From the NCBI GenBank assembly GCA_964490395.1, contig CAZBAS010000001.1, positions 83,815 through 147,814 on the forward strand: 64,000 nucleotides of DNA. The letters are read 5' to 3'. The translations under genes and the position numbers were made by a program. The notes beneath the pieces are model-generated. The model ran no database searches and had not been told where the DNA came from. It saw nothing but the letters and a program-made list of their open reading frames with translations. Shown here one piece after another: positions 1-64,000 of the stretch; the first letter of the stretch is position 1, and each line of letters begins with the position of its first letter. The stretch comes from an uncultured Candidatus Saccharibacteria bacterium (GTDB taxonomy: Bacteria > Patescibacteriota > Doudnabacteria > UBA920).

Positions 1-655
1 AGGTGATGATGGTATGCGTAAGCTCGTTGGCAGTCCAGGACAGGAAGTGGTGACGCCATTTGTAACTCATCTTAAGACATACCCGTTCTGTTTGTTTTTA
101 CTGGATGAGCTTGAAAAAGCTAGTCCCGATGTGCTGAACCTATTTCTGGCGGTGCTGGAAGACGGCCGCATTACCACTGCTACCGGGCAAACGCTAGACC
201 TTACTCATACTATAATCATTGCCACTTCTAACGCTGGTACGCCAGAAATACAAGCAGGTATACGAGAGGGTAGAGAGATAGACTCTATTAAATCTGAACT
301 GCTCGAAAAGATTCTGATAAATTACTACCGCCCAGAATTCTTAAACCGTTTCGATGGGGTAATATTGTTTAAGCCTTTGGTGCCAGATGAAGTAGTAGAA
401 ATTACTCGTATACAGCTGGGCGCAGTCACTAAGCAATTGCTCCAGAAAAAGATTAAACTTGGCTTCTCCGAAGCAGCCATCAACAAAGTTGCTACCGAAG
501 CCTTTGACCCACTCCTCGGTGGCCGCCCTATCCGCCGCTACATTCAAGACCATGTTGAGTCAGTTATAGCCAAACTACTCCTCTCCAAACAGCTTGACCG
601 CGGTGGAGATGTAACTATCGATGTAAACGAAGCTGGGGAGTTTGTGTCAAAATAA
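1..655 (+). CDS. Clp/Hsp100 AAA+ ATPase (ClpB/ClpC-like), C-terminal fragment; 5' end lies outside the window
   Basis: ORF is open to the window edge. It shows the D2 C-terminal motifs LLDELEKA..DVLNLFLAVLEDGRITTATGQTLDLTHTIIIATSN and the sensor-2-like GGRPIRRYIQ. The Met at 14 is internal. Confidence 0.8.
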   Translation, partial: GDDGMRKLVGSPGQEVVTPFVTHLKTYPFCLFLLDELEKASPDVLNLFLAVLEDGRITTATGQTLDLTHTIIIATSNAGTPEIQAGIREGREIDSIKSELLEKILINYYRPEFLNRFDGVILFKPLVPDEVVEITRIQLGAVTKQLLQKKIKLGFSEAAINKVATEAFDPLLGGRPIRRYIQDHVESVIAKLLLSKQLDRGGDVTIDVNEAGEFVSK

Positions 656-674
656 ATACAATAGAAGCATAAAA

Positions 675-704
675 AATAGGCGTCCAAAAGCGCCTATTTT
701 GTTG
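675..704. terminator. Bidirectional rho-independent terminator hairpin (aataggcg-N8-cgcctatt, then T-run)
   Basis: A GC stem flanked by an A-run upstream and a T-run downstream, lying between convergent genes. Confidence 0.6.
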
Positions 705-725
705 ATTGTTGCCTTATCCTAGAAG

Positions 726-902
726 TTATGGTCCCACCGTTGCTGGGATAATCATCTTTGCAATTCCTACTCCTAGTGCCACCAAGGCCAATATTGCCAA
801 TATCGCTAAAAAGAGTGTAGCGCCACATCCAGCTTGGCCTTGTGGTCCTAATTCGTCAAAAAGCTTTCGCTCTAAGCGTCTTTGTTTTTGATACCAGTTC
901 AT
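726..902 (-). CDS. Small membrane protein (58 aa, C-terminal transmembrane helix), hypothetical
   Basis: The ATG is preceded by the strong Shine-Dalgarno sequence ctaggaggtaaag. A hydrophobic helix LFLAILAILALVALGVGIA follows. This ORF competes with the SD-less track ORF 706..891 on the plus strand. Confidence 0.4.
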   Translation of the reverse strand: MNWYQKQRRLERKLFDELGPQGQAGCGATLFLAILAILALVALGVGIAKMIIPATVGP

Positions 903-958
903 CTTTACCTCCTAGGTAGTTATCTGTCCAATGATTAGGCAGGTCTTCTTCTTCCTGC

Positions 959-1153
959 TTAATAAAGGTTGTAGAAGTAGATCCATGCGACCAGTCCCAG
1001 AGAGCTAAAGTTAATCTGTGCTCTTTCTGAGCCAATTGCGATGATTCGTCCTTGTGTCCCCTTCGGGATTGTCCATGAACGTTTGTTATTGTGCACGTCT
1101 ACGTCCCTCGATGTGTGTACTTCCATGCCCAGGCGTATATCTTTTCTATTCAT
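959..1153 (-). CDS. Hypothetical small protein (64 aa), starting at MNRKDIRLG
   Basis: The Shine-Dalgarno sequence aggagg lies 5 nt upstream of this internal ATG, so the track start at 1183 is probably too long. Confidence 0.4.
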   Translation of the reverse strand: MNRKDIRLGMEVHTSRDVDVHNNKRSWTIPKGTQGRIIAIGSERAQINFSSLGLVAWIYFYNLY

Positions 1154-1270
1154 ATGATCCTCCTTGGCAGTGATAGTACTCAAGTATATAATTAGTGTCT
1201 ACGCAATTTGGATAGCCTATTCAGTAATACAAACAATTGCTTTAAATAAGACATAAAATCTTAACTACTA

Positions 1271-2047
1271 TTGTCGAAATATATGTACGAAAAGGAGCTA
1301 TTGGAATGTGGGTTTAATCCAAAGCAGGCAAGAGTGTATGTAGCTTGTCTAGAATTTGGCATGGCTAAGGCCCCAGATATAGCCCAAAAAGCCGGGCTAA
1401 AGCGAACAACTGCCTATGGCATCTTGGATGAGCTCATTAGTTTAGGTGTGGTGAGCCTTGTTCAAAAAGGAAGACTCAAGTATTTTCGCGCTCAGGACCC
1501 TAAAGATATTGTTCGTATCTTAGAAAATCGAAAGCAGCAGTTTGAGAGGGCTTTGCCGGCGCTTTCAGAGTTGTACGCAACAAAACAAATCCGCCCCCAT
1601 GTGGAGTTTTATGACGGCAGGGAAGGGGTAAAGCACATTTTTGAGGATACCTTGAAAGTCAAACACAAAGAAATCTTACAGATTGTCAGGGTGCAGGATT
1701 TTATGGCTTGTGTCGGGGCGTTGTATGCAAAAGAATATATAGCGCGTCGCGCTGGCCGGGGGGTTACGGCAAGAGCGTTGCATCCCGTTTCGGGCGATAT
1801 TCACAATAGTATATATGGTGAGCCAAGTTATGAATGGAAGCGAGATGTGAGATATTTGCCTCCACCCATGTTTTACACTTCCATGATTATGGTATACGAC
1901 GATAACGTGGCCATGGTTTCTACAAAAAAAGAGAACTTTGGATTCATTATCCAAAGTAAGGAGTTTGCCAGCACCCAACGTGCTTATTTTGAATTCATGT
2001 GGAGGGTGGGTACTAAGAGTCCCGAAGTACAAAGCGTCCCTATTTGA
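1271..2047 (+). CDS. TrmB-family HTH transcriptional regulator
   Basis: N-terminal winged helix-turn-helix (GFNPKQARVYVACLEFGMAKAPDIAQKAGLKRTTAYGILDELISLGVV) followed by a TrmB-type C-terminal domain. It is paralogous to the genes at 17284 and 24873. Confidence 0.7.
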   Translation: MSKYMYEKELLECGFNPKQARVYVACLEFGMAKAPDIAQKAGLKRTTAYGILDELISLGVVSLVQKGRLKYFRAQDPKDIVRILENRKQQFERALPALSELYATKQIRPHVEFYDGREGVKHIFEDTLKVKHKEILQIVRVQDFMACVGALYAKEYIARRAGRGVTARALHPVSGDIHNSIYGEPSYEWKRDVRYLPPPMFYTSMIMVYDDNVAMVSTKKENFGFIIQSKEFASTQRAYFEFMWRVGTKSPEVQSVPI

Positions 2048-2097
2048 CGTCAAGATAAAAATGTTGAAGTGGCACTTCAACATAACTTTAACTTTTA

Positions 2098-2128
2098 AAA
2101 AACCATTACCAGAGGCAATGGTTTTTTA
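2098..2128. terminator. Bidirectional terminator hairpin (accattacc-agag-gcaatggtt plus tttttt)
   Basis: Stem-loop followed by a T-run, lying between the convergent TrmB and FemAB genes. Confidence 0.55.
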
Positions 2129-2132
2129 ATTT

Positions 2133-3224
2133 TTATTTGAGCACCTGCTTGGCTAGCCTGTAAGCGCGGTAGGCTATCTTATTCCAAGAGATGTCTTGTG
2201 GCGGCGGGTAACTTGTTTGCTCCCCGCCAAAGCCAATTTTGAAGCGCGCAAAACCGGGTGTGGCACCAGAGCTGGTTTCGAGTCCGCCAAAATCGTACGA
2301 GTTTAGTCCCTGCTGCTTTGCGTCGCGAATAGCGTGCCAGTGCAGTGCATAGGGTGCCATTATGTTTTTTTGTGCGTCATTAGAACCGCCGTATAGGTAT
2401 GTCCGAGTGCCGCCAAAGTCAACAAATATTCCGCCAGACAATAGCGTGTCTTGGTAGAACGCAGCATACCATCGAACTTTTACATTTGCAGTACTAGTGT
2501 TCGAAACTTCGTTTACGTTGTCTTTTCTTTGTAAGCCTGTAGCAAAGAATGAGCAGAAGTTTTTATAATACGAAAACGAATGACCTTTATATGCTTGCCG
2601 TTCAGTCGTTTTGGTTATAAGCGATAATATTTCTTCTGCCTCAGGGCCTGCTAGATCGGTACCTGTTTTTACAATAACCCCGTGCTTGTTTGCTACTTTA
2701 ATGTTGTAGCGTGTCTTTTGGTGCATTTCCATTTGCAGCTGTTCCTCGGTTTTGCTGAGGTCCAGGAGTAGGGTGGAACCAGGTTGGATGCGCGAACTAG
2801 GCTGCCCGCCCCAGGCGGGTCCGCCTTGGGTGGATAGTTCAAGAGATGCGGTTAGTTCGAATTTTAGGAACAACGCTCTCGGGTAATCTTTTTTTATTTG
2901 CTCCACTAATTTTTGTATTGCATTTTGGAAATTGCCCGCCCCAGGCGGGTCCGCCTTGGGCGGAGAAATTGGAAATTGGAAATTAATCACGGGCCCATAC
3001 GGGCAATACAAGTAAAATTGTCCTAGTGGTAGGGGATACAATAAAAACTGTGCGGCAATTTGTGTTGTGCCTGCTTCGTCTGCAACTAAATACCTTTTTG
3101 CTTTCCTACCGTTCTTTTCCTGCCACTCGCCCCATTCAAAACTTTGCAAAAAAGAACCGTTGTTGTTTGCAACAAAGGCATTGTATTCTTCTCTGTCTTT
3201 TTCGGTTATTTCTTGAATGTGCAT
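2133..3224 (-). CDS. FemAB-family peptidoglycan interpeptide-bridge aminoacyltransferase (FemX-like)
   Basis: 363 aa with N- and C-terminal FemAB signatures (..SFEWGEWQ.. and ..YLYGGSNDAQKNIMAPYALHWHAIRDAKQQGL..YDFGG). It carries an internal 28-nt direct repeat. Confidence 0.7.
   Translation of the reverse strand: MHIQEITEKDREEYNAFVANNNGSFLQSFEWGEWQEKNGRKAKRYLVADEAGTTQIAAQFLLYPLPLGQFYLYCPYGPVINFQFPISPPKADPPGAGNFQNAIQKLVEQIKKDYPRALFLKFELTASLELSTQGGPAWGGQPSSRIQPGSTLLLDLSKTEEQLQMEMHQKTRYNIKVANKHGVIVKTGTDLAGPEAEEILSLITKTTERQAYKGHSFSYYKNFCSFFATGLQRKDNVNEVSNTSTANVKVRWYAAFYQDTLLSGGIFVDFGGTRTYLYGGSNDAQKNIMAPYALHWHAIRDAKQQGLNSYDFGGLETSSGATPGFARFKIGFGGEQTSYPPPQDISWNKIAYRAYRLAKQVLK
2803..2830. repeat. 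28-nt direct repeat copy 1 (tgcccgccccaggcgggtccgccttggg) inside the FemAB CDS
   Basis: Exact copy of 2933..2960. It contains the internal palindrome cccgcc-cca-ggcggg. Confidence 0.85.
2933..2960. repeat. 28-nt direct repeat copy 2 inside the FemAB CDS
   Basis: Exact copy of 2803..2830, 130 nt away. Because 130 is not a multiple of 3, the two copies are read in different frames (PKADPPGAG versus QGGPAWGGQ). Confidence 0.85.
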
Positions 3225-3351
3225 GATATAACAAAAATTCGAAATCCTAATATCGAAATCCGAAGTAAATTTGAAATTCCAAATTCTAATTTCTAAATCT
3301 CAAATTTAGAAATTAGATATTATTTCGGGTTTCAAAATTCGTGCTTCGGGT

Positions 3352-3912
3352 TTATCTAGACAGTAGTTTCAGCGCTTGTTTCAGCTGTTCTTGAGTTGAG
3401 GCTGAGCGGTCTATTTCACTTACTACTTGTCGTACTTCGCTCGTTCCATACCCCAGCCCTATTAATGCATCAAATACGTCGCTGCTTCCGGTAGAAGTGC
3501 CTTCTACGCCAGGGAGCTGGCCAACTTTATCCTTTAACTCAACTATTATCCGTTCCGCGGTTTTCTTGCCTATGCCGCCCATTTGGCTAAAAAAAGAAAT
3601 ATCCTGCTTAGCTATGGCCTCTTTTAGCATTTGCACCTCACCAGAAGAGAGTATGGAAAGGGCACTTTTTGGTCCTATACCAGAAACAGTGAGTAAAAGC
3701 TCGAAAAAATCGAGAGTGTGAGCATTGGGAAAGCCAAAGAGTGACTGCCCGTCATCTGTGCTCTTATGGTAAGTAAATAGCTTTATTGGCTGTCCAACGG
3801 GTTTTCCGAGCAATTCTGGTACGGCAAACACTTTATATCCAATACCATTAACGCCTACTATTATATAGGTAAGCGAAGAGTGTATAAGTGTGCCTTCTAA
3901 ATACGCAATCAT
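3352..3912 (-). CDS. ruvA: Holliday junction DNA helicase RuvA
   Basis: MIAYLEGTL..GIGYKVF..LFGF..LLTVSGIGPKSALSILS..GIGKKTAERIIVELKDK, with typical RuvA domains I to III. Confidence 0.85.
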   Translation of the reverse strand: MIAYLEGTLIHSSLTYIIVGVNGIGYKVFAVPELLGKPVGQPIKLFTYHKSTDDGQSLFGFPNAHTLDFFELLLTVSGIGPKSALSILSSGEVQMLKEAIAKQDISFFSQMGGIGKKTAERIIVELKDKVGQLPGVEGTSTGSSDVFDALIGLGYGTSEVRQVVSEIDRSASTQEQLKQALKLLSR

Positions 3913-4099
3913 AGAGAAAGTATATCAGAAATATTATAGAAAACGGGCTAATTTTTAATTTTTAATTTTTAATTTTCAAATATTGCAAAGAAAAAAGGGG
4001 TTTTTATTGAAAATTTGTTAAATGATTTGCCAATATTAAAAGTGTATTGGGGCGGTGGTTACTCCTTGTGGATATGAGTGGATAAAGTGAGAAAACTAC

Positions 4100-4142
4100 T
4101 TGACAAAAGCCACTTGACAAAGTAGAGTAGGGTATATGCGTA
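4100..4142 (+). promoter_or_regulatory. Candidate rpoBC promoter: two tandem TTGACA boxes plus an A/T-rich -10-like region
   Basis: ttgacaaaagccacttgacaaagtagagtagggtatat lies about 280 nt upstream of rpoB. The spacing to the -10-like region is imperfect. Confidence 0.3.
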
Positions 4143-4415
4143 TGTACTCTCTTAGGTAGGGATTCCCAGAAGTCTTTTCTGCTCTTAAACAAGCGGGAAA
4201 GGCCTATTTTTGCGTTTAAAAATGTATTTCGTCCATTTTTAAACTTAAAAAGCTTAAATTACAGAGTACATAATTCGGCACCTCCTTACTCACGATCTTG
4301 GGAAGATTTACCCCCTTTTTGCCAAAAACAACAAGATCATTAGCACACATCCCGATTCGTATCGGGATGTGGTGTCCTATTGTCGCAGAAAATAGGACAC
4401 GAGAAGTAACAGGTC

Positions 4416-7400
4416 ATGCCAAGCAAGCCGAAAATAGCGGTGCAAATCGCACAGGCTGGCGGTACCGAGGTCCAGCAAAAGCGGAACTTTTTTGGACGTA
4501 CTCACGAAATGCTTAACCTCCCGAATTTGATCGAGGTTCAGCTCAATTCATACCGCTGGTTTTTTGAGAAGGGCTTAAAAGAGCTCTTAAACGAAATTAA
4601 TCCCATTCGTGACTTTACCGGAAAAAATCTGGAACTGTCTTTTGGTGATTATTATTTTGATAAGCCAAAGTTCGATGAAGTATTGGCCCGGGAACGTAAC
4701 GCCACTTTTGAGGCGCCACTCTATGTTTCTGCCAAGCTTATAAATAAGCTTACGGGAAAGACCAAGACACAAGATGTGTACTTTGGTGATTTTCCTATTA
4801 TGACTCCTCGCGGCACGTTCATCATCAACGGTGTAGAGCGTGTAGTGGTGAGTCAGCTCATTAAGTCTCCTGGTGTATTCTTTAGCAGTGAGAATTTTCG
4901 TGGTAAGAACCTATATGGTGCTAAAGTCATTCCTAACCGTGGAGCATGGCTCGAGCTCGATACCGACGCCTCGAATGTCATTGGTGTAAAAATAGACCGC
5001 AAGCGCCGCATTCCAGTGACTGCATTGCTCCGCGTATTCGGTTTGTCTACCAATGAAGAAATTTTAGAAGCGTTTAAAGATATAGACACAGACCCTGAAA
5101 CAAAGTATATTCAGGCGTCTTTAGAAAAAGATGCGAGCAGCAATGCCGATGAAGGTTTCCGCGAAGTGTACAAGCGTGTTCGCCCTGGCGATTTGGCTAC
5201 TGTAGACAACGCGCGCAGCCTTATCTCTGCTATGTTCTTTAATTTTGAGCGCTATGACCTTTCCGAGGTTGGTCGCTACAAGTTTAACCAGCGCATGGGC
5301 TTCCCTCAGGACAACGCTAGTCCTATTTTGACGAAAGAAGATATGGTGTCCACTGTTCGCGAAGTTATTCGTTTGAACAACACTCAGGACCAGGCAGATG
5401 ATATAGACCATCTTTCCAACCGCCGTGTTCGTGCAGTTGGTGAGCTTATTCAAACTCGCTACCGCGTTGGTCTTGCCCGTATGGCGCGTATTGCACGCGA
5501 CCGTATGTCTTTGGCCGACCTTGAAACAGTAACTCCAGCCCAGCTTATCCACGTTCGCCCTGTTGTGGCTGCTACTCAAGAGTTTTTCTCTTCCTCACAG
5601 CTTTCCCAGTTCATGGACCAAACCAACCCTTTGGCTGAACTTGAGCACAAGCGCCGCCTGTCTGCTATGGGTCCTGGTGGTCTCTCTCGCGAGCGCGCTG
5701 GGTTTGAAGTTCGTGATGTGCACCGTTCTCACTACGGTCGTCTTTGCCCTATTACTACTCCAGAAGGTCCAAACATTGGTTTGGTTTCCCACCTTGCTAC
5801 CTATGCGCGTGTAAACGAATTTGGGTTTATAGAAACTCCGTACCGCATGGTACACAAAACAGCGAGTAATAATGGTGAAGAAGCAGTAGGGGAGTTTGCT
5901 CGTTTCGATATTGTGCATAACGATACAACTATTGTTGCTGCAGGAGAAAAAATTACTGAAAAGATAGCTAAAGAACTGCAGAAAGTACCAGACCTTGAGC
6001 AGATTCAAATTCGTGGTCGTTTAACTGACGCCATTGAGTACCTTGATGCGTTCGAAGAAGAGCGTTTGACTATTGGTCAGGCAAACGTTGAGGTAGACGA
6101 GCAGGGCTATTTTGTTCCTGGTCGCGTGCCAGTTCGTGTACGCAGCGTCCCTACCATTGGTGAGGCCGTAGACATAGACTGTGTTGACCTTTCTCCAAAG
6201 CAAATTATTTCCGTTACTACTTCCCTTATTCCATTCCTCGAACATGACGACGCGAACCGCGCACTCATGGGTTCCAACATGCAACGTCAGGCTGTAAGCT
6301 GCTTGGTGCCTCAGGCCGCTATTATTGGTACTGGTATGGAGCGCAAAGCTGCACGCGATAGTGGTGCTGTAGTGGTAGCTGAGGAAGCCGGAGAAGTCAC
6401 TCAGGTTGTTGGTGATAAAGTTGTGGTAACCAATGATGCTGGTAAAAAGAAAGAATACCCACTCCTTAAATTCCTTCGAACCAACAGTGGTACTTGTATA
6501 AACCAAATACCTCGCGTTTCTCGTGGTCAGAGAGTAGACATAGGCGATATCCTTGCCGATGGTGCTTCTACTGAAGAGGGTGAACTCGCACTTGGTCAGA
6601 ACGTGCTCGTATCCTTCCTGTCTTGGGATGGGTACAACTTTGAAGATGCTATTATTTTGTCCAGCCGCCTGGTGCAGCAAGACAGATATTCTTCCATCCA
6701 CATAGAAGACTTTAAGATAGATGTACGCGACACTAAACTCGGTGCTGAAGTTGTGACTCGCGATATTCCAAATGTAGGCGAGGAAAAACTCAAAGACCTA
6801 GACGAGAACGGTGTTATCCGCATTGGTGCGCAGGTTAAGGCTGGCGATATCCTGGTTGGTAAAATTACTCCAAAAGGTGAAACCGATTTAACCCCTGAAG
6901 AAAAACTCCTCCGCGTTATCTTTGGTGAAAAGTCTCGCGACGTAAAAGATACGAGCTTGAACTTGCCACACGGTGAGTACGGAAAAGTTGTTAACATTCG
7001 TGAATGGTCTCGTGACGCAGGGGATAAGCTTCCATCTGGTGTTATTCGCTCTATCCAGGTGTCTGTTGCAGTTATCCGCAAAATCCAGGTTGGAGATAAA
7101 ATGGCTGGTCGCCACGGAAACAAAGGTGTCATTTCTAAGATTGTGCCAGTAGAAGACATGCCATTCTTGCCCGATGGTCGCCCGGTAGATATTATTTTGA
7201 ACCCGCTCGGTGTGGTGAGCCGTATGAACCTCGGTCAAATCTTGGAAACCCACCTTGGTATGGCTGCTCGTGAGCTAGGGTATAAAGTAGCAACTCCAGT
7301 GCTCGACGGTGTGACTGAAGTGGAAATAAAACAAGAGCTTGCTAAGGCTGGTCTTCCTGAAGACGGTAAAATTCAGCTCTACGATGGTAAAACTGGTGAA

Positions 7401-7874
7401 CCGTTCGACGAACGTACTACGGTTGGTGTGGCGTACATGATGAAGCTCCACCACTTAGTAGACGACAAGATGCACGCCAGAAGCATTGGGCCATACTCCC
7501 TCATAACCCAGCAACCGCTTGGTGGTAAAGCTCAGTTTGGTGGTCAGCGTTTCGGTGAAATGGAAGTGTGGGCACTTGAAGGATACGGTGCTGCTCATAC
7601 ATTGCAGGAAATGCTTACTATAAAGTCTGACGACGTTATGGGTCGTAGCAAAACATATGAGTCTATTGTAAAAGGTGAGCCTATTAAGAAACCGAACGTA
7701 CCAGAAAGCTTCCGTGTATTGGTGAAAGAACTGCAAAGTTTGGGTCTCGATGTAGAGCTATTGGGCACACATCAAGATCAACTCTCTATAGATGGTGAAC
7801 TGGCCGAAGGCCAGCAAGCAGGCGTAGTCGAGCCCCCGCTTGATTTCAGTGATAATGGGGCGCGTGAGCGCTAG
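4416..7874 (+). CDS. rpoB: DNA-directed RNA polymerase beta subunit
   Basis: 1152-aa ORF with all the beta-subunit conserved blocks. Residues 21-50 ([30 protein letters not shown]) align with E. coli beta residues 9-39 ([31 protein letters not shown]), which supports a start near 4416. Confidence 0.95.
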
Positions 7875-7945
7875 TTCGTAAAGTTCATAAAGTAGCAAGT
7901 CATTCGTGACACTTTAAGAACTTTAGAAACTTTAAGAACTTTTTA
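7861..7945 (+). repeat. rpoB-rpoC intergenic element with tandem actttaagaac units (reference copy of the element at 21733..21870)
   Basis: Direct observation. It contains the rpoB stop codon followed by ttcgtaaagttcataaagtag..actttaagaactttagaaactttaagaac. Confidence 0.5.
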
Positions 7946-7953
7946 CTAAATCT

Positions 7954-10900
7954 ATGTTTACCCAAACAGCAACTGAAGAATTCAAAGGGGTTCGCATCAA
8001 GCTTGCCTCTCCGGAAACTATCTTGTCATGGTCCCATGGCGAGGTGACCAAGCCGGAAACTATCAACTATCGTACCCAACGTCCTGAAAAGGAAGGGCTG
8101 TTCGATGAAAAGATTTTTGGTCCTATAAAGGACTGGGAATGCTATTGCGGTAAGTACAAGCGCATTCGATACAAGGGTATTGTCTGTGATAAATGTGGCG
8201 TTGAGGTAACCAAAGCATCGGTTCGCCGCGAGCGCATGGGCCACATTAAATTGGCTGTGCCAGTTGCGCACATCTGGTTCCTTCGTGGTGTGCCAAGCCG
8301 TATTGGTCTTATGCTTGACCTCGGCGTTCAGGAACTGGAAAAGGTTGTGTATTTTGCAGCCTACATCATTACATCCGTAGACGATGAAGCTCGGACTAAC
8401 ATGATGGAGCAAATAGAGCACGAGTTCAAAGCAAAAAAGAAAGAAATAGAGACTCGGTACCAGCAGCTTATAGAAAAAGGCCGTGCTCAAATGAAAGCAG
8501 ATGGCAAGGGTACCGATGTAGATGTGCTTGCTGCCAAGATAGATGCAGAAGTAACTCGTCTCAAAGATGTCTGGCAAAAAGAGGTTTCCAGTCTTGAGTC
8601 GGTTCGTGACCAGGCTCGCTCTGAACTGAAAAGCATTCGCCGCATGCAGGTTATTTCCGAATTGCAGTATCGCGATTTGTCTTTGAAGTATGGTCCAGTA
8701 TTTACTGCTGGTATTGGTGCGGAAAGTCTTAAGGGTTTGCTTGAAGAAGTAAACTTGGAAACACTTGCCAGCGACCTTGAAGCTTCCTTAAAGAACCTTG
8801 AAGGCCAAGCTGCAAAGAAGGCCCTCCGCCGCCTTAAAGTTGCTAAGTCATTCATTGCCGCAGGTCTTCGTCCCGAATGGATGCTCATTGGTAACCTGCC
8901 AGTTATCCCACCAGATCTTCGCCCTATGGTGCAGCTCGATGGTGGTCGGTTTGCCGCTTCAGATTTGAATGATTTGTACCGCCGTGTTATTAACCGAAAT
9001 AACCGTCTTAAAAAACTGATAGAAATAAAGTCTCCTGAAGTTATTACCCGCAACGAAAAGCGTATGCTTCAGGAAGCCGTTGATGCGCTCATAGACAACT
9101 CAGTGCGTCATGGTAAAGAAGTGACTGCTTCTACTGGTCAAAAGCGCAAGCTTCGCTCGCTCGCAGACATGCTTAAAGGTAAGCAGGGTCGTTTCCGTCA
9201 GAACTTGCTCGGAAAACGCGTAGACTATTCTGGTCGTTCTGTTATTGTGGTAGGTCCAGAACTGAAGCTCCACCAGTGTGGTTTGCCAAAGAAAATGGCT
9301 CTAGAACTCTTTAAGCCATTTGTTATTGCCAAGCTCATTGCCCGCGAATACGCCCACAACGTGCGCAGTGCTAACCGTCTTATAGAACAGGGCCGGACCG
9401 AAGTGTATGATATTTTGGAAGAGGTAACTAAAGACCACTTTGTTCTTTTGAACCGCGCTCCAACCTTGCACCGCTTAGGGTTCCAGGCATTCCAGCCAGT
9501 ACTTATCGAAGGTAAAGCTATTCAGTTGCACCCAATGGTGTGTGCTGCGTTTAACGCTGACTTCGATGGTGACCAAATGGCCGTGCACGTACCACTCACT
9601 GAACCTGCTCAGCGCGAAGCTCGTGAAATTATGGTTAGTGCTCATAACTTGCTCAAGCCTGCATCGGGTGATCCAGTTATGACTCCAGATAAAGACGTTG
9701 TGGTAGGGTGCTACTACATAACAAAACTGCATCCAGGCGCTAAGGGCGAAGGTAAGGTGTATAGCTCATTGCAAGAGGCTGTGCTTGCGTACAACAATAA
9801 CTTTGTACATATCCAGGCTCCAGTAAAAGTGCTCATGCCAGACGGCAGTATGTTAGAAACATCGGTTGGTCGCCTTATTTTTAACAAGGTTATTCCAGCA
9901 GAACTCGGGTATCGCAACGAAACTTTTGATAAGAAAAAGTTGCAAGCGCTTGTTCGTGAGGCCTATCGTTTACTGGGCGCAGACCGAACGGCTGAACTCA
10001 TCGACGCTATCAAGCGTACTGGTTTTACCTACATGAAACGCTCCGGTGTGTCATGGGGTATGGATGACTTGCGTGTACCAGAAACAAAGCAGGCATTCCT
10101 CGAGGCAGCAGATAAAGAAGTAGAAGCTGCGTACGAACAGTTCCGAGAAGGACTCTTAACCGATGAAGAGCGTGCAGGTCGTGTTATTGAAATTTGGGCT
10201 GGTGTGTCCGAGGCTGTAGGTAAAGAAGTGGCTAAGACTGTGCGCGAGCATAGCTCTGTAGATTACATTTTCTCCTCCGGTGGTCGTGGTTCCGTATCTC
10301 AGCTTACTCAAATGGCAGGTATGAAGGGTCTTGTGGTGAACCCATCTGGTGCGGTTATTGAACTGCCAGTACGTGGTGGGTTTAAAGAGGGTCTACAGGT
10401 TTTGGAATACTTTATCTCTACTCACGGTAGCCGAAAAGGTATGTCCGATACCGCTCTTAAGACTGCAGATGCCGGGTATCTGACTCGCCGCTTAGTTGAT
10501 GTTGCCCAGGATATTGTTATCAACGCCGAGGATTGTGGTACTGAGGAATATTCCATCATTGCTCGCACGGAATCTGTACCAACCAACCGTTCATACGACA
10601 AGCGCCTCTTTGGTTTGATAGTCGCTGAAGACGTAGTGCTGAACGGTGAAGTATTGTTGAAGCGCAATGAGCCCATAGATGAGCTCATGGCAAAAAAGAT
10701 TGCCGAAGAGTACACAGATATTGTTGAAGTGAAGTGTCGTTCAGTACTCAAGTGCCGCCTTACTCGTGGTATTTGCCGCTTGTGCTATGGTTTTGACTTA
10801 GGTTTCAACCGCATGGTTGAGCTTGGAAGTGCTGTGGGAATTGTGGCTGCACAGAGTATTGGTGAACCTGCTACGCAGCTTACTATGCGTACCTTCCACA

Positions 10901-11925
10901 GTGGTGGTGCGTTCTCTGCTGAAGATATTACCCAAGGTTTGCCTCGTGTAGAAGAATTGTTTGAAGCGCGTAACCCAAAGGCGCAGGCTACCATGGCAGA
11001 AATAGACGGTCAGGTGTACATTACGAAGACCAACAGTAAAGAATATTTGGTTCGTATTCAGTCTGCCGATGTTGCAAAAGATACTTTTGCTTTGCCAGAC
11101 GGTGTGCACACAAGCATTCGTGATGGCGAAAAAGTAAACGATGGCGAAGTGCTGTATATGGATGCGAGCGGCGCTGCGGTAAAAGCAACCAACACCGGTA
11201 TTGCTCGCGTAGAAGCGGGTAAAATAGTTGTGGTGCACGAAAGTGACCAGCTTAAAGAGTATGTGCTTCCTGCTGCCTTTAGATTGAAAGTGCAGGATGG
11301 TGACTTAGTAGTACGCGGCCAGGCCCTAACCGAAGGTAGCTTGAACCCAGAACAGGTGTTACAGCTTCGCGGTACTGAAGCAGCGCAAGATTATATAGTT
11401 AAGGGAGCCCAGGAAGTGTATTCTTCTCAGGGTGCATCCATTAACGAGAAACACATTGAAATAATCGTGCGTCAGATGTTCTCCAAAGTTCGCATTACTG
11501 ACTCTGGTGATACCAACCTCTTAACTGGGGAAACAGTGGATTCATCCAGACTCCGCGAGATCAATACGCAAATTCGCGAACAAGGCCTCCGTCCTGCTAA
11601 GTTTGAGCAGCTCCTTATGGGTATTACTAAGACATCTTTGAATACCGATTCATGGCTTGCTGCAGCTTCGTTCCAAGAAACAACGCGTGTACTTATTTCC
11701 GCTGCGGTTACTGCGCAAACAGATTACCTCCGCGGTCTTAAAGAAAACGTTATCATTGGTAAACTCATTCCTGCTGGTACTGGTTTTAATAAAGATAAAG
11801 CCTTGCCAGAAGCAGATGAAATGTTCCAGCCAACTATGGATAGTTTCTCAGGCATGGAAATGGCAGAAAGTATTGCCTCCGCTCCTGCCCCTGTCTCAGA
11901 CTCTTCGTCTGACGATATGGAATAG
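7954..11925 (+). CDS. rpoC: DNA-directed RNA polymerase beta' subunit
   Basis: 1323 aa with a zinc-binding N-terminus ([23 protein letters not shown]), NADFDGD catalytic loop, bridge helix and trigger loop. Confidence 0.95.
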
Positions 11926-11934
11926 TAGTTTCAA

Positions 11935-11962
11935 AAAGCCGCCCTGCAAGGGCGGCTTTTTA
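11935..11962 (+). terminator. Rho-independent terminator of rpoBC (aaagccgccc-tgcaa-gggcggcttttt)
   Basis: Perfect 10-bp GC-rich stem followed by a T-run, 10 nt after the rpoC stop codon. Confidence 0.8.
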
Positions 11963-12049
11963 AATGTCCAATTTCTAATTCCTAATGTCTAATTGAATAC
12001 TAATAATCCCGATCTCCTTCATTAGATATTAGAAATTGGTAATTAGACA

Positions 12050-13852
12050 TTACCTTGTGTCTATAATGTACAGTTCATTCATGGCGCGGGTAAGTGCAAC
12101 ATAGAGCAGGTCGCGGTTTACTTGCCGAATTTGCATGGCCAGGCTATCCTCGTATTCACTAAGGCTCGCGCTCATGAGAAGCTGTGTGTTACAGAGAATG
12201 ACTACGTCAAACTCCACGCCTTGGGCTTCGGATATGCTCAGCACTTTTACTTTCGGTGCTGTTTTGTATGGTTCTGCAAAGGCAGTGAGCGTTGGTGGGT
12301 GAGGAGAGAGTATTCCCACGGTCACATCTGGGTGTTCCGCAATAATTTTTGCTATGTATGCCTCTAGCTCGTCATGAGTGCTGTAGGTGCTTGTGACTAC
12401 GGGCTTTCCCTCGCGGCTGTGCTCTGGGACGGTAATAGAAAATCCTTGGCTTTGTATGTACTGCAATATTTGTTTAGTAGAGCGGTAGACTTTTTCTAGT
12501 CGTACAGTGTTTTCTTCTGAAAATTCTTGCCCTACTTGTTCCCAGCTCCGTATGGTAAATAGTTTCGTTTGCTGGGCCAAGTCGCCTACGTATACGCAGG
12601 AACCAGTGGGAGAAAGACAGCGGGTTGTGAGCTCTATCTGCTCAGGTAAATAGTTCTGGACCTCGTCGAGGATTATAAGCGAATACTGCTTTGGTACAGG
12701 CTTTTTGGTGCGTTTTACCTTGCCACCTTTTAGCTGCGTGTATTCGGTCTCGTACGTGGTAAGTCCACCATGAGTAGTAAGGTATGCTTGTAATAAAATA
12801 GTTACGTCGAAACGGTCCAGTACCTTTTTTGATTCTTGGTCTCGGAGTAGGTAACGGGAATCACCAGCACGGAAGTGCGCATATGCTGCTTTCAGTACAC
12901 TCCATGGGTCCACGGAGTAGGTTAGTGGGGTGTGGTTTTGGAGAGCAATATTTTTTTCGTATGCGTATGTATTTTGTTCGTATTCGGTAGCTCCAAAAAC
13001 CGCTTGATAGCTGTAGGCCTGGAGGCCGAGGTTTTGTAGGACAAAGTCAGCAAAGGTCGTTATGGTAACATTGGTAATCCCGAGCTCGGGCAAGAGTGCT
13101 GCAAAATATTTTTGAGTACCGTGGTCATTTACCAGTACGAGCGTGTGCTCTGCGGTGAATCGCTGTGCTGTGTCTGGGGACTGGAGTAGGTAGGCTACTC
13201 GGTGTAGGGCCAGGGTTGTTTTTCCCGATCCTGCAGGGCCGGCAATGAGAAGACTGCGAGAGGGTGGGGTGCGTATGGCTTTATCTTGCGCTGCTTCCAT
13301 TTGTTCCACTATTTCTGGTAGCGCAAACTCTGTTTTCCGTTTAGAAAAATGTTCTTGGTAGATAAGTTGGCGCGCGTAGCGTGTGCTTTCCGTAGCCATG
13401 AACACAATGTGACCATCTGTAATAAGATATTGCTCTTTTTCTTGCAGTATACCTTTTTGAGTTCCGTCAGGTGATGTGTACCCAAAAGTCCCTGGTTCTT
13501 GGAAGCGGAGCACGGCCGCGGGGCTGGTCCACGAGTAAATGTGCTCTTCTGCCAGTGCAAATTTTGAGAAATAAAAAATCCGACTACTTTCTTGGTTGTC
13601 GAACTGGACTGTGCATTTTATAAAATATGGTGATGGATAGAGTGCGTTTGCAACTTCTACCATTTGCTCATTCTTTTTTAAGAGGCTCTCTGCGGTATAC
13701 AGGTCTGGGGGAGCTAGTTTCTTAACCTTTTCCTTATATATACCCACGTTCTCTTGGGCTTTCTCAAGCTTTTGCTCTAGAATATTCCTAACATTTGCTA
13801 GGTGCTTCCGCGCGCCTTCTAGTAGCGCGTCTTTATTTAGTGTATAGCGCAT
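12050..13852 (-). CDS. UvrD/Rep-family ATP-dependent DNA helicase (HelD-like)
   Basis: Walker A (LLIAGPAGSGKTTLALHRVAYLL) and the C-terminal UvrD-like helicase motifs (VVILCNTQLL..LLYVALTRAMNELYII). Confidence 0.7.
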   Translation of the reverse strand: MRYTLNKDALLEGARKHLANVRNILEQKLEKAQENVGIYKEKVKKLAPPDLYTAESLLKKNEQMVEVANALYPSPYFIKCTVQFDNQESSRIFYFSKFALAEEHIYSWTSPAAVLRFQEPGTFGYTSPDGTQKGILQEKEQYLITDGHIVFMATESTRYARQLIYQEHFSKRKTEFALPEIVEQMEAAQDKAIRTPPSRSLLIAGPAGSGKTTLALHRVAYLLQSPDTAQRFTAEHTLVLVNDHGTQKYFAALLPELGITNVTITTFADFVLQNLGLQAYSYQAVFGATEYEQNTYAYEKNIALQNHTPLTYSVDPWSVLKAAYAHFRAGDSRYLLRDQESKKVLDRFDVTILLQAYLTTHGGLTTYETEYTQLKGGKVKRTKKPVPKQYSLIILDEVQNYLPEQIELTTRCLSPTGSCVYVGDLAQQTKLFTIRSWEQVGQEFSEENTVRLEKVYRSTKQILQYIQSQGFSITVPEHSREGKPVVTSTYSTHDELEAYIAKIIAEHPDVTVGILSPHPPTLTAFAEPYKTAPKVKVLSISEAQGVEFDVVILCNTQLLMSASLSEYEDSLAMQIRQVNRDLLYVALTRAMNELYIIDTR

Positions 13853-13943
13853 AACAGGGATTCTACTGACTTATCTATGTCTTGTCAAATTTCTTTATTG
13901 CCGCAGCCCCAAAGTACTATTCGCGCGAATAAGGGCACAAACA

Positions 13944-13970
13944 AAAAACGATCACTAGGATCGTTTTTTT
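13944..13970 (-). terminator. Terminator hairpin (aaaaaacgatc-actag-gatcgttttttt) after the P-type ATPase gene
   Basis: Palindrome flanked by A- and T-runs. It is adjacent to a partial TTATTCGCGCGAATAA palindrome at 13916..13935. Confidence 0.6.
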
Positions 13971-16600
13971 AAGAGCCAGCGTATGAGTTTGTAGAGCTCG
14001 TCGGCCGCAATTAAGGAGAGGCTAAACAAGAGTAAGGTTCCCCAGTCGTGAGCGGAGAGCGCGGTTGTTTTGAGTATCCGCTGAAACGGCTCAAAGTATA
14101 CCGCAAGAAGTTGTAGTCCTGCAACGGTGAGGGTGGCTAGTATAAGCCACGGGTTCCTCCATGGCTTGCTGGTAAATATGCTTCCCTCAGTTCTGCAGTT
14201 CCAGGCATTGAGCCATTGCACCACTGCGAGTAATGTAAGTGCAAGAGTCTGGCGGTATAGCAAATCTTGCGGGTGTGTAGTAAATACATATAAAGTTGCT
14301 GCTGCCATAACCACACCCATAACGGTCATGCGTGCGAGGTCATTGCCCGAGAGTAAAAATTTCCCTGGTTTCTTAAAAGCGCGATGCAGTAAGCCTGTTT
14401 CTTTGGGCTCTGCACCCAATGCTACCGTAAGGAATCCATCTGTAACAAAGTTAAGCCATATAATTTGCACTGCTATAACGGGGAGAGGGAGGCCAAGAAA
14501 AACCGAGGTGCTGACAGTGAGTAGTTCGCCAATGGAGGTGGAGAAAATGTATAGTAAAACTTTTTTTATGGTCAGGTAAATGGTCCGGCCTTCTTCTACG
14601 GCGGCGACTATGGTTGTGAAATTATCGTCGAGGAGGATGATGTCTGCAGCCTCCTTGGCTACTTCTGTCCCTTTTTTGCCCATAGCCATACCAATGTCTG
14701 CAGCGAGTAATGCTGGGGCGTCGTTTACTCCGTCCCCCGTCATGCCAGCTGTGAGATGCGCCTTACTATACCCCTCTATGAGGTGTAGTTTATCTTCTGG
14801 GGTAACTCGCGCAAAAACAGATGTGTTATGTAAGTGTTCGGCCAACTCCGCCTTGGACAGTTTATACAATTCACTGCTGGTGAGTACTTTGCTGCCTGGG
14901 GTGTATATGCCCGCTGACTCAGCAATAGCCTTTGCAGTTACTGCGTTGTCTCCGGTAAGCATGGTAATGCGGATTCCTGCAGCTTGTAGGGCAGCTACGG
15001 CTTCGGGTACAGCTGCTTGGAGCGGATCTATCATAAAAATAAGTCCGCCAAACACTAGCTTTGGTAGTGCTCCATCGGCGCTTGGTTTTACTTTGGTATT
15101 GTAGGCATAGGCCAACACGCGGAGACCTTTTTTACTCTGAGCACTTGCTTTAAGCAATATAGATTTTTTTTGGGGGGTATCGCAAAGCGCGAGTATACTT
15201 TCAGTAGCGCCCACAGCAGAGAGGAAATGGTTTTTTCCTACCTCATGAACAGTGGCATGAAACTTTCTTTTATAATCAAAAGGCAAGTCCTCTATAAGCG
15301 GGTGCTCGGCTACGAGTTCGTCGCGAACAAAGCCTAGTTTTTTTGCCGCTATTACCAATGCTGCGTCGGTAGGATCACCGGCAATGACAACGCTACCACT
15401 CTCGGCATCTTTTGTGATGCGCGCATTTCCGCAAAATGCAAACACACGTCCTGCCGTAAGTAGGTCTGGGTGTTCACTCGGGGTAATGGGGCTGTTGTTG
15501 TAGAGGGCTTCGCCGCTTTCTTCGTACCCCGCGCCGCTAAATGTATATGTTTGTGCGCCTATGGTTACTCCAACCACAGTCATTTCATTTTGTGTAAGCG
15601 TGCCGGTCTTATCTACAGCAATTACATCTACTTGCCCCAGGGCTTCTATTGCTTGTAGTTTTTTTACTAATGCATTTTGCTTGCCCATGCGCCAAACACC
15701 ACTTGCCAGTATAAGGGTTACTGCTATAGGCAGGCCTTCCGGGATGATTGATACCGCCAAAGAAACAACCGTTCCAAAAATTTCTCGCACTTCCATACCT
15801 CGCGCAAGTCCTGCGAGAAATAGGGCAATGCTACAAAATAACACTGCCACAATAAGTATGTTGGCAAGGTGGCGGATTTGCCGTTGCAAAGGGATTTCTC
15901 GCTGGATGTGCTGTATGCTGCCCGATATTTTTCCCATAACAGTGTGGATGCCTGTTGCAACTACCACTGCTTTTGTATTGCCCGACGTTATTAGCGTTCC
16001 GCAAAAAAGCATGTTGCTCTGAGCAGGGAGTGGTAAGGTGTGGCCTTTGTTTACTATTGTTTCCGCATGTTTTTCTACAGAAACAGATTCGCCAGTTATA
16101 GCGGACTCGTTTACCTTAAGCGAAGATTGCTCAAGTATTCTGCAGTCTGCAGGTACTTTTTCGCCTTCGCGAAGCACAACAACGTCTCCTGGGACAAGGT
16201 CTTTGTCCGGGACTATTATTTCTGTGTTGTCCCGGAGTACTGTTGCTTTTGTGGTGACGAGTTTTGAGAGGCTATTCAGGGTTTTTACAGCTCTGCCTTC
16301 TTGTACGCTCCCAATAATGGCATTGAGTAGTAGGACTATGGCGATGATGGCTCCATCTACATATTCTCCCATGCTTGCAACCATTGCTGCTGCGCCGAGT
16401 AAAAGATATATGAGCGGGCTTTTAAATTGTCGAACAAAAATTACCGCATACGATTCTGCTTTTTGTTTTGGAATTTCATTTGCGCCAAAATAGTCAATGC
16501 GCCTTTGTGCTTCATGTTCTGTGAGGCCCAATGCACTTGCTTCTAAATATGCAAGTACTGCCTCGCTCGTTTTTTCATACCATTGCATTTTTGTTTCCAT
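13955..16600 (-). CDS. Cation-transporting P-type ATPase (P2-type, Ca2+/Mg2+-like)
   Basis: DKTGTLT phosphorylation motif, TGDN and GDGVNDAPAL motifs, and ten predicted transmembrane segments, in 881 aa. Confidence 0.9.
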   Translation of the reverse strand: METKMQWYEKTSEAVLAYLEASALGLTEHEAQRRIDYFGANEIPKQKAESYAVIFVRQFKSPLIYLLLGAAAMVASMGEYVDGAIIAIVLLLNAIIGSVQEGRAVKTLNSLSKLVTTKATVLRDNTEIIVPDKDLVPGDVVVLREGEKVPADCRILEQSSLKVNESAITGESVSVEKHAETIVNKGHTLPLPAQSNMLFCGTLITSGNTKAVVVATGIHTVMGKISGSIQHIQREIPLQRQIRHLANILIVAVLFCSIALFLAGLARGMEVREIFGTVVSLAVSIIPEGLPIAVTLILASGVWRMGKQNALVKKLQAIEALGQVDVIAVDKTGTLTQNEMTVVGVTIGAQTYTFSGAGYEESGEALYNNSPITPSEHPDLLTAGRVFAFCGNARITKDAESGSVVIAGDPTDAALVIAAKKLGFVRDELVAEHPLIEDLPFDYKRKFHATVHEVGKNHFLSAVGATESILALCDTPQKKSILLKASAQSKKGLRVLAYAYNTKVKPSADGALPKLVFGGLIFMIDPLQAAVPEAVAALQAAGIRITMLTGDNAVTAKAIAESAGIYTPGSKVLTSSELYKLSKAELAEHLHNTSVFARVTPEDKLHLIEGYSKAHLTAGMTGDGVNDAPALLAADIGMAMGKKGTEVAKEAADIILLDDNFTTIVAAVEEGRTIYLTIKKVLLYIFSTSIGELLTVSTSVFLGLPLPVIAVQIIWLNFVTDGFLTVALGAEPKETGLLHRAFKKPGKFLLSGNDLARMTVMGVVMAAATLYVFTTHPQDLLYRQTLALTLLAVVQWLNAWNCRTEGSIFTSKPWRNPWLILATLTVAGLQLLAVYFEPFQRILKTTALSAHDWGTLLLFSLSLIAADELYKLIRWLLKKRS

Positions 16601-16632
16601 AGGTACAGCTCCTTTGTATATAGTTTAGCAAA

Positions 16633-16668
16633 TAAAAACCCACGCCCGAAACAGGGCGTGGGTTTTTA
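16633..16668. terminator. Bidirectional terminator (aacccacgccc-gaaaca-gggcgtgggtt, flanked by A- and T-runs)
   Basis: 11-bp GC-rich stem lying between two tandem minus-strand genes. Confidence 0.7.
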
Positions 16669-16677
16669 TGGTAGTAG

Positions 16678-17250
16678 TTACTTCAATGTTTCGGAAATAC
16701 TTTGCAGTACGGTGTCGGTAGTAGGGGATTGTACGGTTATTTCAAATTTTAAAATGGTTTTATTTGGTCTAAAGACAAAATAGGTAATGTTAGGAGTGTT
16801 GCTTGTCTTCTTTGGCACCGCCCCTCCGTAGGTTTGATATATGCCAATGGTAGCTTTTTTATAGTCCAGTTGGCCAGGCTGGGCGCCAAGTCCTGTGTCC
16901 ACTGCTTTGTAAAAATCGTCTACTGTTTTTGGTTGGCCAAATTTGGTCATGGCAGATATCTGTATGGTGCCATGACTGGCTAATTGCTGAGCATTTTGCG
17001 CTTTTCGGTGAACGGTAATGACCTCTTCCCCTTTGGTCTTGGTAGCAACAAAGTCTGGGGGGAGAGTTATGCTGTAACCATAGGTTTTGTTCTGAAACGG
17101 TGTCCAGTCCGCAGTTGGCTTGGGCGCCGGGAGTGGAGCCTTTTGTGTATTTTGGGATGTTTTTACCGGAGTAGTGTTGGTGGTGGCAGGTTTTTTGTTA
17201 CAACCCATGGCAATAAGCACTATTGCACAGAGTAAAACGTACTTTTTCAT
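16678..17250 (-). CDS. Lipoprotein, hypothetical
   Basis: Signal peptide plus lipobox (MKKYVLLCAIVLIAMGC), followed by a Thr/Pro-rich linker. Confidence 0.55.
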   Translation of the reverse strand: MKKYVLLCAIVLIAMGCNKKPATTNTTPVKTSQNTQKAPLPAPKPTADWTPFQNKTYGYSITLPPDFVATKTKGEEVITVHRKAQNAQQLASHGTIQISAMTKFGQPKTVDDFYKAVDTGLGAQPGQLDYKKATIGIYQTYGGAVPKKTSNTPNITYFVFRPNKTILKFEITVQSPTTDTVLQSISETLK

Positions 17251-17283
17251 TTGTGTGTCGAAATTATTTTTTCTTCATACTTA

Positions 17284-18024
17284 TTATACCTTATTTTCAG
17301 GGAGGCTGTCCCACAGGAGCTCAAAAATAGACTTAAATATATCAGTCATGGCTGGGATTTCGATGACTACTGCCAGCGAAGAGAGTTCGGGGCTCACTAT
17401 AAGAATCTTACTCGGGTAAATATCTATTGTGCTTTTAAAAGTATATTGAGGTGGTATGTATTTTACGGTTCTGAGGAGGCCACTGTCAGTAGGGTTGATA
17501 GATCGCGAATCTTCAGTGATAAGAACGCGTGTTCTGATTTGTGCTTTCGCGCGGTTTTTCCAGTAAGATTTGAAAAATTCGGGGTCTATACGTACCCATT
17601 CCAAAGTGCTTCCAACGGTATAGTAGCTTTTTCCTTTGAGGTCGAGCAGTATCTCATTATAAAAGTTTTGCAATTCCGCGACGCTTTCTATGAACCTTAG
17701 GCCAGGGGAAGTATGCATACTATTGTTACCAAGCTTGTTGAGTTCAGGGATAAGGGCTTCAAACGCGTGCAGCTGCTGTTGGTAGTGGTGAGCAAGCTTT
17801 GTCGGGCGTTGCGCCCGGTACTCACGGCGACGACTTTTAAAATTAACGCTTATAAAGCCTTTGGCTGCGAGAGACTTGAGAATTGGATATACCGTAGTCC
17901 GGTTTAATTTTGCAGACTTTGCAACAGCGCTTGCTGGGCCAGCTCCAGACTTTAGGCAGGCCATATACACAATTGCCTCTTGCTCGCTGCAACCCAAATT
18001 GACCAATGATGCAATCGAATCCAT
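17284..18024 (-). CDS. TrmB-family HTH transcriptional regulator
   Basis: N-terminal winged HTH (CSEQEAIVYMACLKSGAGPASAVAKSAKLNRTTVYPILKSLAAKGFI) paralogous to the genes at 1271 and 24873. Confidence 0.7.
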   Translation of the reverse strand: MDSIASLVNLGCSEQEAIVYMACLKSGAGPASAVAKSAKLNRTTVYPILKSLAAKGFISVNFKSRRREYRAQRPTKLAHHYQQQLHAFEALIPELNKLGNNSMHTSPGLRFIESVAELQNFYNEILLDLKGKSYYTVGSTLEWVRIDPEFFKSYWKNRAKAQIRTRVLITEDSRSINPTDSGLLRTVKYIPPQYTFKSTIDIYPSKILIVSPELSSLAVVIEIPAMTDIFKSIFELLWDSLPENKV

Positions 18025-18164
18025 ATGTAAATTATTATCAACACTATTGCCCTAAGTATATAATAGCCCTGTAAATGTAAGCAAATACTCATAAAGAGTG
18101 TCATTAAGTGTTTACAGATGTAGTATATTTCTCTTAACTGTGAATGTAATTAACGACAAAGTAT

Positions 18165-18779
18165 ATGGCCAACAATTTTGTCCCATTAATGTTAGGGGAG
18201 AGTAAGCAGCGGGTCCTAAGTACACTACCCCCCGAAAATTCACTTGACGCAAATAGCGCTCGTATGATTATACGAAGATACGCTGCCGTTTTTGAGGGGA
18301 ATTTCGTCTCGTGGATGTCTGCTGGTGTAATCTCTGCACGCTCGCCCTACGCTCGTTTTGCTGCTACTGAAAACATCTGGGTAGAATTACGCGATAACCA
18401 CCCGGGTATGCTAAAAACGTTTGCCGTTAGTTGTGGGGCACTACCGCACCCTGACGATGTAGTAACGGTATTAGTCGAAGTAGACGCAATCCGTAAATTA
18501 GTAGGAGAGCTATCGGGTATAAAGTGTATTGCACTAATGGCATTTCTGGAGAATACATCAGAAGTATTTATCCCGTATCTAGCATCGCTTGCTCATCGGC
18601 TTGGGAGTAGTAACTATGATTATACTAACGTTCATGGCAAAGCAGATGCTCTCCATGCTGAGCAGTTTCTAAAAGCGCTTGAGGAGGAATCTGTACAGTC
18701 ATACCCTAACCCCCAGGGGGATATAGAAGAAGTATTTTGCAAGGCCTTATTGCTCCTAAAGAGTATATTTGCTATTTAA
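18165..18779 (+). CDS. Putative iron-containing redox enzyme family protein (heme-oxygenase-like fold, PqqC/CADD-like); tentative
   Basis: Motifs YARFAATENIWVELRDNHPGML and LMAFLENTSEVFIP resemble that family. The gene is divergent from the TrmB regulator. Assigned from memory only. Confidence 0.35.
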   Translation: MANNFVPLMLGESKQRVLSTLPPENSLDANSARMIIRRYAAVFEGNFVSWMSAGVISARSPYARFAATENIWVELRDNHPGMLKTFAVSCGALPHPDDVVTVLVEVDAIRKLVGELSGIKCIALMAFLENTSEVFIPYLASLAHRLGSSNYDYTNVHGKADALHAEQFLKALEEESVQSYPNPQGDIEEVFCKALLLLKSIFAI

Positions 18780-18829
18780 GCAGGTATATATTTAAAAACA
18801 CCCTGTTAAAGGTGTTTCTAATAATTAGT

Positions 18830-21577
18830 TTATGCGACAGGCCATTTGGAGATGAGGAGTGGGTCTCCAGAGGAGCGAAGTCCTCGTTCTGTCATGAGGT
18901 TGGTAATATGCTCAGTTATAAATGGCATAAACGGATGCAGTATGTGGAGTATCGCGAGCAATGAGTGCAGCAGTATTTTCTGCGTATTCTCTTTTTGCTC
19001 ACTATTCGCCAACTGTGCTTTTGATGCTTCTATGTAGACATCTGCAAATTCATACCACACAAATTGGTACATGGCCTGGGCAGCTTCGTGCAGCCTAAAT
19101 TCTTCCAGGTGCTCAGTGGCTTCGGCTATGACTATATGCAATTTGCTTAGTATATCCCTATCTGCATCTGTAAGGGGCATTGGCTCTTCGCTTTCCACTA
19201 CCAACTTCCCATTTTCCACTTCTAGGTTTGTCATTACAAACCTGGCTATATTCCACACTTTGTTGGCAAAGTGCTTCATGCCTTTTACTTTTTGTTCATC
19301 AAAGGCTACGTCGTTGCCCGGTCCGCCTCCGTAGGTAAGCGCCATGCGCAGGGCATCGGTTCCGTACTTGGCTATCATGTCGAGTGGGTCAATGCCATTG
19401 TTTAACGACTTGCTAAACTTTCTACCTTGGCCATCTCGTACCATACCGTGCAGCATAACTTGTTTGAAGGGTATTTGCCCGGTTAGGGTAGTCGACATAA
19501 GAATCATGCGTGCAACCCAGAAGAAAAGTATTTCGTATCCTGGAACTACTACGTTGGTTGGATGGAACTGTTTAAAGTCCATTGTTTCGTTGGGCCAGCC
19601 GAGTGTGGAAAATGTCCACAGACCGGAGGAGAACCACGTATCAAAAGTGTCCGGGTCTTGTTCTAAGTTCTCGCCGAAAGGATCTTGAGTAACAATGAGT
19701 GAAGTGAATGACGCGTTAGGAATATTTCCAAGTTTTGTACGGTAGGCTACATACTGCTCTTTCTTTTTACCTTCTAGCCCTGCCATGAGTACGGCGTTAA
19801 AACCCCCGTGGGCAACTACAAGTATCGCGCCATCAGTTTGAAGAGTTTGTAGGTTGGTAATAGTTTTTTGTACACGTTCTTCTATGCTTGCGAGGCTTTC
19901 CCCGGTACCTTCTTTTTGTGCTTGGGCAAACCCGTGTAGGTTCGCATCTTCTGCTTTGCCCATGAGGCTCCCTACATGGATTTCGCTAACTTCATCCCAA
20001 TATTCTATTTCACTTTCAGCAATGCCAAGCTCGAGCGCCACAATGCGCGCTGTTTCTTGCGATCGGCCAAGGTTAGAGGCAATAATTTTTGTGATGTTTT
20101 TGTTGCGTAAGTTGTCTGCCAGTTGCTTCGCCTGGTCTTTCCCAAGTTCAGTTAGGCGCGATTCTGGGCGAGCCAAAATATTCGCGGCATTGTCTTCACA
20201 TTGCGCATGTCGTGCTAAATACACCTGTTGTTCTTTTGGCAAGTGATGGTTGCCTTCCGGGTCGTACCAAACTGGTATCCGGTGACCGAACCAAATTTGG
20301 CGCGATATGCACCAGTCTCTCAGACCGTCTATCCAGTGGTAATAAATCTTTTCAAATCGTTCGGGTAAAATGGTTATAGCACCGCTTTCTACCACATGGC
20401 GCATAAGGCGTTTTAAAGTAACTATATCGCCAGATTGTATGCCGTTAATTTCAGAGTGGGGGAGCGCAAATTCGCGATTAACATCCACAAACCACTGCTT
20501 TTTTATTTGTGGTTCAACAGTACCGCCGCCTCGAGAATTGGTTGCTATACGATGAGCGTATGCCTCGTCTATCTTTTCTACGAGACCCTTTGCTTGCAGC
20601 TTTTCTATTACCAGCGGACGGGCTTTTTTAATGTGTACACCTGCGAGGTCGCCGGCAATAGGGAGGAGCTTTCCTTTATCGTCAATTATTTGTTCGTAGT
20701 CTAGACCGTGACGTTTCGCAATGTCGAAGTCTGTGGCATCGTGCCATGGCGTTATGGTCATAACACCAGTGCCGAAGTCCATATCTATGGCTTCGTCTTT
20801 AATAACAGTTGCGGTTACTGGTCCATTAATCCACTCAAGCTCTATTTTGTCGCCGTGCTTCCACTGTTCGTAACGGGCGTCTGCTGGATGCATAACCACG
20901 TACTTATCGCCAAATTTTGTTTCGGGTCTGGCCGTACCTATGGTAAATGGTCCATATTTAAGATAGTAGAATGGTGTTGTTTCTTCTTTCCACTCTATTT
21001 CATCATCAGAAATAGTTGTTTGCAGTTTTGGGTCCCAGTTCACAATGCGCGAACCTTGGTAGATAAGCCCGAGTTCGTACATGCGGCGAAATGCAGTTTT
21101 CACTGCGCGATTGCGGGTAGCGTCTGCTGTATAAGCTTCCCTGGACCAGTCTACTGAAGCACCCATTTTTTTTACCTGTCCCACTATGGTGTCGTGGCTC
21201 GCTTCAGCAAACTCCTCAATGCGTCTAACCAACTCTTCGCGGCCAATGTCGTATCTGGTCCTTTCTTCCTTTTTGTAAATTTCGCTCTCCACTTTTGCTT
21301 GCGTAGCTATACCGGCGTGGTCTGTACCGGGGAGCCATAGGGCCCGGTGGCCTTGCATGCGCTTAAAACGTACCAAAACATCCTGCACGGTATCTTCGAA
21401 CGCGTGACCCATGTGTAGTGTTCCAGTTACATTCGGCGGCGGGAGGATTATGTTGTACTTAGGCGCATCTTTTTCTATTGGCAAGTTGTCCGGATTAAAA
21501 TATCCGGAGTCGAGCCATTGTTGGTAGATTGCATCTTCTACCGCTGCGGAGTCATAAGACTTTGGAAGTTCTTCCAT
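18830..21577 (-). CDS. valS: Valine--tRNA ligase carrying an internal histidine-phosphatase (PGM-like) domain insertion
   Basis: HIGH motif (PPNVTGTLHMGHAF), CP1 editing domain (TARPET), WFGHRIP, DTWFSS and KMSKS (KFSKS) motifs. About 190 aa are inserted between WGHRIP and DTWFSS. Confidence 0.9.
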   Translation of the reverse strand: MEELPKSYDSAAVEDAIYQQWLDSGYFNPDNLPIEKDAPKYNIILPPPNVTGTLHMGHAFEDTVQDVLVRFKRMQGHRALWLPGTDHAGIATQAKVESEIYKKEERTRYDIGREELVRRIEEFAEASHDTIVGQVKKMGASVDWSREAYTADATRNRAVKTAFRRMYELGLIYQGSRIVNWDPKLQTTISDDEIEWKEETTPFYYLKYGPFTIGTARPETKFGDKYVVMHPADARYEQWKHGDKIELEWINGPVTATVIKDEAIDMDFGTGVMTITPWHDATDFDIAKRHGLDYEQIIDDKGKLLPIAGDLAGVHIKKARPLVIEKLQAKGLVEKIDEAYAHRIATNSRGGGTVEPQIKKQWFVDVNREFALPHSEINGIQSGDIVTLKRLMRHVVESGAITILPERFEKIYYHWIDGLRDWCISRQIWFGHRIPVWYDPEGNHHLPKEQQVYLARHAQCEDNAANILARPESRLTELGKDQAKQLADNLRNKNITKIIASNLGRSQETARIVALELGIAESEIEYWDEVSEIHVGSLMGKAEDANLHGFAQAQKEGTGESLASIEERVQKTITNLQTLQTDGAILVVAHGGFNAVLMAGLEGKKKEQYVAYRTKLGNIPNASFTSLIVTQDPFGENLEQDPDTFDTWFSSGLWTFSTLGWPNETMDFKQFHPTNVVVPGYEILFFWVARMILMSTTLTGQIPFKQVMLHGMVRDGQGRKFSKSLNNGIDPLDMIAKYGTDALRMALTYGGGPGNDVAFDEQKVKGMKHFANKVWNIARFVMTNLEVENGKLVVESEEPMPLTDADRDILSKLHIVIAEATEHLEEFRLHEAAQAMYQFVWYEFADVYIEASKAQLANSEQKENTQKILLHSLLAILHILHPFMPFITEHITNLMTERGLRSSGDPLLISKWPVA
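19660..20230 (-). other. Inserted histidine phosphatase superfamily (phosphoglycerate-mutase-like) domain within valS (residues about 450-640)
   Basis: LARHAQ (RHG-like), LTELGKDQAKQLADNL, SNLGRSQETARIV and LVVAHGGFNAV motifs occur in the canonical PGM-family order. E. coli ValRS has only about 30 aa in this position. Confidence 0.6.
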
Positions 21578-21732
21578 AAAATAAAAACACTTACTAATTA
21601 AGTGTTCAAGAGCCCCAATATATATTAGGACGGTACCATCTTGATTGCCCGGGTTATTCGCCCAGGTGCTTGGTTTATCTTTGGTAACGAAGTAGCTCTC
21701 CGGCGAGGTCTAATGGCCGGCGTAGGAGGCTA

Positions 21733-21870
21733 GTTGAAAGTTCTTGCAGTTCTTAAAGTTTTTAAAGTATGACTACTTTATAACTTTATAAACTTTCTGC
21801 TTTACGAACTAGCCGCTGTGCGGCGTTCTTCTCGCGCCCGCCTGCTATTTGTAGTAGGCATTGCAGTGAC
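21733..21870 (-). repeat. Inverted paralogue of the rpoB 3' end and rpoB-rpoC intergenic element, located upstream of valS
   Basis: The reverse complement contains gctagttcgtaaag, ataaagtag and actttaa.aactttaagaac in the same order as 7861..7945, preceded by a degenerate match to the last codons of rpoB. Confidence 0.5.
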
Positions 21871-21997
21871 AGCTGCAAAAGGGCTTTATAAACTGGGTTT
21901 ATTATACGTAGCAACCCATGTTTTGTAAAGCGCTCTACACGAAACATTGCCTTCGTATTTTGCGTTATACTATATATACAATCATTATCCTTATTCT

Positions 21998-24733
21998 ATG
22001 AAACGACTCTCTTTTATTGTCTGTGCTGTGCTTGTCCTACTCTCTACAGTGGCGCCAGCATATGCGGCAGATATTGCAGTGGTGGATCCTGCGTACTACG
22101 GGTCCGTGCTTACCATAACTAGCCAAGCAAAAACATTAACCGGAACAGTAGGACAGTTTTTTTCTGCTGGCTTTCAGGTGAATGGTGGTAACCCCACGTA
22201 CAACTGGCAAGTAGATCCAGCATTGCCCGCAGGGTTGTCGCTATCGGTGTCGCCCGATGCGTACACGAACTGCATTTCTAACAATACTACTTCCGACGTT
22301 ACTACCTCTCGGTGTCCCGGTGCATATACCTCCGGTCAAAACATTGTTATTTCAGGAACGCCAACTCAGGCAGGGACAAGTGTTGTAAAGTTTATTGTTG
22401 CCGATTCTGCAGCACACAAAACAGCTGCTAGCTTCACCTTTACTATGCAGCAGTCTGGCGGCGCGTCCTCGCGGGGCATTACTGTTTCATCTCCAACCGG
22501 TGGGGAAGTCTGGGCTCTTGGCTCTACTCATACCATAACGTGGACCGATGAGACTGGTTCCAGCATGAATCGCAGCGTGTACATTGCTCTTGAACCGTAT
22601 ATTGCGTGTCTCTATGGGAATCCTCCTTGTGCAATAATGCAGATTGCGCCTTATGTTATAGCAAGCAGCGCACCTGGTACTGGTAGTTTTACCTGGACCG
22701 TACCCACAGACTTGGCCTCACGGTATCAAACAGCGGCGCGGGTTATTATTTCTACCTCCGATGGAGCACTGAGCGGGAGTAGCGCGGTGTTTAGCATTGC
22801 CCGCACTGGTTCCGAAACCGTGGTCAAAACAGGCTATGTAGATGGGGCATCGAGCGCAAAAGTCTCGGGCTGGGCATATGACCAGTCCGCACAACCAACC
22901 TGCGTCACTATTTCCTATCAGCGCTTGTACACAATAAATGCGAAGACCGATGTATACCTCCAACCTACTCAGCAGGTATGCCCGAGCGTAAACCGTACCG
23001 ACGCGGAAGCGTGGCTTCGCAGCACATACGGCACTGGCTTAAATATTTCTCAGCCACTTGGCTTTGCTGTAGATCCTTCTACGGTCTTATCCGCGGGCAC
23101 CTATATGGTGCAGTCAGTAACGCTTGCACAATCGGGCGTGGCTCTGCAATTGTCCGATGCTGCAAAGGCAAGCTTTACCATTGGTACTGTTTCTACAAAT
23201 CCTCTCACGCTTACTGCCGATAGCAGCCTTACTGGTTCACTAGGACAGCAGTTCAGCGCTGGGTTTTCAGTAAATGGCGGCAGCGTGCCTTATCAGTCAT
23301 GGCAAATTACTTCAGGTGTTCTGCCTTCCGGTCTTGCGCTCTCATTTCCTGCGTTTAATTGTTTTGTAGCACCGTGCATTGCCCCGAAAGACACGGCCTA
23401 TATCTCAGGCACTCCCACTACAAATGGTAATTATCCATTTACTCTAAAGGTCACCGATTCCGCTGGCCGCACCGTTGAGCAAGCGTTTACCATAGCTATT
23501 GGCACCTCAGGAACCAAAACCATTACAGTTACTGCAGATGGTGCTTTGCAGGGAGTGGTTGGTACCGCGCTTTCGGTAAGCTTTAGTGGTGCAAACGGTA
23601 CAGCGCCATACACACTACAACTCGATGGCGGCATTGTTCCACCAGGGATGGTCTTTACCACCGCAGTTCCTGCGTGTGCTCAGCCAGCAGACGGAAGCAG
23701 AGTAACTTGCCCTACGGCACTCTATATGTTGACTGGTACCCCAACTGTCGCTGGTATATATACCTTTACCGTTTCTGCTCGTGATGCTGTTGGAAACAAA
23801 GGTAGTCAGAACTTTAAAATGGTTATTACCAACACCGCTGTAGGAAGGTCCCTTACCGTTACTGCTCCACAAAAGGATGAAGTACTCACCAGGGGGCAGT
23901 TCTACACTATACGCTGGACACCGTCTACACCAGGTTCTACGGTTTCCATTTCCGCTAGTAGATACATTGCATGTTTGCACAACGATACCTATGTATGCGC
24001 AGTGGCACAGCCTGCACCCGTCGGCATTGTTTCTGCTGCACCAGATGCTGGTGCGTTCATATGGAATATCCCAGGAGATTTTGGAGTAACGGGCATTGCG
24101 AGTATTGTGGTAACGAACTCAACTAGCGGTATGAGCGGTGAAAGTGCTCCGTTCCAGATTTCTGATAAATCCACTACCGGGTGTGCTTTCACTTCTGGCC
24201 AGCTGGTGGTTGGTGCTGTGGGTACGGTATTTATTATTACTGCTGACTGTACCAAATACGGCTTTACTTCATACCAGGACTTTATTAGTCGCGGCTATAA
24301 GTTCAGCCAGGTAGTCCGAGTGGACCAAAGCAAGCTTGATGGTATTCGTTCGGTAGATACCTTGCCCCGTGTTGCTGGCATTACGTTTAAGTACGAAGGT
24401 AAGCCCGCAGTATATTACTTAAACGCTTCACAGTGTAAAGAGCTGTACCCAAGCCTTGCCACGCTTCGTGCGTGGAAGTTGGACATACGAGACATTGTAA
24501 CCATTGCCACCTCTGAGCAGTATCCAGATTGCACCCCTAGCTATGTTCGCCTTCCAGAAAACACGCCAGTGCGGGCGAGCGGCGATGGTACTATTTATGT
24601 TATTCGCACAGGTACTCGGTATCCGTTCGGCAACCTCGGCGCATTCTACCGGGCTGGGTTCTCCTTTAAGCAAGTTGTGGTTATCCCTACCTCCGAGCTC
24701 GGACTGTACCCTCTCGGCGGTATCTTAGAATAG
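21998..24733 (+). CDS. Large secreted surface protein with repeated Ig-like (putative-Ig/cadherin-like) and Kre9-like domains
   Basis: Signal peptide MKRLSFIVCAVLVLLSTVAPAYA. Repeats GxxGQxFSAGFxVNGG..Y.WQ...LP.GL and P.GGEVW..G..H.I.W are present, and the sequence is Thr/Ser/Gly-rich. The track start at 21947 is probably too long. Confidence 0.65.
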   Translation: MKRLSFIVCAVLVLLSTVAPAYAADIAVVDPAYYGSVLTITSQAKTLTGTVGQFFSAGFQVNGGNPTYNWQVDPALPAGLSLSVSPDAYTNCISNNTTSDVTTSRCPGAYTSGQNIVISGTPTQAGTSVVKFIVADSAAHKTAASFTFTMQQSGGASSRGITVSSPTGGEVWALGSTHTITWTDETGSSMNRSVYIALEPYIACLYGNPPCAIMQIAPYVIASSAPGTGSFTWTVPTDLASRYQTAARVIISTSDGALSGSSAVFSIARTGSETVVKTGYVDGASSAKVSGWAYDQSAQPTCVTISYQRLYTINAKTDVYLQPTQQVCPSVNRTDAEAWLRSTYGTGLNISQPLGFAVDPSTVLSAGTYMVQSVTLAQSGVALQLSDAAKASFTIGTVSTNPLTLTADSSLTGSLGQQFSAGFSVNGGSVPYQSWQITSGVLPSGLALSFPAFNCFVAPCIAPKDTAYISGTPTTNGNYPFTLKVTDSAGRTVEQAFTIAIGTSGTKTITVTADGALQGVVGTALSVSFSGANGTAPYTLQLDGGIVPPGMVFTTAVPACAQPADGSRVTCPTALYMLTGTPTVAGIYTFTVSARDAVGNKGSQNFKMVITNTAVGRSLTVTAPQKDEVLTRGQFYTIRWTPSTPGSTVSISASRYIACLHNDTYVCAVAQPAPVGIVSAAPDAGAFIWNIPGDFGVTGIASIVVTNSTSGMSGESAPFQISDKSTTGCAFTSGQLVVGAVGTVFIITADCTKYGFTSYQDFISRGYKFSQVVRVDQSKLDGIRSVDTLPRVAGITFKYEGKPAVYYLNASQCKELYPSLATLRAWKLDIRDIVTIATSEQYPDCTPSYVRLPENTPVRASGDGTIYVIRTGTRYPFGNLGAFYRAGFSFKQVVVIPTSELGLYPLGGILE

Positions 24734-24745
24734 CGCAATTGAAAT

Positions 24746-24777
24746 AAAAAACCGGTGGTATGCCCACCGGTTTTTTG
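24746..24777 (+). terminator. Rho-independent terminator (aaccggtgg-tatgc-ccaccggtttttt)
   Basis: Perfect 9-bp stem plus a T-run, after the surface-protein gene. Confidence 0.8.
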
Positions 24778-24872
24778 TCCGTATTATAGTACTGTATCCT
24801 AAGAGTGTGCCATGCCAAGTGTTTTCTGTGGTGTGGGCAATAATAAGTGTGGCCACAGGGTTCGATGAGGAG

Positions 24873-25706
24873 CTAGCGGGGTTTCTTCTGGCCGTTAGTA
24901 GGGTCTTCATGTAAATATACTTCACCAAGGTGTTTGGCGCCTTCCCAGGCTAGTCTGAAAATGGCGAGTTGGTCTTCGTATATACTCTTGCTTTCTATAA
25001 TTACGCCAACGTATTCTTGAGCCAGTGATATTATAGAAAATTTATTTTTGTATATTGTTATATCGTTTACGTAAGGAAAGATGCTCGGCGGTACCACTGC
25101 AATATCAAGTAGTCTTTTCTGACGTTCGCGAATTAATTTTTCTATGAGTGGCGAATCTGCAACTATCGCTTTGTTATAAATACCGTGGCTTACCCTATTG
25201 TCTACATGCCCCTCTTTTTCTGAAACGTAACCAGAAAAAGCCTTTTCAAGATTGTCCACGTGCGAATAGCTATAGGTTGTTCCGCCATCTGCGAGTGTTT
25301 CTATTATGTCCCTGTTCATTTGCCGCATTCCGTCTATACCCTCAAAAAATCTAACCTTAGGAGTAGGGGATGAATTTTTGTATAGCAGGTTGAGCTCTGG
25401 CAGTAGTTCCTCATACTTTATCTCAGCTTTCCGAACAGCTCTTCTCTGGTCAGTAATTAAATCTTTAATATGCTTTGGGTTGAGAGCTTGCAGGCGTTGC
25501 TTCTTATTTTTTAGTAAATCGGTTATGAGCCCTTTTTTCTTCAACGATGCCACTAGGGGGTATAAGGCAACTCGATGGATCCCTGTTTTAACGGCCAGCT
25601 CCGCTATACTAATGTCATCGACCATGAGTGTGGCGCTATATACTTTAACCTCATTGCCACTGAGCCCAAGAGTCTTTAAGAATGATGAGAGAGTGTTAGA
25701 TATCAT
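24873..25706 (-). CDS. TrmB-family HTH transcriptional regulator
   Basis: LGLSGNEVKVYSATLMVDDISIAELAVKTGIHRVALYPLVASLKKKGLI. This is the third TrmB paralogue in the window. Confidence 0.7.
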   Translation of the reverse strand: MISNTLSSFLKTLGLSGNEVKVYSATLMVDDISIAELAVKTGIHRVALYPLVASLKKKGLITDLLKNKKQRLQALNPKHIKDLITDQRRAVRKAEIKYEELLPELNLLYKNSSPTPKVRFFEGIDGMRQMNRDIIETLADGGTTYSYSHVDNLEKAFSGYVSEKEGHVDNRVSHGIYNKAIVADSPLIEKLIRERQKRLLDIAVVPPSIFPYVNDITIYKNKFSIISLAQEYVGVIIESKSIYEDQLAIFRLAWEGAKHLGEVYLHEDPTNGQKKPR

Positions 25707-26031
25707 AATCGTATAAATGTAATAATATTATATTACAATATTGCCCATGTCAATATAATGCTTAAATATGGGTTATATAGCTATTGTGGCTCGTTATGGC
25801 CAAGATTTTTTACATGTTTGTAATATGACTATATTATGTATACGAAAAGTAAAATACATGTAAGTTGTATTGGAAGTATTGTGTGTGAGTGACTGGGTTA
25901 GCCTCTTGTCACTTTCTCGCAAGCGCTGCTCATAACCTTCGGGTGAAGGTTATAGGCTAGAACAGCGCCTACCTAAACGAAAGGGTTCCGTACCAACAAG
26001 GCGGAATGAGAAAGTAGACCGGAGGATGCAT

Positions 26032-26244
26032 ATGACCAAAGAAGAGTTCATGACAAAGTATAGAAACCGAACAACTTTTAGTGATGAGCAGGGGGCTACT
26101 ATCTCTGCTGCGGATCGTCCGCATGCGGACGAGATAGAACGAGAGGCGAGAAATGTTCGTGAGTGTAAAACAGCGAATGTAGTACCTCATGCTAACTGGA
26201 AAGACTATTCTGTTAGCATTATGTGGAAGCGCAAAACACAATAG
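26032..26244 (+). CDS. Hypothetical small protein (70 aa)
   Basis: The Shine-Dalgarno sequence ggagg lies 6 nt upstream of the ATG at 26032, downstream of a structured GC-rich leader. There are no recognisable motifs. Confidence 0.3.
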   Translation: MTKEEFMTKYRNRTTFSDEQGATISAADRPHADEIEREARNVRECKTANVVPHANWKDYSVSIMWKRKTQ

Positions 26245-26386
26245 GATAGTTGGGGCGAATGGTAGGGCTATACTACCTCTTCAATTTCATCGCCGTGTTG
26301 ATATTAAATCGGTCCTTAAACAGTTTGCTAAAAAAGCAAAAAGAGCCTTGGACCAGCTCTTTTTTCTTAGCGATTATATACAAACA

Positions 26387-26430
26387 ATGTGCTACATTTA
26401 GACGGCCGTCTAAATGTAGCACATATTTTA
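26387..26430. terminator. Perfect 19-bp palindrome (atgtgctacatttagacgg/ccgtctaaatgtagcacat), a bidirectional terminator
   Basis: It lies between the convergent small plus-strand ORF and tsaD and is followed by an A/T-rich tract. Confidence 0.65.
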
Positions 26431-26440
26431 AATTGTCATT

Positions 26441-27631
26441 TTATTCAAGTTCCCAGTTGCTGTCAGCGGTGACTTTTGTGTAGTCAACGGGTTTGTAGCC
26501 GGCGCGGAGTTTGAAGTAGGCGGCAAGGGCTATCATTTCTGCGTTGTCAGTACAGAGGCGGAAGTCAGGAACGATAAAGTCAGCTCCTAGCTTCAAGCTG
26601 CTAGCGGCTAATGCAGAGCGCAGGCGTTTGTTTGCAGCTACTCCACCAGAGAGGGAAATGGTCTTGCAGTTGTATTGTTTGGCTGCGCGCATGGTTTTGG
26701 TTACGAGTACATCTACTACCGCTTCTTCGAACGACCTGGCAAGGTTTGCCTTGTCTTTTTCTGATATGTGACCAAAGCTCTGGTTGTGGAGGTTTTTCTT
26801 ATTATCCTTTGCCCCTTTTGGTGTAGGGTGTTGTTCTCGCAAATAGTAAAACACTGCTGTCTTAAGTCCCGAAAAAGAGAAGTCGTAACTCTTGTCATGG
26901 ATCATTGGCCTTGGCAGTTGCGCTATTGCTTCGCCCTGCTCTGCAAGCTTGCTTATTTGCGGTCCACCTGGGTAGGGAAGTTCAAGAAGCTTTGCTACTT
27001 TGTCGAACGCCTCACCTGCAGCGTCGTCCACTGTATCCCCGAGCGCCTTATAGTGGCTTTCATTTTTTTGCACCACTAGGGTGGTGTGCTTTCCGCTTAC
27101 TATTAACGACAGTATAGGAAATGCAACCTTCGGCGTATACATCTTTGCCTTTGTTTTGTCTTCTCTTTCATTAGAAATTAGATATTTGACATTAGGCATT
27201 GATTCCCCGAAAGGGGAATATAAATGTCCTTCCATGTGGTTTGTTGCAATGAGTGGAATGCCTGTGGCAAACGACAGAGCTTTTGCAAACTCTACGCCCA
27301 CAAGTAAAGAAGGCATAAGTCCGGGGCCGGAGGTCACGGCAATATAATCAACATAAGCTTGTAGGTTGTAGCTGGTAGCTTGTAGGTTGGGAAACGCATC
27401 ACTTAAGGCTTTTTCAACAACGGGGCGGATGGCCTTTACGTGGGCGCGGGCTGCCACTTCCGGAACCACGCCACCAAATTTACTATGAATTTTAATTTGC
27501 GAGCGAACTACATTTGAAAGTGCTTTGAACGATGGTTGCTTAGCATCTACTATTCCGCGCACAACAGACGCAGCGGTTTCGTCGCAGCTGGTTTCTATAG
27601 CTAAAATTGTCACTGGTTTTTTTGAGGCCAT
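26441..27631 (-). CDS. tsaD: tRNA N6-adenosine threonylcarbamoyltransferase TsaD (Kae1/Gcp family)
   Basis: MASKKPVTILAIETSCDETAASVV followed by the ASKHA fold. It is long (396 aa) and contains a 7-aa tandem duplication (YNLQA..). Confidence 0.9.
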   Translation of the reverse strand: MASKKPVTILAIETSCDETAASVVRGIVDAKQPSFKALSNVVRSQIKIHSKFGGVVPEVAARAHVKAIRPVVEKALSDAFPNLQATSYNLQAYVDYIAVTSGPGLMPSLLVGVEFAKALSFATGIPLIATNHMEGHLYSPFGESMPNVKYLISNEREDKTKAKMYTPKVAFPILSLIVSGKHTTLVVQKNESHYKALGDTVDDAAGEAFDKVAKLLELPYPGGPQISKLAEQGEAIAQLPRPMIHDKSYDFSFSGLKTAVFYYLREQHPTPKGAKDNKKNLHNQSFGHISEKDKANLARSFEEAVVDVLVTKTMRAAKQYNCKTISLSGGVAANKRLRSALAASSLKLGADFIVPDFRLCTDNAEMIALAAYFKLRAGYKPVDYTKVTADSNWELE

Positions 27632-27705
27632 ATAGTAGATATTTTATAGGAATGCTAGTGTATAGGCAATTGTTTCACCATGCGGTTCTAAGATACAATA
27701 CCTAC

Positions 27706-28419
27706 ATGAAGACCATTTTACATAAAAGCGAAACGCGGGGGCTTACTTCTGCGGGGTGGCTGGTTGGGCGCCATAGTTTTAGTTTTAATGAGTGGTACCA
27801 TCCGGAACGCGTTCAGTTTGGCGCGCTTCGGGTGTTGAACGATGACCTTATTATGCCCGGTGAAGGCTTTCCGCCCCATAGTCACCGTGATATGGAGATA
27901 GTAACTATTCCTCTGAAAGGTTCTGTCGCCCATGAAGATAGTAGTGGTGGTAAAGGTACGGTGGAGGCGGGGGAAGTGCAAATTATGTCTGCGGGTACAG
28001 GCGTAACCCACAGCGAGTACAATGCCTCTAAAGAAAATCCATTGGAACTCTTGCAAATATGGATACTCCCAGAACGGCCAGGGCTTCCTCCTCGGTACGA
28101 TGAAAAGAAATTTGATACAGCGGCGCGCTCGAATGCGTGGCAAGTACTAGTCTCTCCGGAGGGTGAAGCAGGGAGCTTGAACATATTTCAGAAAGCATGG
28201 TTTTCTATTGCAGACATTGCAACAGGTACTTCGCTTATCTACACACTGCACGACAAAAATTCCGGGGTATATGTGTTTACAATCTCCGGACAAGCGGAAG
28301 TAGGTGGTGAGCTTCTGTCGCGACGTGATGCGCTAGGGTTGGAAGGGCTAGAATCGTTTGCAGCGCACGCGCGTGAACAGACAATGCTACTTGCTATAGA
28401 AGTACCTATGGTACAATAA
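27706..28419 (+). CDS. Pirin-family bicupin protein
   Basis: HPHRDMEIVTIPLKGSVAHEDSSG matches the pirin metal-binding signature. The start was reassigned to the ATG at 27706 because the track start overlaps tsaD. Confidence 0.8.
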   Translation: MKTILHKSETRGLTSAGWLVGRHSFSFNEWYHPERVQFGALRVLNDDLIMPGEGFPPHSHRDMEIVTIPLKGSVAHEDSSGGKGTVEAGEVQIMSAGTGVTHSEYNASKENPLELLQIWILPERPGLPPRYDEKKFDTAARSNAWQVLVSPEGEAGSLNIFQKAWFSIADIATGTSLIYTLHDKNSGVYVFTISGQAEVGGELLSRRDALGLEGLESFAAHAREQTMLLAIEVPMVQ

Positions 28420-28442
28420 AGAAGCAATCATTAACTATATAT

Positions 28443-28838
28443 ATGGAAACAAATAGAATGCAAAACGAACAAGGTATGAGCTGTGCTCATTGTCAGAATT
28501 CAGGCATGTGTTGCGCCCACGGCCAGTGGACAAGCGGTAAATATTTATTGCTCCGCTGGTTACTCGGTCTCCTGGTTATGGTGGTAGTGTTCGCCATTGG
28601 TTTTAAACTCGGTGAGTTTAAGGGCTCCTTTATAGACGGTGCGTACGGTGGTAGTATGTATGGCCCTGGTATGCAGCACGGTATGATGCGCATGAACGGC
28701 GGCGATGTTATGTTCTACGGCGCTGGTGGTCGTACGCAAGTGCTCCCACAGTTTAACGTAGAAGAAAATGCTGTTCCTGCTCCGGCTACGAAACCCGTTC
28801 CTACAAAGCCTTCCACTACACCCAATACTACTAAGTAA
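28443..28838 (+). CDS. Hypothetical membrane protein (one transmembrane segment, Gly/Met-rich)
   Basis: ORF with a TM helix LLLRWLLGLLVMVVVFAIGF, followed by a terminator. Confidence 0.4.
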   Translation: METNRMQNEQGMSCAHCQNSGMCCAHGQWTSGKYLLLRWLLGLLVMVVVFAIGFKLGEFKGSFIDGAYGGSMYGPGMQHGMMRMNGGDVMFYGAGGRTQVLPQFNVEENAVPAPATKPVPTKPSTTPNTTK

Positions 28839-28851
28839 TAGAGTGTGCTGA

Positions 28852-28888
28852 ATAAAAAAACTCCCGCTACGCGCGGGAGTTTTTTTAT
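28852..28888. terminator. Bidirectional terminator (ctcccgc-tacg-cgcgggag, flanked by A- and T-runs)
   Basis: Stem-loop with an A-run upstream and a T-run downstream, between convergent genes. Confidence 0.75.
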
Positions 28889-28897
28889 TTGCAGGTG

Positions 28898-30649
28898 CTA
28901 TTTAGTCGGTAGTGCGGGAGCTGGGGCAGGGGAGGGTGCGGGCAGTGCATCTGGTTCGTCTGTGTCTTCATTGTTATAATCGTTCTGCTGTTTTGCATTC
29001 CCCTCTATGTGGGCAGGTTTTCCCGTGTACTCAATTCGGCTGCCGTTGTGCGCGTTTGCACTTAGGCTGTCCGTGGCTTGCAGAGTAATACGCGAGGCGT
29101 TCATTGCTTCTGCTGTAGCGGTGGAAGCTACTAGTTCTTGTGTATCTATCCACCCGGCATTGCGAGCTTCCAGTTTAAGCATGGTTGTTTTCCCGCTCAG
29201 GACTGCATGAGAAGCGTTTTCTGCGAGTACTTGCACAGAGCCTGCTTCTAGATTGAGATCAGCCCGGCTACCATTTGCAAGGTGGAGGGTGAGGGCGCTC
29301 GCGGTGAGTTTTGCACCATCTACCGATACAGCATTTTGCGCGGCAATGCTGGAGTATGCTGGAGCAGTGATGGTTATGCGGGGTCGTTTATGTATGCAGA
29401 ATATGCACCAGTGGTCTCCGGTTGTGTTCTGCTCGGACACAGTGAGCACATTTCCCGCTATTTGAGTGCGGATGCGGCTTTGTTCTTTTTCTACTGCGTC
29501 TATTTGTACGCTGTAGGTGCTTCCTTGTTGTAAGGTAACTCGCATGTCATTTTCCAGAGCAACGCCAGTAAAGCTCTCCAGTGTCCTAGTGGTTGTTACG
29601 GTTCGGTATTCAGGACTTGTTTCCACAAATTCCTGTACCCGTGGGGCAATGCGCGCTGCAAGTGCAGCGCCACTGGCTACGGCTATAATCCACACAGCAA
29701 GAAGGCTTGCAGTGGTGGCTACGTGGAAGCGATTCTTTTTAGTTGCAAGACTTGTGCCTGCAAGAAGGAGAAATACCAATGGAACAAATGCCGCAAAGAA
29801 TGCTATGAGTACAGTCAGGTAGAACATGCCATGGCCAAACAGGTCACGCAGGGGAAACTCAACATACGGAGAAGTGCCAGAAGCAGCGAGTCCAACCATG
29901 CCTAGAATGAGTCCGACTATGGCGACCGATGATCCTACAAGAATAGCGGCGCCTATAAGTCGGAGGGCTACATGGACAAGTTTTTTTATTACTACACCCA
30001 AGCGACCAACCACTTCATGAATAAAGCCGCCAACGCGGTGTGCGCCTTTGCGTGCCTCTGGATTGTCTAGTATTTTTTCCTTAACAGACTGCTCTATGGC
30101 TTTAAGCGTAGGGCGGTCGCCTTTCATTTCTACTTTTTGTGATGCAGTTTCTGCTTCCGGCACAATAATCCATAGCACTATATATATGGCCACTGCAGAA
30201 CCGCCAAGGAAGGCAATAGCAATAAAAGCAAGTCGTACCCACAGTGGGTCTATATCAAAATATGCAGCTATGCCACTGGCTACACCACCCAAAATGGGTT
30301 TGTCGCCATCACGGTATAAGCGTCGTTTGCCACTGTTACCTGTTTTTGCTTCTGGAGCCGGCTCTTTTTCTGGTAATCCTTGCTCGGTTTCGCTAAAGTC
30401 TTCCGGTTTGCCCATACCTACAATTATGTTTTGCACGGACTCCAGGTTTACTATGGGCTGGGCTTCTTTATCTTCCGGCATAAGTTGCTCGGCAATGCGC
30501 GCTTCTATGTCCCGCAGTATTTCTTCGCTGTCTGCGAACTTCGCAAAGTGGTTTTTGACACTTCGTAAGTAGTTGTCGAGTACTGGGTATGCATCTTCCT
30601 CTACATAGAATATGCGTCCCGCTAAATTTACATTAATAGTTTTCTTCAT
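28898..30649 (-). CDS. PspC-domain membrane protein with a C-terminal DUF4097-like beta-rich domain
   Basis: PspC motif (ILGGVASGIAAYFDIDPLWVRLAFIAIAFLGG). The gene is immediately downstream of the PadR regulator. Confidence 0.7.
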   Translation of the reverse strand: MKKTINVNLAGRIFYVEEDAYPVLDNYLRSVKNHFAKFADSEEILRDIEARIAEQLMPEDKEAQPIVNLESVQNIIVGMGKPEDFSETEQGLPEKEPAPEAKTGNSGKRRLYRDGDKPILGGVASGIAAYFDIDPLWVRLAFIAIAFLGGSAVAIYIVLWIIVPEAETASQKVEMKGDRPTLKAIEQSVKEKILDNPEARKGAHRVGGFIHEVVGRLGVVIKKLVHVALRLIGAAILVGSSVAIVGLILGMVGLAASGTSPYVEFPLRDLFGHGMFYLTVLIAFFAAFVPLVFLLLAGTSLATKKNRFHVATTASLLAVWIIAVASGAALAARIAPRVQEFVETSPEYRTVTTTRTLESFTGVALENDMRVTLQQGSTYSVQIDAVEKEQSRIRTQIAGNVLTVSEQNTTGDHWCIFCIHKRPRITITAPAYSSIAAQNAVSVDGAKLTASALTLHLANGSRADLNLEAGSVQVLAENASHAVLSGKTTMLKLEARNAGWIDTQELVASTATAEAMNASRITLQATDSLSANAHNGSRIEYTGKPAHIEGNAKQQNDYNNEDTDEPDALPAPSPAPAPALPTK

Positions 30650-30656
30650 ATGGTTT

Positions 30657-30690
30657 GGTCGGTCTCCTCATATTGGGGAGGGGGTATAAT
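30657..30690. repeat. GGGGAGG-type element in the 5' UTR of the PspC-domain gene (ggtcggtctcctc-atatt-ggggaggggg)
   Basis: It shares ggtcggtct and the CTCC..GGGGAGG palindrome with the other copies. Confidence 0.5.
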
Positions 30691-30731
30691 TACTCTTTTC
30701 TAAAAAGCTAAGCAGCTAACTAGCTAAAAAG

Positions 30732-31070
30732 CTATTGCGCTATAAGCGTATTAATAGACTTACTAAATTCTTGCCAGGTAGCTTTAAGTGTCTTCAGCGC
30801 AGCTTTGCCTTCTTGGGTGAGCTCGTAATACTTGCGCGGCGGACCAGTTTTAGATTCTTCCCATGAGTAGGAAAGGAGGCCTGCGGTCTTAAGGCGAGAA
30901 AGTAGGGGGTAGAGTGTTCCCTCTACTACGAGTAGATTTGCTTCCTTAAGCTCTTTTAGTATGTCGCTGGCGTAAATGGGTCCTTTGGCTATAACCAGCA
31001 ACGTACAAAACTCCAGTATGCCCTTGCGCATTTGCGCTTTGGCGTTGTCTATATCAAATGCATTATCCAT
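30732..31070 (-). CDS. PadR-family transcriptional regulator
   Basis: Winged HTH (GPIYASDILKEL..GTLYPLLSRLKTAGLLSYSWEESKTGPPRKYYELT). Confidence 0.8.
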   Translation of the reverse strand: MDNAFDIDNAKAQMRKGILEFCTLLVIAKGPIYASDILKELKEANLLVVEGTLYPLLSRLKTAGLLSYSWEESKTGPPRKYYELTQEGKAALKTLKATWQEFSKSINTLIAQ

Positions 31071-31088
31071 AATGTGTCTTCTCTTTTT

Positions 31089-31120
31089 CCTCCCCTGATA
31101 TAGGGAGGGTGGGAGGGGTG
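31089..31120. repeat. GGGGAGG-type element in the 5' UTR of the PadR gene (cctcccc-tgatata-gggagg-gtg-ggagggg)
   Basis: Same architecture as the other copies. Confidence 0.55.
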
Positions 31121-31246
31121 TTATTTGTGGTTGTTCTAAATAATCCGGTTGTATAAATATAGTATATACTATAGTACCTTTTTATGCAAGGTACTATATA
31201 AATCTCTTTAGCATACATTATGAAGAGTCATAGATTAATGTATAAA

Positions 31247-31300
31247 AAAGCAACACCACTGCGCTCCAAGTAACAAATTACCTGGTAACTGCAGTGGTGT
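31247..31300 (-). terminator. Terminator hairpin (12-bp stem caacaccactgc/gcagtggtgttg) followed by a T-run on the minus strand
   Basis: Stem, a 28-nt loop and cttttttata on the minus strand, downstream of the ORF at 31312..31704. Confidence 0.5.
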
Positions 31301-31311
31301 TGAAGATAAGA

Positions 31312-31704
31312 CTATTGCCGGCGTAGCCAGACACTTGCCACTCGACCTTCGTAATAGGTTGTAGTTTCAAAGGTTTTCGTACAGCGTAGTAAAGTTGAAT
31401 GTACGAATAATGGGTCGACGACAAACTTGTCGTCTACCGTGTCTTCAAGACATATTTCATTCAGAATTTCATGCAAATCCTCAAATTCAAGTTCGTCGCC
31501 ATCTCCTAGGATGGCAATACAAAGGAGTTTTATAAACTGATACCGATTCAATTTTCCTCTGTGGACTCGTTTCTTTCTCATTTTTCTCCGGAACGGAAAA
31601 GCAGGTCGAAAAACAGAATAGCCTTCTGTATTCCCCCTGTAAGTTTTACCACTCTGCAACCAAACGATATGATTGCAACTCCTTACTATAACATAAAAAT
31701 ACAA
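31312..31704 (-). CDS. Hypothetical protein
   Basis: ORF with a downstream terminator and no recognisable motif. The true start may be the internal MRKKR. Confidence 0.3.
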   Translation of the reverse strand: MYFYVIVRSCNHIVWLQSGKTYRGNTEGYSVFRPAFPFRRKMRKKRVHRGKLNRYQFIKLLCIAILGDGDELEFEDLHEILNEICLEDTVDDKFVVDPLFVHSTLLRCTKTFETTTYYEGRVASVWLRRQ

Positions 31705-31798
31705 TATTGTAAATAGCCATGCAGTCCATAATGCCCATTAATATGTGCTAAAATAAGGGGAATTAGGTATCGTATCTAAAATTAAAATAAATACATGT

Positions 31799-32470
31799 AT
31801 GCCAAAACCCATCATTAAGAATTTAGATCGCATAGAGCAGCCAAGAGAGAAGTTGCTTAAGTATGGAGTAGAGAAGCTCGGCGAGACTGAGCTGCTAGCC
31901 ATTTTATTACGTACAGGTACGGAGGGCAAAAACGTCCTGGTGCTTGCTCGCGAACTTCTAAAAAAGTTTCCGGGCACTTCCCTTGCCAACGCGTCCATTG
32001 AAAGTCTACGAAAGGTAAAAGGGGTGGGCGAAGTAAAGGCGCTAGAAATAGTGGCGTGTTTGGAGCTCGGAAGGAGATTACTCAAAGACAAACAGTCCGA
32101 GCTGGTTTTGTCACCCCGAGCCGTGGCCGAACAAATGAGCACTGAGCGCATAAGTAAAAAAGAACACTTTGTTGTGTTCTTTTTAGATACTCAAAACCAA
32201 ATCGTACGGAAAGAGCTTGTTTCCATTGGCACCCTTAACGCTAGCCTTATTCATCCACGCGAAGTGTTCGAGCCTGCAATTAAATTCTTAGCGTCGCATA
32301 TTATAGTGGCGCATAATCATCCATCGGGTAGCCTTGAGCCAAGCGAAGAAGATTTAGCAGTAACCAAGCGGCTGGGGGATGCAGGCAAGCTCCTCGGCAT
32401 TCAACTGCTGGATCACGTTATAGTTACCACCATCGGCTACATTAGTTTAAAAGAACAAAATTTGCTCTAG
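31799..32470 (+). CDS. RadC-like JAB-domain protein (UPF0758)
   Basis: N-terminal HhH (LSDTELLAILLRTG-like: LGETELLAILLRTGTEG) and the JAB motif HIIVAHNHPSGSLEPSEED. Confidence 0.85.
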   Translation: MPKPIIKNLDRIEQPREKLLKYGVEKLGETELLAILLRTGTEGKNVLVLARELLKKFPGTSLANASIESLRKVKGVGEVKALEIVACLELGRRLLKDKQSELVLSPRAVAEQMSTERISKKEHFVVFFLDTQNQIVRKELVSIGTLNASLIHPREVFEPAIKFLASHIIVAHNHPSGSLEPSEEDLAVTKRLGDAGKLLGIQLLDHVIVTTIGYISLKEQNLL

Positions 32471-32635
32471 AACAATGGGCACCATTGTACAGTACAATGG
32501 TGCCCATTGTTATTTTCTCTATATTTAGTTTTCCACTTGACCCTATACACACATGTACACTATTATGTACATGTGACTCGCATTGATTTTCCCACACCTA
32601 AGAAGCTACCAGCTACTCCCTAATAAGCTAAATAT

Positions 32636-32989
32636 ATGAACCCCAAATACACCCTTCCCATTTCGGAGGCCCGCAAAAAAATATTTGAAATTGCCGAAGA
32701 GGTCCAAAAGCCTGGTCGCCATTACACCTTAACCGAGAATGGCAGGCCAAAGGCTGTAATTTTATCTATGGAAGAATACGATTCGCTTATGGAAGACTTA
32801 GAAATTATGAGCGATCCCCAAGCCTTGGCGCGTATTAAAAAGGCAGAAGAGGAGCTCGAGAGAGGTGAGTACTCCACCTGGGATGAAGTGAAACAAGAAC
32901 TTGGATGGTATAAATTGGAGCCGTCCTATGTCATGGAAAAACCCAAGAAAACATATACGGTGAAGGCGAAAGCTAAAAAGAAAAAATAG
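32636..32989 (+). CDS. Phd/YefM-family antitoxin
   Basis: Prevent-host-death-type N-terminus (LPISEARKKIFEIAEEV..YTLTENGRPKAVILSMEEYDSLMEDLE). It ends 1 nt before the toxin start. Confidence 0.65.
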   Translation: MNPKYTLPISEARKKIFEIAEEVQKPGRHYTLTENGRPKAVILSMEEYDSLMEDLEIMSDPQALARIKKAEEELERGEYSTWDEVKQELGWYKLEPSYVMEKPKKTYTVKAKAKKKK

Positions 32990-32990
32990 C

Positions 32991-33254
32991 ATGGAACCGA
33001 GTTATTACATATACGTACCAAAATCCGTAATAAAATCGATGCGCAAAATTCCGTTACAATGGGTAGGGCGTATTAAGCGTACTATTGATGGTTTAGGGCT
33101 AGATCCTTACCTAGGGGATAAAATGAGTGGCGATAGGAAAGATAAACGGAAAATTCGTGTATGGCCTTACAGAATAATCTATCGAGTTAATGAATCGACT
33201 CGGCTCATAGAAATTGTGGAAGTTGAGCGTAGGGGAAATATGTCCTATGACTAA
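32991..33254 (+). CDS. RelE/ParE-family toxin
   Basis: C-terminal signature KIRVWPYRIIYRVNESTRLIEIVEVERRGN. Confidence 0.65.
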   Translation: MEPSYYIYVPKSVIKSMRKIPLQWVGRIKRTIDGLGLDPYLGDKMSGDRKDKRKIRVWPYRIIYRVNESTRLIEIVEVERRGNMSYD

Positions 33255-33402
33255 AAAAATCCAAAAGCGACTTACCAAAGATTGCGCCATTTGTGGTAAG
33301 CTCATGAGAGTTATTGTGCATGCCGACAAAACGTATCGTGGCGGTCATTTCTTTGGTAAAATACCGCTTTATACGCACATAGCAATGCGCGAAGCTGACT
33401 AA
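33247..33402 (+). CDS. Small Cys/His-containing protein (51 aa), translationally coupled to the RelE gene; hypothetical
   Basis: The ATG overlaps the toxin stop codon (tATGActaa). It contains CAICGK..H..H. Confidence 0.3.
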   Translation: MTKKIQKRLTKDCAICGKLMRVIVHADKTYRGGHFFGKIPLYTHIAMREAD

Positions 33403-33525
33403 GCTGGGTACGCTGAGGAGAAGTTGGGTGCTCTTGCCGTGCGTGTTATGAAGAAAGACCTAGTCGCCTATAAGCAGGTAGAATATTGGGAATGCCCAAA
33501 GTGCTATTGGAGAGGATAATCCATT

Positions 33526-33903
33526 ATGACTAGTAATAAATTAGTTTGGAGTAACGTTATTTTTTTGGTGCCGCTCGTATTTGCTATATGCTGGTCTGTT
33601 AGTTGGTATGCAGGTGCTGTATTGTTAAGCGCCACCTTTTCCTTTGCGTACCATCATTCACGGGAGCGTTCATATAAAAGGGTGGATTTAGCTCTTGCGC
33701 TAACGTTGATTTTTTCTAATTTCATTTTGCTTTTTGGGGGTAGCTTTAAACCTGTGGGTGTTAGTTTGGCGGCCCTGTTTATGGCAGTCATCGCGCTATA
33801 TTTTTATTTTTCTCAGCATAAAGATTATCGGAATTACCATAGTATGTACCATATTCTTTCCGCAGCGGTATGTACTCTGTGTCTAATAGTGTTTCATTAT
33901 TGA
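33526..33903 (+). CDS. Hypothetical integral membrane protein (four TM helices)
   Basis: Hydrophobic ORF. Its stop codon is 2 nt before the Pif1 helicase start. Confidence 0.45.
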   Translation: MTSNKLVWSNVIFLVPLVFAICWSVSWYAGAVLLSATFSFAYHHSRERSYKRVDLALALTLIFSNFILLFGGSFKPVGVSLAALFMAVIALYFYFSQHKDYRNYHSMYHILSAAVCTLCLIVFHY

Positions 33904-33904
33904 T

Positions 33905-35986
33905 ATGACAGATACAAACGAACCAAAAAAATACTCTGTAGAAGAAATACGCAAAACGCACCCGCGCATGGGCATGCGCTGGGACAAAGAAGAGGATGAG
34001 CGGCTTCAGGCAGCGTACAGAGAGTTCCTATCGGAGCAAGGACGTAGCTTCGATCCATTCTTAGACCAGCTGGTAAAAGATTTCGGCCGTGCTGCGGGCG
34101 GTCTTAAGGCACGCCTTGCTATGCATTTCGATGATGTGCCCGGCTGGGATTATGAACAGGACAAGTACCGCGCTGAAGGTTTAGAAAAAGAAGTGGAGGG
34201 CTTATTTAGTCCGGAAAAAGATGCGCTGCTAAAAAGTGAGTATGAAAAGTACGTGTCCACCAAAGCAGAAACGTACTTAGCTTTTGTAAAGCGCATGAAC
34301 GAAGCACTGGGCGGTATAGAGAATAAATATATTCGTCACCGTTTGGAAAAGCTTGTGGGGGCCATAGAAATGTACAAGCGTTCTGACCTGGCTCCTCAAA
34401 AAGCAAAGCGGGCGAGTAACTTGGAAGAACCGCTGGAGAACATAGATTTTTCCGGTAATCCAGAATCGGAAGAAGCGCTGCGCATAATGGATGAAACTAA
34501 CGAAAACCTTTTTCTTACTGGAGAGGCGGGAACGGGTAAGTCCACCCTCCTGCAGTATTTTAGAAGTATTACCAAAAAGAATGTAGTAGTGCTGGCGCCA
34601 ACCGGTGTAGCTGCGCTGAATGTAGGTGGCCAGACCATTCATTCATTTTGCGGTTTTGGGCCGGACATTACGTTGCCAAAAGTAAAGCGCCTCGGGTCGT
34701 GGGCACCAAAGAAAAAGCTTTTGCAAAAGGTGCATACCATAGTCATAGACGAAATATCTATGGTGCGTGCAGACTTGCTCGACTGTGTAGATAAATTCCT
34801 ACGGCTAAACGGCCCAGCAGGGCATATTTCGTTTGGCGGCATTCAAGTGGTGTTTATAGGTGACTTGTTTCAACTTCCTCCCGTGGAGAAAGATTTTGTA
34901 ATGCGCCGCGAATCCGCGCAGGCCGCGGGTTTATTTGACGGTGTAGATGAAGACCCGGATTCAGCTCCTACGCATGCCTCGGCGCATACATACGCTAGCC
35001 CGTACTTTTTTGATTCGCAGGTGTTTCGTACTACCAATTTTCGTCATGTAAGCCTTAAGCACATGTATCGCCAGCACGATCCTGTATTTATAGATGTGCT
35101 CAATGCAGTGCGCAACAATCGCGTCTCGCAGAACCACTTAACTGTGCTGAATAGCCGTGCGCAGTCCCAAGGTACAAAGTTTACGTTTGAACAGTTTGCT
35201 ATATACCTTACCCCCACAAATGCTCGAGCGCGCCAGGTAAACAATTTCTTTTTGGAAAAGATTCCTTCGCCACTTAAAACATACAAGGGTTCTGCTCGCG
35301 GCACGTTTGAAAATAAAGAACTGCCTACCGACCTGGACTTGCAAATAAAAATTGGCAGCCAGGTTATGATGCTAAACAACGACCAGCGCAAGCGTTGGGT
35401 AAACGGCACCATGGGTAAAATAGTTGGCATTGAAAAAGCGGGTGGGTCATCTCCCTTTAAGGCGGGGGCTTCCCCGTCCTTCCCTCCCCAAGCTCTGGGG
35501 AGGGGTAGGGGAGAGGTCGGTCTGACAATGCCCGAGCGGCCGCGAAGTATAGAACAAATAACGGACCCCGATCCATTTTCCTATGAATACATAGACGAAG
35601 AAGTACCGCCAGTTTTTTCCGCAACAGACACCATAGTAATAGAACTGGAAACCGGCGACACCGTATACGTGCAACCTCACACCTGGGAAATGTTTAAGTT
35701 TGTGTTGGACGGTGCAACCCAAAGTTTAGACAGCGAAGTCACTGGGTCGTTTACCCAATATCCATTTAAACTGGCGTGGGCAGTTACCATTCACAAAGCG
35801 CAAGGCAAAACATTTAATAAAGTCTATGTAGACTTAGCCACTGGTACGTTTGCGCATGGGCAGTTGTATGTAGCCCTGTCCCGGTGCCGTACCTTAGAAG
35901 GGCTATACTTAAAAGACCCCATTATGCAGAAGGATATTATTTTGGACAATCGGGTAGTAGAATTTATGAAAAGATTAACAGTATAA
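33905..35986 (+). CDS. Pif1/RecD-family SF1B DNA helicase with an N-terminal extension (Myb/SANT-like W..EEDERL) and a repeat-element insertion
   Basis: FLTGEAGTGKSTLLQYF, APTGVAALNV, IVIDEISMV and VFIGDLFQLPPV motifs. About 55 extra aa relative to the paralogue at 38063 include a GGGGAGG palindromic element (35445..35527). Confidence 0.85.
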   Translation: MTDTNEPKKYSVEEIRKTHPRMGMRWDKEEDERLQAAYREFLSEQGRSFDPFLDQLVKDFGRAAGGLKARLAMHFDDVPGWDYEQDKYRAEGLEKEVEGLFSPEKDALLKSEYEKYVSTKAETYLAFVKRMNEALGGIENKYIRHRLEKLVGAIEMYKRSDLAPQKAKRASNLEEPLENIDFSGNPESEEALRIMDETNENLFLTGEAGTGKSTLLQYFRSITKKNVVVLAPTGVAALNVGGQTIHSFCGFGPDITLPKVKRLGSWAPKKKLLQKVHTIVIDEISMVRADLLDCVDKFLRLNGPAGHISFGGIQVVFIGDLFQLPPVEKDFVMRRESAQAAGLFDGVDEDPDSAPTHASAHTYASPYFFDSQVFRTTNFRHVSLKHMYRQHDPVFIDVLNAVRNNRVSQNHLTVLNSRAQSQGTKFTFEQFAIYLTPTNARARQVNNFFLEKIPSPLKTYKGSARGTFENKELPTDLDLQIKIGSQVMMLNNDQRKRWVNGTMGKIVGIEKAGGSSPFKAGASPSFPPQALGRGRGEVGLTMPERPRSIEQITDPDPFSYEYIDEEVPPVFSATDTIVIELETGDTVYVQPHTWEMFKFVLDGATQSLDSEVTGSFTQYPFKLAWAVTIHKAQGKTFNKVYVDLATGTFAHGQLYVALSRCRTLEGLYLKDPIMQKDIILDNRVVEFMKRLTV
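35445..35527. repeat. GGGGAGG-type palindromic element (ccctcccc-aagctct-ggggaggg..gagaggtcggt) inserted in-frame in the Pif1 CDS
   Basis: It shares CTCCCC-N6-7-GGGGAG-N6-7-GAGAGGTCGGT with the intergenic copy at 62709..62765. It encodes SFPPQALGRGRGEVGL, which is absent from the paralogous helicase. Confidence 0.7.
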
Positions 35987-35991
35987 CTCTT

Positions 35992-36204
35992 ATGAAAACA
36001 AACCTAGTCCCGTATATAGCAAAAAACATAACCATAGTTGTTGCACTTGTTCTTATATGGCGCGGCATTTGGGAGCTTTTGGACAAAATTGACTATGCAC
36101 TATTTGGCGGCAGCCATGTAGTTACAGCGATTGGGGGGATAGTGGTTGGTCTGTTGCTGCTCTATGTACCAGACAAAGACCTGAAAGAAATAGAAAAGAT
36201 GTAG
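35992..36204 (+). CDS. Small membrane protein (70 aa), hypothetical
   Basis: An ATG just after the helicase stop, followed by two hydrophobic helices. Confidence 0.35.
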   Translation: MKTNLVPYIAKNITIVVALVLIWRGIWELLDKIDYALFGGSHVVTAIGGIVVGLLLLYVPDKDLKEIEKM

Positions 36205-36346
36205 TCGCACAAGCAAAGTAAATTTCCAGTGGTCTCGGTGTTTCGTTTTCGCTTTAGAAATTATTTTGCAGCCCACGGAAAAAGGCGCGAAGCCACAACG
36301 CCTTAGCTTGCCCGCTAGGATGCTTTTAAAAAGTAATACGTAAAAT

Positions 36347-36745
36347 ATGCAAACATATTCATGGTACGCACAACTTAGTAAGCCGAGCTGGGCGCCGCCA
36401 AGTTGGCTGTTCGGTCCGGTGTGGACAGTATTGTATGCTGTTGTCGCAGTAAGCTACGGGTACGTAGTGTATTTATATATCCAAAAACGGGTGCCGTTTA
36501 TGGTTTTATTGCCGTTCATATTGAATGTGGTGTTCAACGCACTGTTCACCCCGCTGCAGTTTGGTTTGAAGAGTAATGTGCTTGCCTCGGTCGACATTGT
36601 CCTAGTCCTGGGTACGCTGTTGTGGGCGCTCATTGCTATATTTCCTCATGCCCGGTGGGTTGCGTATGTAAATATTCCCTATGTGTTGTGGGTATGTTTT
36701 GCTACCGTGCTGCAGTTTACTATTACGTATTTAAACCGCTCATGA
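36347..36745 (+). CDS. TspO/MBR-family tryptophan-rich sensory protein
   Basis: LSKPSWAPPSWLFGPVWTVLY matches the TspO N-terminal signature. The protein has five TM helices. Confidence 0.75.
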   Translation: MQTYSWYAQLSKPSWAPPSWLFGPVWTVLYAVVAVSYGYVVYLYIQKRVPFMVLLPFILNVVFNALFTPLQFGLKSNVLASVDIVLVLGTLLWALIAIFPHARWVAYVNIPYVLWVCFATVLQFTITYLNRS

Positions 36746-37458
36746 AATATCTCTATATAGTAGTAGGGCTATGCATTCTGTACGTTGTTGTAGTACTTGC
36801 ACGCTTTGGCTATAAAGTAAGCCATCGCCCTGCCTTGCCGGCAATTGTGCAAACCGATGAAGTGGTTGGCACGGGAAGCGGCCTTCGGTACATAGCAGCG
36901 GGAGATAGTACTGCGGTTGGTGAAGGCGCGAGTAGCGCGGAAGCAACCTATCCTCGCTTAGTACTTACTGAACTTTCTAAAGGCCACACGGTTACTTATA
37001 AGAATGTAGGTGTGTCCGGGGCTAAGACGCAAGATGTTATAGATGCGCAACTCGCTCACATAGTGAGCTTTAACCCGGACATAGTAACGTTGTCTATAGG
37101 GGCAAACGACAGTACCCATTTGTGGTCGCGTAAAACAACACGCATAAACATCCAAAAAATTGTTGCAGAAATAACTAGTAAAACCAACGCTACAGTGTAT
37201 GTAGCCACGGCGCCAAACTTCAGGGGCGGTTGGCTTTTGCCGTGGGTGTACATACAGCTGCTCGAGTTTCGGAACAGTAGTTTAAATAAATCTATATTAG
37301 CATTGGAAACTGACCGGGTAAAAGTGGTAAATGTACACGACTTTGGCTGGGAAAAATTTTCCAGCATGCACGACATATACGCAGCAGATGGGTTTCACCC
37401 TAACGATGCTGGCTATCAAAATTGGGCGAGTGCGTTTCTGACTAGGATTCGAGAATAG
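36742..37458 (+). CDS. SGNH/GDSL-family hydrolase
   Basis: GDS block (IAAGDSTAVG) and the DxxH block (DGFHPND). Its ATG overlaps the TspO stop codon (ATGA), and it has an N-terminal TM anchor. Confidence 0.75.
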   Translation: MKYLYIVVGLCILYVVVVLARFGYKVSHRPALPAIVQTDEVVGTGSGLRYIAAGDSTAVGEGASSAEATYPRLVLTELSKGHTVTYKNVGVSGAKTQDVIDAQLAHIVSFNPDIVTLSIGANDSTHLWSRKTTRINIQKIVAEITSKTNATVYVATAPNFRGGWLLPWVYIQLLEFRNSSLNKSILALETDRVKVVNVHDFGWEKFSSMHDIYAADGFHPNDAGYQNWASAFLTRIRE

Positions 37459-37496
37459 TATGTGTTTCTTCGGTATACAACTAGTGCACATGCAAA

Positions 37497-37521
37497 AGCC
37501 GGCAAGTGTTATCTTGCCGGC
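37497..37521. terminator. Bidirectional terminator hairpin (gccggcaag-tgttat-cttgccggc)
   Basis: 9-bp GC-rich stem with a T-run on the minus strand (ttttgcatg) and a weak T-run on the plus strand. Confidence 0.55.
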
Positions 37522-37531
37522 GTTTATAATG

Positions 37532-37915
37532 CTATCGGTGTTTTTTCTTTCTCTTTGGCATTTTTTCTGCGTACCCAATATCTATGTGGTACTGGGTATT
37601 GGGTGGGCTATCTAAAAATACCGTAAGTGCGCCGAACTGGTAGCCGCTCTTTTCTACAGTAGCAGATGAGTCTCCCTCCAGTTCCACATTTTCAAACTGG
37701 GCAATCCCAGCACTATTTGTATATCGTTTGTACGTGCTATCTATCGTGACAAGTGCGCTCGAGATTGGTTTGTTTGTTCCGCCCTGTTGCACCAGAATGC
37801 TAAAGCTTACTATTTTTGATTTAGACATAGTTTGGGCTTGTGGATCCTGGGATTGGTGGGCACTCAAAAAAGATGCAATCGTAATCAAAACCGATACCGC
37901 ATGGTTCATGGTCAC
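37532..37915 (-). CDS. Secreted hypothetical protein (signal peptide; carboxypeptidase-regulatory-like beta domain)
   Basis: Signal peptide MTMNHAVSVLITIASFLSA. The C-terminus has the K-rich tail KRKKKHR. Confidence 0.45.
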   Translation of the reverse strand: MTMNHAVSVLITIASFLSAHQSQDPQAQTMSKSKIVSFSILVQQGGTNKPISSALVTIDSTYKRYTNSAGIAQFENVELEGDSSATVEKSGYQFGALTVFLDSPPNTQYHIDIGYAEKMPKRKKKHR

Positions 37916-38062
37916 TCCTTTTTTTGTGCGCCAAGGGCGCGTGGAAGGTGTAAGACAAAAGCGTGGTTTTGTCTCGAGATACGCCTAGTATAGTGTTCAT
38001 TTCTATACTATGCAAATATGCATAGCCACAACTACGTAAACACGGTAAAATAAAGTACACAT

Positions 38063-39565
38063 ATGATAATTCTGTTGTTTGCTTTAGCTCTCGTAGTTTT
38101 TGCTCTATTGGTTAGAGAGTTTAAAAAGGGTAAAAAAGTAGCTCGTAGTTCAGGCGGCGACCAGTCGCGTGAGCCAGTGGTGCAGCGTTCCACGCTTGCA
38201 AAGTTCGGCTTGGGTTTTCGCAGGAAAACGCAGCGCGTATTGGTCTTGGAAAAACCAAAGTTAGATCTTACACCAGAAAGCCGGTATGCTCTGCACTTAC
38301 TCGAAAACACCAGACAAGGTGTATTCCTTACGGGGAAAGCTGGTACAGGAAAATCTACGCTTCTTAAGTATTTTCGCGCGACTACAAAAAAGAATGTTGC
38401 AGTAGTAGCGCCCACTGGCGTTGCAGCTATAAATGTGCAAGGTCAGACCATCCATCGCTTTTTCAAGTTTAAACCGGACATCACCGTGGAGACGGTAAAG
38501 CAGTATGTGCCCCGAGAACAGGCGCAGCTCTACAAAAAGCTGGATGTATTGGTCATAGATGAAATATCCATGGTTCGCCCAGACTGGATAGACTGCATAA
38601 ACGCCTTTCTGCAGTTGCATGGACCGCGCCCGGGTCAGTTGTTTGGTGGTGTGCAATTAGTATTCATTGGCGACCTGTATCAGCTGCCACCGGTAGTAAA
38701 GCGTGAAGAAGAACATATTTTTCAAAGCTTTTACAACAGTGAATTTTTCTTTTCTGCCAAGTCGCTCCAAAGCTATCAGTTTGCGCCCATTGAACTTACC
38801 AAAGTCTATCGTCAGTCAGACGCAGAGTTTATAGAAGCGCTGAATGCAGTTCGCGAAGGCGAGGTGGAACACCGGCACCTAGACCTCCTTAACAGCAGGG
38901 TAGATGAAACAGTAACTACAGAAGACAGTGGCGAAGCGCTGCGCATTTGGCTTATGCCTAAAAAAACACAGGTGGCAGAAGTAAACAGTAAGCACATGGA
39001 AGCACTTCCGGGTAAGGGTCGCGTGTACGTAGGCGAAGTGGAAGGTGGTTTTGGCGTAGATGAAATGCCTACCTCGTTTGAACTTCACCTCAAAGAAGGG
39101 GCGCAGGTTATGCTGCTGAACAACGATCCGGGTGGTAAGTGGGTAAACGGCGACGTAGCTAAAGTAGTAGGACTTGGTAGAAACGGTGTGCGTGTGTTGT
39201 TTGAGGACGGGAGCTACGACGACATTGGCCTGCATACCTGGGATGCGTTTCGCCATACGCTAGATGCTACTACGGGAAAAATAGTTGCAGTGAGCGATGG
39301 CTCCTACACGCAGCTTCCGCTCAAGCCTGCCTGGGCGCTGACCATCCATAAGTCCCAAGGGAAAACGTACGACAAAGTAGTGATAGATTTTAGCGAAGGG
39401 GTGCACCATTCTGGGCAGGCCTATGTTGCGCTGTCTCGGTGTAGAAGCCTAGAAGGACTTACGCTTACCGCACCCATACGACGGAGTCATATATTTATTC
39501 ACCCCTTAGTAAAGCAGTTCATGACGCTTGCGTCACAGCGGTCAGAGCAGCTGGTACCAAAATAG
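38063..39565 (+). CDS. Pif1/RecD-family SF1B DNA helicase (paralogue of 33905..35986)
   Basis: VFLTGKAGTGKSTLLKYF, APTGVAAINV, LVIDEISMV and VFIGDLYQLPPV motifs, plus an N-terminal TM segment. Confidence 0.85.
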   Translation: MIILLFALALVVFALLVREFKKGKKVARSSGGDQSREPVVQRSTLAKFGLGFRRKTQRVLVLEKPKLDLTPESRYALHLLENTRQGVFLTGKAGTGKSTLLKYFRATTKKNVAVVAPTGVAAINVQGQTIHRFFKFKPDITVETVKQYVPREQAQLYKKLDVLVIDEISMVRPDWIDCINAFLQLHGPRPGQLFGGVQLVFIGDLYQLPPVVKREEEHIFQSFYNSEFFFSAKSLQSYQFAPIELTKVYRQSDAEFIEALNAVREGEVEHRHLDLLNSRVDETVTTEDSGEALRIWLMPKKTQVAEVNSKHMEALPGKGRVYVGEVEGGFGVDEMPTSFELHLKEGAQVMLLNNDPGGKWVNGDVAKVVGLGRNGVRVLFEDGSYDDIGLHTWDAFRHTLDATTGKIVAVSDGSYTQLPLKPAWALTIHKSQGKTYDKVVIDFSEGVHHSGQAYVALSRCRSLEGLTLTAPIRRSHIFIHPLVKQFMTLASQRSEQLVPK

Positions 39566-39584
39566 ATTTCTACCGCTCTTTGTC

Positions 39585-39700
39585 ATCCTCGCGCATGCGG
39601 GGATCCATATCCCGATGTAGTGTCGGGATAACAGAGTCATTGCCCAGTTGTCCCGCTTCTATAGCGGGACTGGATTCCCGTCTTCACGGGAATGACAGAA
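39585..39700. repeat. Array of three related hairpins (tcccg-N6-7-cggga type) in the 3' UTR of the second Pif1 gene
   Basis: Hairpins atcccgatgtagtgtcgggat, gtcccgcttctatagcgggac and ttcccgtcttcacgggaa, with a flanking ctttgtcatcc..gggaatgacag outer pairing. A related hairpin occurs in the rpoB leader at 4348..4373. Confidence 0.6.
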
Positions 39701-39738
39701 AAAGATTTTTGGAAGGTATCTGATATAAAAATAGAAAA

Positions 39739-39766
39739 CTATGCGAGCAGTTCGCATGGTTTTTTG
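39739..39766 (+). terminator. Rho-independent terminator (atgcga-gcagt-tcgcat plus ggtttttt)
   Basis: Stem-loop plus a T-run downstream of the hairpin array. Confidence 0.55.
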
Positions 39767-40035
39767 TACCGTCATAAAAAAAGAGTATAGTAAAAGAGTA
39801 CAGCATACACATTTTGAAACTTCCACCTCCTGTCATTTCCGCCGTCGCTAAAGCTATGGCGGACAAGGCCGGAAATTACGATGCTTTGAGACCGTGTCCG
39901 ACGAAGCCTTGGCGAAGTTGGAGGGAAGGCCGGAATCCAGTATTCCCAAGACGGATAGCGTTCGAGGACTCGCAGTTTTCGGGGTGACAAGATAGGGGGT
40001 ATGGTAGAGGTATTAGAAACAAAGGAGAAAATTTT

Positions 40036-41427
40036 ATGGAGCTGCGCGATATAACACCTATTCCTACGGTGCCATCTGCACTTATCTATCCTAAAAAGAG
40101 TAAGTGGAAGCCGGTTGTTTTGGCTGTTCTTGTAGTTGGAGTAGTGTGTGTTGGTCTGTGGTATGCCATGCCGCGCATGCTTTCTTTGTTTTTTTCTGGC
40201 GACGAACAAAGTAAAGACGGTTCCAAGTTAGCACTTAGTAAAGTCACTGTCCCGGACAGGAGCAATGGATACTTTAGCCTTTCCAAGTTGACCAATGAAA
40301 CTGTGTTCGTGCCGGAGTCAAATAAGAATATTTATACTGAATACACAAACTACGCAAAACCTGTTTCTTGGAATCAAAATCTGGTAGACTCAGTACTCCA
40401 GAAAAACGCGCAACCACTTGCCGCGTTATCTGACGCAGCAAGTAAGCAGTATTTCCAGTTTCCCAAATATGCAGATCCTGGGAATATAGGCTCTGGTATG
40501 GAGCAGTATCCGCTTGAGGCCTACGAAAAACTAGCTCGCATACAGGCCATACAAGCGCTTTCACTCGCTCGCCAAGGTAAAACAAACGAAGCATTGGCAG
40601 AGGCTGCAAAACTTACTACCCTTGGGCACCATATTATTGTGGGGCACAATAGCTTGCCGGGAAACATGTTGGGCATTGCGGTGCAAAGGCTTGGTTCGGA
40701 AACCATGTTACAAATTCTTCAGCTTGGGAGTCCTGGTAAAGGTGCCTTGCTTAATGCGCTTAAAAAGGTAGATGAGTCTAGTACTACGCAAGAAGGGTAT
40801 GCAGACGCGGTTCGTTTCGAGTATGCATATGTAGTGGGGTCTATAGGCGCTTCTGTAAGCGCGCAGTTGCAAAGGGATATAGACCGCATGGCAACAGAAG
40901 GGTTTATTACTCGTTCTGTGGCAAAATACGCAAAGCACGGCTATTACTACAAGCCAAATCAAACCAAAGATTTATTTACCGAACTATTTACTGCGGAGCT
41001 CAGTCGGGTGGGGCAGGAGTGCACCATGCGTACGAGTACAGGGTCTAAAGCGCACAAGGTACAAGGGTGGAGGACCGTGTTCACCGAAAATGTAGTGGGC
41101 AAACTTTTGTTTTCCGCGTACGATAGTTCGCTTGGGGGCGTCTTCGCAAAGCAGTGCCAAAATGATTTAGCGTTAAATGTTGCCAAGGCCGAACTGGGGC
41201 TTGCGCTCTATAAAGTAGACCATGGGGTGGTTCCTGCAAGTTTAGATAAGATAGTCCCAGACTATATGCCGGCATTGCCCACGGACCCATATAGCAAACA
41301 GCCCCTTCACTACAACGCAAAAGATAAGCTTTTGTATTCGGTCGGGGAGAAAAAGCAGGACCTAGGCGGCAGTAGCGGCGAAGACTGGGCAGCCATGGAA
41401 AACCCTACATTTCACTTCTCGTTTTAA
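40036..41427 (+). CDS. Hypothetical membrane-anchored protein (N-terminal TM, large extracytoplasmic domain)
   Basis: The Shine-Dalgarno sequence aaggag lies 8 nt upstream. A single TM helix (VVLAVLVVGVVCVGLWYA) is present, with no recognised catalytic motif. Confidence 0.5.
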   Translation: MELRDITPIPTVPSALIYPKKSKWKPVVLAVLVVGVVCVGLWYAMPRMLSLFFSGDEQSKDGSKLALSKVTVPDRSNGYFSLSKLTNETVFVPESNKNIYTEYTNYAKPVSWNQNLVDSVLQKNAQPLAALSDAASKQYFQFPKYADPGNIGSGMEQYPLEAYEKLARIQAIQALSLARQGKTNEALAEAAKLTTLGHHIIVGHNSLPGNMLGIAVQRLGSETMLQILQLGSPGKGALLNALKKVDESSTTQEGYADAVRFEYAYVVGSIGASVSAQLQRDIDRMATEGFITRSVAKYAKHGYYYKPNQTKDLFTELFTAELSRVGQECTMRTSTGSKAHKVQGWRTVFTENVVGKLLFSAYDSSLGGVFAKQCQNDLALNVAKAELGLALYKVDHGVVPASLDKIVPDYMPALPTDPYSKQPLHYNAKDKLLYSVGEKKQDLGGSSGEDWAAMENPTFHFSF

Positions 41428-41487
41428 CCTATCGCGCGTATAGCTAAAAAGTACTACTATATATACAGAAGTAGTATGTAAAATGTA

Positions 41488-42288
41488 TTGTCTATGAATA
41501 AAAAAGGCATATTTGCTGGGTTTGTAGTTGCAGTGCTAGCTATAGGTGCCCTTGTGGGTTTCTGGCTTACTGCAAAAGACGTAGCACCCAAGCCAATTAC
41601 AAATACCATCACCCCTGGGCCTGTTCCTGTAGCAGAACCGCCTGCTCCAACTCCCGCGCCACCAGTTGCGGGTACGATGTTTGAAAACGCTTACATGAAA
41701 GTAACAGTTCCGCAAGGCTGGGCACTTACCGAAGTAACGGAAACTTTGCAAGACCAGCGGTACGACCAGGCCACAGGTAAAACCATAAAGGTGGGTGAAC
41801 CAAAGACTACTAAGAATGGTGCTGTAAATATTACCAAAGGGAAATATATTTTATACGTTCACCCCCAGGCAGGGCAGGCAAGCGGGGTAGATGGCGGCCG
41901 CTTTGCCGAAATTGCTATGGGTGCGCCTAGTGCGGACGCGGTAGTTGTGGAACAACCCAGTCCTCCCTGTGGTACAGAAAAAACCAGCGCAGTAAAAGTT
42001 GGGTGGACTCGCCACGACTGGTTTGTGAGCAGTGCGGATAAAAAGGACTATTGCGCAGTACCAAGTGGTAGTAGCGCCGTGTGGTATTTTTCCTACATTA
42101 CCGACTCTAAAAATGGCTACATAAACTACTACAATGCAGGCAGCCTTCCAGGGTGGGTTATAACTATGGGTTACAACTCTAAAACCGTAAATTCGCTTCC
42201 AGCTCAAAATAGTCCTGAACTTACCACAGCCCTTACAGAAATGACCAACATAGTAAAAACTCTAGAACTAAAACAGTTAGGTAAATAG
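41488..42288 (+). CDS. Hypothetical membrane-anchored or secreted protein
   Basis: N-terminal TM or signal sequence (IFAGFVVAVLAIGALVGFWL) and a Pro-rich linker. Confidence 0.5.
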   Translation: MSMNKKGIFAGFVVAVLAIGALVGFWLTAKDVAPKPITNTITPGPVPVAEPPAPTPAPPVAGTMFENAYMKVTVPQGWALTEVTETLQDQRYDQATGKTIKVGEPKTTKNGAVNITKGKYILYVHPQAGQASGVDGGRFAEIAMGAPSADAVVVEQPSPPCGTEKTSAVKVGWTRHDWFVSSADKKDYCAVPSGSSAVWYFSYITDSKNGYINYYNAGSLPGWVITMGYNSKTVNSLPAQNSPELTTALTEMTNIVKTLELKQLGK

Positions 42289-42294
42289 CACAGC

Positions 42295-42325
42295 AGTGGC
42301 AAAGGTACTCTTTGCCACTTTTCAA
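42295..42325 (+). terminator. Terminator (agtggcaaag-gtact-ctttgccact plus tttcaac)
   Basis: Stem-loop. It belongs to the same GTGGCAAAG palindrome family as 43220..43252. Confidence 0.5.
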
Positions 42326-42333
42326 CATTAATA

Positions 42334-43209
42334 ATGTATATGGAAATACTGAAAGCAACCACGGAGGATGGTTTAAAATTTTCTGGCTTATACGTTAAGC
42401 CTGCGGAGCCTTCACAGAAAATTGTTATTCACCTTCATGGTATGGCGGGTGACCCGTATTCTAATGCATTTTTGCCGGCTATGTTTTCAGCTTACCCGGC
42501 TGCAGGTGTGGCGTTTTTATCCGTGGAAAACCGAGGTACGCATAGCGTGACACAGTTTGGGACTACCACTGGTGGCGTTCGTTTAGTGGGGGATGCATAT
42601 GAGAAGTTTGAAGACTGTGTGCATGACATTGCGGCATGGATAAATGTGGCTAAACAGTTGGGTTACACAGAAATTTGGTTACAAGGACACAGCTTAGGTT
42701 GTTCCAAAGTGGCGTACTATGCAAGTAAGGTGGCTCAGAGTGGGGTAGTAGGCTTACTGCTTGTAAGTCCATCCGATATGCTGGGCTGGAACTTAGCACC
42801 GGCCATGATTGCGGATCATACATTTTTGCTCAACGAAGCCAAACAGTTGCAAGCCAATGGTCAGGGCCGCGTCATGCTGAGTAAGTTAGTAGATGGCGAA
42901 ACTCCTGTATGCGCAGACACCTATGTAAGCTTGTTTGGAGAGGGTGCCGGCGATGCGATATTTAATTTTGGCAACCCGGAACTTGGGTACGAAACGCTGA
43001 GGAGTATTGCGGTACCTGTGCTAGCCTTTACAGGAACGGACGACGCCGGCGTTACTAGTTCAAGCGAGCCGCTCAAGGCTATGCGCATACTAGAGCAAGA
43101 GTTAGTTCAGTCGCCCCGCAAGAAGACAGTTATATACGAAGGCGCCAAACACGACTTTGCCGGATTTGGGGAGCGTATAGTTGAAGAAGTTCTTAGTTTT
43201 ATTAAGTAA
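42334..43209 (+). CDS. Alpha/beta-fold hydrolase
   Basis: GHSLG nucleophile elbow (WLQGHSLGCSKVAYY) and an HGMAGD oxyanion-region-like motif. Confidence 0.65.
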   Translation: MYMEILKATTEDGLKFSGLYVKPAEPSQKIVIHLHGMAGDPYSNAFLPAMFSAYPAAGVAFLSVENRGTHSVTQFGTTTGGVRLVGDAYEKFEDCVHDIAAWINVAKQLGYTEIWLQGHSLGCSKVAYYASKVAQSGVVGLLLVSPSDMLGWNLAPAMIADHTFLLNEAKQLQANGQGRVMLSKLVDGETPVCADTYVSLFGEGAGDAIFNFGNPELGYETLRSIAVPVLAFTGTDDAGVTSSSEPLKAMRILEQELVQSPRKKTVIYEGAKHDFAGFGERIVEEVLSFIK

Positions 43210-43219
43210 TTATATTCCG

Positions 43220-43252
43220 CGGTGGCAAAGGGTGCCTTTGCCACCGTTTTAT
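43220..43252 (+). terminator. Rho-independent terminator (cggtggcaaagg-gtg-cctttgccaccg plus ttttat)
   Basis: 12-bp stem plus a T-run. Confidence 0.7.
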
Positions 43253-43305
43253 ATTCATGAGTCGCTCAGAAATGTGGAGTCCTATTTAATAGGAGGGTAT
43301 AGTAT

Positions 43306-44160
43306 ATGAAAATATTTTTGAAAAAAGTTGCTGTAGTGGTAGGTGTAGTTGTGGCGTTAGCGCCGGCGGTGGTGTTTGCGCATCAGCCGCGCGTGGTAAT
43401 GAGTCGGGTTACGGCGGTAAGCGAGCCGGAAGTGTCTAAGGCCTACTACGGCCAACTAACAGGCGAACCGGACGTGTACACGTTTACAGCTACCGCGCCT
43501 TTTGACCTGTATGTAAATGTACTTGTGCCAAACAGCCCGGGCCAGGAGAAAAATGTGTCCGCGCTCGTGCTCAAAGACGGCGCAGAAGTTGCCAACCTCA
43601 AAGCAGAAGGCTATGCCTGGAAGCCGTACCACGAACCATTTGGCTACGACAACTACTTTATGGGTCCGGAGTATAAAGCGCGAGCAGGAGCCGGGCAGTA
43701 CGAAGTACGGGTTTCCAGTCCCGGCAACACGAGCAAGTATTCGCTCGCCATAGGGGAGACCGAGGCGTTTAACTTTACCGAAAGTTATAACGCTGTACGC
43801 ACCATACCGCAGCTCAAGAAAACATTCTTCAACACTTCTCCGGCAACGTTTATATTTTCACCTTTTGGTGCAGGGCTTATAGTTATAATGTTTGTGCTCG
43901 CGTTTCTGTTCGGCTTTGCCTACCGCTGGCTGGTACGAAAACTTGTAAAAGCAAAACCAGGCACCCGCCCAGCAGGTAAAAACATAAACACCCGAGACCG
44001 CCTGCTCCGTGCCGGCATAGGCCTTGCCCTGCTACTCATAGCCATATTCACCACCTGGCACCCCCTCCTCCTCTTCGCCTCCGGCTTCTGCTTCTTTGAA
44101 GCCCTATTCTCCTGGTGTTTGTTTAACCAGCTTACCGGCAAAAACACCTGCCCCCTCTAA
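43306..44160 (+). CDS. Hypothetical exported protein with a C-terminal DUF2892 (YgaP-like) membrane domain
   Basis: Signal peptide, then C-terminal TM helices ending in a GKNTCP motif typical of DUF2892. Confidence 0.45.
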   Translation: MKIFLKKVAVVVGVVVALAPAVVFAHQPRVVMSRVTAVSEPEVSKAYYGQLTGEPDVYTFTATAPFDLYVNVLVPNSPGQEKNVSALVLKDGAEVANLKAEGYAWKPYHEPFGYDNYFMGPEYKARAGAGQYEVRVSSPGNTSKYSLAIGETEAFNFTESYNAVRTIPQLKKTFFNTSPATFIFSPFGAGLIVIMFVLAFLFGFAYRWLVRKLVKAKPGTRPAGKNINTRDRLLRAGIGLALLLIAIFTTWHPLLLFASGFCFFEALFSWCLFNQLTGKNTCPL

Positions 44161-44165
44161 CCTAA

Positions 44166-44192
44166 AAAGAGCCCTTACACGGCTCTTTTTTG
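44166..44192 (+). terminator. Rho-independent terminator (agagcc-cttacac-ggctct plus tttttt)
   Basis: Stem-loop plus a T-run. Confidence 0.6.
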
Positions 44193-44255
44193 TTCGCCAC
44201 AATATGGAAAATGGGGTAAAATTTATCTTATACTCTAGGTTTGTTGAGTAATTTT

Positions 44256-47200
44256 ATGGCGATATCAAAAATAGATACATCAGAATTGCGGAAAATAATC
44301 ACAGGGCGCGTAGTGCCTCATATTTATTCTTTTCTCACGAATACACTTCCAAACTACCTCAAGGTTGGAGACACCTATCGTCCGATTGAAGAACGCCTCA
44401 ATGAATGGCGCAGGTTTTATAAAGATCTAGAAGAGGTTTCTCGCCACCGTGCAATTATTAATGACGAAGTATTTTTTCGAGACTACGCTGTCCACAAATA
44501 TCTGCAGCAAAAAGGCATTTCGCAAATACCACGCAATGTTTCTAAAAATGTGTACTCGAATGAGTTTTTTGAGGGCGCCAAAAAATCTGATGTATCTAAA
44601 GCGATAGAGGATATTGTAAACAATTACCGAAAAGCCGACATTTATGAGTATTATAGTTATGACGATGCTAAAAGTTTGGTTGAGTACCACCATCCACGTA
44701 CGCTAGAGTTTGCGCCGCGCCAAAATCAACAAGAGGTTATAGACAATTTTGGTATCGCAGTAAAGAAGGGGCGTACCAATCTCCTTATGTACGCGGTTAT
44801 GCGCTTCGGAAAATCCATTACCTCTATGTGGAGCGCAAAAACCATAAATTCAAAATTTACGGTAGTCGTATCAGCTAAAGCAGATGTTCATTCGGAATGG
44901 AAGCACACAATCGAAAGTCATAAGGATTTCACCGGCTACCGTTTTTTGGATAAAAATGATCTAAAAAAAGGGATGAGATTGTCAGCTCTCTATGGCCAGA
45001 AATTTAAGACCGGAAGTGGCGACGAAGAAATTTGTACAAATATCGTTCTTTTTCTTACCTTACAAGATCTGGCAGGATCAACAGACGCTATCAAGGACCA
45101 TCACAGGATATTGCAGAGCATAAAGATAAATCTACTCATTATAGACGAAACGCATTTTGGTGCGCGAGCCCCAGTTCTCGGTAAAATTTTGGCTGGAGTA
45201 GAGGTTGATGAAGAGGATAAGAAATTACTCAAGAATGATAATGAGGATTCAGAAAATCTTGGTGCGCTGAATAAGCTGGGGCCGATTAATGCCGAAGTTA
45301 ATTTGCACCTTTCTGGCACGCCATACCGCATTTTGATGGGCAGTGAATTTGAGCAGGAAGATATAATTGCATTTGTACAATTTAGCGACATTTACGAAGC
45401 AAAGTTGCAGTGGAAAAGGAAGCATTTAGACGAAGACGAATGGGATAATCCATACTATGGTTTCCCACAGATGATTCGCTTTGCCTTTAATCCTAACGAA
45501 AGCTCCCGAAAAAAACTTGTCGATATTGCGGGTGGTAAGCCCGCTGAGTTATTTGAACCAGTTAGTAAAAAAAAGAGCGGAGATTACGAAATATTCCAGC
45601 ACGAGCAGGAGATTGTCGATCTCTTGGAGGTGCTGGATGGCTCAAAAAACGACACTAACATGCTTGGCTTGTTAGATAATGAATCGGTTAAAGCTGGAAA
45701 GCTTGCGCAGCATATAGTTATTGTTTTGCCCTATTGCGCTTCATGCGATTCGCTTGAGAAGCTTGTACTTAAGAATAAAAAACTGTTTAGGAATATTTCC
45801 GAATATGAAATTTTTAACATCAGTGGTTTCAATAAGGTCCTTGCTACGCCTGAGCAGATAAAATCCGCAATTGCCAAAGCAGAAGCAGCAGGTAAAAAAA
45901 CTATTACCCTCACGGTTAATAAGATGCTTACCGGCGCTACTGTGCCCCAGTGGGATACAATGATTTACCTCAAGGGTACTGCAAGTCCGCAAGAATATGA
46001 CCAAGCGATATTCCGTCTCCAGTCACCATGGGTAAAAAGGTACGAGGGCGAAAACGGTAACGTCATCAAATACGATATGAAGCCGCAAACGCTTTTAGTA
46101 GATCTCGACCCGACGAGGTTATTTCATCTGCAGGAGCTGAAGGCTTTTACCTACGGTGCGAATACTGAAAACTTCGGTAATGAAAGGATAGAAGAATTTA
46201 TTAAGCGGGAACTGGCCATTTCGCCCATTATTACGTTAAACGCCGAAGGTAACAAGCTTGTAGAAGTAACCGCAACGAATGTTATTGACGAAGCCCGTAA
46301 GTATTCCAATAGCCGTACCATCACAGAAGACGTACAAGAAATTGGCGTTGATGTGTCTCTAAAAGATAATCCGGCAATTTTTGAAGTTATTAGTAAGCTG
46401 GCAGAGCTGGGTAGTAAGAATGGGCTAAACATAAGGCCGAACGTAGAAGAAGGTGGTGAATGGGACGGCGTAGCCTCGCAGGGTGATGTTGGGGAATTTG
46501 ATGATGCAATAGCTCGCCCTGGTAAAGACAGTTCCGGGGTTACCGAAGACATTTCCTCCTTTGAAAGACGTTTCCGGACATACTATGTAATGATTCTGCT
46601 ATTTGCATTTCTTTCAAATACCAAAGAAAAGTCTTTGGCTGATGTTATACAACATATTGACGCCGATGAAAATAATCGTCGTATTGCTCGCAACCTTGGT
46701 TTGAAAAAGTCTGACCTTGAGGTGTTTCGAAATAACCTCAACCCTTTTATCCGCTCAGAGCTCGATTATAAAATTCAGAATGCAGATTTTCGTTCAAGCG
46801 ACGACAGTATCACACCGGTTCAGCATTTAGATATTGCAATTCATAAGTTTGGTCGGCTGTCTGAAGCGGAAGTGTTTACCCCCTCTCGTATTGTTAGTAA
46901 GATGTACGACGCATTTGATGTAAAGTTCTGGCGTGGTGCTAAAGGAGTGAAAGTTCTTGATATTGCCAGTAAGTCAGGGGTTTTTGCTAAAGGTTTTGTG
47001 GAAAATGCCCTTAAACACGGATTAAAAATAGAGGAGATTAAAAATAACTTTTACTCTATTCCAACTTCACCCGCAGCGTATGAATTTACTCGTAAAATGT
47101 ACCAGGCGCTTGGTCTAAACCTGGATAATATTGCCAGACACTTTAATTCATTTGATCTTATTGCGCGGAGTGAGGAGGATGTGCGACTTCTGCTCTCGCA

Positions 47201-48263
47201 AAACAAAAAGTTTAGCGACATACGCCTTAGTGACCTCGAAAAACCTGCTAAAATGAAAGATATGAGCAATAGTAGTATGAAATTTGCAGCCGTTGTAGGA
47301 AATCCGCCGTATCAGATAAATACTGATACTAATTTTGCAAAGCCTGTTTACAATCAGTTTTTTGAATTTGCAAAAGCACTTGGTCCTAGTTATGTCGCTC
47401 TAATAATGCCAGCGCGTTTTCTGAGTAATGCAGGGGCTACCCCAAAAGAATGGAATAAAAAGATGCTTAATGATCCGCATATTTCTATTCCGATTCACGA
47501 GTTAGAGTCCGAGAAGGTTTTTACAGGTGTAGACATAAAAGGCGGTATTGTCGTAGTGTTTTGGGACAAGAGTAATCCAAGTGGTGGTTTAGGGGGGCGA
47601 TATATCCGGTCGGAAGAGTTGAAGCTGGTATTGGCAAAAACCAAAACTGGTGGATTCGACGCTGTCGTAGGGCCAAGGGGGGAAACAAAACTAAAGATCG
47701 TTCTAGATGAAAAATACCCTAATGATTTACGTATTGCACCGAATTATTTCGAAAGGTTCCCCAATGTATTTAAAAAAATACAAGATTCCAAACACCAAAT
47801 AAAGATAATAGGTTTAGAAAAAGGGAATAAGAGAACCTCGCGATATATTAGCCAGGATATAGTTAACGACCCTAAGCTCAAAAAGTGGAAAGTATTTTTG
47901 CCAGAATCAAATGGAAGTGGCGCAATCGGTGAGGTGTTGAGTACGCCCCTTGTAGGGGAACCCCTTGTAGGGTGTACGTATACTTTCTTGCAAGTTGGCT
48001 CGTTTAATAGTCGGCTAGAAGCCGAAAGTTGCATGAAGTATATTAAAACCAAGTTCTGTCGCGCTCTGCTCGGTACTATCAAGATTACCCAGCACAATAC
48101 GAGAGACGTGTGGAAGAATGTACCTGTTCAAGATTTTACCAAAAAATCGGATATCGACTGGACGAAATCTATTACTGATATAGATAAACAGCTTTATAAA
48201 AAGTACGGCCTTGATAAGCATGAGATAGATTTTATTGAAGCTAATGTCAAAGCCATGAACTAG
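44256..48263 (+). CDS. Single-polypeptide restriction-modification-like enzyme: N-terminal GIY-YIG-like module, Type III-Res-like SF2 helicase, and gamma-class (Eco57I-like) N6-adenine DNA methyltransferase with a C-terminal specificity region
   Basis: Residues about 25-80 resemble GIY-YIG (HIYSFLTNTLPNYLKVGDTYRPIEERLNEWRRFYKDLEE; compare I-TevI ..FEKRWKRHFKDLEKG). Helicase motifs are FAPRQNQQE, Walker A MRFGKSITS, IIDETH, SGTPYR and QAIFRLQSP. MTase motif X (EVFTPSRIVSKM), motif I (VLDIASKSGVFAKGF) and motif IV (GNPPYQ at 47301..47312) follow. A TTG at 44241 is an alternative start. Confidence 0.85.
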   Translation: MAISKIDTSELRKIITGRVVPHIYSFLTNTLPNYLKVGDTYRPIEERLNEWRRFYKDLEEVSRHRAIINDEVFFRDYAVHKYLQQKGISQIPRNVSKNVYSNEFFEGAKKSDVSKAIEDIVNNYRKADIYEYYSYDDAKSLVEYHHPRTLEFAPRQNQQEVIDNFGIAVKKGRTNLLMYAVMRFGKSITSMWSAKTINSKFTVVVSAKADVHSEWKHTIESHKDFTGYRFLDKNDLKKGMRLSALYGQKFKTGSGDEEICTNIVLFLTLQDLAGSTDAIKDHHRILQSIKINLLIIDETHFGARAPVLGKILAGVEVDEEDKKLLKNDNEDSENLGALNKLGPINAEVNLHLSGTPYRILMGSEFEQEDIIAFVQFSDIYEAKLQWKRKHLDEDEWDNPYYGFPQMIRFAFNPNESSRKKLVDIAGGKPAELFEPVSKKKSGDYEIFQHEQEIVDLLEVLDGSKNDTNMLGLLDNESVKAGKLAQHIVIVLPYCASCDSLEKLVLKNKKLFRNISEYEIFNISGFNKVLATPEQIKSAIAKAEAAGKKTITLTVNKMLTGATVPQWDTMIYLKGTASPQEYDQAIFRLQSPWVKRYEGENGNVIKYDMKPQTLLVDLDPTRLFHLQELKAFTYGANTENFGNERIEEFIKRELAISPIITLNAEGNKLVEVTATNVIDEARKYSNSRTITEDVQEIGVDVSLKDNPAIFEVISKLAELGSKNGLNIRPNVEEGGEWDGVASQGDVGEFDDAIARPGKDSSGVTEDISSFERRFRTYYVMILLFAFLSNTKEKSLADVIQHIDADENNRRIARNLGLKKSDLEVFRNNLNPFIRSELDYKIQNADFRSSDDSITPVQHLDIAIHKFGRLSEAEVFTPSRIVSKMYDAFDVKFWRGAKGVKVLDIASKSGVFAKGFVENALKHGLKIEEIKNNFYSIPTSPAAYEFTRKMYQALGLNLDNIARHFNSFDLIARSEEDVRLLLSQNKKFSDIRLSDLEKPAKMKDMSNSSMKFAAVVGNPPYQINTDTNFAKPVYNQFFEFAKALGPSYVALIMPARFLSNAGATPKEWNKKMLNDPHISIPIHELESEKVFTGVDIKGGIVVVFWDKSNPSGGLGGRYIRSEELKLVLAKTKTGGFDAVVGPRGETKLKIVLDEKYPNDLRIAPNYFERFPNVFKKIQDSKHQIKIIGLEKGNKRTSRYISQDIVNDPKLKKWKVFLPESNGSGAIGEVLSTPLVGEPLVGCTYTFLQVGSFNSRLEAESCMKYIKTKFCRALLGTIKITQHNTRDVWKNVPVQDFTKKSDIDWTKSITDIDKQLYKKYGLDKHEIDFIEANVKAMN

Positions 48264-48264
48264 C

Positions 48265-49185
48265 ATGGTAAGAACAATAAACGCCGACATTTTAGAAAAT
48301 ACGCTTCGGCGGGCTGATGACCTGCTTGATATTCTTTTGTTAGATCGTACTACAGGCAAGAATATTATTTGGGCAACCGATTCGTATGAAACTTGCGGCA
48401 AGGCGTTTGCGCCTCGTGGATGCGTTAAACCAGAATTAGTTACTGGTAAGGTCTATGGCAAGCTTATTCAGCCGCGTGCAGTAAAAAGCCAAGAAGAACA
48501 GCGCCGTCGCACGAAAGATAAAGGCGAAGTGTTTACGCCACTCAAAATTGTCGATCAAATGAATAGATTGACCGATACGGTTTCTGTGAATGAATTGAAT
48601 TGGCAAGAATATATTGCTGAGCTCAAACTCGAAATAGCATGCGGCGAGGCGCCATTTATCGTCAGCCGTTATAATCCCATCGCTCAGGGTGTAGTAATAA
48701 AAATTGAGAATCGTGTGGGGTTTCTTGATAGGAAACTTCAAATTATCTCAAAGTACTGTTCAAAACAAAAAGAATGGTTGAAGTGGGTAAAACTAGCATA
48801 TCAAAGCTCTTACGGTTATGAGTGGCAGGGTGATAGTTTGCTTATTGCTCGCGAGAACTTATTATATACTTTGATTGATTACTACAATGAACAATTTGGT
48901 CGTAAGCCGTCAATTACCATACAGCGTGAATTCGCCGAAATAATTAGCTGGAATATTTTTCAAATGGATGGTCTAAAATATGTTGTGCCAATGAGCTGTA
49001 CAGATGGAATTAAGGGTGGACCTGTTCAATTAACGCTTTTTGGGGAAATCGCAAGTATTCCTAAGAAACAAGTATGCGAAGGCTGTAAATATAATAATCC
49101 AAAAAAACACAACGGTAAGTATGTTAAGATTATGGATTGGACTAAAAATAGAGCTGTAAGATTTGTGGACCTGATAAAATCTTAA
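48265..49185 (+). CDS. Degenerate gamma-MTase-like protein (motifs X and I present, no NPPY), a putative specificity or regulatory partner of the fused enzyme
   Basis: GEVFTPLKIVDQM and LEIACGEAPFIV with TaqI-like spacing, and no DPPY/NPPY. The start overlaps the upstream stop codon (TAGcATG). A C-terminal CEGC motif is present. Confidence 0.55.
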   Translation: MVRTINADILENTLRRADDLLDILLLDRTTGKNIIWATDSYETCGKAFAPRGCVKPELVTGKVYGKLIQPRAVKSQEEQRRRTKDKGEVFTPLKIVDQMNRLTDTVSVNELNWQEYIAELKLEIACGEAPFIVSRYNPIAQGVVIKIENRVGFLDRKLQIISKYCSKQKEWLKWVKLAYQSSYGYEWQGDSLLIARENLLYTLIDYYNEQFGRKPSITIQREFAEIISWNIFQMDGLKYVVPMSCTDGIKGGPVQLTLFGEIASIPKKQVCEGCKYNNPKKHNGKYVKIMDWTKNRAVRFVDLIKS

Positions 49186-49196
49186 AATAGATAATT

Positions 49197-49628
49197 ATGC
49201 CATCCAACAAACAATCAGGAGATGCTGGTGAAAAAGAAGTTATAGAGCTTATTCTGTGTCCTAATTGTAGGAAGAAACTTATGTTGCTTCCACCTAGTTA
49301 TCCATTGTTTGATGTACAGTGTACGGGTTGTTCTTTTCGGGCACAGGTAAAAACGAATCAGTCCAAGCCCAAGAAAGAGATTTTTGGTGCCGGGTGGCAG
49401 ATTATGGAAAAGGTTTTAAAGTCTGGATATATTACGCCACCTCTTATTGCGAATTTTAAATGGACAGATAAAGCTGGAGATCATCAAGAAATTCGGTTTT
49501 ATCCATTTATACCGAAAAAGAATCTTAAGAAGTACCAGCTTCCTGCGCACGCGAGGCGTGCCAATTACTGGATGTTTAATTATATTGGCTTAGACGAACT
49601 TCCGTATTTTACGGAATATATAAAATAA
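49197..49628 (+). CDS. Zn-ribbon protein with a possible PD-(D/E)xK-like nuclease core; third gene of the module
   Basis: CPNC..(24)..CTGC zinc-ribbon. GDAGEKEVIELI resembles the N-terminal helix of Hjc/Mrr-type nucleases, and D..QVK is present. It lies 11 nt after the preceding gene. Confidence 0.45.
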   Translation: MPSNKQSGDAGEKEVIELILCPNCRKKLMLLPPSYPLFDVQCTGCSFRAQVKTNQSKPKKEIFGAGWQIMEKVLKSGYITPPLIANFKWTDKAGDHQEIRFYPFIPKKNLKKYQLPAHARRANYWMFNYIGLDELPYFTEYIK

Positions 49629-49828
49629 AATATTTCATTACAAGGGTGACCCTTGTAATAGCAGTAGGGGGTTTCTTCGAAGCTGGTATGCAAAATTGCA
49701 TGTTGGCTTTTTTGTTTGGTTTTGGGTATAGTGGGGGTACGCTGGAAGTGTAAATGTGGAATTATAGGATGCGCCTGAAAAGGGTTACCCTTTTGTGGCG
49801 CGGCAGAGCAATTATTTTTTGAAACAAA

Positions 49829-50377
49829 ATGTTCTCACACTTATTTGGGTTTTGGGGCTGGGTTATTTTGGTAGTTGTGGTGGGGCTGGCGATTGTAGGT
49901 TTCTTTCTCGATGCCGCAAGGGAAGGTGTGGTGGGCCGTAGGGAGTCAGGTTATAAACGTAAAAAGTATCTGTTTGATGCAAATAGCGAGTTTGAGCTGT
50001 ATAAGATGTTGGTACGATTGTACGCGAATCAGTATCGTATTTTTGCTCAGGTGAACTATAGTCATCTTTTGGAGTCGAAGGATCGGGGCTTTGTTGCTTC
50101 CAGGGCTGGGCGAAGTCGTATAGATAGAAAATCTGCAGACTTTGTTTTGTGCGAGTTTGAATCAGCTGCGCCGTTGTTAGTCATAGAACTTGATGGCAGT
50201 GTTCATGGTACCGCGAAAAAGCATGAGCGAGATGTGTTTATAGACACGGTGTGTGCGGAGGCAGGGCTGCCCATCTTGCACTTAGAGGTGGGTAGCTTTG
50301 ATGAATTCCAACTTAAAACCCTAATACAACAAAAACTACCCGCACAACCAAACTCTAACCCTTATTCGCGCGAATAA
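49829..50377 (+). CDS. DUF2726 (NERD/restriction-endonuclease-like) domain protein with an N-terminal TM anchor
   Basis: IDRKSADFVLCEFES..PLLVIELDGSVH..RD.FID is the DUF2726 signature. Its 3' end lies within the palindrome cccTTATTCGCGCGAATAAggg. Confidence 0.55.
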   Translation: MFSHLFGFWGWVILVVVVGLAIVGFFLDAAREGVVGRRESGYKRKKYLFDANSEFELYKMLVRLYANQYRIFAQVNYSHLLESKDRGFVASRAGRSRIDRKSADFVLCEFESAAPLLVIELDGSVHGTAKKHERDVFIDTVCAEAGLPILHLEVGSFDEFQLKTLIQQKLPAQPNSNPYSRE

Positions 50378-50381
50378 GGGG
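50359..50381. repeat. Palindromic element cccTTATTCGCGCGAATAAggg (copy 1)
   Basis: Perfect palindrome. It is also found at 51007..51040 and, partially, at 13916..13935. Confidence 0.8.
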
Positions 50382-50457
50382 TAGGGATGGTGGTGTGATG
50401 GTAATTGTTTTGTGCGCAGGGCGGGTCTGGCGTTAGTTGCGGAATTTAAATACGTAT

Positions 50458-50682
50458 ATGCAAATAGTAGTACATGCTCGAGCGAGGGCGAAAGTAGAAA
50501 AAGTGGAAGAAGTAGAATCTGGAGGTGTCTTTAAAGTGTGGGTGAAAGAGCCTGCGGTAGATGGCAAGGCGAATGTGGCCATTGCAAAAGCGCTTGCTGC
50601 ACACTTTCATGTCCCTCGCGCGAGGGTGGTTTTAGTTTCTGGCGTTTCTACAAGAATTAAACGGTTTAGTATTTTAGCATAA
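50458..50682 (+). CDS. DUF167 (YggU-family) protein
   Basis: VKEPAVDGKANVAIAKALAAHFHVPRARVVLVSGVSTRIKRF matches the YggU pattern. Confidence 0.55.
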   Translation: MQIVVHARARAKVEKVEEVESGGVFKVWVKEPAVDGKANVAIAKALAAHFHVPRARVVLVSGVSTRIKRFSILA

Positions 50683-50709
50683 GGCTATACGCAATCTATT
50701 TTTATAGAT

Positions 50710-50970
50710 ATGAACAAGTACGAGCAAAAACCCGAATATATAGTAGATTTGCACGGGCATACCACGCGCGAGGCAGGGGAGGTGCTGGGGAGGTTGCTGA
50801 AGGAGCGGGCGTACAAACATGTTCGCATAATTACCGGCAAGGGTGATTTGCGCAACGGGCCAGTGCTGCGCGGTTTTGTGCAGGGCTATTTAAAAGACCG
50901 CGGCATTACGTTTCGTACTGCAAAAATACACGACGGCGGCGATGGTGCCCTAGAAGTATTTTTTCCATAA
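50710..50970 (+). CDS. Smr-domain protein
   Basis: VDLHGHTTREA..VRIITGKGDLRNGPVLRGFVQGYL..GGDGALEV matches the Smr domain. Confidence 0.65.
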   Translation: MNKYEQKPEYIVDLHGHTTREAGEVLGRLLKERAYKHVRIITGKGDLRNGPVLRGFVQGYLKDRGITFRTAKIHDGGDGALEVFFP

Positions 50971-51006
50971 ATACGTACATCCGCCCGCCCCTACCCCTTC
51001 GTTTTA

Positions 51007-51040
51007 CTCTACCCCTTATTCGCGCGAATAAGGGGTAGAG
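51007..51040. repeat. Palindromic element ctctaccccTTATTCGCGCGAATAAggggtagag (copy 2, extended)
   Basis: Perfect 34-nt palindrome. Confidence 0.8.
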
Positions 51041-51062
51041 TGAGAATGGGTGTAGAATGTAG

Positions 51063-51327
51063 ATATGAAAGAGTTGGAGCGACAATACAAAGCGCTGGCC
51101 AACCGACGTCGGCTGCACATATTGCAGTATCTAAAAAAGCAGCACCAGGCTTCGGTGGGCGAGATAGCTACGGAGATACGCCTTACGCTTATAAGGCTAC
51201 CTCTAAGCATCTAGGCATTCTGTCTGGGGTAGATGCGTTAGAAAAAGAGCAGAAAGGACTGGTTGTGCTCTACCGCCTCAGCAAGACTCAACGGCCCGTG
51301 CTTAAGCATTTTCTTGCCTTGGTCTAA
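51063..51327 (+). pseudogene. ArsR/SmtB-family regulator interrupted by a 1-nt frameshift (or sequencing error) near 51195
   Basis: Frame A reads MKELERQYKALANRRRLHILQYLKKQHQASVGEIATEIRLT then stops. Frame B continues ..ATSKHLGILSGVDALEKEQKGLVVLYRLS (ArsR recognition helix and wing). The track ORF 51040..51327 is a chimera of the two frames. Confidence 0.5.
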
Positions 51328-51436
51328 TCCTTATTCCCCCCATAGGCGGACAGGCGCGCGAATAGTTCCTAGGCAGGGTTAGGTACCAAAGAGGGTGGTT
51401 TTTATAACGGTGATATAATTTTACACGTATACACAT

Positions 51437-51775
51437 ATGACAAACGCAGCATGTAATTTAACAGATAAACATTGTATTCCGTGCGAGGGGAATGTAGCGC
51501 CGCTTACGCGCGAGCAGTTTTCGCCCTTGCTTCCAGAGGCTGTCGGGTGGGAAGTGGTGGAAGATGCCAAGATAGTCAAAGAATACCGCTTTGCAGATTT
51601 TGCCGCAGCGCTAGCTTTTGTAAATAAAGTTGGCGCGCTTGCGGAAAGCGAAGGGCACCACCCAGACATGAACCTCCATAACTTCAATACTGTTACTATT
51701 ACCTTGTGGACTCATGCCATTGGCGGGCTTTCCGAGAACGATTTCATTGTAGCAGCGAAAATTAACGCTCTGTAA
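51437..51775 (+). CDS. phhB: Pterin-4a-carbinolamine dehydratase (PCD/DCoH)
   Basis: EGHHPD motif and typical length. Confidence 0.8.
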   Translation: MTNAACNLTDKHCIPCEGNVAPLTREQFSPLLPEAVGWEVVEDAKIVKEYRFADFAAALAFVNKVGALAESEGHHPDMNLHNFNTVTITLWTHAIGGLSENDFIVAAKINAL

Positions 51776-51788
51776 AAAGACTAAGGTT

Positions 51789-52094
51789 ATGGACCGCGTT
51801 GTGTACACAAGCAAAGCAAAGGTATGGCTATACCCTGGCATGGCAGGGTGGTGCTTTGTATCGGTTTCCAAAAAAGAGTCTGCCCACATTCGTGCACTAT
51901 TTGCGGGCCTGGCTCGTGGTTTTGGTTCGTTGCCCGTTACAGTAACCATAGGAAATACTACATGGAACACTTCTATTTTTCCCGATGGTAAAACCAAAAC
52001 GTATCTCCTTGCACTTAAGGCGGAAGTGCGAAAAAAAGAACAAATAACTGTTGGGAAAACCATTTCATTTTCTTTTTATATACGTGAGCTGTAG
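51789..52094 (+). CDS. DUF1905-domain protein
   Basis: WCFVSVSKKES..GFGSLPVTVTIGNTTWNTSIFPDGK is the DUF1905 pattern. Confidence 0.55.
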   Translation: MDRVVYTSKAKVWLYPGMAGWCFVSVSKKESAHIRALFAGLARGFGSLPVTVTIGNTTWNTSIFPDGKTKTYLLALKAEVRKKEQITVGKTISFSFYIREL

Positions 52095-52132
52095 CAGCGA
52101 GTGGTATTGCTGCAGCCGCATATGGTAGGTAT

Positions 52133-52453
52133 GTGTGCTACCATATGTATATGCAACCCGTATACATAGTGCTCGGCGTAGCACTGTTTTTTATAAATAT
52201 TCTGGCTGTAGTCATGGTTGGTTTAGACAAGCAGCGAAGCGTACGCCGCAGTGAGCGTTTTCCGGAAGTGTACTTTTTCTTTCTTGGTTCATGCTTTGCT
52301 TCGGCAGGGGTACTGGCGGGCATGTTTTTATTTCGACATAAAACTCAGAAAATGTATTTTTTGGTAGGCATTGGTCTTATGTTATTGCAGCAAATAATGC
52401 TGGTTATCTTGGCCTACTCTGTATTTGTAACGCCTGTGCGCATGCCAGTATGA
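52133..52453 (+). CDS. DUF1294 membrane protein
   Basis: DKQRSVRRSERFPEVYFFFLGSCFASAGVLAGMFLFRHKTQK is the DUF1294 pattern. Confidence 0.55.
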   Translation: MCYHMYMQPVYIVLGVALFFINILAVVMVGLDKQRSVRRSERFPEVYFFFLGSCFASAGVLAGMFLFRHKTQKMYFLVGIGLMLLQQIMLVILAYSVFVTPVRMPV

Positions 52454-52857
52454 ACAAACATACACAGCTCATAAAGCAAATAGTTATAATATTTCTCGCA
52501 AGTTTTTTTCTGAATGCCGTGTGGGAAGTGTTGCATAGTAGACTCTATGTGCACTATAAAGGCGGGCCCATTACAAGCCTTATTTTGCTCCAGACTATGT
52601 TTGTAGATGCGGCAATTATCTCTGGATTATATTTCTTGTCGCGTTTACTGGGGCGTAATGCATATGCCGTAGTTTGTGTTGGCGGGCTTAGCATAGCGGT
52701 ACTGCTAGAAATATGGGCGCTTCATACTAACCGATGGGCATACACCGCAGCTATGCCGCTTATTCCAATTGTACATACTGGCCTTACGCCGACGATCCAA
52801 TTATGTATTACTGGTTTTTTGTCACTTCGTGCCTTTCTGTGCTTTGGCAAACTGTAG
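52450..52857 (+). CDS. Hypothetical membrane protein (four TM helices)
   Basis: Hydrophobic ORF overlapping the upstream stop codon. Confidence 0.45.
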   Translation: MNKHTQLIKQIVIIFLASFFLNAVWEVLHSRLYVHYKGGPITSLILLQTMFVDAAIISGLYFLSRLLGRNAYAVVCVGGLSIAVLLEIWALHTNRWAYTAAMPLIPIVHTGLTPTIQLCITGFLSLRAFLCFGKL

Positions 52858-52889
52858 GTCAGGCTTAGTTTATTGTTAGAATATAGGAT

Positions 52890-54749
52890 ATGGAAACTGA
52901 GCAACGTAGAATGATACATAACCTAACCTTTCGTGGTGAGACATGGGAGGATCGGGAGCGCGTTTTTATGGAAGGGATTGAACGCAAAGCTTCCGCAATT
53001 CGCGAAATACATCATGGCATAGATAGTGTGACCCTGGAAGATACGCCAGAGCAGGTAGGGGAAAAATTTGAAGAGGCGGCTTCTTTTATGGAAGCAGCTT
53101 TAGGATCGGAAGCCTGCGCAAAGGCTCGAGAGTTATTTAGGCTTGCTGAGAATATAGAAGCGGAGAGAAACCAAAAGGACCCGTTGGGTATTTTTCCAGA
53201 AGACCATAAGCGGTTTACAGATGAATATCGCGAATGGGTAAAAAAGGCGTATAGATTGGCCGCCGACTCGGACGTGCAGGTGTTTCACAATTCCATGGCG
53301 GTACTTAATAAATTAAAAGCAAAGAACGAGTTAATTCGCCTATATGAAAGTAGCCCTGGTTCATTGCCCAGCCATATAGCACGAATGACCAACTTATGGC
53401 CTCGGTCTAAGGAAGCTATGCTTGCGTGTTTCGAGGAGGGGGGTGGGATTGTGGGATATACCCCATTTAGTGTTAATTTTTACCCTTCTGTAAACGAGAA
53501 GGGTAGAGGGCGTGAGGGTGAAAGTGTTGTATTGGATGGCACGCATATAAATGGTACCGTATTTAATATTATCTACGATGCTAAAGATCCCGACTTAACT
53601 ACGGGTCATGAAGAGGTTCATAATAAGCTGGATGGGGCAGATACCTTAAAAGTGGTGTCTCCCGTTGAGGTGCTAAGTGCTCATTTGTGGGCTTACAAAA
53701 ATGCAGATTCTGAATCGAGTAAGGAGGCGCGCAAAAAAGATTTGCTAGGCATTTCTCCACAGGAGCTCGTCAACTTCTTGCATCAAGAGATGCTTGCCGA
53801 CGCTTTTGAATCCAATAACATTGCCGAACACTTCTCTCCTTATACGCTAAAGCCAAAAAGAAATAGCCAAAAAGAAAAATTTAGTATTGCTCAAGAAAGC
53901 TTTACTACTGCTGGTGTGGAGGCGCATAAGTTAGCAGCTTGGCTTCGACGACAAGAGAGGCTGGCGATAGATATAGAAGTTCAAGAGTATATGGCGCGTA
54001 CTTTAAATGGTTTCGAAAAACTCTACATTCAATCCGTGTCGGAAGCGCGTACTCTAGCGGCTGTGGCGGAACGTTTAGGGGAGGATGCTCATTTTGATAC
54101 AGAAGCCTTGTTGGTTGTGTTTCCTCCAACACAATATCGCCATATTCGTCAGTATTTGAATTGGAAACATGGTAAAGGCGAGGTTGAAGCCTGTATTGCA
54201 TCCGCTACTATTTCCCGAAATTTTTCCTTACAGCCAGAATCTATTGTGCGCCTCCAACAGGCCCTCAGGGAAAAACCTAACATGCTCGTGGATATGGATA
54301 AGGATTTTATAATCGCCTATTTGGAAATACAATCACTCCATTCTTACAAGTTGGGATTTGCCGTAAATGACATTGCCGATCTGCGCAGCCATGGGGCAGC
54401 CTTGCAAGATATTTGTGAGAGTCTCGGTGCGCCCGAGCTAGCCACCAAAATATACACAAGCAATTTTCGTTGGTTTATCTCTTACCAGTATGGCGCAACT
54501 GCGCTTGCTAATAATTTTAAGGACATTGACGTACTAAAATCTAAGTGTACAGGCCAAGAGTGGGACATGAGCCGTGAGGCGCTTGCTCATACAATTATTT
54601 ATTGTGGACGAAAAGGAAAGCACGGTGAGCCTATCGCCTATACAAAACTAGCCCAACTCCAGAATTCGAAATGGTGGAGTGCAATAGAAAAATGGGATAT
54701 GGTACCCTTTGTGGAAAGTATCTTATTAGTAGAGGGTAGTTATGGGTAA
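52890..54749 (+). CDS. Hypothetical cytoplasmic protein (619 aa)
   Basis: Long ORF with coding-like composition and no recognisable motif. Confidence 0.55.
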   Translation: METEQRRMIHNLTFRGETWEDRERVFMEGIERKASAIREIHHGIDSVTLEDTPEQVGEKFEEAASFMEAALGSEACAKARELFRLAENIEAERNQKDPLGIFPEDHKRFTDEYREWVKKAYRLAADSDVQVFHNSMAVLNKLKAKNELIRLYESSPGSLPSHIARMTNLWPRSKEAMLACFEEGGGIVGYTPFSVNFYPSVNEKGRGREGESVVLDGTHINGTVFNIIYDAKDPDLTTGHEEVHNKLDGADTLKVVSPVEVLSAHLWAYKNADSESSKEARKKDLLGISPQELVNFLHQEMLADAFESNNIAEHFSPYTLKPKRNSQKEKFSIAQESFTTAGVEAHKLAAWLRRQERLAIDIEVQEYMARTLNGFEKLYIQSVSEARTLAAVAERLGEDAHFDTEALLVVFPPTQYRHIRQYLNWKHGKGEVEACIASATISRNFSLQPESIVRLQQALREKPNMLVDMDKDFIIAYLEIQSLHSYKLGFAVNDIADLRSHGAALQDICESLGAPELATKIYTSNFRWFISYQYGATALANNFKDIDVLKSKCTGQEWDMSREALAHTIIYCGRKGKHGEPIAYTKLAQLQNSKWWSAIEKWDMVPFVESILLVEGSYG

Positions 54750-54896
54750 GAAAAATCACTGACTGATCAGGTTGGTTGTATGGACATTCGCTTTCATATA
54801 AACATCACCTTCCCATCATATTCTGTAAAGGCGTAAGCTACGCACGTATACAAACAACACTACGTAAGGCACTGGTTAAGTTACTGAAGTAAAACT

Positions 54897-55679
54897 ATGA
54901 AGAAAAAAATACTTTCCTATGCAACTGTAGCGCTTTTTATTTTTTTAATGGTTGGTGTCTCGTACTACCTATTTGCTCCTCCCACAGTTGGGGATTTTGA
55001 ACCAGAACAGAGAGACCAAAAAGTTTCTAACCCGCAGAAAGAATCGCAGGAAGGTGCTACAGAAGAGGCTAAGGGTAGTGCTTCTACTGAGCCGCCAACA
55101 CAGGTATCTTTGGCAGTGCCCTACGTAAATGAAGCCCCCGATGGTAACTGGACAGGGCCGTGGAAAAACGCGTGCGAAGAAGCGGCCATAGTCATGGTAG
55201 AGCGTTTCTACAAAGGGCAAGCAGCAGTAAGTGTTGCAGATGCGAAAGCAGCACTGCGGAGGCTTTTCGCTGTGCAAGACGAACGGTGGGGTAGTAATGC
55301 CAACTCAGATGCAGCCCGCACAGCAGAACTGGCAAACTCTCTTGGTTTATTTACAGCAACAGTAGTCACAAAGCCAACGCTAGAAGACATAAAAAAAGAA
55401 CTGGCAGCTAAACGGCCAGTCATTACTTTGCACAAGGGTTTTGATTTGGGTAATAAAAATATTCCTTTTTTACCCACTGGGTCTTCGTACCATGTGTTAG
55501 TGCTTATAGGCTACGACGATACTGCACAAGAGTTTATTACAAATGATGATGGTGACGAAAAAGCAGGCAAGGGGAGGAGATATGCCTACAGCACGGTTAT
55601 GAACTCTATGCATGACTATACCTACAAAACAAATATGACCGATGGCCCTGCCAGAGCTTTGTTCACAGCACCGAAATAA
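54897..55679 (+). CDS. Secreted or membrane-anchored papain-like cysteine peptidase (C39-like) domain protein
   Basis: N-terminal TM segment, a candidate catalytic Cys in GPWKNACEEAAIVMV, and a His in YHVLVLIGYDD. Confidence 0.5.
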   Translation: MKKKILSYATVALFIFLMVGVSYYLFAPPTVGDFEPEQRDQKVSNPQKESQEGATEEAKGSASTEPPTQVSLAVPYVNEAPDGNWTGPWKNACEEAAIVMVERFYKGQAAVSVADAKAALRRLFAVQDERWGSNANSDAARTAELANSLGLFTATVVTKPTLEDIKKELAAKRPVITLHKGFDLGNKNIPFLPTGSSYHVLVLIGYDDTAQEFITNDDGDEKAGKGRRYAYSTVMNSMHDYTYKTNMTDGPARALFTAPK

Positions 55680-55730
55680 AATTCGGGGGTAAGAAATGGG
55701 AAGGGGCTAGAAACGGTATATACTACTAGT

Positions 55731-56294
55731 ATGATGGATATGAAAAATATACGTATGCTGGTGCTTTTGGCTTCTGTGGCTTTGCTTGCAGCTGGCTGTA
55801 GTAAGTCCGCAGTTGTCCCGCCGCCAAGTTCTGGTACTGTAGCGTGTACCATGGAAGCGCTGCAGTGCCCCGATGGTAGCTATGTTGGAAGGCAAGGGCC
55901 AATGTGTGAGTTTGCAGCGTGCCCGGGAACATCGGCTTCTCCAGTACCGCCTCCTTCTACCAAACCCGCTCCGCCCGCAGCGCGCACGAGCGGTATAGAA
56001 GGAACTATAGTGCTAGGGCCTACGTGTCCAGTGGAGAGGTTCCCACAAGAGCCGGGCTGTGGCGACCGTCCATACCAAGCGACCGTGCAGGTAAAAACTG
56101 CGGATGGTAGCACAGTGGTGACCGAGTTTAAGAGTGACGCGAGCGGTGCGTTTAAGGTTTCGCTTGCGCCCGGTACATACCTGCTTGTTCCGGAGCAGGG
56201 GAAAGTGTTCCCACGGGCGGCCACTCAGGAAGTAGTTGTTGCGCAAAATGCATTTACCCACGTAACTATTCAGTACGACTCGGGCATGCGGTAG
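55731..56294 (+). CDS. Lipoprotein with a C-terminal carboxypeptidase-regulatory-like beta-sandwich
   Basis: Lipobox LLAAGCS and a Cys-rich region. Confidence 0.5.
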   Translation: MMDMKNIRMLVLLASVALLAAGCSKSAVVPPPSSGTVACTMEALQCPDGSYVGRQGPMCEFAACPGTSASPVPPPSTKPAPPAARTSGIEGTIVLGPTCPVERFPQEPGCGDRPYQATVQVKTADGSTVVTEFKSDASGAFKVSLAPGTYLLVPEQGKVFPRAATQEVVVAQNAFTHVTIQYDSGMR

Positions 56295-56359
56295 GGTGAA
56301 TACACGGGGACGTTTGATAACTAGGAGTAGATTGTTTACAGGGGTTATTATAGTAATAT

Positions 56360-57175
56360 ATGCGAGAACATTTAGGACTAGACGAAGCTTCTACCGGAAT
56401 CCGGAGGGAGTTTGAAAAGGCTGCCTTGGGCGAGCTCGTAAAACATCAAGGCGGTGAAGTTGCCCGAGAAGGCTGGAGCGGGCTTGCTACTATTTTGGAA
56501 CGATATCTGGACCGAGAAAAAATAGAAACAAATTTTTTACAACAGGACTCAGAAGATTTTGTCGCCATGCGCCAGTCACTACAAACCGAGCCTGGGTTGT
56601 TCGTGGCCAATCATCCTGCTGGGTATATAGACGTTCCCATTACCCTAAGCATGATACAGCGGGGCGACACACTTATATACGTCCAGTCTCGCGTTCGTGA
56701 CGCCTTGGTTACAGCATTTGCAGAGAATTTTGGAGATTCAGTAGCGCAAGAAGTAGACAGGCATTTGCTTACGAACGCCAAAGCAGATGCACTCGGGAAT
56801 TTCAAACGCGCTATAAATCATATGGAGTCGGGTGGCTTACTCGTGCTATATCCTACGGGGGGGAAAGAAGCAAAAACCGAAAAGCCAGTATTTGAACCCG
56901 GGTTCCGTTTGTTCTTACATAAACTTGCGCCTGACACTATGGTCTACGCGGTGAATTATGATCTTTCCGGTAGTCCAGGCGCTGCCAGTTCCGCAAAATT
57001 TGCTGAGCGCGCAGTTTCTTTAGAAATTCCTGTATTGTCCAAAGGGGAAATGGGTAACCCCATTACAGCAAAAGTTGACGAGAGGCTTACCAGAGTAGGC
57101 GAGTGGTCAGCTGCGGCCGAAAGCGACGAACAGTTGACGGAGCATTATTGGGAGCTGTTTAGTCGCCCCCAATAA
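56360..57175 (+). CDS. Putative lysophospholipid acyltransferase-like protein; tentative
   Basis: VANHPAGYID resembles the HX4D block, and LLVLYPTGGKE resembles the FPEGT block. The match is weak. Confidence 0.35.
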   Translation: MREHLGLDEASTGIRREFEKAALGELVKHQGGEVAREGWSGLATILERYLDREKIETNFLQQDSEDFVAMRQSLQTEPGLFVANHPAGYIDVPITLSMIQRGDTLIYVQSRVRDALVTAFAENFGDSVAQEVDRHLLTNAKADALGNFKRAINHMESGGLLVLYPTGGKEAKTEKPVFEPGFRLFLHKLAPDTMVYAVNYDLSGSPGAASSAKFAERAVSLEIPVLSKGEMGNPITAKVDERLTRVGEWSAAAESDEQLTEHYWELFSRPQ

Positions 57176-57201
57176 AATTACTTTGCACAGCAGGTATTAA
57201 T

Positions 57202-57882
57202 ATGGCAAGTTTTAGAACACACATTTCATTTGGTATAGCTGCGGGCGTGCTCAGCGTTATTGGTCTCGTGAGTTTGGCCATAACAAAAGAGCCAAGTTTT
57301 TTGGTAGTGCTCTTTGTTATGGCGGCGCTTGGTTCAATATTGCCAGACATGGATAGCGACTCCGGCATACCATTTTATGTAGCATTTGGCTCCCTTACCG
57401 TAGTGGCCACTACGCTGACTTTTTTCTCACTCTACCGCGACGTGCCGTCGAACTGGAGAGTGATAATTACAGCTACGCTTGGTACTGCTGTATTTGTCTG
57501 GGTTATAGTAGGCCACTTTTTTAAGCGGTTCACTCGGCACCGCGGTATGGCCCACTCGCTTCCCGCTGCGCTGCTTGCTGGCCTTGCCGTGTTTTTTCTG
57601 GCCTCGCGTTTTTACTTTACTGACCAGGAAGCATTTCTCTTGGCAGTGGCTATGATTGTAGGCTTTCTCATTCACTTGCTTCTCGACGAACTATACGCTG
57701 CAGTGAATTTTCACGGTAAACTATTTGTACCCAATAAAGCGTTCGGTAGCGCATTTAAACTAAAGTCAGATAACCTACTCATAAACCTTGCAGTCTTTGG
57801 AGTCATAGTATTTCTTATTGCAGGTAATGTGCAGCGCCTGTGGGGTCTTGCCGAAGGCTTTTGGAAAACCATAGCGCAGTAA
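57202..57882 (+). CDS. Membrane-bound metal-dependent hydrolase (YdjM/DUF457-like)
   Basis: N-terminal SFRTHISFGIAAG with the conserved His, and multiple TM helices. Confidence 0.55.
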   Translation: MASFRTHISFGIAAGVLSVIGLVSLAITKEPSFLVVLFVMAALGSILPDMDSDSGIPFYVAFGSLTVVATTLTFFSLYRDVPSNWRVIITATLGTAVFVWVIVGHFFKRFTRHRGMAHSLPAALLAGLAVFFLASRFYFTDQEAFLLAVAMIVGFLIHLLLDELYAAVNFHGKLFVPNKAFGSAFKLKSDNLLINLAVFGVIVFLIAGNVQRLWGLAEGFWKTIAQ

Positions 57883-57901
57883 TATTAGTAAAAGAATAGA
57901 A

Positions 57902-58429
57902 TTGTATATGGACGAGAATGGTAGACAATACGCCCACGTAGTAGAAGCGCTTAAGGCGCTTGAGCCCGGCCTGTTGCCCCTTGAGATTTTTTATCAGGTT
58001 GCCCGCCTTGCAGTGTTGCCAGCAGTAGAAGTTGTACCACTGCGGGTAGGTGATGGCATGGTAGAAGTATTCTTAACACAGCGGCCAAGCAATGATCCAT
58101 TTTGGCCAGGTGAATGGCACAATCCCGGTACCATTGTTCGGCCTACCGATGAGTCGGGTTCTTTCTCCGTAGCGTTCAAACGTGTGTGTGATGGTGAGCT
58201 TGGGTTGCACACATGGGATGAACCGGTATTTGTAAATCCATGGCTCTGGCATTGTACTCGCGGCTCGGCGTTGTCGCTTATACACTGGCTTGATGTGTCA
58301 CATCTAGATATACAGGTACCAGGACAGTATTTCCCAGTGAATGCTTTGCCTCATAACATAATAGCCGGCATGGAAACAGTTGTTTCTCTTGCGGTAGATC
58401 ACTATAAGCAAACGAAGGGCATTATATGA
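57902..58429 (+). CDS. Hypothetical protein
   Basis: ORF only. Confidence 0.45.
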   Translation: MYMDENGRQYAHVVEALKALEPGLLPLEIFYQVARLAVLPAVEVVPLRVGDGMVEVFLTQRPSNDPFWPGEWHNPGTIVRPTDESGSFSVAFKRVCDGELGLHTWDEPVFVNPWLWHCTRGSALSLIHWLDVSHLDIQVPGQYFPVNALPHNIIAGMETVVSLAVDHYKQTKGII

Positions 58430-58620
58430 ACGGACAAAATAGAAGCGATGTACAAGAAGGCATGGAAGTGGAAATAGTATTAAAAGAAGACCAGCGCACG
58501 GGCAAGTTAACCAAAGGTGTGGTACAAGATATTCTCACTAACTCTTCGTTCCATCCGCATGGGGTAAAGGTGCGGCTGACTACGGGGGAGGTAGGCAGAG
58601 TGCAGCATATATTGGTATAA
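58426..58620 (+). CDS. YwbE-family small protein (DUF2196)
   Basis: Near-collinear match to the YwbE pattern MNGQ.RS....G.EV.IVLK.DQRTGKLT.G.V.DILTNS..HPHG.KVRL..G.VGRVQHIL. Confidence 0.75.
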   Translation: MNGQNRSDVQEGMEVEIVLKEDQRTGKLTKGVVQDILTNSSFHPHGVKVRLTTGEVGRVQHILV

Positions 58621-58647
58621 TAAAGTACATTAAGTTCGCGGTTTTTT

Positions 58648-58893
58648 ATGGGAAACTTACAGCAAATTTATGATGGTTTTTTAGTTGCATTTCCTGAGCC
58701 GCTCCGGCCGTACATTTCGTTAGTAGTAGGGGTGTGTTTGGTAGTTGCGCTAGTTCAGGTGCTTCGTAGAGAATTTATTTGGCTTATAGTGCTAATAATT
58801 CTGCTGCCTGCCTCAGTGCCCATTCTAAAAGGCGTGGCAACTACGCTCCTCACATTTTTGAAATATTTATTTGGCGTACACTCAAGCATTTAA
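58648..58893 (+). CDS. Small hypothetical membrane protein
   Basis: Two hydrophobic helices. Confidence 0.4.
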   Translation: MGNLQQIYDGFLVAFPEPLRPYISLVVGVCLVVALVQVLRREFIWLIVLIILLPASVPILKGVATTLLTFLKYLFGVHSSI

Positions 58894-58944
58894 TTCTGTG
58901 GTGTGGCGAGTGTGAATGCTAAATATCCACCTTACTTACAAACA

Positions 58945-58990
58945 AAACTCTCCTCAAAATACCACGTTTTCTGCGGCCGCAGAAAACGTG
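58945..58990. terminator. Perfect 19-bp palindrome (aaataccacgttttctgcgg/ccgcagaaaacgtggtattt) nested within an outer tatccacc/ggtggata pairing
   Basis: Direct observation. A bidirectional terminator-like structure in a 250-nt intergenic gap. Confidence 0.55.
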
Positions 58991-59147
58991 GTATTTTGAT
59001 TTACAGGGTGGATAACTCTCTTGCGCATCTTCATGAAGCTGCTAGAATGCGCATAAAGACAAGCACATGATATTTACTTTCTTAAAAACTACCCACTCAT
59101 ACAAATAGCTAAAACAACAACGCTCTTTTGAGCGTCATTTATTAAAC

Positions 59148-59501
59148 TTGCAAACCATGGAAAAAAATAAAAAAATCTGGCTCTGGCTTGGTCTCGTCCT
59201 CTTCGCAATTCCTGAGATCCTTTGGAGTCCAGTTGGTAATTTTGTTTACTCACTCATTATGCCTACTGTAAGAGGCTCGGTGCAGTTATTCCGCCACAAT
59301 TTCTTAGTAGATACAGCGCATCCGAATTTGCTCAGTTCGATATTACTAGTGCAGTTTGTGGGTGCTATTCTATTCACGATGCTAAATTTTAGCCGTAAGA
59401 ATACAATTGGATTATTTATGGCAATACCGGGCCTGATAATTAGTATTGTGATATTGATATTATTCGGTCTATCAATAAAATTAAGATCTATTGGTTTTTA
59501 A
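59148..59501 (+). CDS. Hypothetical membrane protein (three TM helices)
   Basis: Hydrophobic ORF immediately upstream of the lipase-like gene. Confidence 0.45.
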   Translation: MQTMEKNKKIWLWLGLVLFAIPEILWSPVGNFVYSLIMPTVRGSVQLFRHNFLVDTAHPNLLSSILLVQFVGAILFTMLNFSRKNTIGLFMAIPGLIISIVILILFGLSIKLRSIGF

Positions 59502-59506
59502 TTGCC

Positions 59507-62167
59507 ATGAAGAGATACATATTATCGACGATCGTACTCGCTCTTATTGTCCTGCCACATATTGCGACGGCACTGATTTTTATCCCTACAGCTAATATAG
59601 TCATAATTACTAACACCGCCCCTTCAGACGGTGTTTTTAATTATCATTTATCACAAGGGTTAGTAGGTGTAAGTACTTGGCATACGAATACTGTTAACGG
59701 GACGTCAACGTATACTATTCCTTTTTTAGTTGCGCACCCAGACAGCTATACAATATACCAAGAGCAGCAAAGCGGGTTAAGTACTTCGGTGTTCTGTTCC
59801 TCCTCAAATAACAACTCAACATTCAACGTTTCAGGTAGCCAAGTAACCGTTACTCTGTATCCTGACGATTTAGTAACTTGTACTTTTACTAGCGCAGTAG
59901 AATCGACTCAGGATAAAACATTGCTCATCCCCGGAATTCTAGGCACAGAATTTTTTAAAGGCGATACAAAGTTGTGGCCAGATACAACGAAGATGTTATA
60001 TACAAACAATGATAGGTTCATGGATCCGCTAAGTTATGCACCGTCTGGTGGTCCAATCGACTTCTCTGCAGTCACAGGTGATATTTTGGGTAAGCCTGCG
60101 ATAACTTACGATTACTCATCTCGTATTATTAATGATCTACACCAGCGCGGTTACGTTGATAATGAGACGTTATTTACTTTTCCCTATGACTGGCGTAAAG
60201 ATATCAGCGATATTGCTTTGCAAGACTTAAAAGCAAAGATTGATGCACTCGTACCGGCGGGGAGCGGGAAGAAAATAGATGTGGTGGCGCATAGCCAGGG
60301 CGGGTTGGTTATTAAGTATTTGTTATATTCTCAGCCCGAGTATAGGTCTAAAATAGGGAAATTAATTTTTGTCGGAACTCCGCACTTGGGTGCGCCTAAG
60401 GCAACCAAGGCCCTTTTGTATGGTGATGCCATGGGCGTGGATTTACTCGGACTTGGTTTGGACCCGCAAGAAATAAAGCGCATTGGCCAAAACATGCCCA
60501 GTGTGTACGAGCTCATGCCTAGTGAAGAATTTTTCAATCATGTTTTAGTTGGCTACTTGGGCACCACCGAGAAAGTTGGTTTCCTTTCCGGTATAGAAAA
60601 AATAAATATTTACGACTACAACACAACCAAGCAAGTGCTAAAAGACAAGGGTTTGAATGCTACGTTAATAGATAGTGCGCAAGCCTTTCACGACCCTGCA
60701 CTCGATAACTTCGACTTTAGTGGTACAGGTATAGACACCTACAACATAGTGGGGTGCCAAGATGCGACCATGGGAAGAATCTTTTCCAGGAGCAATGGCA
60801 AATATCGCATAGAGTATGTGGCAGGTGATGGTACTGTGCCCATAGTTTCTGCAAATAATGTTGGCGTTGGCCATACATACTACGCATTGGAGACGGAGCA
60901 CGGCACTATGCTTACGGGCGATGGTACACGCGAGCAAATAGAGGCAATTTTAGCCGGTAACAGTAGTGCGGTTACGAATAAGATAACTACCAATGCCGCC
61001 GACTGCCATTTTACCGGTGAGCAGGTAAGTGTACATAGTCCGGTAGATCTCCATATTTATGATGAGAACGGCAACCATGTTGGCCCTACTGCCAGTGGCG
61101 GTTTTGATTATCAAATCCCTCATGTGCAGTACGATGTCTTAGGCGAAGAAAAATTTGCTTTTCTTCCTCCAGGGCATACCTACCGCTTAGAACTGCCAGC
61201 TACGAGCGCAGGCACCTTTGACCTTTATACAGAAAAGATAGAAACAGGATCGCTTACATCCAGCGCATATTATCATAGTGTGCCCATTGCTTCCACGAGC
61301 AAGGCATCTGTAGTCCTAAACAGTAGCAATAGTCAAATTTTGCAGTTAGATGCAAACGGCGATGGCACTACAGATAGTTTTCTGGCACCTACTTCGGTGC
61401 TTGGTCCTGCAGAATTATCGGACGTGTTAGCGTCGGTTACAAAGTTGGTGGCAACTGGTACTCAGGGCTTACCAGGGTGGTACAGATCAAACGTGGCCCT
61501 GGCTTTTTCGGCCATTGATTATGCTCAGTCGGGGTCGGATCCTGCTGGAGTGCTCGATATAAAATATAGCTTGGACGGCGGAGTGGTAGGGGTTTACACG
61601 GCGCCGCTCACGGTGGCCTCGGAAGGTATGCACGTGGTGAAGTTCTACGCTACGGACAGAGCCGGGAACAGTGAGGCACTACAAGAATTTACATTTACCA
61701 TAGATAAAACTGCACCAGAAGCTGTGCTTACTTTTACGGTGCAAGCCAAAGATATACTTGCTACTGGGTATGATGCTTTAGATTCCAGTCCGGTGGTAAT
61801 AGACAGCGGTGACAGAGTATACATGGCCGACAAAGCAGGGAATATAACAGTGGTAGGCCTGAGCGAAAAAGATAGAAAGAAAAAGCTTAAAGCCGAACTC
61901 GTGTCACTTTCTTACAACGGTGTACTGCAAGATCTTGCAAAAAATAAGTTCTCATACGCTTGGGAGTTCGACAAGAATGCAAAACTTAAGAAATTAGAAC
62001 AACAGGCAAAGTCCAAAAAAGATTTTAACGTAACCGCGGGCTACAATGGCTCGACCACTAAGGTAGAAGGGAAAGACGCTACAGGTAAAATTAAACAAAC
62101 GTACCCCGCACTGAAACTGCTGCAAATAAAAACCAACAAAGGCGACTTGGACTGGTCATTGTTGTAA
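59507..62167 (+). CDS. Secreted lipase/esterase-like alpha/beta hydrolase (AHSQGG nucleophile motif) with C-terminal beta-rich Ig-like domains
   Basis: Signal peptide, LLIPGILGTEF oxyanion region, and VVAHSQGGLV (class-2 lipase/PGAP1-like). Confidence 0.65.
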   Translation: MKRYILSTIVLALIVLPHIATALIFIPTANIVIITNTAPSDGVFNYHLSQGLVGVSTWHTNTVNGTSTYTIPFLVAHPDSYTIYQEQQSGLSTSVFCSSSNNNSTFNVSGSQVTVTLYPDDLVTCTFTSAVESTQDKTLLIPGILGTEFFKGDTKLWPDTTKMLYTNNDRFMDPLSYAPSGGPIDFSAVTGDILGKPAITYDYSSRIINDLHQRGYVDNETLFTFPYDWRKDISDIALQDLKAKIDALVPAGSGKKIDVVAHSQGGLVIKYLLYSQPEYRSKIGKLIFVGTPHLGAPKATKALLYGDAMGVDLLGLGLDPQEIKRIGQNMPSVYELMPSEEFFNHVLVGYLGTTEKVGFLSGIEKINIYDYNTTKQVLKDKGLNATLIDSAQAFHDPALDNFDFSGTGIDTYNIVGCQDATMGRIFSRSNGKYRIEYVAGDGTVPIVSANNVGVGHTYYALETEHGTMLTGDGTREQIEAILAGNSSAVTNKITTNAADCHFTGEQVSVHSPVDLHIYDENGNHVGPTASGGFDYQIPHVQYDVLGEEKFAFLPPGHTYRLELPATSAGTFDLYTEKIETGSLTSSAYYHSVPIASTSKASVVLNSSNSQILQLDANGDGTTDSFLAPTSVLGPAELSDVLASVTKLVATGTQGLPGWYRSNVALAFSAIDYAQSGSDPAGVLDIKYSLDGGVVGVYTAPLTVASEGMHVVKFYATDRAGNSEALQEFTFTIDKTAPEAVLTFTVQAKDILATGYDALDSSPVVIDSGDRVYMADKAGNITVVGLSEKDRKKKLKAELVSLSYNGVLQDLAKNKFSYAWEFDKNAKLKKLEQQAKSKKDFNVTAGYNGSTTKVEGKDATGKIKQTYPALKLLQIKTNKGDLDWSLL

Positions 62168-62177
62168 AAATAAATAC

Positions 62178-62238
62178 TCTCACATTCTTCCTCCTTCGCC
62201 AAGGCTACGTCGGATAAGTAAGAATGTGAGCATGTTTT
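62178..62238 (+). terminator. Terminator (11-bp stem tctcacattctt/aagaatgtgag with a long loop, then a T-run)
   Basis: Stem-loop plus catgtttta. Confidence 0.45.
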
Positions 62239-62309
62239 ATACGTGTTGGACTTAGGTCGGGGGAAGGGGTAAAGTGTAAGTAGTGGGTATTAATGAAGAC
62301 TAAACACGT

Positions 62310-62708
62310 ATGAACGGATATATAACAAATATAGAACAAGATTCTATACAAAACTCAGATTTTCGCCGGGTGGTTTACACTGCAAAACATTTACAGCTTG
62401 TACTCATGAGCCTTTTGCCAGGGGAGGAAATAGGTGAGGAAGTGCACGACTTAGACCAGTTTTTGCGCATAGATGCAGGCTCTGGCAAGGCAGTGCTGGA
62501 TGGTGTTGAACACGACATAAGCGATGGCTTTGCTGTATTAGTACCGCAGGGGACTAGGCATAACATTATAAACACCGGTAGCGAGCCCATGAAGCTTTAT
62601 ACCCTCTACGGACCACCAGACCACAAAGACGGTGAAGTGCAGCCGACCAAAGCAGACGCTATAGAAAACGAACATCCATTTGATGGCGTAACCACAGAGC
62701 AGGAATAG
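62310..62708 (+). CDS. Cupin-domain protein
   Basis: Cupin motifs G..E.H.H.....FL..G and VPQGTRHNIINTG. Confidence 0.65.
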   Translation: MNGYITNIEQDSIQNSDFRRVVYTAKHLQLVLMSLLPGEEIGEEVHDLDQFLRIDAGSGKAVLDGVEHDISDGFAVLVPQGTRHNIINTGSEPMKLYTLYGPPDHKDGEVQPTKADAIENEHPFDGVTTEQE

Positions 62709-62765
62709 TCTTTCCGGTTCTCTCCCCGGGCCTGGGGAGAGTTAGAGAGAGGTCGGTTGGGCCGT
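62709..62765. repeat. GGGGAGG-type palindromic element (tctcccc-gggcct-ggggaga..gagaggtcggt), intergenic copy
   Basis: Same family as 35445..35527. Confidence 0.7.
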
Positions 62766-62805
62766 ATCCTTAATTCATAATTCTTAATTCGTTATTCATC
62801 ATCTT

Positions 62806-63350
62806 ATGACCGAAACAGCAGTATTGGCCGGCGGGTGCTTTTGGTGCCTCGAGGCGGTGTTCCAGCAAGTTGCTGGTGTAGAAAAAGTTACGTCCGGATA
62901 TGCGGTGGTGGTACCGGCGAGGTGCCTACCTATGAGCAAGTGGGAAGAGGTCGCACAAAGCATGCGGAAGTAGTGCAAGTAGAATTTGATCCTACTATAC
63001 TTAGCTACCAAAGCGTCCTGGATATCTTTTTCACTATTCACGACCCTACCACATTAAACAGACAAGGGAACGATGTGGGAGAGCAGTATAGATCCGCAAT
63101 ATTCTATACTAGCGAAGAGCAAAAGGTGCAGGCTCAAGCAACTATTGAGTCGCTTACAACGCAGAAAGAATATTCCGAGCCCATAGTAACTCAGGTGCAG
63201 CCGCTGGATAAGTTTTACACTGCTGAAGAGTACCACCAGAATTACTATCAAGAAAACCAGCAACAGCCCTATTGTCAGTTGGTTATATCTCCCAAGATAA
63301 AAAAGTTCCATGAGAAGTTTGGAAGTATTTTGAAGGTGGAGTATCAGTAG
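62806..63350 (+). pseudogene. msrA: Peptide methionine sulfoxide reductase MsrA with a -1 frameshift in a G-run near 62903 (or a sequencing error)
   Basis: Frame 1 reads [33 protein letters not shown].. The other frame reads ..[54 protein letters not shown]. The sequence tatgcggtggtgg appears to lack one G of tatgcgggtggtgg. Confidence 0.7.
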
Positions 63351-63357
63351 GGTATTT

Positions 63358-63452
63358 TCCCTCCCCTAAGATAGGGGGGCAGGAGGGGTATGAAATAGTA
63401 AGCGCAATAGTCCGTACCCCCACTAGCTCCCCCTATGTTAGGGGGAGAATAA
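63358..63452. repeat. Two adjacent GGGGAGG-type palindromic elements (ccctcccc-taagata-gggggg..; ctccccc-tatgtta-gggggag)
   Basis: Same CTCCCC-N7-GGGGAG architecture as the other copies. They lie between msrA and the DUF296 gene. Confidence 0.6.
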
Positions 63453-63466
63453 GGCGCAGATGTCCT

Positions 63467-63886
63467 ATGCGAATAATTTTACAAAACAACCAAAATTACA
63501 TAGTACGGTTTGACCGCGGGGAAGAGATGGTGAGCGGCTTGGCAAAATTTGCGCAGGCTGAGCGCATAGATGCTGCGCACTTTACCGCCATTGGCGCTGC
63601 GGGGGAGGTAGTGCTTTCGTACTATAATTTAGAAACTAAAACGTACGAAGACCATACACTTACCGAAGACTTAGAAATTACTGGCATAACTGGTAATGTG
63701 GCTTCTATGGCCGGCGCAGTCATTGTTCACGCACACGGGACCTGCTCGCGTAGCGACCTTTCTGTAGTGGGTGGGCATATAAAAAAGTTGGTGGTTTCCG
63801 CTACCTGCGAGGTCCACATGATGGGCCTGCATAGGCAGCTTGCACGAAGCTACGACGAACAAACAGGCCTTAATCTGCTTCGTTAG
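63467..63886 (+). CDS. PPC/DUF296-domain protein
   Basis: Size and pattern (VRFDRGEE..L..FA......A.F.AIGA...V.L.Y) fit PPC/DUF296. Confidence 0.6.
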   Translation: MRIILQNNQNYIVRFDRGEEMVSGLAKFAQAERIDAAHFTAIGAAGEVVLSYYNLETKTYEDHTLTEDLEITGITGNVASMAGAVIVHAHGTCSRSDLSVVGGHIKKLVVSATCEVHMMGLHRQLARSYDEQTGLNLLR

Positions 63887-63898
63887 TTCGAATTCATA

Positions 63899-63924
63899 CA
63901 AACCGCCTGCGTGGCGGTTTTTTC
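63899..63924 (+). terminator. Rho-independent terminator (aaccgcc-tgcgt-ggcggtt plus ttttt)
   Basis: Perfect stem plus a T-run. Confidence 0.8.
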
Positions 63925-64000
63925 TATGGGGATAACGAAAATGAGGCATGGTACAATATCCTTTAGAAAGATAAGTCGCAGCTCTTTCTCAAAGGGCGCA

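Follow-up and report, generated by a model that had tools for sequence, protein, structure and literature searches.

A histidine-phosphatase domain nested at the CP3 hairpin of a Patescibacteria valyl-tRNA synthetase

Few enzymes are as conserved as the aminoacyl-tRNA synthetases. In the textbook view those of bacteria carry only editing and tRNA-binding modules, and new synthetase catalytic domains are mainly eukaryotic and are added at the termini. In the valyl-tRNA synthetase (ValRS) of Thermus, CP3 holds a short Cys knuckle. Histidine phosphatases are covalently joined to a second enzyme in the RNase H/acid phosphatase of the Rv2228c type (NF005567) and in PFKFB (6-phosphofructo-2-kinase/fructose-2,6-bisphosphatase), both of which are end-to-end fusions, and no role of this family, or of phosphoester hydrolysis, is known in aminoacylation or editing. 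Class Ia Rossmann folds accept nested modules at CP sites; CP3 itself varies and in many cases forms a Zn finger that has been linked to the handling of tRNA (PMC10810186, PMC7191050). PMC10810186 lists 15 class I insertion modules, none of which is a histidine phosphatase or has its phosphoester-hydrolysing chemistry. The same principle, an added enzyme domain, is represented by a curated isoleucyl-tRNA synthetase (IleRS) family, NCBIfam NF040702 ('isoleucine--tRNA ligase, N-acetyltransferase domain-containing'). A full-text literature search found no paper describing a histidine phosphatase nested in ValRS, which agrees with an earlier, sequence-only reading of the DNA analysed here that the insertion had gone unremarked.

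The locus lies in a 64-kb stretch of DNA (the window). Its valS gene is an uninterrupted ORF, as had been claimed, and its parts are listed below with window coordinates and ValRS residue numbers (aa).

21901..21929, minus strand: promoter-like site, TTTACA-17-TATAAT, about 320 nt upstream of valS; an 11/12 consensus match only, in a region whose site count is not above shuffled expectation.
18830..21577, minus strand: valS, complete including the stop codon, 915 aa (NCBIfam valS models; 1GAX structural match).
20264..21577, minus strand: aa 1-438, first Rossmann half, HIGH, CP1 editing domain, CP2, WCISRQ and IPVWY strand (Pfam tRNA-synt_1 stretch 17-488, motif positions, invariant columns of alignment A1).
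21404-21415, minus strand: HIGH motif as HMGH, aa 55-58.
20918-20935, minus strand: TARPET of the CP1 editing domain, aa 215-220.
20237..20266, minus strand: N-terminal arm of the CP3 hairpin, YDPEGNHHLP, aa 438-447, which runs into the insert (junction comparison with insert-less relatives).
19670..20236, minus strand: nested His_Phos_1 domain, aa 448-636 (PF00300; Pfam envelope aa 452-630 = 19688-20224).
19625..19669, minus strand: C-terminal arm of the CP3 hairpin and DTWFSS, aa 637-651 (junction comparison, motif positions, invariant residues).
19178..19624, minus strand: second Rossmann half, KMSKS loop and stem-contact fold, aa 652-800 (Pfam, motifs, A1).
19406-19420, minus strand: KMSKS as KFSKS, aa 720-724 (K720, S722, K723 and S724 invariant).
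18839..19162, minus strand: anticodon-binding domain, aa 806-913 (PF08264, E=4e-28).

NCBIfam profile searches identify the host as a valine--tRNA ligase. It scores 848 bits with the ValRS equivalog NF004349 (cut-off 704) and 812 bits with TIGR00422 (cut-off 612), and both matches are broken in two by the nested domain. The class I signature of a ValRS is present (HMGH at aa 55-58, TARPET at 215-220, KFSKS at 720-724, PF08264 at 806-913), which bears out the claim that these three motifs are intact, and the synthetase motif residues are invariant in the alignment of ValRS homologues (A1). The best structural match of the host is T. thermophilus ValRS, 1GAX (E=1.8e-56, TMq 0.68/TMt 0.72). Like this enzyme and ordinary bacterial ValRS, the window protein has HIGH, KMSKS, CP1 editing, CP2 and the anticodon-binding domain. 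It differs from them in having a 189-aa enzyme domain at CP3 and in the absence of the C-terminal coiled-coil arm, for which a Pfam scan of the whole protein gave no PF10458 match. No second valS is present in the 64-kb window.

The insert sits between IPVWY and DTWFSS, at the tip of the CP3 hairpin, where insert-less Patescibacteria relatives have 17-31 aa. WFGHRIPVW is found at aa 429-437 and DTWFSS at aa 646-651, and the motifs LARHAQ (aa 454-459), LTELGKDQA (475-483), SQETARI (506-512) and LVVAHGG (586-592) lie between them in the order that had been described. The spacing from WCISRQ to DTWFSS is 218 aa, compared with 34-35 aa in most Patescibacteria ValRS, and thus the extra material comes to about 185-190 aa, close to the original estimate of about 190. 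The limits first placed at 19660-20230 (about aa 450-639) are here refined to 19670-20236. The junctions, which read ...HHLPKEQQ/VYLARH... and ...QDPFGENLEQD..., are extended native hairpin arms; the junction of insert-less relatives reads VWYKGxxxYVG..., and the comparison indicates that the Cys knuckle of CP3 is lost in the window ValRS. D641, D643, T644 and D646-S650 are invariant across 51 insert-bearing sequences. GC content is continuous across the insert, with no break.

The Pfam family PF00300 (His_Phos_1) matches the whole protein with 109.5 bits against a gathering cut-off of 21.7 (E=2.1e-31) and the excised insert segment alone with E=9.9e-33. The match spans profile positions 1-182 of 194, indicating a full-length domain, and it splits the tRNA-synt_1 match in two, which excludes a chance match; an origin of the motifs by misreading or chance is rejected by the Pfam score (E=2e-31). 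The full-length AlphaFold (AF2) model has a pLDDT of 91.3 and a pTM of 0.87, with 89-98 for the insert, a high-confidence prediction of an alpha/beta domain that folds independently. The neighbours of an insert-only model (pLDDT 84.7) are GpgP, RosC, CobC, PhoE and PGAM5 (TM 0.65-0.75), which are phosphatase-type and not mutases; these matches and one to F26BPase all have probability 1.00, at TM 0.6-0.75, and the structural neighbours of the insert also include the bisphosphatase domain 1TIP. Sequence matches to solved structures are to CobC, PhoE, GpgP and phosphoserine phosphatase, and two were deposited as phosphoglycerate mutase (1fzt, 9mmh); phosphatases make up the majority of the closest solved structures. 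Sequence, predicted fold and relatives therefore support the claim of a His-phosphatase (PGM-family) domain inside the catalytic core of an intact ValRS, and the alternative of a ValRS linker without this fold is contradicted by the fold itself.

Membership in several named subfamilies is rejected. The insert reaches 61-66 bits with the cofactor-dependent phosphoglycerate mutase model GpmB NF002901 (cut-off 261), 54-59 and 29-34 bits with the dPGM equivalogs dPGM_arch NF038349 (cut-off 225) and NF002339 (cut-off 316), and a partial match below the NCBIfam cut-off with SixA. CobC (alpha-ribazole phosphatase, TIGR03162) is the best-scoring named subfamily, at 70-75 bits below a cut-off of 162.9, and NF005567 matches at 50-54 bits. 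The insert belongs to the PhoE/CobC/GpgP-like, phosphatase-type part of the histidine phosphatase superfamily. The catalytic set of this family is complete in it (R456, H457, N463, R505, E532 and H590); counts below refer to 51 insert-bearing homologues and A2 to the alignment with free-standing phosphatases.

20204..20212, minus strand: RHA motif R456-H457-A458, a variant of RHG, with H457 the predicted phospho-acceptor; R in 49/51, H in 51/51.
20189..20191, minus strand: N463, phosphate-pocket Asn; kept in 50/51.
20063..20065, minus strand: R505, second catalytic Arg, within GRSQETA; 51/51, invariant in A2.
19982..19984, minus strand: E532, predicted general acid/base, within EIHVGS; 50/51, invariant in A2.
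19808..19810, minus strand: H590, second catalytic His, within VAHGG; 50/51, invariant in A2.

In A2, which holds 25 free-standing members, R9, H10, R58, E85 and H143 (insert numbering) are invariant, and at least 90% of these members keep the pocket Asn, N16. The catalytic residues are kept in 90-100% of 102 His_Phos domains at the CP3 site (site B), in which position 458 is Ala in 22 and Gly in 75. The fold and the full catalytic set are held in common with the free-standing phosphatases (PhoE/YhfR 1H2E; CobC 6E4B/6NRU; GpgP Rv2419c 4PZ9; RosC; and phosphoserine phosphatase 4IJ5), which are also similar in size (185-210 aa); its alignment with free-standing proteins of 184-191 aa runs over the full length of both. 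Its identity to these phosphatases is, however, only 30-38%, it reaches no NCBIfam equivalog cut-off, and it is nested inside another enzyme. Its cap is also shorter, with 27 residues from E532 to the GES motif as against 37 in the nearest free-standing relatives; in the histidine phosphatase family a shorter cap would suit a bulkier substrate. In the Rv2228c type and PFKFB a His_Phos domain is likewise joined to a second enzyme, whereas the partner of the window domain is an aminoacyl-tRNA synthetase, and the domain lies within a loop of that enzyme's catalytic fold.

The alignment with related ValRS that had been proposed as a check reveals a lineage-wide insertion, with PF00300 in 50 of the best 120 full-length matches (clusters; 52-89% identity to the window ValRS) and an insert of equal length in six GTDB species. 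Close sister lineages without the insert exist. Within the clade of the window sequence, insert identity is 0.40-0.91, similar to host identity or above it, and comparison with an orthologue of 89% identity gives a dN/dS of 0.051 in the insert and of 0.043 in the host. The insert is inherited across the whole clade and is under purifying selection as strong as that on its host. Of the three possibilities raised earlier, a moonlighting phosphatase and a regulatory module both stand, and a decayed insertion is refuted for the window valS by the conserved catalytic residues together with the dN/dS of 0.05; the catalytic set is kept among the 51 insert-bearing homologues although their domain identity is only 19-91%.

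The window ValRS is one case of a recurrent architecture (three sites, multiple copies, ValRS and IleRS). His_Phos domains have been captured at three ValRS loops, all on the surface of its catalytic domain, and at the equivalent site of an IleRS; some stand beside an alpha/beta-hydrolase domain. Some ValRS proteins carry two to four diverged copies, and second copies in some of these are without the Glu or the His. The CP3 tip in other lineages hosts unrelated small hydrolase-like domains (alpha/beta hydrolase, ASCH or ASCH-like), and in several lineages His_Phos is co-inserted with ASCH-like modules, which are PUA-like and putatively RNA-binding. For the second modules of L010, P0138, P0141 and P0167, BLASTP against a bona fide ASCH-bearing ValRS was negative and full-length ASCH matches in hmmscan were just sub-threshold (E 6e-4 to 0.57), and these modules are therefore termed only ASCH-like. 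A genuinely decayed His_Phos remnant occurs in P0153 and is unlike the window insert. In the 80 loci examined no free-standing His_Phos ORF was found closer to valS than about 6 kb, and the whole window has none; an origin from a neighbouring gene is rejected on this ground.

A bifunctional ValRS carrying an autonomous phosphomonoesterase is the most likely reading, and it is held with moderate confidence. The host would be a complete, functional class Ia ValRS of a Patescibacteria (CPR) bacterium, with a compact histidine phosphatase of about 185 aa nested at the tip of the CP3 beta-hairpin. CP3, which links the IPVWY strand to the DTWFSS helix, is a subdomain that varies naturally. The insert would hydrolyse a phosphomonoester through a phospho-H457 intermediate with E532 as proton donor. 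With both hairpin arms and every synthetase motif intact, ValRS would go on charging tRNA-Val. The phosphatase would be an autonomous module acting on a substrate outside the aminoacylation reaction, and ValRS would be its permissive, essential, constitutively expressed carrier. The existence of close insert-less sister lineages suggests that the module is not integral to aminoacylation, and its autonomy is favoured by the unrelated hydrolase-like domains at the same CP3 tip, by the diverged copies, two to four in number, in some proteins, and by the small-molecule substrates of the nearest solved relatives. The short cap (27 as against 37 residues) counts against this reading, and capture at three ValRS loops and in IleRS is not predicted by a passive-carrier model and hints at functional coupling.

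Coupling of this kind would direct the nested phosphatase at macromolecular partners of the synthetase itself, as a built-in repair or anti-toxin activity; it is a possible explanation but a tentative one. The domain might clear the 3' end of tRNA of a blocking phosphate or pyrophosphate, such as toxSAS damage, or might undo the inhibition that HipA-type phosphorylation imposes at the KMSKS serine. Precedents for the damage to be repaired are known, as HipA and HipT phosphorylate GltX and TrpS (PMC6581861, PMC8262856) and toxSAS pyrophosphorylate the tRNA CCA end (PMC11559606, bioRxiv 10.1101/2021.04.30.441581). Coupling would also account for the repeated capture of one family and its co-insertion with putatively RNA-binding, ASCH-like modules, and it is consistent with the reduced cap and with a family that includes protein phosphatases (PGAM5 is a structural neighbour and SixA a partial match). 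Yet sister lineages live without the insert, one repair task poorly explains why some proteins have several diverged copies, the closest relatives of solved structure are phosphatases of small molecules, and no kinase or toxSAS gene was seen among the window ORFs that were scanned against Pfam, a subset of the total. That phosphatase capture by ValRS and IleRS is a built-in repair/immunity function, stripping blocking phosphates from the tRNA 3' end or the synthetase, is considered unlikely. It is quite improbable that the domain is a non-catalytic module, co-opted as a structural, tRNA-binding or ligand-sensing, regulatory element in place of the native CP3/Zn knuckle and binding a phosphorylated ligand without turnover. 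The variability of CP3 and its frequent Zn finger (PMC10810186, PMC7191050) and the missing Cys knuckle of the window protein would fit such a role, and the second copies without Glu or His show that non-catalytic copies can persist; but the window protein has all six residues of the catalytic set, each of which is kept by 49-51 of the 51 homologues at a domain identity of only 19-91%, a pattern typical of retained catalysis, and the decayed remnant in P0153 looks quite different.

That the insert is an artefact of chimeric assembly, a self-splicing element of the intein type or a mobile insertion of recent date without a role in the cell is effectively refuted. Like inteins, it does occupy a strongly conserved stretch of a gene that is essential. 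As to a spread of the insert as a recombining cassette, the four-fold degenerate sites of one close pair are marginally more alike in the insert than in the host (identity 0.55 vs 0.42, z ~2.2), but a second close pair has no such difference and the other pairs are saturated. A chimera is rejected by the recurrence of the same in-frame architecture in many independent assemblies (JGI, ENA, NCBI, Logan), and an intein by the absence of any Hint/intein family from the Pfam results for the protein and by junctions that consist of ordinary hairpin residues. The lack of a GC break and the deep within-clade divergence under purifying selection also argue against these origins.

The public names of insert-bearing proteins, where shown, are 'valyl-tRNA synthetase' (JGI) and 'class I tRNA ligase family protein' (NCBI), the latter being the only name of three NCBI records of insert-bearing relatives; annotation, too, is affected. 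In the window protein the Rossmann fold of a bacterial synthetase, itself an essential enzyme, encloses a second, unrelated predicted catalytic centre. This insert is kept under strong purifying selection, and the same arrangement recurs in many Candidate Phyla Radiation lineages. If the phosphatase is a passenger, it would show how genome-reduced bacteria load essential genes with further functions, and would mark the CP3 hairpin tip as naturally suited to protein engineering. Coupling to tRNA or to the synthetase would instead make it a new layer of translational quality control or toxin resistance, and should the repair/immunity reading be true, the charging enzyme would be resistant to phosphorylation-based translation toxins.

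The valS product is identified as a valine--tRNA ligase by two NCBIfam models, NF004349 (848 bits, cut-off 704) and TIGR00422 (812 bits, cut-off 612). The match to each model is broken into two stretches because a complete histidine phosphatase domain, His_Phos_1 (PF00300), interrupts tRNA-synt_1. The Pfam domain order is a tRNA-synt_1 piece, His_Phos_1, a second tRNA-synt_1 piece, and then the anticodon-binding domain. PF00300 matches over profile positions 1-182 of 194, with E-values of 2.1e-31 in the context of the whole protein and 9.9e-33 for the excised segment. The GC content is unchanged across the insert. The sequence-only reading had placed a histidine phosphatase inside this synthetase, and all the ValRS and phosphatase motifs that it quoted were located where it put them. 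With a full-length profile match between the quoted blocks and an uninterrupted ORF, the nested phosphatase is real and that reading of the architecture is correct.

Features of valS and its product (ValRS).
18830-21577, minus strand: valS, an uninterrupted ORF of 915 aa
ValRS aa 433-438: IPVWY strand, preceding the insert
ValRS aa 452-630: His_Phos_1 domain (PF00300)
ValRS aa 646-651: DTWFSS motif, following the insert
About 320 nt upstream of valS: near-consensus promoter-like site
19344-19688 and 19854-20246, plus strand: ORFs antisense to and inside valS, a strongly supported gene; treated as mechanical

The segment between the IPVWY strand and the DTWFSS motif is the CP3 subdomain of class Ia synthetases. 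CP3 is the connection between CP2 and the second Rossmann half, and its topology is variable, at times including a cysteine-rich zinc finger (PMC7191050; PMC10810186). The spacing from WCISRQ to DTWFSS is 218 residues in the window ValRS, compared with 34-35 in most Patescibacteria ValRS. ValRS lacking the insert have the consensus VWYKGxxxYVGxxxPxGxxWxQDxDTLDTWFSS, and the junctions in the window protein read VWYDPEGNHHLPKEQQ, phosphatase, DPFGENLEQDPDTFDTWFSS; the comparison shows that the native hairpin retains both of its arms and has the domain at its tip. In 24 other homologues the phosphatase is nested within an intact CxxC...CxxC knuckle.

Across 51 aligned insert-bearing ValRS, the inserts are only 19-91% identical to that of the window, with the catalytic set near-invariant: R456 (49/51), H457 (51/51), N463 (50/51), R505 (51/51), E532 (50/51) and H590 (50/51). 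The same conservation holds across 102 domains at the CP3 site and in comparison with 25 free-standing phosphatases of 184-216 aa, which align with the insert from one end to the other. The embedded domains commonly have RHA instead of RHG (22 of the 102). In comparison with an 89%-identical orthologue on a syntenic contig, the insert has a dN/dS of 0.051 (dN 0.046) and the host one of 0.043 (dN 0.078), ratios that are approximate since host dS is near saturation. A decayed insertion, one of the options in the sequence-only reading, is ruled out for the window gene by the near-invariant catalytic set and the dN/dS of 0.051. Compared with the relative at locus L084, the insert has an NG86 dS of 0.91 versus 1.79 for the rest of valS, and an identity at four-fold sites of 0.55 versus 0.42 (z ~2.2). 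This lower synonymous divergence, which is not seen in the L003/L004 pair, could be noise near saturation, or the insert may have been exchanged more recently.

An AlphaFold2 model of the full-length ValRS, built from a 70-sequence alignment, has a pLDDT of 91.3 (89-98 in the insert) and a pTM of 0.87, and its best structural match is the Thermus thermophilus ValRS 1GAX. Modelled by itself, the insert (pLDDT 84.7) has structural neighbours at TM 0.6-0.75: GpgP Rv2419c, RosC, CobC, a riboflavin-pathway phosphatase, phosphoserine phosphatases, PhoE, PGAM5 and the fructose-2,6-bisphosphatase domain. Sequence matches among solved structures mostly agree (CobC, PhoE, GpgP and phosphoserine phosphatase); two, 1fzt and 9mmh, were deposited as phosphoglycerate mutase. 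The insert reaches none of the NCBIfam subfamily cut-offs, including those of the cofactor-dependent mutase equivalogs. Together with the phosphatase-type neighbours, this identifies the insert as a divergent phosphatase-type member of the histidine phosphatase family.

The public collection includes the window protein itself, encoded on an NCBI contig of 358 kb. Among its best 120 full-length matches, 50 clusters (52-89% identity) carry PF00300, and the remainder are ValRS of 713-963 aa without it. An insert of the same length is present in six GTDB species genomes (70-74% identity), and several more distant GTDB genomes (L007-L011, L014) also have an insert. When 1.84 billion cluster representatives were searched exhaustively by phmmer with a 282-residue flank-insert-flank query, about 37 clusters (at 50% identity) had a best aligned stretch of at least about 190 of the 282 residues, and truncated cases were found as well. 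Where public records show a name for these proteins, it goes no further than "valyl-tRNA synthetase" or "class I tRNA ligase family protein". It is already known that class Ia synthetases can have modules nested within them and that some bifunctional enzymes contain a histidine phosphatase. No description of a phosphatase within ValRS was found in the full text of the searched literature, which likewise does not report this pairing of enzymes, its position inside the catalytic core or how it recurs among CPR lineages.

In a neighbour-joining tree of the host alone, insert-bearing and insert-less ValRS are interleaved, and in many insert-bearing lineages the domain is just 19-43% identical to that of the window. 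Free-standing phosphatases average 32% identity to the window insert, and many embedded domains are no closer. The interleaving and the low domain identities suggest that the domain was gained or exchanged several times and also lost, events that a distance tree cannot count at such divergence. Among free-standing homologues of the insert, the nearest is P0385 (191 aa, 34% identity). Its gene, in the region L081:4786-6952, is flanked by a Fic-domain gene on one side and a small Ada_Zn_binding gene on the other; another contig, L082, has the same pairing with an Ada_Zn_binding gene.

Insertion sites were mapped by reading the matches and with an HMM built from the inserts.

Sites of His_Phos insertion in ValRS homologues.
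Site A: directly after the QWF strand, ahead of the CP2 helices (P0121, P0122, P0125, P0140)
Site B: CP3 tip (108 cases in the sample examined)
Site C: after STLGWP, ahead of FHPT..LETG (P0032, P0159, P0192)

The three site C proteins retain an intact CP3 zinc knuckle or hairpin, and their phosphatase domains are nearest to each other. Five ValRS (P0121, P0122, P0125, P0127 and P0140) carry between two and four His_Phos domains, as a tandem array at CP3, at the site after the QWF strand, or both; P0121 is the single protein with four, and in these proteins one copy often lacks the catalytic Glu or a His. Nested phosphatases are not confined to ValRS, since P0259, an IleRS with a DUF5915 C-terminus, has two copies at the CP3-equivalent site.

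Other modules occur at or near these positions. The coiled-coil arm is kept both in the 1256-aa ValRS L011:3203-6970, with His_Phos and an alpha/beta-hydrolase (Ser_hydrolase) at CP3, and in the 1219-aa ValRS L010:4768-8424, with His_Phos and an ASCH-like module. In L010, P0138, P0141 and P0167 the module beside the phosphatase matches ASCH slightly below threshold. The ASCH domain of P0330 and P0361 is bona fide; in these and in P0365, Pfam ASCH lies elsewhere in the catalytic domain, without a phosphatase. P0300, P0334 and P0355 have a module of ~140 aa at the CP3 tip with a GKTxTYRLRD motif, recognized by eye. Decay states of the insert are represented by P0153, with a degenerate low-complexity remnant of ~110 aa that lacks both RHG and the second His, and by L014:4762-7565, where His_Phos is split between two overlapping frames through a frameshift or an error of long-read sequencing. 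A subgroup of the embedded domains, of the YFVHGxTxDNE type (P0139, P0141, P0157, P0162, P0322 and P0333), has lost the first Arg (VHG or AHS for RHG) and retains every other catalytic residue.

The window comes from an unremarkable part of a Patescibacteria chromosome. It contains rpoB, rpoC, a P-type ATPase, a UvrD-like helicase, TrmB-like regulators and tsaD, and most of its gene order is conserved in the 89%-identical relative. The gene for a large He_PIG surface protein adjoins valS. No tRNA genes, Rfam families, second class I synthetase or free-standing His_Phos gene were found within the 64-kb window. A small local rearrangement lies beside valS: the interval to the P-type ATPase (16678-18779) has three genes, encoding a 204-aa Haem_oxygenas_2-like protein, a TrmB-family regulator and a 190-aa lipoprotein-like ORF, compared with one of ~190-200 aa in the relative (L083/L084). 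The TsaD homologue (26441-27631, minus strand) is 396 aa long, 406 aa in the relative (L083), and its Pfam match falls in two stretches, suggesting from sequence an extra segment of ~50-60 aa within this universal tRNA-modification enzyme. The plus-strand region 33905-48263, with two PIF1-like helicases (33905-35986 and 38063-39565) and a 1340-aa fused ResIII helicase/Eco57I-type methylase (44241-48263), is likely a mobile or defence gene cluster.

The window protein thus combines a complete ValRS with a complete phosphatase fold whose catalytic set is intact, under purifying selection and with clade-wide inheritance. By the established chemistry of the family, it would hydrolyse phosphomonoesters via phospho-H457, with R456, R505, N463 and H590 holding the phosphate and E532 acting as proton donor. 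The main rival to an autonomous activity is a phosphatase coupled to tRNA or to the synthetase itself. This step of translation is known to be attacked by phosphorylation, at GltX and TrpS by HipA and HipT (PMC6581861) and at the tRNA CCA end by toxSAS (PMC11559606). Repeated capture of the same family at three ValRS loops and in IleRS, co-insertion of ASCH-like modules, and a cap segment ~10 residues shorter than that of free-standing relatives (27 versus 37) are points in favour of coupling, which is nevertheless considered rather unlikely. The CP3 tip also takes unrelated small domains, sister lineages are without the insert, diverged multi-copy versions exist, and the nearest solved relatives work on small molecules. 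These features favour, at roughly even confidence, an autonomous phosphatase for which ValRS may serve as a permissive, essential carrier.

Follow-up and report, generated by a model that had tools for sequence, protein, structure and literature searches.

A repeated hairpin element lies in frame within a Pif1-like helicase gene of Candidatus Doudnabacteria

Background

Bacteria of the candidate phyla radiation are thought to have small, streamlined genomes. It is natural to ask what a GC-rich palindromic segment is doing inside the gene of a Pif1-like helicase in one of them, Ca. Doudnabacteria (Patescibacteria), when similar segments occur between other genes of the same 64-kb stretch of DNA (hereafter, the window). 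The original prediction for this locus was that the segment belongs to a family of MITE/REP-like elements, with at least six copies, that tolerates insertion in frame. We have compared the window with related Ca. Doudnabacteria contigs (designated here by L numbers), and weigh below this idea against three others: an artefact, a set of functional RNA structures, and sequences that arose locally without any transposition.

Results and discussion

A hairpin family in the window

The features discussed in this paper are the following.

33905..35986, + strand: host gene, encoding a 693-aa PIF1-family helicase (Pfam PIF1 and Pif1_2B_dom)
35445..35524, + strand: compound element inside the Pif1-like helicase ORF (from sequence and fold), with hairpin 1 (CTCCC 35451-35455 / GGGGG 35464-35468), hairpin 2 (CCCTCCCC 35482-35489, loop aagctct, GGGGAGGGG 35497-35505) and a purine "echo" (GGGGAGAGGTCGGT 35508-35521)
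62709..62768, + strand: intergenic copy B, beginning right after the cupin stop codon TAG, with an outer TCTTTC, CTCTCCCC 62720-62727, loop gggcct, GGGGAGAG 62734-62741 and GAGAGGTCGGT 62747-62757
31071..31130, + strand: padR-leader copy, an insertion of about 60 nt located 2 nt upstream of the start codon of padR (itself on the - strand), with CCTCCC 31089-31094, a loop, GGGAGG 31103-31108 and the echo GGGAGGGGT 31111-31119
63351..63398, + strand: hairpin I of a composite of about 105 nt, right after the msrA stop codon TAG, with CCCTCCCC 63359-63366, loop taagata, GGGGGG 63374-63379 and the echo GGAGGGGT 63382-63389
63416..63455, + strand: hairpin II of the same composite, without echo, with CTCCCCC 63427-63433, loop tatgtta and GGGGGAG 63441-63447
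30657..30690, + strand: doubtful or degenerate copy in the padR-pspC spacer, GGTCGGTCT CCTC atatt GGGGAGGGGG

The architecture first proposed for these copies was CTCCCC, a loop and GGGGAGG. Searched strictly (CTCCCC-N5-8-GGGGAG), this motif has only two sites in the window, 35484-35502 and 62722-62739 (none expected from 100 shuffles), and it is therefore too narrow to define the family. Both hairpins are followed by the tail GAGAGGTCGGT. A looser scan (7-bp pyrimidine-rich 5' arm, at most one mismatch, loop of 3-9 nt) recovers five loci, at 31088, 35482, 62720, 63361 and 63427, against a mean of 0.28 and a maximum of 2 in shuffled sequences, and finds no hairpin of the mirror type (purine arm first) in the window. 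All three CCTCCCC words of the + strand fall inside the scanned hairpins. The hairpin repeat family in the window is thus real, with about five copies in 64 kb, none of them arranged as inverted pairs (the pair at 63351-63455 is in direct orientation). The sixth proposed copy, at 30657-30690, has a weak stem (-5.2 kcal/mol) and fails the looser scan; as it has the 9-mer GGTCGGTCT in common with the helicase copy, we regard it as at best a degenerate or partial one, in a spacer that is hypervariable in relatives.

Folding indicates that the elements are not simple stem-loops, and here the proposed architecture has to be amended: they are two-tier imperfect palindromes of about 45-80 nt, or two-hairpin compounds. 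The general layout is a pyrimidine arm CCCTCCCC, a loop of 6-7 nt and a purine arm GGGGAGGG, to which most copies add a second block of purines (GGGGAGAGGTCGG or variants of it). This echo (GGGGAGAGGTCGGT or similar) is present in four copies and pairs with the upstream pyrimidine tract; the copies that bear it are all on the + strand, although with n=4 this is confounded with gene orientation. Beyond the stem, different copies have in common the echo block, the GAGAGGTCGGT tail and related loops (taagata / tgatata / taatata), and the stems themselves differ from copy to copy by paired changes (for instance CCCTCCCC/GGGGAGGG versus CTCTCCCC/GGGGAGAG). In 12 of 14 members, folding is better for the G-rich strand than for its complement, via G-U pairs. 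A canonical G-quadruplex was also considered and set aside: with three G4 runs plus GG, the purine strand does not offer four G3+ tracts.

The intergenic copies have co-directional genes on both sides or, at padR, occupy the leader; none lies between convergent genes, contrary to one of the placements first supposed. The left edges adjoin TAG in all four insertions that can be placed; three of these TAGs are stop codons.

The copy in the helicase gene

The claim of an in-frame insertion in the Pif1 helicase is borne out. The ORF is intact, the element being read as ..SSPFKAGASPSFPPQALGRGRGEVG.., and all helicase motifs are preserved despite the insertion. The segment concerned (residues ~514-572, nt ~35444-35620) is a hypervariable loop, predicted to be disordered, that follows a strand of the 2B (SH3-like) domain: in the predicted structure, pLDDT is below 50 (about 30) at residues 514-572, between strands 503-510 and 576-581. 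The element supplies about 26 of the 58 residues of this loop. The paralogous helicase is without the segment, and in the closest solved homologue, 8bns_A, query residues 516-573 fall between residues 312 and 313.

Among 116 orthologues, the loop varies in length from 12 to 117 aa, and at least three others (L150, L151, L152) carry independent GC hairpins there, also in frame. The presence in orthologues of independent repeats, related or unrelated, argues that the loop should be seen as a permissive landing pad and not as a functional module. The idea that in-frame insertion is tolerated is supported. The original prediction had named protein-level conservation of this segment across relatives as evidence against it; the segment is not conserved in the protein, and so the prediction survives this comparison.

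An 88%-identical orthologue, L002, retains the element, which is absent from L004, L007 and L010. No clean empty site was found in the helicase gene among the relatives compared, because these have replaced the whole loop. Between L002 and the window, identity is 93% in the hairpin core, 57-73% in the remainder of the loop and 78% over the whole gene; the hairpin is therefore kept at the nucleotide level. We think that this retention reflects a constraint on DNA or RNA structure, or homogenisation between copies, and not selection on the peptide.

One could still argue that the whole pattern is a product of chance or base composition, or a mis-assembly at a repeat, since the strict motif has two matches only and one of the listed copies is weak. 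This is hardly credible and already contradicted by the results: the shuffle controls speak against chance, an identical helicase protein was assembled independently in another run (L001), the element is retained in a diverged orthologue, and the ORF is uninterrupted.

Filled and empty sites in related genomes

Three other sites could be compared between genomes. The padR leader is filled in the window and in L010 (where the orthologous filled site reads CCTCCCCtaatataGGAGAGGctaGGTGAGGTC) and empty in L004, L007 and L008. The cupin-msrA spacer, filled in the window, is a 43-nt spacer without the element in L019 and L021, and carries other inserts in L011 and L017. Finally, the msrA-PCC spacer holds the element in the window, whereas it is minimal in L019 and L021 (only 2 nt separate msrA from the next gene in L019). 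Insertion polymorphism thus exists. Moreover, the composite 63351-63455 aligns at 78% with positions 1257-1370 of L010, a different locus, which means that this two-hairpin unit of about 105 nt is present at non-homologous loci in two genomes. Taken together, these observations argue for gain and loss of the elements as DNA. The pattern of presence and absence could partly reflect recombination tracts, and the phylogeny of radC, next to the padR site, is discordant. Target-site duplications are absent at padR (filled versus empty) and cupin-msrA, the two sites with clear boundaries.

An alternative is that the hairpins are primarily functional RNAs: after genes they would stabilise 3' ends or form barriers to processing, and at padR they would be a leader structure, the helicase copy being accidental; in a variant of this proposal, the GGAGG box may be sequestered by the anti-SD-like CCUCC arm. 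The fact that three copies begin 0-1 nt from stop codons between co-directional genes, as is the case for many REPs, fits with such a role, as do the better folding of the G-rich strand and the conservation of the hairpin core at the nucleotide level. Nevertheless, we consider it unlikely that this is the explanation. The copy in the padR leader runs antisense to that gene, the purine boxes are 12-50 nt from start codons, relatives lack the elements at the same sites, and no Rfam family matches them, either at the gathering score or with E up to 10. There is also no U-tract (T-run) after the stems and the terminator scan makes no call on them, so that they are not intrinsic (Rho-independent) terminators. 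The suggestion that the GGAGG core could mimic a Shine-Dalgarno sequence is not supported, the purine blocks being, besides their distance from the starts, paired inside stable stems. It should be stressed, however, that functional RNAs and selfish repeats are not mutually exclusive readings. Canonical terminators do exist nearby, for example at 28861.

Slippage, template switching or hairpin-primed repair might also have produced the elements on the spot, within spacers and loops that are hypervariable; the similarity of the sequences would then be due to base composition, with no need of transposition or common origin. Each site is indeed hypervariable, with different kinds of repeats in different lineages, some metagenome matches show tandem partial duplications of the purine block, and there is no transposase, target duplication or tag (in 30 window ORFs and at the sites with clear boundaries). 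We find this scenario quite improbable, because the composite has the same two loops and spacer motifs at its non-homologous loci, GAGAGGTCGGT and GGTCGGTCT are common to distant copies, the mirror orientation is absent in the window, and at least 120 metagenome contigs contain the extended consensus CCCCTCCCC-N4-GGGGAGGGG-N3-GGGGGAGAGGTCGG.

A REP/RPE-like family and its relation to known repeats

The explanation that we favour, and hold to be probable, is that the helicase segment belongs to a family of non-autonomous, REP/RPE-like repeats in Ca. Doudnabacteria. Copies arrive just behind stop codons or in a leader and, being G/C-rich and thus poor in stop codons, can also survive inside proteins, wherever additional residues are tolerated in a surface loop. 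In the helicase, the residues are added at the tip of the SH3-like 2B domain, with the loop acting as a permissive landing pad. We suppose that the elements spread as hairpin-forming single-stranded DNA, via a trans-acting enzyme encoded outside the window. No transposase domain, IS, RAYT, TnpA or TnpB was detected by Pfam in 30 window ORFs (of about 21 others with at least 90 codons, mostly annotated or very large, not all were scanned).

Of the MITE/REP-like label initially given to these elements, what remains is a repeated palindromic family that is gained and lost; other hallmarks of MITEs and of REPs were not found in the window. The window copies have no distinct terminal inverted repeats beyond the hairpin and no defined termini, and neither GTAG nor CGTC is conserved as a tag beside the stems; likewise, GTAG, CTAC, CGTC and GACG are not enriched within 40 nt of 99 related metagenome copies. 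REP families are GTAG- or CGTC-tagged next to the stem (PMC3733652), and membership in these tagged families was rejected for this reason. The window copies otherwise resemble REPs, which are short (20-40 bp) GC-rich imperfect palindromes with G-T pairs in their stems and are sometimes intragenic, but differ from them in having longer loops (6-7 nt) and a second purine block, in the absence from the window of dimers, head-to-head or tail-to-tail (REPs often occur in high copy number as inverted dimers, REPIN/BIME), and in the lack of a RAYT (Y1 transposase) among the 30 ORFs. Their positions are similar: REPs mostly lie just downstream of ORFs between co-directional genes, sometimes adjoining a TAG stop (Di Nocera et al. 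2013, PMC3733652), and intragenic REPs are documented, many of them in replication and repair genes including helicases (PMC3733652).

The other obvious comparison is with the Rickettsia palindromic elements (Ogata et al. 2000), which, according to PMC10969869 and PMC3733652, occur in frame in housekeeping genes. In both cases palindromic repeats are found between genes and in frame within them, where they encode peptides in tolerated, surface-exposed segments, and in neither is a transposase known. However, the RPEs are longer (about 100-150 bp versus units of 45-80 nt), AT-richer instead of built on C-runs and G-runs, and form defined families confined to Rickettsia; with a host in Patescibacteria, membership in RPE-1 to RPE-10 is not expected. 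The IS200/IS605-derived PATEs and other MITEs are similarly small, non-autonomous, hairpin-dependent and without target duplication. The composite of about 105 nt has two similar co-oriented hairpins, like the left and right subterminal hairpins of PATEs, and the four insertions that can be placed adjoin TAG, which in three of them is simply a stop codon. In contrast to PATEs, most window copies are single hairpins, the 30 window ORFs include no TnpA/TnpB, and neither the ends nor a target site can be delimited (n=4). The small dispersed repeats of cyanobacteria, finally, are reportedly very short, hairpin-forming, prone to nesting and able to occur within genes; the likeness is in the very short hairpins, whereas the lineages, and presumably the sequences, differ. 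What we describe resembles the "selfish DNA in genes" of Rickettsia and the REP elements, and is thus a genuine case of a type already known.

Its interest is that a single window of a candidate-phyla-radiation genome contains several families of hairpin repeats that are quickly gained and lost and reach coding sequence. Such elements account for unusual peptides of low complexity (PSPxxGRGxGEV, SPPKADPP and the like) and for differences in length between proteins that are otherwise conserved, and caution against reading peptide segments derived from them as functional domains. With its many independent insertions, the helicase loop is a convenient system for studying how proteins tolerate selfish DNA, and also how hairpins move without an obvious transposase.

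A possible wider class, and a second family

The same class of hairpin is found in many phyla, also inside the genes of LigA, a release factor, AlaRS and MiaA. One could go further and propose that the window copies are part of a very widespread, unnamed class of C-run/G-run two-tier hairpins, with the extended consensus given above, that has repeatedly entered housekeeping proteins in frame, at surface loops. We put this forward as a possibility, and a rather doubtful one. This class, without GTAG/CGTC tags, may extend over Patescibacteria, Bacteroidota, Cyanobacteria, Chloroflexota and Proteobacteria, and its in-frame hosts may be surface loops of the Pif1-like helicase and of the four proteins just mentioned. 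The counts across phyla are lower bounds. In viral contigs, the mirror-pattern control gave 5 matches versus 8 for the real pattern, and among the matches listed from the genome collection, positions beyond the imposed pattern are not conserved; for these two reasons we claim a shared architecture only, not a shared origin. If all these hairpins did form one evolutionary family, or depended on one shared host-encoded factor that mobilises or recognises them, they would represent a new cross-phylum superfamily of mobile hairpins, and the helicase 2B loop of Doudnabacteria would be a natural recorder of their invasions. Literature searches with GGGGAGGGGT, GGGGAGAGGTC and similar strings returned only eukaryotic primers and papers on G-quadruplexes, and those combining CPR with palindromic or intragenic repeats returned nothing specific.

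Finally, the window contains a second repeat family, copies of which are translated in two different frames in a single FemAB-type ORF; this shows that, in this genome, insertion into genes takes place at the DNA level.

Hairpin family and anatomy

The small hairpin repeats in the window form a genuine family, one copy of which is tolerated in frame within a disordered helicase loop, and we consider this family to be REP/RPE-like repeated DNA (REP, GTAG/CGTC-tagged repeats; RPE, Rickettsia palindromic elements). The original prediction proposed at least six copies and listed six, and its sequence descriptions match the window at all six sites. The literal motif CTCCCC-N5-8-GGGGAG occurs in the window only at 35484-35502 and 62722-62739 (never in 100 dinucleotide-preserving shuffles), each time directly followed by the 11-mer GAGAGGTCGGT, which is absent from the rest of the window. 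A looser structural test (7-nt pyrimidine-only 5' arm with at least 5 C, at most one mismatch, loop of 3-9 nt) recovers five loci, at 31088, 35482, 62720, 63361 and 63427, where shuffles average 0.28 loci and never exceed 2; the same test finds no mirror-type hairpin (purine arm first) in the window, and all three + strand occurrences of CCTCCCC lie inside the five hairpins. Five of the sites are thus genuine members of the family. The sixth is doubtful: its weak stem (-5.2 kcal/mol) fails the test, and it may represent a remnant, having GGTCGGTCT in common with the copy in the helicase.

Elements in the window, with second purine block
31071-31130, padR copy (padR on the - strand): GGGAGGGGT
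about 35445-35524, helicase copy, inside the PIF1-family helicase ORF: GGGGAGAGGTCGGT
62709-62768, copy B, after the cupin stop codon: GAGAGGTCGGT
63351-63455, composite after the msrA stop codon (msrA 3' copy): GGAGGGGT
30657-30690, doubtful sixth site

The second purine block of these four copies lies 1-5 nt 3' of the purine arm and, in predicted folds, pairs with a pyrimidine tract 5' of the inner hairpin, which makes each unit an imperfect palindrome of two tiers. The helicase copy is compound (two hairpins plus an outer stem), and the msrA 3' element is a composite of about 105 nt with two similar hairpins. Paired changes distinguish the stems of the copies (CCCTCCCC/GGGGAGGG, CTCTCCCC/GGGGAGAG and, in the related contig L010, CCCCTCC/GGAGGGG), and, owing to G-U pairs, the purine-rich strand gives the more stable fold of the two strands in 12 of 14 family members.

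The genome belongs to Patescibacteria, the closest named relatives of the window proteins being Candidatus Doudnabacteria. With a G+C content of about 45%, the window shows positive GC skew along its full length, which probably makes the + strand the leading one throughout; 36 of the approximately 51 placeable ORFs of at least 90 codons are on this strand.

The helicase copy and its loop

As predicted, one copy is read in frame within a Pif1 helicase: ORF 33905-35986 is uninterrupted, with all PIF1 motifs and Pfam matches to PIF1 and Pif1_2B_dom, and the paralogue (38063-39565) is indeed without the segment. The element falls after the strand ..NGTMGKIVGI and before ..IVIELETG. Residues 516-573 have no counterpart in 8bns_A, the closest solved homologue, whose chain runs on without a break there; in an AlphaFold model, residues 514-572 have a pLDDT of about 30, with one confident strand on each side. 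Conservation of the segment at the protein level, which would have spoken against an insertion, is not seen in 116 orthologues, the loop ranging from 12 to 117 residues with unconserved sequence.

The same element is present in the 88% identical orthologue P0002 (contig L002), while the loops of P0003 (87% identical) and P0004 (84%) carry unrelated sequence and that of P0005 a 9-nt-periodic repeat in its place. At the DNA level, three more distant orthologues have independent in-frame GC hairpins in this same loop.

Loop hairpins in distant orthologues
L150: CCTCCCTCTCCCtttGGGAGAGGGGtcGGGGGTGAGGG, read as PPSPFGRGVGGEG
L151: CCCTCCCCCttgaGGGGGGAGGctagGTGGGGGTGGG, read as PSPLRGEARWGW
L152: cluster of four hairpins

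Many further orthologues have loop peptides typical of other translated repeats. The loop is thus a permissive landing pad, and its repeated independent colonisation is, in our opinion, one of the two most interesting aspects of the family. The hairpin core (35459-35518) shares 93% identity with L002, against 57-73% for the remaining loop and 78% for the whole gene, and both core substitutions are at unpaired positions, which points to nucleotide-level constraint or homogenisation of the core rather than constraint on the peptide.

The helicase loop of L010 (8120-8220) has a 9-nt-periodic, gataagtcc-like repeat read as DKSDKSDLSN.., and SYKSY/LSYLSY-type peptides occur in loops of other orthologues. 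A second variable loop (window 34895-35008, helicase residues ~330-360; pLDDT below 50) has 32-53% identity to L002 and is missing in many orthologues.

Filled and empty sites in relatives

Syntenic contigs of related genomes were compared at the element sites. In the window and in L010 (CCTCCCCtaatataGGAGAGGctaGGTGAGGTC), an orthologous insertion of 60-68 nt interrupts the padR leader 2 nt away from the start codon, whereas in L004, L007 and L008 the leader is uninterrupted (CCATAG|GTYTCAT..TATATACTATAGTACC). In the cupin-msrA spacer, copy B lies immediately 3' of the stop codon in the window; the spacer of L019 and L021 is 43 nt, AT-rich and without copy B, and L011 and L017 have inserts unrelated to it. 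From msrA to the next gene there are 116 nt in the window, including the composite, versus 2 nt in L019. This composite is 78% identical over about 105 columns to L010 1257-1370, a copy at a non-homologous locus, located between another ORF and the pspC terminator, a place where the window has the terminator only. Such filled and empty sites and non-homologous placement are signatures of gain and loss as DNA.

Recombination contributes to this pattern, since radC (31799-32470), which adjoins the padR site, has its nearest relative in L010 (83% aa), unlike padR, pspC and both helicases, which are closest to L004 and L007. This indicates a recombination tract around the padR-radC spacer; the spacer also includes about 600 nt that are missing from L004 and L007.

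The left edge could be placed for four intergenic insertions, and every one of these abuts (A/G)TAG (window 62706-62709, 63348-63351 and 31068-31071; L010 1253-1256). Because three of these four TAGs are stop codons, TAG as a target site is only a lead, four cases being too few to call.

A palindrome upstream of padR (31150-31190, TATACTATAGTACC-N-ATGCAA-GGTACTATA), conserved in all relatives, is probably the PadR operator/promoter; the insertion of the padR-leader element separates it from the start codon. The msrA gene (62806-63350), a single gene of 177-181 aa in relatives, is apparently frameshifted near 62900 (overlapping ORFs 62806-62973 and 62835-63350), which could reflect a pseudogene or a sequencing error.

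Other readings and known systems

Rfam gave no match to the elements at gathering score, nor any with E up to 10. Intrinsic terminators were rejected: no T-run lies 3' of the stems and a terminator scan calls none of them, canonical terminators being present nearby. The suggestion of a Shine-Dalgarno mimic is unsupported, since the purine boxes are paired and their distance to start codons is 12-50 nt. The 30 window ORFs tested gave no transposase domain, and neither of the two sites with clear edges shows a target-site duplication.

The family works like REPs and RPEs. In-frame palindromic insertions are the hallmark of RPEs (PMC10969869); Di Nocera et al. (PMC3733652) describe intragenic REPs in several species, many of them in replication and repair genes (among them UvrD/Rep helicases, RecBCD and DNA ligase), as well as REPs no more than 20 bp from an upstream stop codon. 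The family differs from the known REP superfamilies, the large ones being defined by a GTAG or CGTC tag that does not adjoin the stems of the window copies and is not enriched around 99 related copies, and no sequence link to RPEs is expected. We found no prior description in the literature by sequence strings or CPR terms, with incomplete coverage. In the mobilising mechanism that we favour, a trans-acting enzyme would act on single-stranded hairpin intermediates.

The same architecture elsewhere

The pattern CCTCCCC-N6-7-GGRGRGG-N1-4-GGNGAGGT matched at least 120 stretches in species-representative genomes of many phyla. The matches listed include Patescibacteria (Doudnabacteria, Peribacteria, Paceibacterota, Saccharibacteria) as well as Prevotella, Rhizobiales, Cyanobacteria, Chloroflexota, Clostridia and Nitrospira, some single genomes giving several; they show no conservation outside the imposed pattern. 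The helicase/B subtype pattern (CTCCCC-N5-8-GGGGAG-N6-12-GAGAGGTCGG) matched at least 120 stretches in metagenome contigs, and those listed share an extended consensus that the pattern does not impose, CCCCTCCCC-N4-GGGGAGGGG-N3-GGGGGAGAGGTCGG, sometimes with a CCCTTCCC/GGGAAGGG hairpin 5' of it. About one third of the low-G+C matches listed are within ORFs of at least 120 codons, Pfam-confirmed examples being NAD-dependent DNA ligase, a release factor, alanyl-tRNA synthetase, MiaA and a GAF-HD protein. Given lower-bound counts, unconserved extra positions and, in viral contigs, 8 stretches for the real pattern versus 5 for its mirror, we restrict our claim to a widespread architecture, a common origin not being proven. 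The possible cross-phylum spread of this hairpin class is the other of its two most interesting aspects.

Other repeats in the window

A FemAB-family ORF (2133-3224, - strand) contains two copies of a separate 32-nt palindromic repeat, TCCNCCCAAGGCGGACCCGCCTGGGGCGGGCA:
2803-2834, inside the ORF
2933-2964, inside the ORF
This one repeat is translated in two different frames (ISPPKADPPGAG and LSTQGGPAWGGQ), which shows directly that DNA repeats insert into genes in this genome, and it represents a second repeat family inserted in frame.

A third family, TCCGACGAAGCCTTGGCGAAG..GGA, is intergenic at 39897-39922 and 62189-62214, mutually inverted, with a related unit upstream of pspC in L010 (~3200-3270). 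A 33-nt inverted repeat (50352-50384/51009-51041; 97% complementary, each arm palindromic around TTCGCGCGAA) flanks about 620 nt beside DpnI-like and DUF2726 ORFs, and 50352-51041 may form a small cassette, either mobile or related to restriction. Tandem small hairpins at 47946-47975 (CCCCTTGTAGGGG-AA-CCCCTTGTAGGG) encode the in-frame peptide PLVGEPLVG in ORF 44241-48263 (1340-aa protein), and two spacerless palindromes, a perfect one of 46 nt and a near-perfect one of 48 nt, lie at 58954-58999 and 26382-26429.

Follow-up and report, generated by a model that had tools for sequence, protein, structure and literature searches.

Several described systems come close to the locus considered here. 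Type ISP restriction-modification (RM) enzymes, such as LlaGI and LlaBIII, combine a nuclease, an SF2 helicase, a gamma-class N6-adenine methylase and a target-recognition segment in one chain. Type IIG enzymes (Eco57I, MmeI and BpuSI) fuse a nuclease to an Eco57I-family gamma methylase, and in the case of Eco57I a second methylase-like gene adjoins. The classical members carry a PD-(D/E)XK head, lack a helicase, need no ATP and cleave at a fixed distance. Methylases may also be divided, as in the split DNA methyltransferases M.AquI and M.EcoHK31I, which consist of two polypeptides each. Moreover, an MmeI-like methylase, a helicase and a T5orf172 protein (DnmA/YeeB/YeeC) form a conserved cluster, for which a Type I-like RM system was proposed (Morgan et al. 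2009, PMC2731913). Vibrio homologues of DnmA/YeeB/YeeC were reported to affect phage sensitivity, and the B. subtilis proteins did not protect against phages in the conditions of that study (PMC9973331).

Organization of the locus

The locus lies in a 64,000-nucleotide stretch of DNA, hereafter termed the window, and comprises the following features:

44256-48263, + strand: gene 1 ORF, 1335 aa (stop codon 48261-48263; a longer ORF runs from TTG 44241)
44256-44705, + strand: T5orf172-class GIY-YIG-like domain, residues 1-150 of gene 1
44706-46415, + strand: SF2 helicase/translocase, residues 151-720 (Walker A MRFGKS, DETH, SGTPYR, QAIFRLQ)
46416-46865, + strand: linker/coupler region, residues 721-870, delimited from the conservation profile
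46866-47555, + strand: gamma-class N6-adenine methylase core, residues 871-1100
47556-47855, + strand: hypervariable segment, residues 1101-1200
47856-48260, + strand: conserved C-terminal domain, residues 1201-1335
48265-49185, + strand: gene 2 ORF, 306 aa
49197-49628, + strand: gene 3 ORF, 143 aa
49636-49710, + strand: two hairpins 3' of gene 3, as consensus matches only
31799-32470, within the window: RadC
33905-35986 and 38063-39565, within the window: two Pif1-like helicases

Gene 1 likely starts at ATG 44256 in preference to TTG 44241, because its homologues begin with MSKIDTSEL. One base separates its stop codon from the start of gene 2 (...aacTAGcATG...), and 11 nt separate gene 2 from gene 3, in agreement with the junctions read in the original prediction. 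The transcription unit likely ends at the second hairpin (49679-49710), which is followed by a T-run, and gene 3 is probably co-transcribed with genes 1 and 2 at this locus. Promoter-like sites at the module occur at the frequency expected by chance. The module forms a low-GC insert of ~5.5 kb (0.40-0.42 vs ~0.47); no flanking direct or inverted repeats were found as a mark of insertion, and plasmids, phages and E. coli genomes contained no match to the 5.4-kb module in DNA searches at near identity. Of the accessory island supposed to surround it, RadC and the two Pif1-like helicases are indeed present, but the remaining neighbourhood consists of ordinary chromosomal genes, with no integrase or phage gene among the ORFs scanned (~24.9-62.2 kb of the window).

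Gene 1 encodes a single chain of nuclease-like, helicase and methylase domains

The product of gene 1 begins with a T5orf172-class GIY-YIG-like head. A helicase of the SF2/ResIII type, a gamma N6-adenine methylase resembling Eco57I/TaqI and a specificity segment follow in this order. This is the head-to-tail order originally read, and every motif named at that time is found in the translation: IYSF...YLKVGDTYR...NEFF in the head, MRFGKS, IIDETH, SGTPYR and QAIFRLQ in the helicase, and EVFTP, LDIASKSGVF and GNPPYQ in the methylase. Gene 1 also carries all residues invariant in an alignment of 30 family sequences, and the copy of this widespread system in the window is, judged by these residues, intact.

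The supposed novelty of the architecture was not supported by profile searches. The PADLOC profile REase_MTase_IIG (PDLC03626), a REBASE-style Type IIG profile, matches residues 6-1124 of the 1335 with 1030 bits, and gene 2 matches MTase_II (PDLC03390) with an E-value of 8e-96. Cataloguing as a REBASE subfamily was what the original prediction itself had named as speaking against novelty, and the PADLOC Type IIG profile amounts to this. We scored more than 4,600 giant relatives from many phyla; thousands of full-length ones are held in public databases, labelled in the source databases as “Eco57I restriction-modification methylase”. Gut Bacteroidota and Firmicutes, Gardnerella and the tiny CPR/Saccharibacteria genomes commonly carry members of the family. 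Literature and PDB searches found no experimentally characterised member, and neither phmmer with gene 1 nor hmmsearch with the 30-sequence profile gave a match at E<=1 against all PDB chains. NCBIfam holds no family for the protein of gene 1, gene 2 or gene 3.

In the N-terminal head, the invariant residues are Y24, K36, G38, R42, R47, R75, D76, H80 and E103-F-F, among which Y24, R42/R47 and E103, invariant in 24 sequences, correspond to the Tyr/Arg/Glu set of GIY-YIG nucleases. The predicted secondary structure (β22-27, β34-40, α44-51, β59-65, α76-85) would place this set on a β-β-α-β-α core, with the conserved Tyr on β1 and the Arg on α1. The expected kinship to T5orf172 (Pfam PF10544) is seen in the homologues, of whose 24 N-termini (40-71% identical) 15 match the profile with a best E-value of 1.3e-8, but residues 1-140 of the window's own protein gave no match even at E<=10. 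Canonical T5orf172 heads are present in more distant clades of the family. Pfam gave no Mrr or PD-(D/E)XK match in the N-terminus, and a search of the N-terminal profile against the PDB found nothing. A T5orf172 domain protein of phage ICP1, Gp88, has been described as an origin-directed nuclease (PMC8263062).

The helicase region matches Pfam ResIII at residues 152-304 with an E-value of 8e-6, in addition to a weak Helicase_C match and a match to the DNA helicase family PHROG_16. Its motif set is complete and invariant across the 30-sequence alignment, which bears out the earlier assignment to ResIII. The linker/coupler region (residues 721-870) has no family match and contains a poorly conserved acidic stretch (residues 726-775).

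The methylase core has motif X as EVFTP (residues 872-876), motif I as LDIASKSGVF, motif II as FYSIPTS, motif III as NSFDLI and motif IV as GNPPYQ (residues 1015-1020); motif II is missing its usual acidic residue. Motifs X, I and IV stand in the gamma order and Pfam Eco57I matches residues 930-1089 with an E-value of 8e-17, so that the assignment to the gamma N6-adenine class, made beforehand from the motifs, is upheld. A target-recognition sequence of ~250 aa had been supposed to follow. Its first part, residues 1101-1200, is hypervariable and probably the target-recognition determinant, whereas residues 1201-1335 are conserved. Identity in the hypervariable segment is 21-43% between proteins that are 60-78% identical elsewhere, and 67-76% in some remoter relatives, a pattern that we read from the alignments as mosaic exchange, typical of specificity swapping in RM systems. 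The conserved C-terminal domain is covered by a further PADLOC MTase_II profile (PDLC03375, residues 1197-1334, E-value 1.9e-32); it also ends free 345-aa “NPPY half” proteins and fusions of gene 2 to the C-terminal half.

Gene 2 resembles the N-terminal half of a methylase and is the conserved partner of gene 1

Gene 2 contains motif X (EVFTP), motif I (LEIACGEAPF), motif II (YGYE) and motif III (QMDGL), followed by a Cys/His-rich C-terminal segment (C245, C271, C274 and H282). It lacks motif IV, (D/N)PP(Y/F/W), and hence a complete catalytic domain. No Pfam family matches it, and single-sequence and profile searches against the PDB found nothing; an hhalign comparison with residues 840-1130 of gene 1 is collinear over four motifs (E-value 1.4e-4, probability 53%). 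By its motifs, gene 2 corresponds to the putatively SAM-binding N-terminal half of a gamma methylase, present as a protein of its own. It is a conserved paralogue of the half that gene 1 itself contains. Among 86 loci, it adjoins the giant gene, upstream or downstream, in essentially every one with enough flank. The paired loci come from CPR bacteria, Bacteroidota, Firmicutes, Actinobacteria, Gammaproteobacteria and Chlorobi, and the gene 2 family comprises about 8,000 scored partners. This conserved adjacency suggests that gene 2 is an obligatory partner of gene 1, in keeping with the partner role anticipated for it.

In the fusion proteins P0376, P0383 and P0396, a relative of gene 2 is followed by an NPPY/specificity half, and the Pfam Eco57I match spans the junction. 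We therefore take “QMDG” as motif III. An alternative in which gene 2 is an inactivated full methylase, with “WNIFQMD” as a degenerate NPPY, was rejected, since the true NPPY half comes after gene 2 in the fusions. Assignments to the PD-(D/E)XK or HNH nucleases (from “DRK” and “C..C...HN”) were also rejected, as profile and structural support is absent. Three-gene split systems are present as well (L095 and others), in which the break in the methylase falls between motifs III and IV. Comparison of the genomes showed five modules, as defined by their sequences, in permuted arrangements: a nuclease, a motor, a tethered N-terminal half, a catalytic and specificity C-terminal half, and a free N-terminal half. 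The permuted forms include a fused form, the three-gene split, and gene 2 fused to the catalytic/specificity half. Neither the half-methylase nature of gene 2 nor these permuted fused and split forms had been noticed in the original prediction. In addition, 139 relatives of gene 2 were found on IMG/VR viral contigs, both in complete systems and as solitary copies.

Gene 3 is related to DpnI and mostly solitary

Gene 3 consists of a Zn-ribbon and a PD-(D/E)XK-like domain (D39...Q50-V-K52), which align with residues 28-152 of R.DpnI. Pfam DpnI (PF06044) matches it with an E-value of 1.9e-7 (31.3 bits vs a gathering cutoff of 26.7), and its family profile matches DpnI (PDB 4ESJ) with an E-value of 0.0011. 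Compared to R.DpnI, the protein of 143 aa is shorter, its last residue corresponding to DpnI residue 152 of 257; the C-terminal winged-helix methyl-adenine reader is missing, and so is the D...ExK motif, with Glu64 of DpnI aligned to a Gln that is invariant in 30 gene 3 sequences.

Gene 3 is paired with genes 1/2 in 1 of the 66 gene-3 loci with flank and in 1 of the 86 gene-2 loci. In most genomes elsewhere it is a solitary gene, and the gene-3 loci have no recurrent neighbour. Since 85 of the 86 gene-2 loci are without it, the three-gene module first supposed is reduced to a conserved unit of genes 1 and 2.

Comparison with the described systems

The resemblance to Type ISP enzymes, drawn in the first reading of the locus, extends to the logic of the chain, in which the Mrr head is replaced, but not to membership of that type. 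By analogy, the expected common logic would be methylation of one strand of an asymmetric site, ATP-driven translocation and cutting elsewhere. However, the nuclease of Type ISP enzymes is of the Mrr-type PD-(D/E)XK class, compared to a T5orf172/GIY-YIG-like one here; they are single polypeptides, whereas the present system has, on the evidence of conservation, an additional half-methylase subunit; and the specificity segment of the gene 1 family is only about 100 aa. No homology to LlaGI or LlaBIII was found when the family profile was searched against all PDB chains (none at E<=1). From sequence comparison, the best reading is Type ISP-like logic without detectable Type ISP homology.

The catalogued PADLOC match likens gene 1 to Type IIG enzymes. 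Compared to the classical ones, it has a GIY-YIG-like head and a 570-aa helicase insert, and in biochemical terms would fall outside the type. The adjoining gene also differs, since it encodes only one half of a methylase, whereas that of Eco57I is complete and has a specificity of its own. DnmA(YeeA)-YeeB-YeeC likewise keeps a gamma methylase, an SF2 helicase and T5orf172/GIY-YIG together, a likeness drawn from the activities. There, the three activities reside on separate proteins and the methylase is of the MmeI type, whereas gene 1 fuses T5orf172, helicase and an Eco57I-type methylase and is accompanied by an extra half-methylase. As in the split methyltransferases, relatives of the L095 type divide the methylase between motifs III and IV, and by analogy two polypeptides would have to associate; unlike them, each catalytic half here has two alternative N-terminal halves, one of them tethered to the nuclease-helicase.

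Proposed function and alternative explanations

We consider it reasonably probable that the products of genes 1 and 2 work together as an ATP-dependent RM (defence) system of two subunits, with gene 3 as a distinct, mobile gene for a DpnI-like nuclease, co-transcribed here by chance. The C-terminal half of gene 1 would read a short, probably asymmetric site and methylate adenine, thereby marking host DNA. On unmarked DNA, the helicase would translocate and the GIY-YIG head would nick or cut away from the site, much as Type ISP and Type I/III enzymes translocate and then cut. Gene 2 may dock on the catalytic half in trans and be required either to methylate or to decide whether the system methylates or restricts. 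This reading is suggested by the domain calls, with all family-invariant residues kept in the window's genes; by the pairing of genes 1 and 2, the Rosetta-stone fusions and the split loci; and by the mosaic specificity segment together with the low-GC insert. The literature on T5orf172 and DnmA/YeeB/YeeC and the defence-island neighbours in other genomes, which include an OLD-family ATPase, SMODS+SLATT and Cas3, point in the same direction. The motif II of gene 1 without its acidic residue and the unusual motifs of gene 2, which leave either N-terminal half as the possible SAM binder, count against it, as does the lack of phage protection from the B. subtilis DnmA/YeeB/YeeC cluster.

A more specific proposal, to which we attach a rather low probability, is a tripartite “shared-half” switch. 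One NPPY/TRD half would pair either with the free SAM-binding half (gene 2) or with the one tethered to the nuclease-helicase, and the docked half would decide between methylation and translocation with cutting. In this proposal, the solitary gene-2 copies, which are shortened and lie on phages of about 55-60 kb, would act as decoys. If true, they would represent a new kind of anti-restriction protein that jams the switch.

Other explanations attribute different roles to the same components. The system might be a modification-only, epigenetic relic, with an active methylase and a non-restricting nuclease-helicase part, as was concluded for B. subtilis DnmA/YeeB/YeeC, an analogous unfused cluster that gave no restriction or phage protection (PMC9973331). 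This is unlikely, as more than 4,600 relatives show no variation in the nuclease and helicase motifs, which are also intact here, exchange of the specificity segment is active and the gene pair is strongly conserved, all signs of ongoing selection on the whole machine. Exclusion without cleavage, in the manner of BREX/DISARM, would have methylation mark self, the helicase complex block replication of unmarked DNA and T5orf172 bind DNA non-catalytically. The Pfam entry for T5orf172 speaks only of a domain, annotations often call it DNA-binding, structural support for a catalytic GIY-YIG fold in the head is weak, and BREX PglX proteins were formerly listed as Type IIG (PMC12707154). We nevertheless think this quite improbable, given that only RM profiles of PADLOC match, with none for BREX, DISARM or another defence system, and that the Tyr/Arg/Glu set of the head is invariant.

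The remaining two explanations involve gene 3 or a mobile element. In a true three-gene system, genes 1 and 2 would mark invading DNA, e.g. by methylation, and gene 3 would be the effector that cuts methylated DNA; alternatively, the nuclease proper would be gene 3, with T5orf172 only binding DNA. The three genes are closely spaced, with terminator-like hairpins as bounds, gene 3 has a DpnI-family domain, and it adjoins such systems at two loci (L057 and L199). Its absence from nearly all gene-2 loci, the 65 of 66 gene-3 loci lacking genes 1/2, the want of a recurrent neighbour, the invariant Gln in place of Glu and the missing methyl-reading winged helix leave this very unlikely. There is a slighter chance that the module serves a mobile element in a selfish or counter-defence role, either as a DarB-like methylase-helicase protecting incoming DNA or as a homing-type T5orf172 cassette. 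T5orf172 is common in phage homing endonucleases, and viral contigs carry the gene 2 relatives described above; but the module in the window sits among chromosomal genes, free of integrase and phage genes in the region scanned, and bacterial contigs, in settings that resemble defence islands, account for most loci.

Implications

The system is very widespread, and its architecture is already in databases. There, the labels “Type IIG” and “Type II methyltransferase” appear to hide a helicase-dependent two-subunit machine, and the partner labelled “methyltransferase” (gene 2) is predicted to be unable to methylate alone. If genes 1 and 2 work as proposed, they would add a fourth design to the translocating restriction enzymes of Type I, Type III and Type ISP, one with a GIY-YIG cutter and a methylase unusually divided into interchangeable halves. 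The swappable 100-aa specificity segment could be of interest for engineering. Because the family is so large, with its thousands of giants and partners, its specificity and mechanism matter for phage resistance and gene flow across many microbiomes.

Organization of the locus

The three ORFs of the module lie where the original prediction had placed them, all on the forward strand, and are flanked by hairpins at either end:

~44166-44195: hairpin with a T-run, at the end of the gene upstream of the module
44241/44256-48263, + strand: gene 1 (ORF call and translation)
48265-49185, + strand: gene 2 (ORF call and translation)
49197-49628, + strand: gene 3 (ORF call and translation)
49636-49710: terminator-like hairpins 3' of gene 3

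Gene 1 likely starts at the ATG at 44256, giving a protein of 1335 aa, because its homologues begin with 'MSKIDTSEL...'. A single base separates its stop codon from the ATG of gene 2 (TAGcATG), and genes 2 and 3 are spaced by 11 nt; given these tight junctions and the hairpins at either end, the three genes look like a single transcription unit. The module has a G+C content of 0.40-0.42, against ~0.47 in both flanks, which carry ordinary chromosomal genes (TsaD, pirin, PspC, TspO, GDSL lipase, hydrolases, RadC, pterin dehydratase and two Pif1-like helicases). The ORFs scanned (~24.9-62.2 kb of the window) include no integrase or phage gene, the window as a whole contains no tRNA gene, and plasmid, phage and E. 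coli collections yielded no close DNA relative of the module. The setting is one of horizontal transfer and defence islands, with neighbours in other genomes that include an OLD-family ATPase, SMODS plus SLATT, and Cas3. The OLD-family ATPase/TOPRIM gene adjoins the two-gene system in a Saccharibacteria genome (L003, 10980-12854), and the SLATT and SMODS genes and Cas3 lie beside it in Gardnerella (L006, 10093-11952 and 15467-16080).

Upstream of the module, two Pif1-like SF1 helicase genes (33905-35986 and 38063-39565) are followed by two ORFs without Pfam or PHROG family (40036-41427, 463 aa; 41488-42288, 266 aa); together they may form another accessory or defence-related cluster. Directly 3' of the module, past the terminator-like hairpins, lies a DUF2726 protein (PF10881, E 2e-21; 49829-50377). 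The window also holds a TspO/MBR gene (36347-36745) and an LCAT/DUF7379 gene (59507-62167).

Domain architecture of gene 1

Every motif originally named for gene 1 is present in its translation, with the conserved residues intact. Pfam assigns ResIII to residues 152-304 (E 8e-6) and Eco57I to residues 930-1089 (E 8e-17). The GIY-YIG-like head stands at the family level by way of its homologues, although the N-terminal 150 residues of gene 1 alone fall below every Pfam threshold. This segment aligns readily with the N-termini of full-length homologues, 15 of 24 of which match T5orf172, a family of the GIY-YIG clan (PF10544; best E 1.3e-8). Residues Y24, K36, G38, R42, R47, R75, D76, H80 and S101-x-E103-F-F are invariant in the alignment. 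For residues 1-165, AlphaFold gives a confident model (pLDDT 84.5) with the β-β-α-β-α order of GIY-YIG domains, which lends weak structural support. On these homologue matches, invariant residues and element order, we accept the putative assignment to GIY-YIG/T5orf172 at the family level. Another T5orf172 domain protein, Gp88 of phage ICP1, has been described as an origin-directed nuclease (PMC8263062).

The conservation profile of gene 1 has two minima, an acidic linker at residues 726-775 and residues 1101-1200; the C-terminal 135 residues, unlike the latter, are conserved. In pairwise comparisons, segment 1101-1200 is 21-43% identical in proteins that are 60-78% identical to gene 1 elsewhere, whereas some remoter relatives reach 67-76% within it. 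This mosaic looks like the exchange of target-recognition modules in restriction-modification enzymes. The specificity segment is swappable:

47556-47855: hypervariable segment (gene 1 residues 1101-1200), exchanged as a cassette

In the relative P0024 (locus L018), the head and helicase are 75-76% identical to those of gene 1, compared to 21% for segment 1101-1200 and 30% for the C-terminal domain. Proteins of other clades (L014, L015, L074 and L061) have C-terminal domains 70-74% identical to that of the window, but helicases only ~25% identical.

Gene 2 as the conserved partner of gene 1

Homologues of gene 1 led to five loci, in each of which the giant gene has a direct neighbour, upstream or downstream, that encodes a gene 2 relative of 305-333 aa (38-73% identity). 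In the opposite direction, in 80 genomes reached through gene 2, every contig with sufficient flank has a giant helicase-methylase gene adjoining it; as far as conservation goes, the pairing is obligatory. These giants belong to several clades, some with helicases only ~25% identical to that of the window, and all have a T5orf172-type head ('...VYVYSIP...GRLKIG...' or '...VYSYILP...GSQKIGYTE...EWFYF'). Gene 2 is conserved above any part of gene 1: at locus L007 the partner is 73% identical to gene 2, compared to only 25% for the helicase of the giant. Judging from gene neighbourhoods, gene 2 is the real partner of gene 1. At L001 (7112-7945) and L003 (5249-5860), a free-standing gene for DUF4357 (faint RAMA match) or T5orf172/MUG113 lies a short way upstream of the giant, giving a second GIY-YIG-type protein per locus.

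Gene 2 belongs to no Pfam or NCBIfam family and matches the PADLOC profile 'MTase_II' (PDLC03390, 8e-96). It carries motifs X (EVFTP), I (LEIACGEAPF, resembling LEPACAHGPF of M.TaqI), II (YGYE) and III (QMDGL), and a terminal segment with invariant C245, C271, C274 and H282; a (D/N)PP(Y/F/W) motif is absent. Profile-profile comparison with gene 1 residues 840-1130 (E 1.4e-4, probability 53%) places its motifs collinear with X, I, II and III of gene 1, a match that is weak alone. The only DNA-level repeat common to genes 1 and 2, 19 nt at 84% identity (46864-46882 and 48521-48539), codes for the common motif X, (A/G)EVFTP.

The decisive evidence on the identity of gene 2 comes from comparing fused and split relatives. 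Many of the 2,009 matches to its profile among 1.8 billion representative proteins are fusions, 630-717 aa long, that join a gene-2-like N-terminus to a 'MKFDFVIGNPPYQ...' half ending in the C-terminal domain of gene 1 ('...DIDWTKSI.EID.QLYKKYGL...EI.FIE'). Pfam Eco57I crosses the fusion junction (residues 243-406 of the fusion P0376 correspond to profile positions 24-171). Split loci have three genes, encoding a gene-2-like protein (312-331 aa), a 345-aa protein that begins at NPPY and corresponds to Eco57I profile positions 73-171, and a large protein (1098-1140 aa). The last contains T5orf172 (E 2.6e-5) and ResIII (E 1.4e-14) domains and a C-terminal tail that has motifs X, I, II and III and ends just short of motif IV. 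The gene 1 counterpart of the 345-aa protein, residues 1197-1334, matches PADLOC MTase_II (PDLC03375). The architectures are further permuted: L111 and L115 combine gene 2 fused to the catalytic half (C-half) with a nuclease-helicase-SAM-binding half (N-half) protein, and in P0463 gene 2 is fused to the nuclease-helicase. Together, the fusions, split loci and permutations indicate that five modules are always encoded: the GIY-YIG head, the helicase, a helicase-tethered N-half, a C-half for catalysis and specificity, and another N-half that is free. In the window, the first four are fused as gene 1. The label 'methyltransferase' on gene 2 is misleading, since gene 2 alone is devoid of the catalytic half.

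Solitary, shortened gene 2 homologues occur on viral contigs of IMG/VR (L112-L169, mostly 30-60 kb), with no giant, NPPY half or helicase in the fetched flanks of up to 6 kb per side. One of them, of 283 aa (L124, 5890-6741), is ~42% identical to gene 2 over residues 31-242, is missing the Cys/His segment and lies with genes for a DnaB-like helicase and a DNA invertase in what resembles a phage replication module. Such homologues may be anti-defence decoys or orphan half-methylases.

Gene 3 as a separate DpnI-like gene

Gene 3 contains a Pfam DpnI-family domain (31.3 bits, cutoff 26.7), and its family profile matches DpnI (PDB 4ESJ, E 0.0011), aligned to residues 28-152. Compared to DpnI, it stops ahead of the winged-helix domain and has an invariant Gln at the position of the catalytic Glu64 (D39...Q50-V-K52). 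It belongs to a very highly conserved family of 143-aa 'mini-DpnI' proteins and has 1,642 relatives, 72-90% identical among the matches listed; those with a source name come from CPR bacteria or Nanoarchaeota. The module is not of three genes, as the original prediction had it: gene 3 is present at one of 86 gene-2 loci (L057), genes 1 and 2 at one (L199) of the 66 gene-3 loci flanked by 1.5 kb or more, and no gene 1/2-type system occurs in three individually inspected gene-3 contexts. No neighbouring family recurs in more than seven loci, and members (window 49197-49628; L087-L089, L170-L249) often lie near assorted methylases, with no fixed neighbour. The 65-kb metagenome contig of one member (L088) shares with the window the presence of LCAT/DUF7379 and TspO genes, which may hint at the type of host organism. 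By its genomic contexts, gene 3 is a solitary, mobile, nuclease-like gene tending to sit among restriction-modification genes, and its apparent co-transcription with genes 1 and 2 is local to this locus.

Comparison with known systems and proposed mechanism

The predicted architecture of gene 1 and its Type ISP-like logic hold, and the system would work like Type ISP enzymes. Membership of Type ISP does not: the nuclease belongs to another family, an extra subunit is present, and no sequence relationship was detected with either the single sequence or the family profile against PDB chains. Profile filing puts gene 1 in Type IIG, but the biochemical definition of that type is broken, because gene 1 has a helicase and lacks a PD-(D/E)XK head. 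Conceptually, the system comes closest to the unfused DnmA/YeeB/YeeC cluster, comprising an MmeI-like methylase, a helicase and a T5orf172 protein. This conserved cluster has been proposed as a restriction-modification system; phage protection was absent in B. subtilis, and phage sensitivity was reportedly affected in Vibrio crassostreae (PMC2731913, PMC9973331).

By analogy with Type I, III and ISP enzymes, the C-half would read a short asymmetric site and methylate one adenine as a self mark, and an unmethylated site would license the helicase for ATP-driven translocation. The GIY-YIG head, with a single active site, would then nick or cut DNA at a distance from the site, and double-strand breaks would probably need two enzymes. 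As fusions exist in both arrangements (tethered N-half with C-half in the window, gene 2 with C-half elsewhere), each N-half presumably contacts a C-half. Motif II of gene 1 lacks the usual acidic residue, and YGYE of gene 2 is canonical; one possibility is that gene 2 provides the SAM-binding half for methylation. On balance, we lean towards genes 1 and 2 forming a two-subunit ATP-dependent restriction-modification or defence system, and hold any specific role of gene 2 to be much less probable.

The architecture had been put forward as novel, but it is already represented in databases. PADLOC profile 'REase_MTase_IIG' (PDLC03626) spans gene 1 residues 6-1124 with 1030 bits, and a search of 5.8 billion proteins gave more than 4,600 matches. 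Full-length relatives, 45-74% identical, occur in Saccharibacteria, other CPR bacteria, Bacteroides, Flavobacterium, Gardnerella, Tissierellia and others. Since PADLOC restriction-modification profiles derive from REBASE entries, the architecture is in substance that of an already catalogued REBASE subfamily. Gene 1 has no PDB relative by sequence, family profile included, and no characterised member of the family was found in the literature searched. The locus in the window is an intact, ordinary representative of a large family that is catalogued but uncharacterised. Relative to anything experimentally studied, the family is a new restriction-modification variant, and its most interesting leads are the half-methylase as partner, the permuted forms of this half and its solitary copies in phages.
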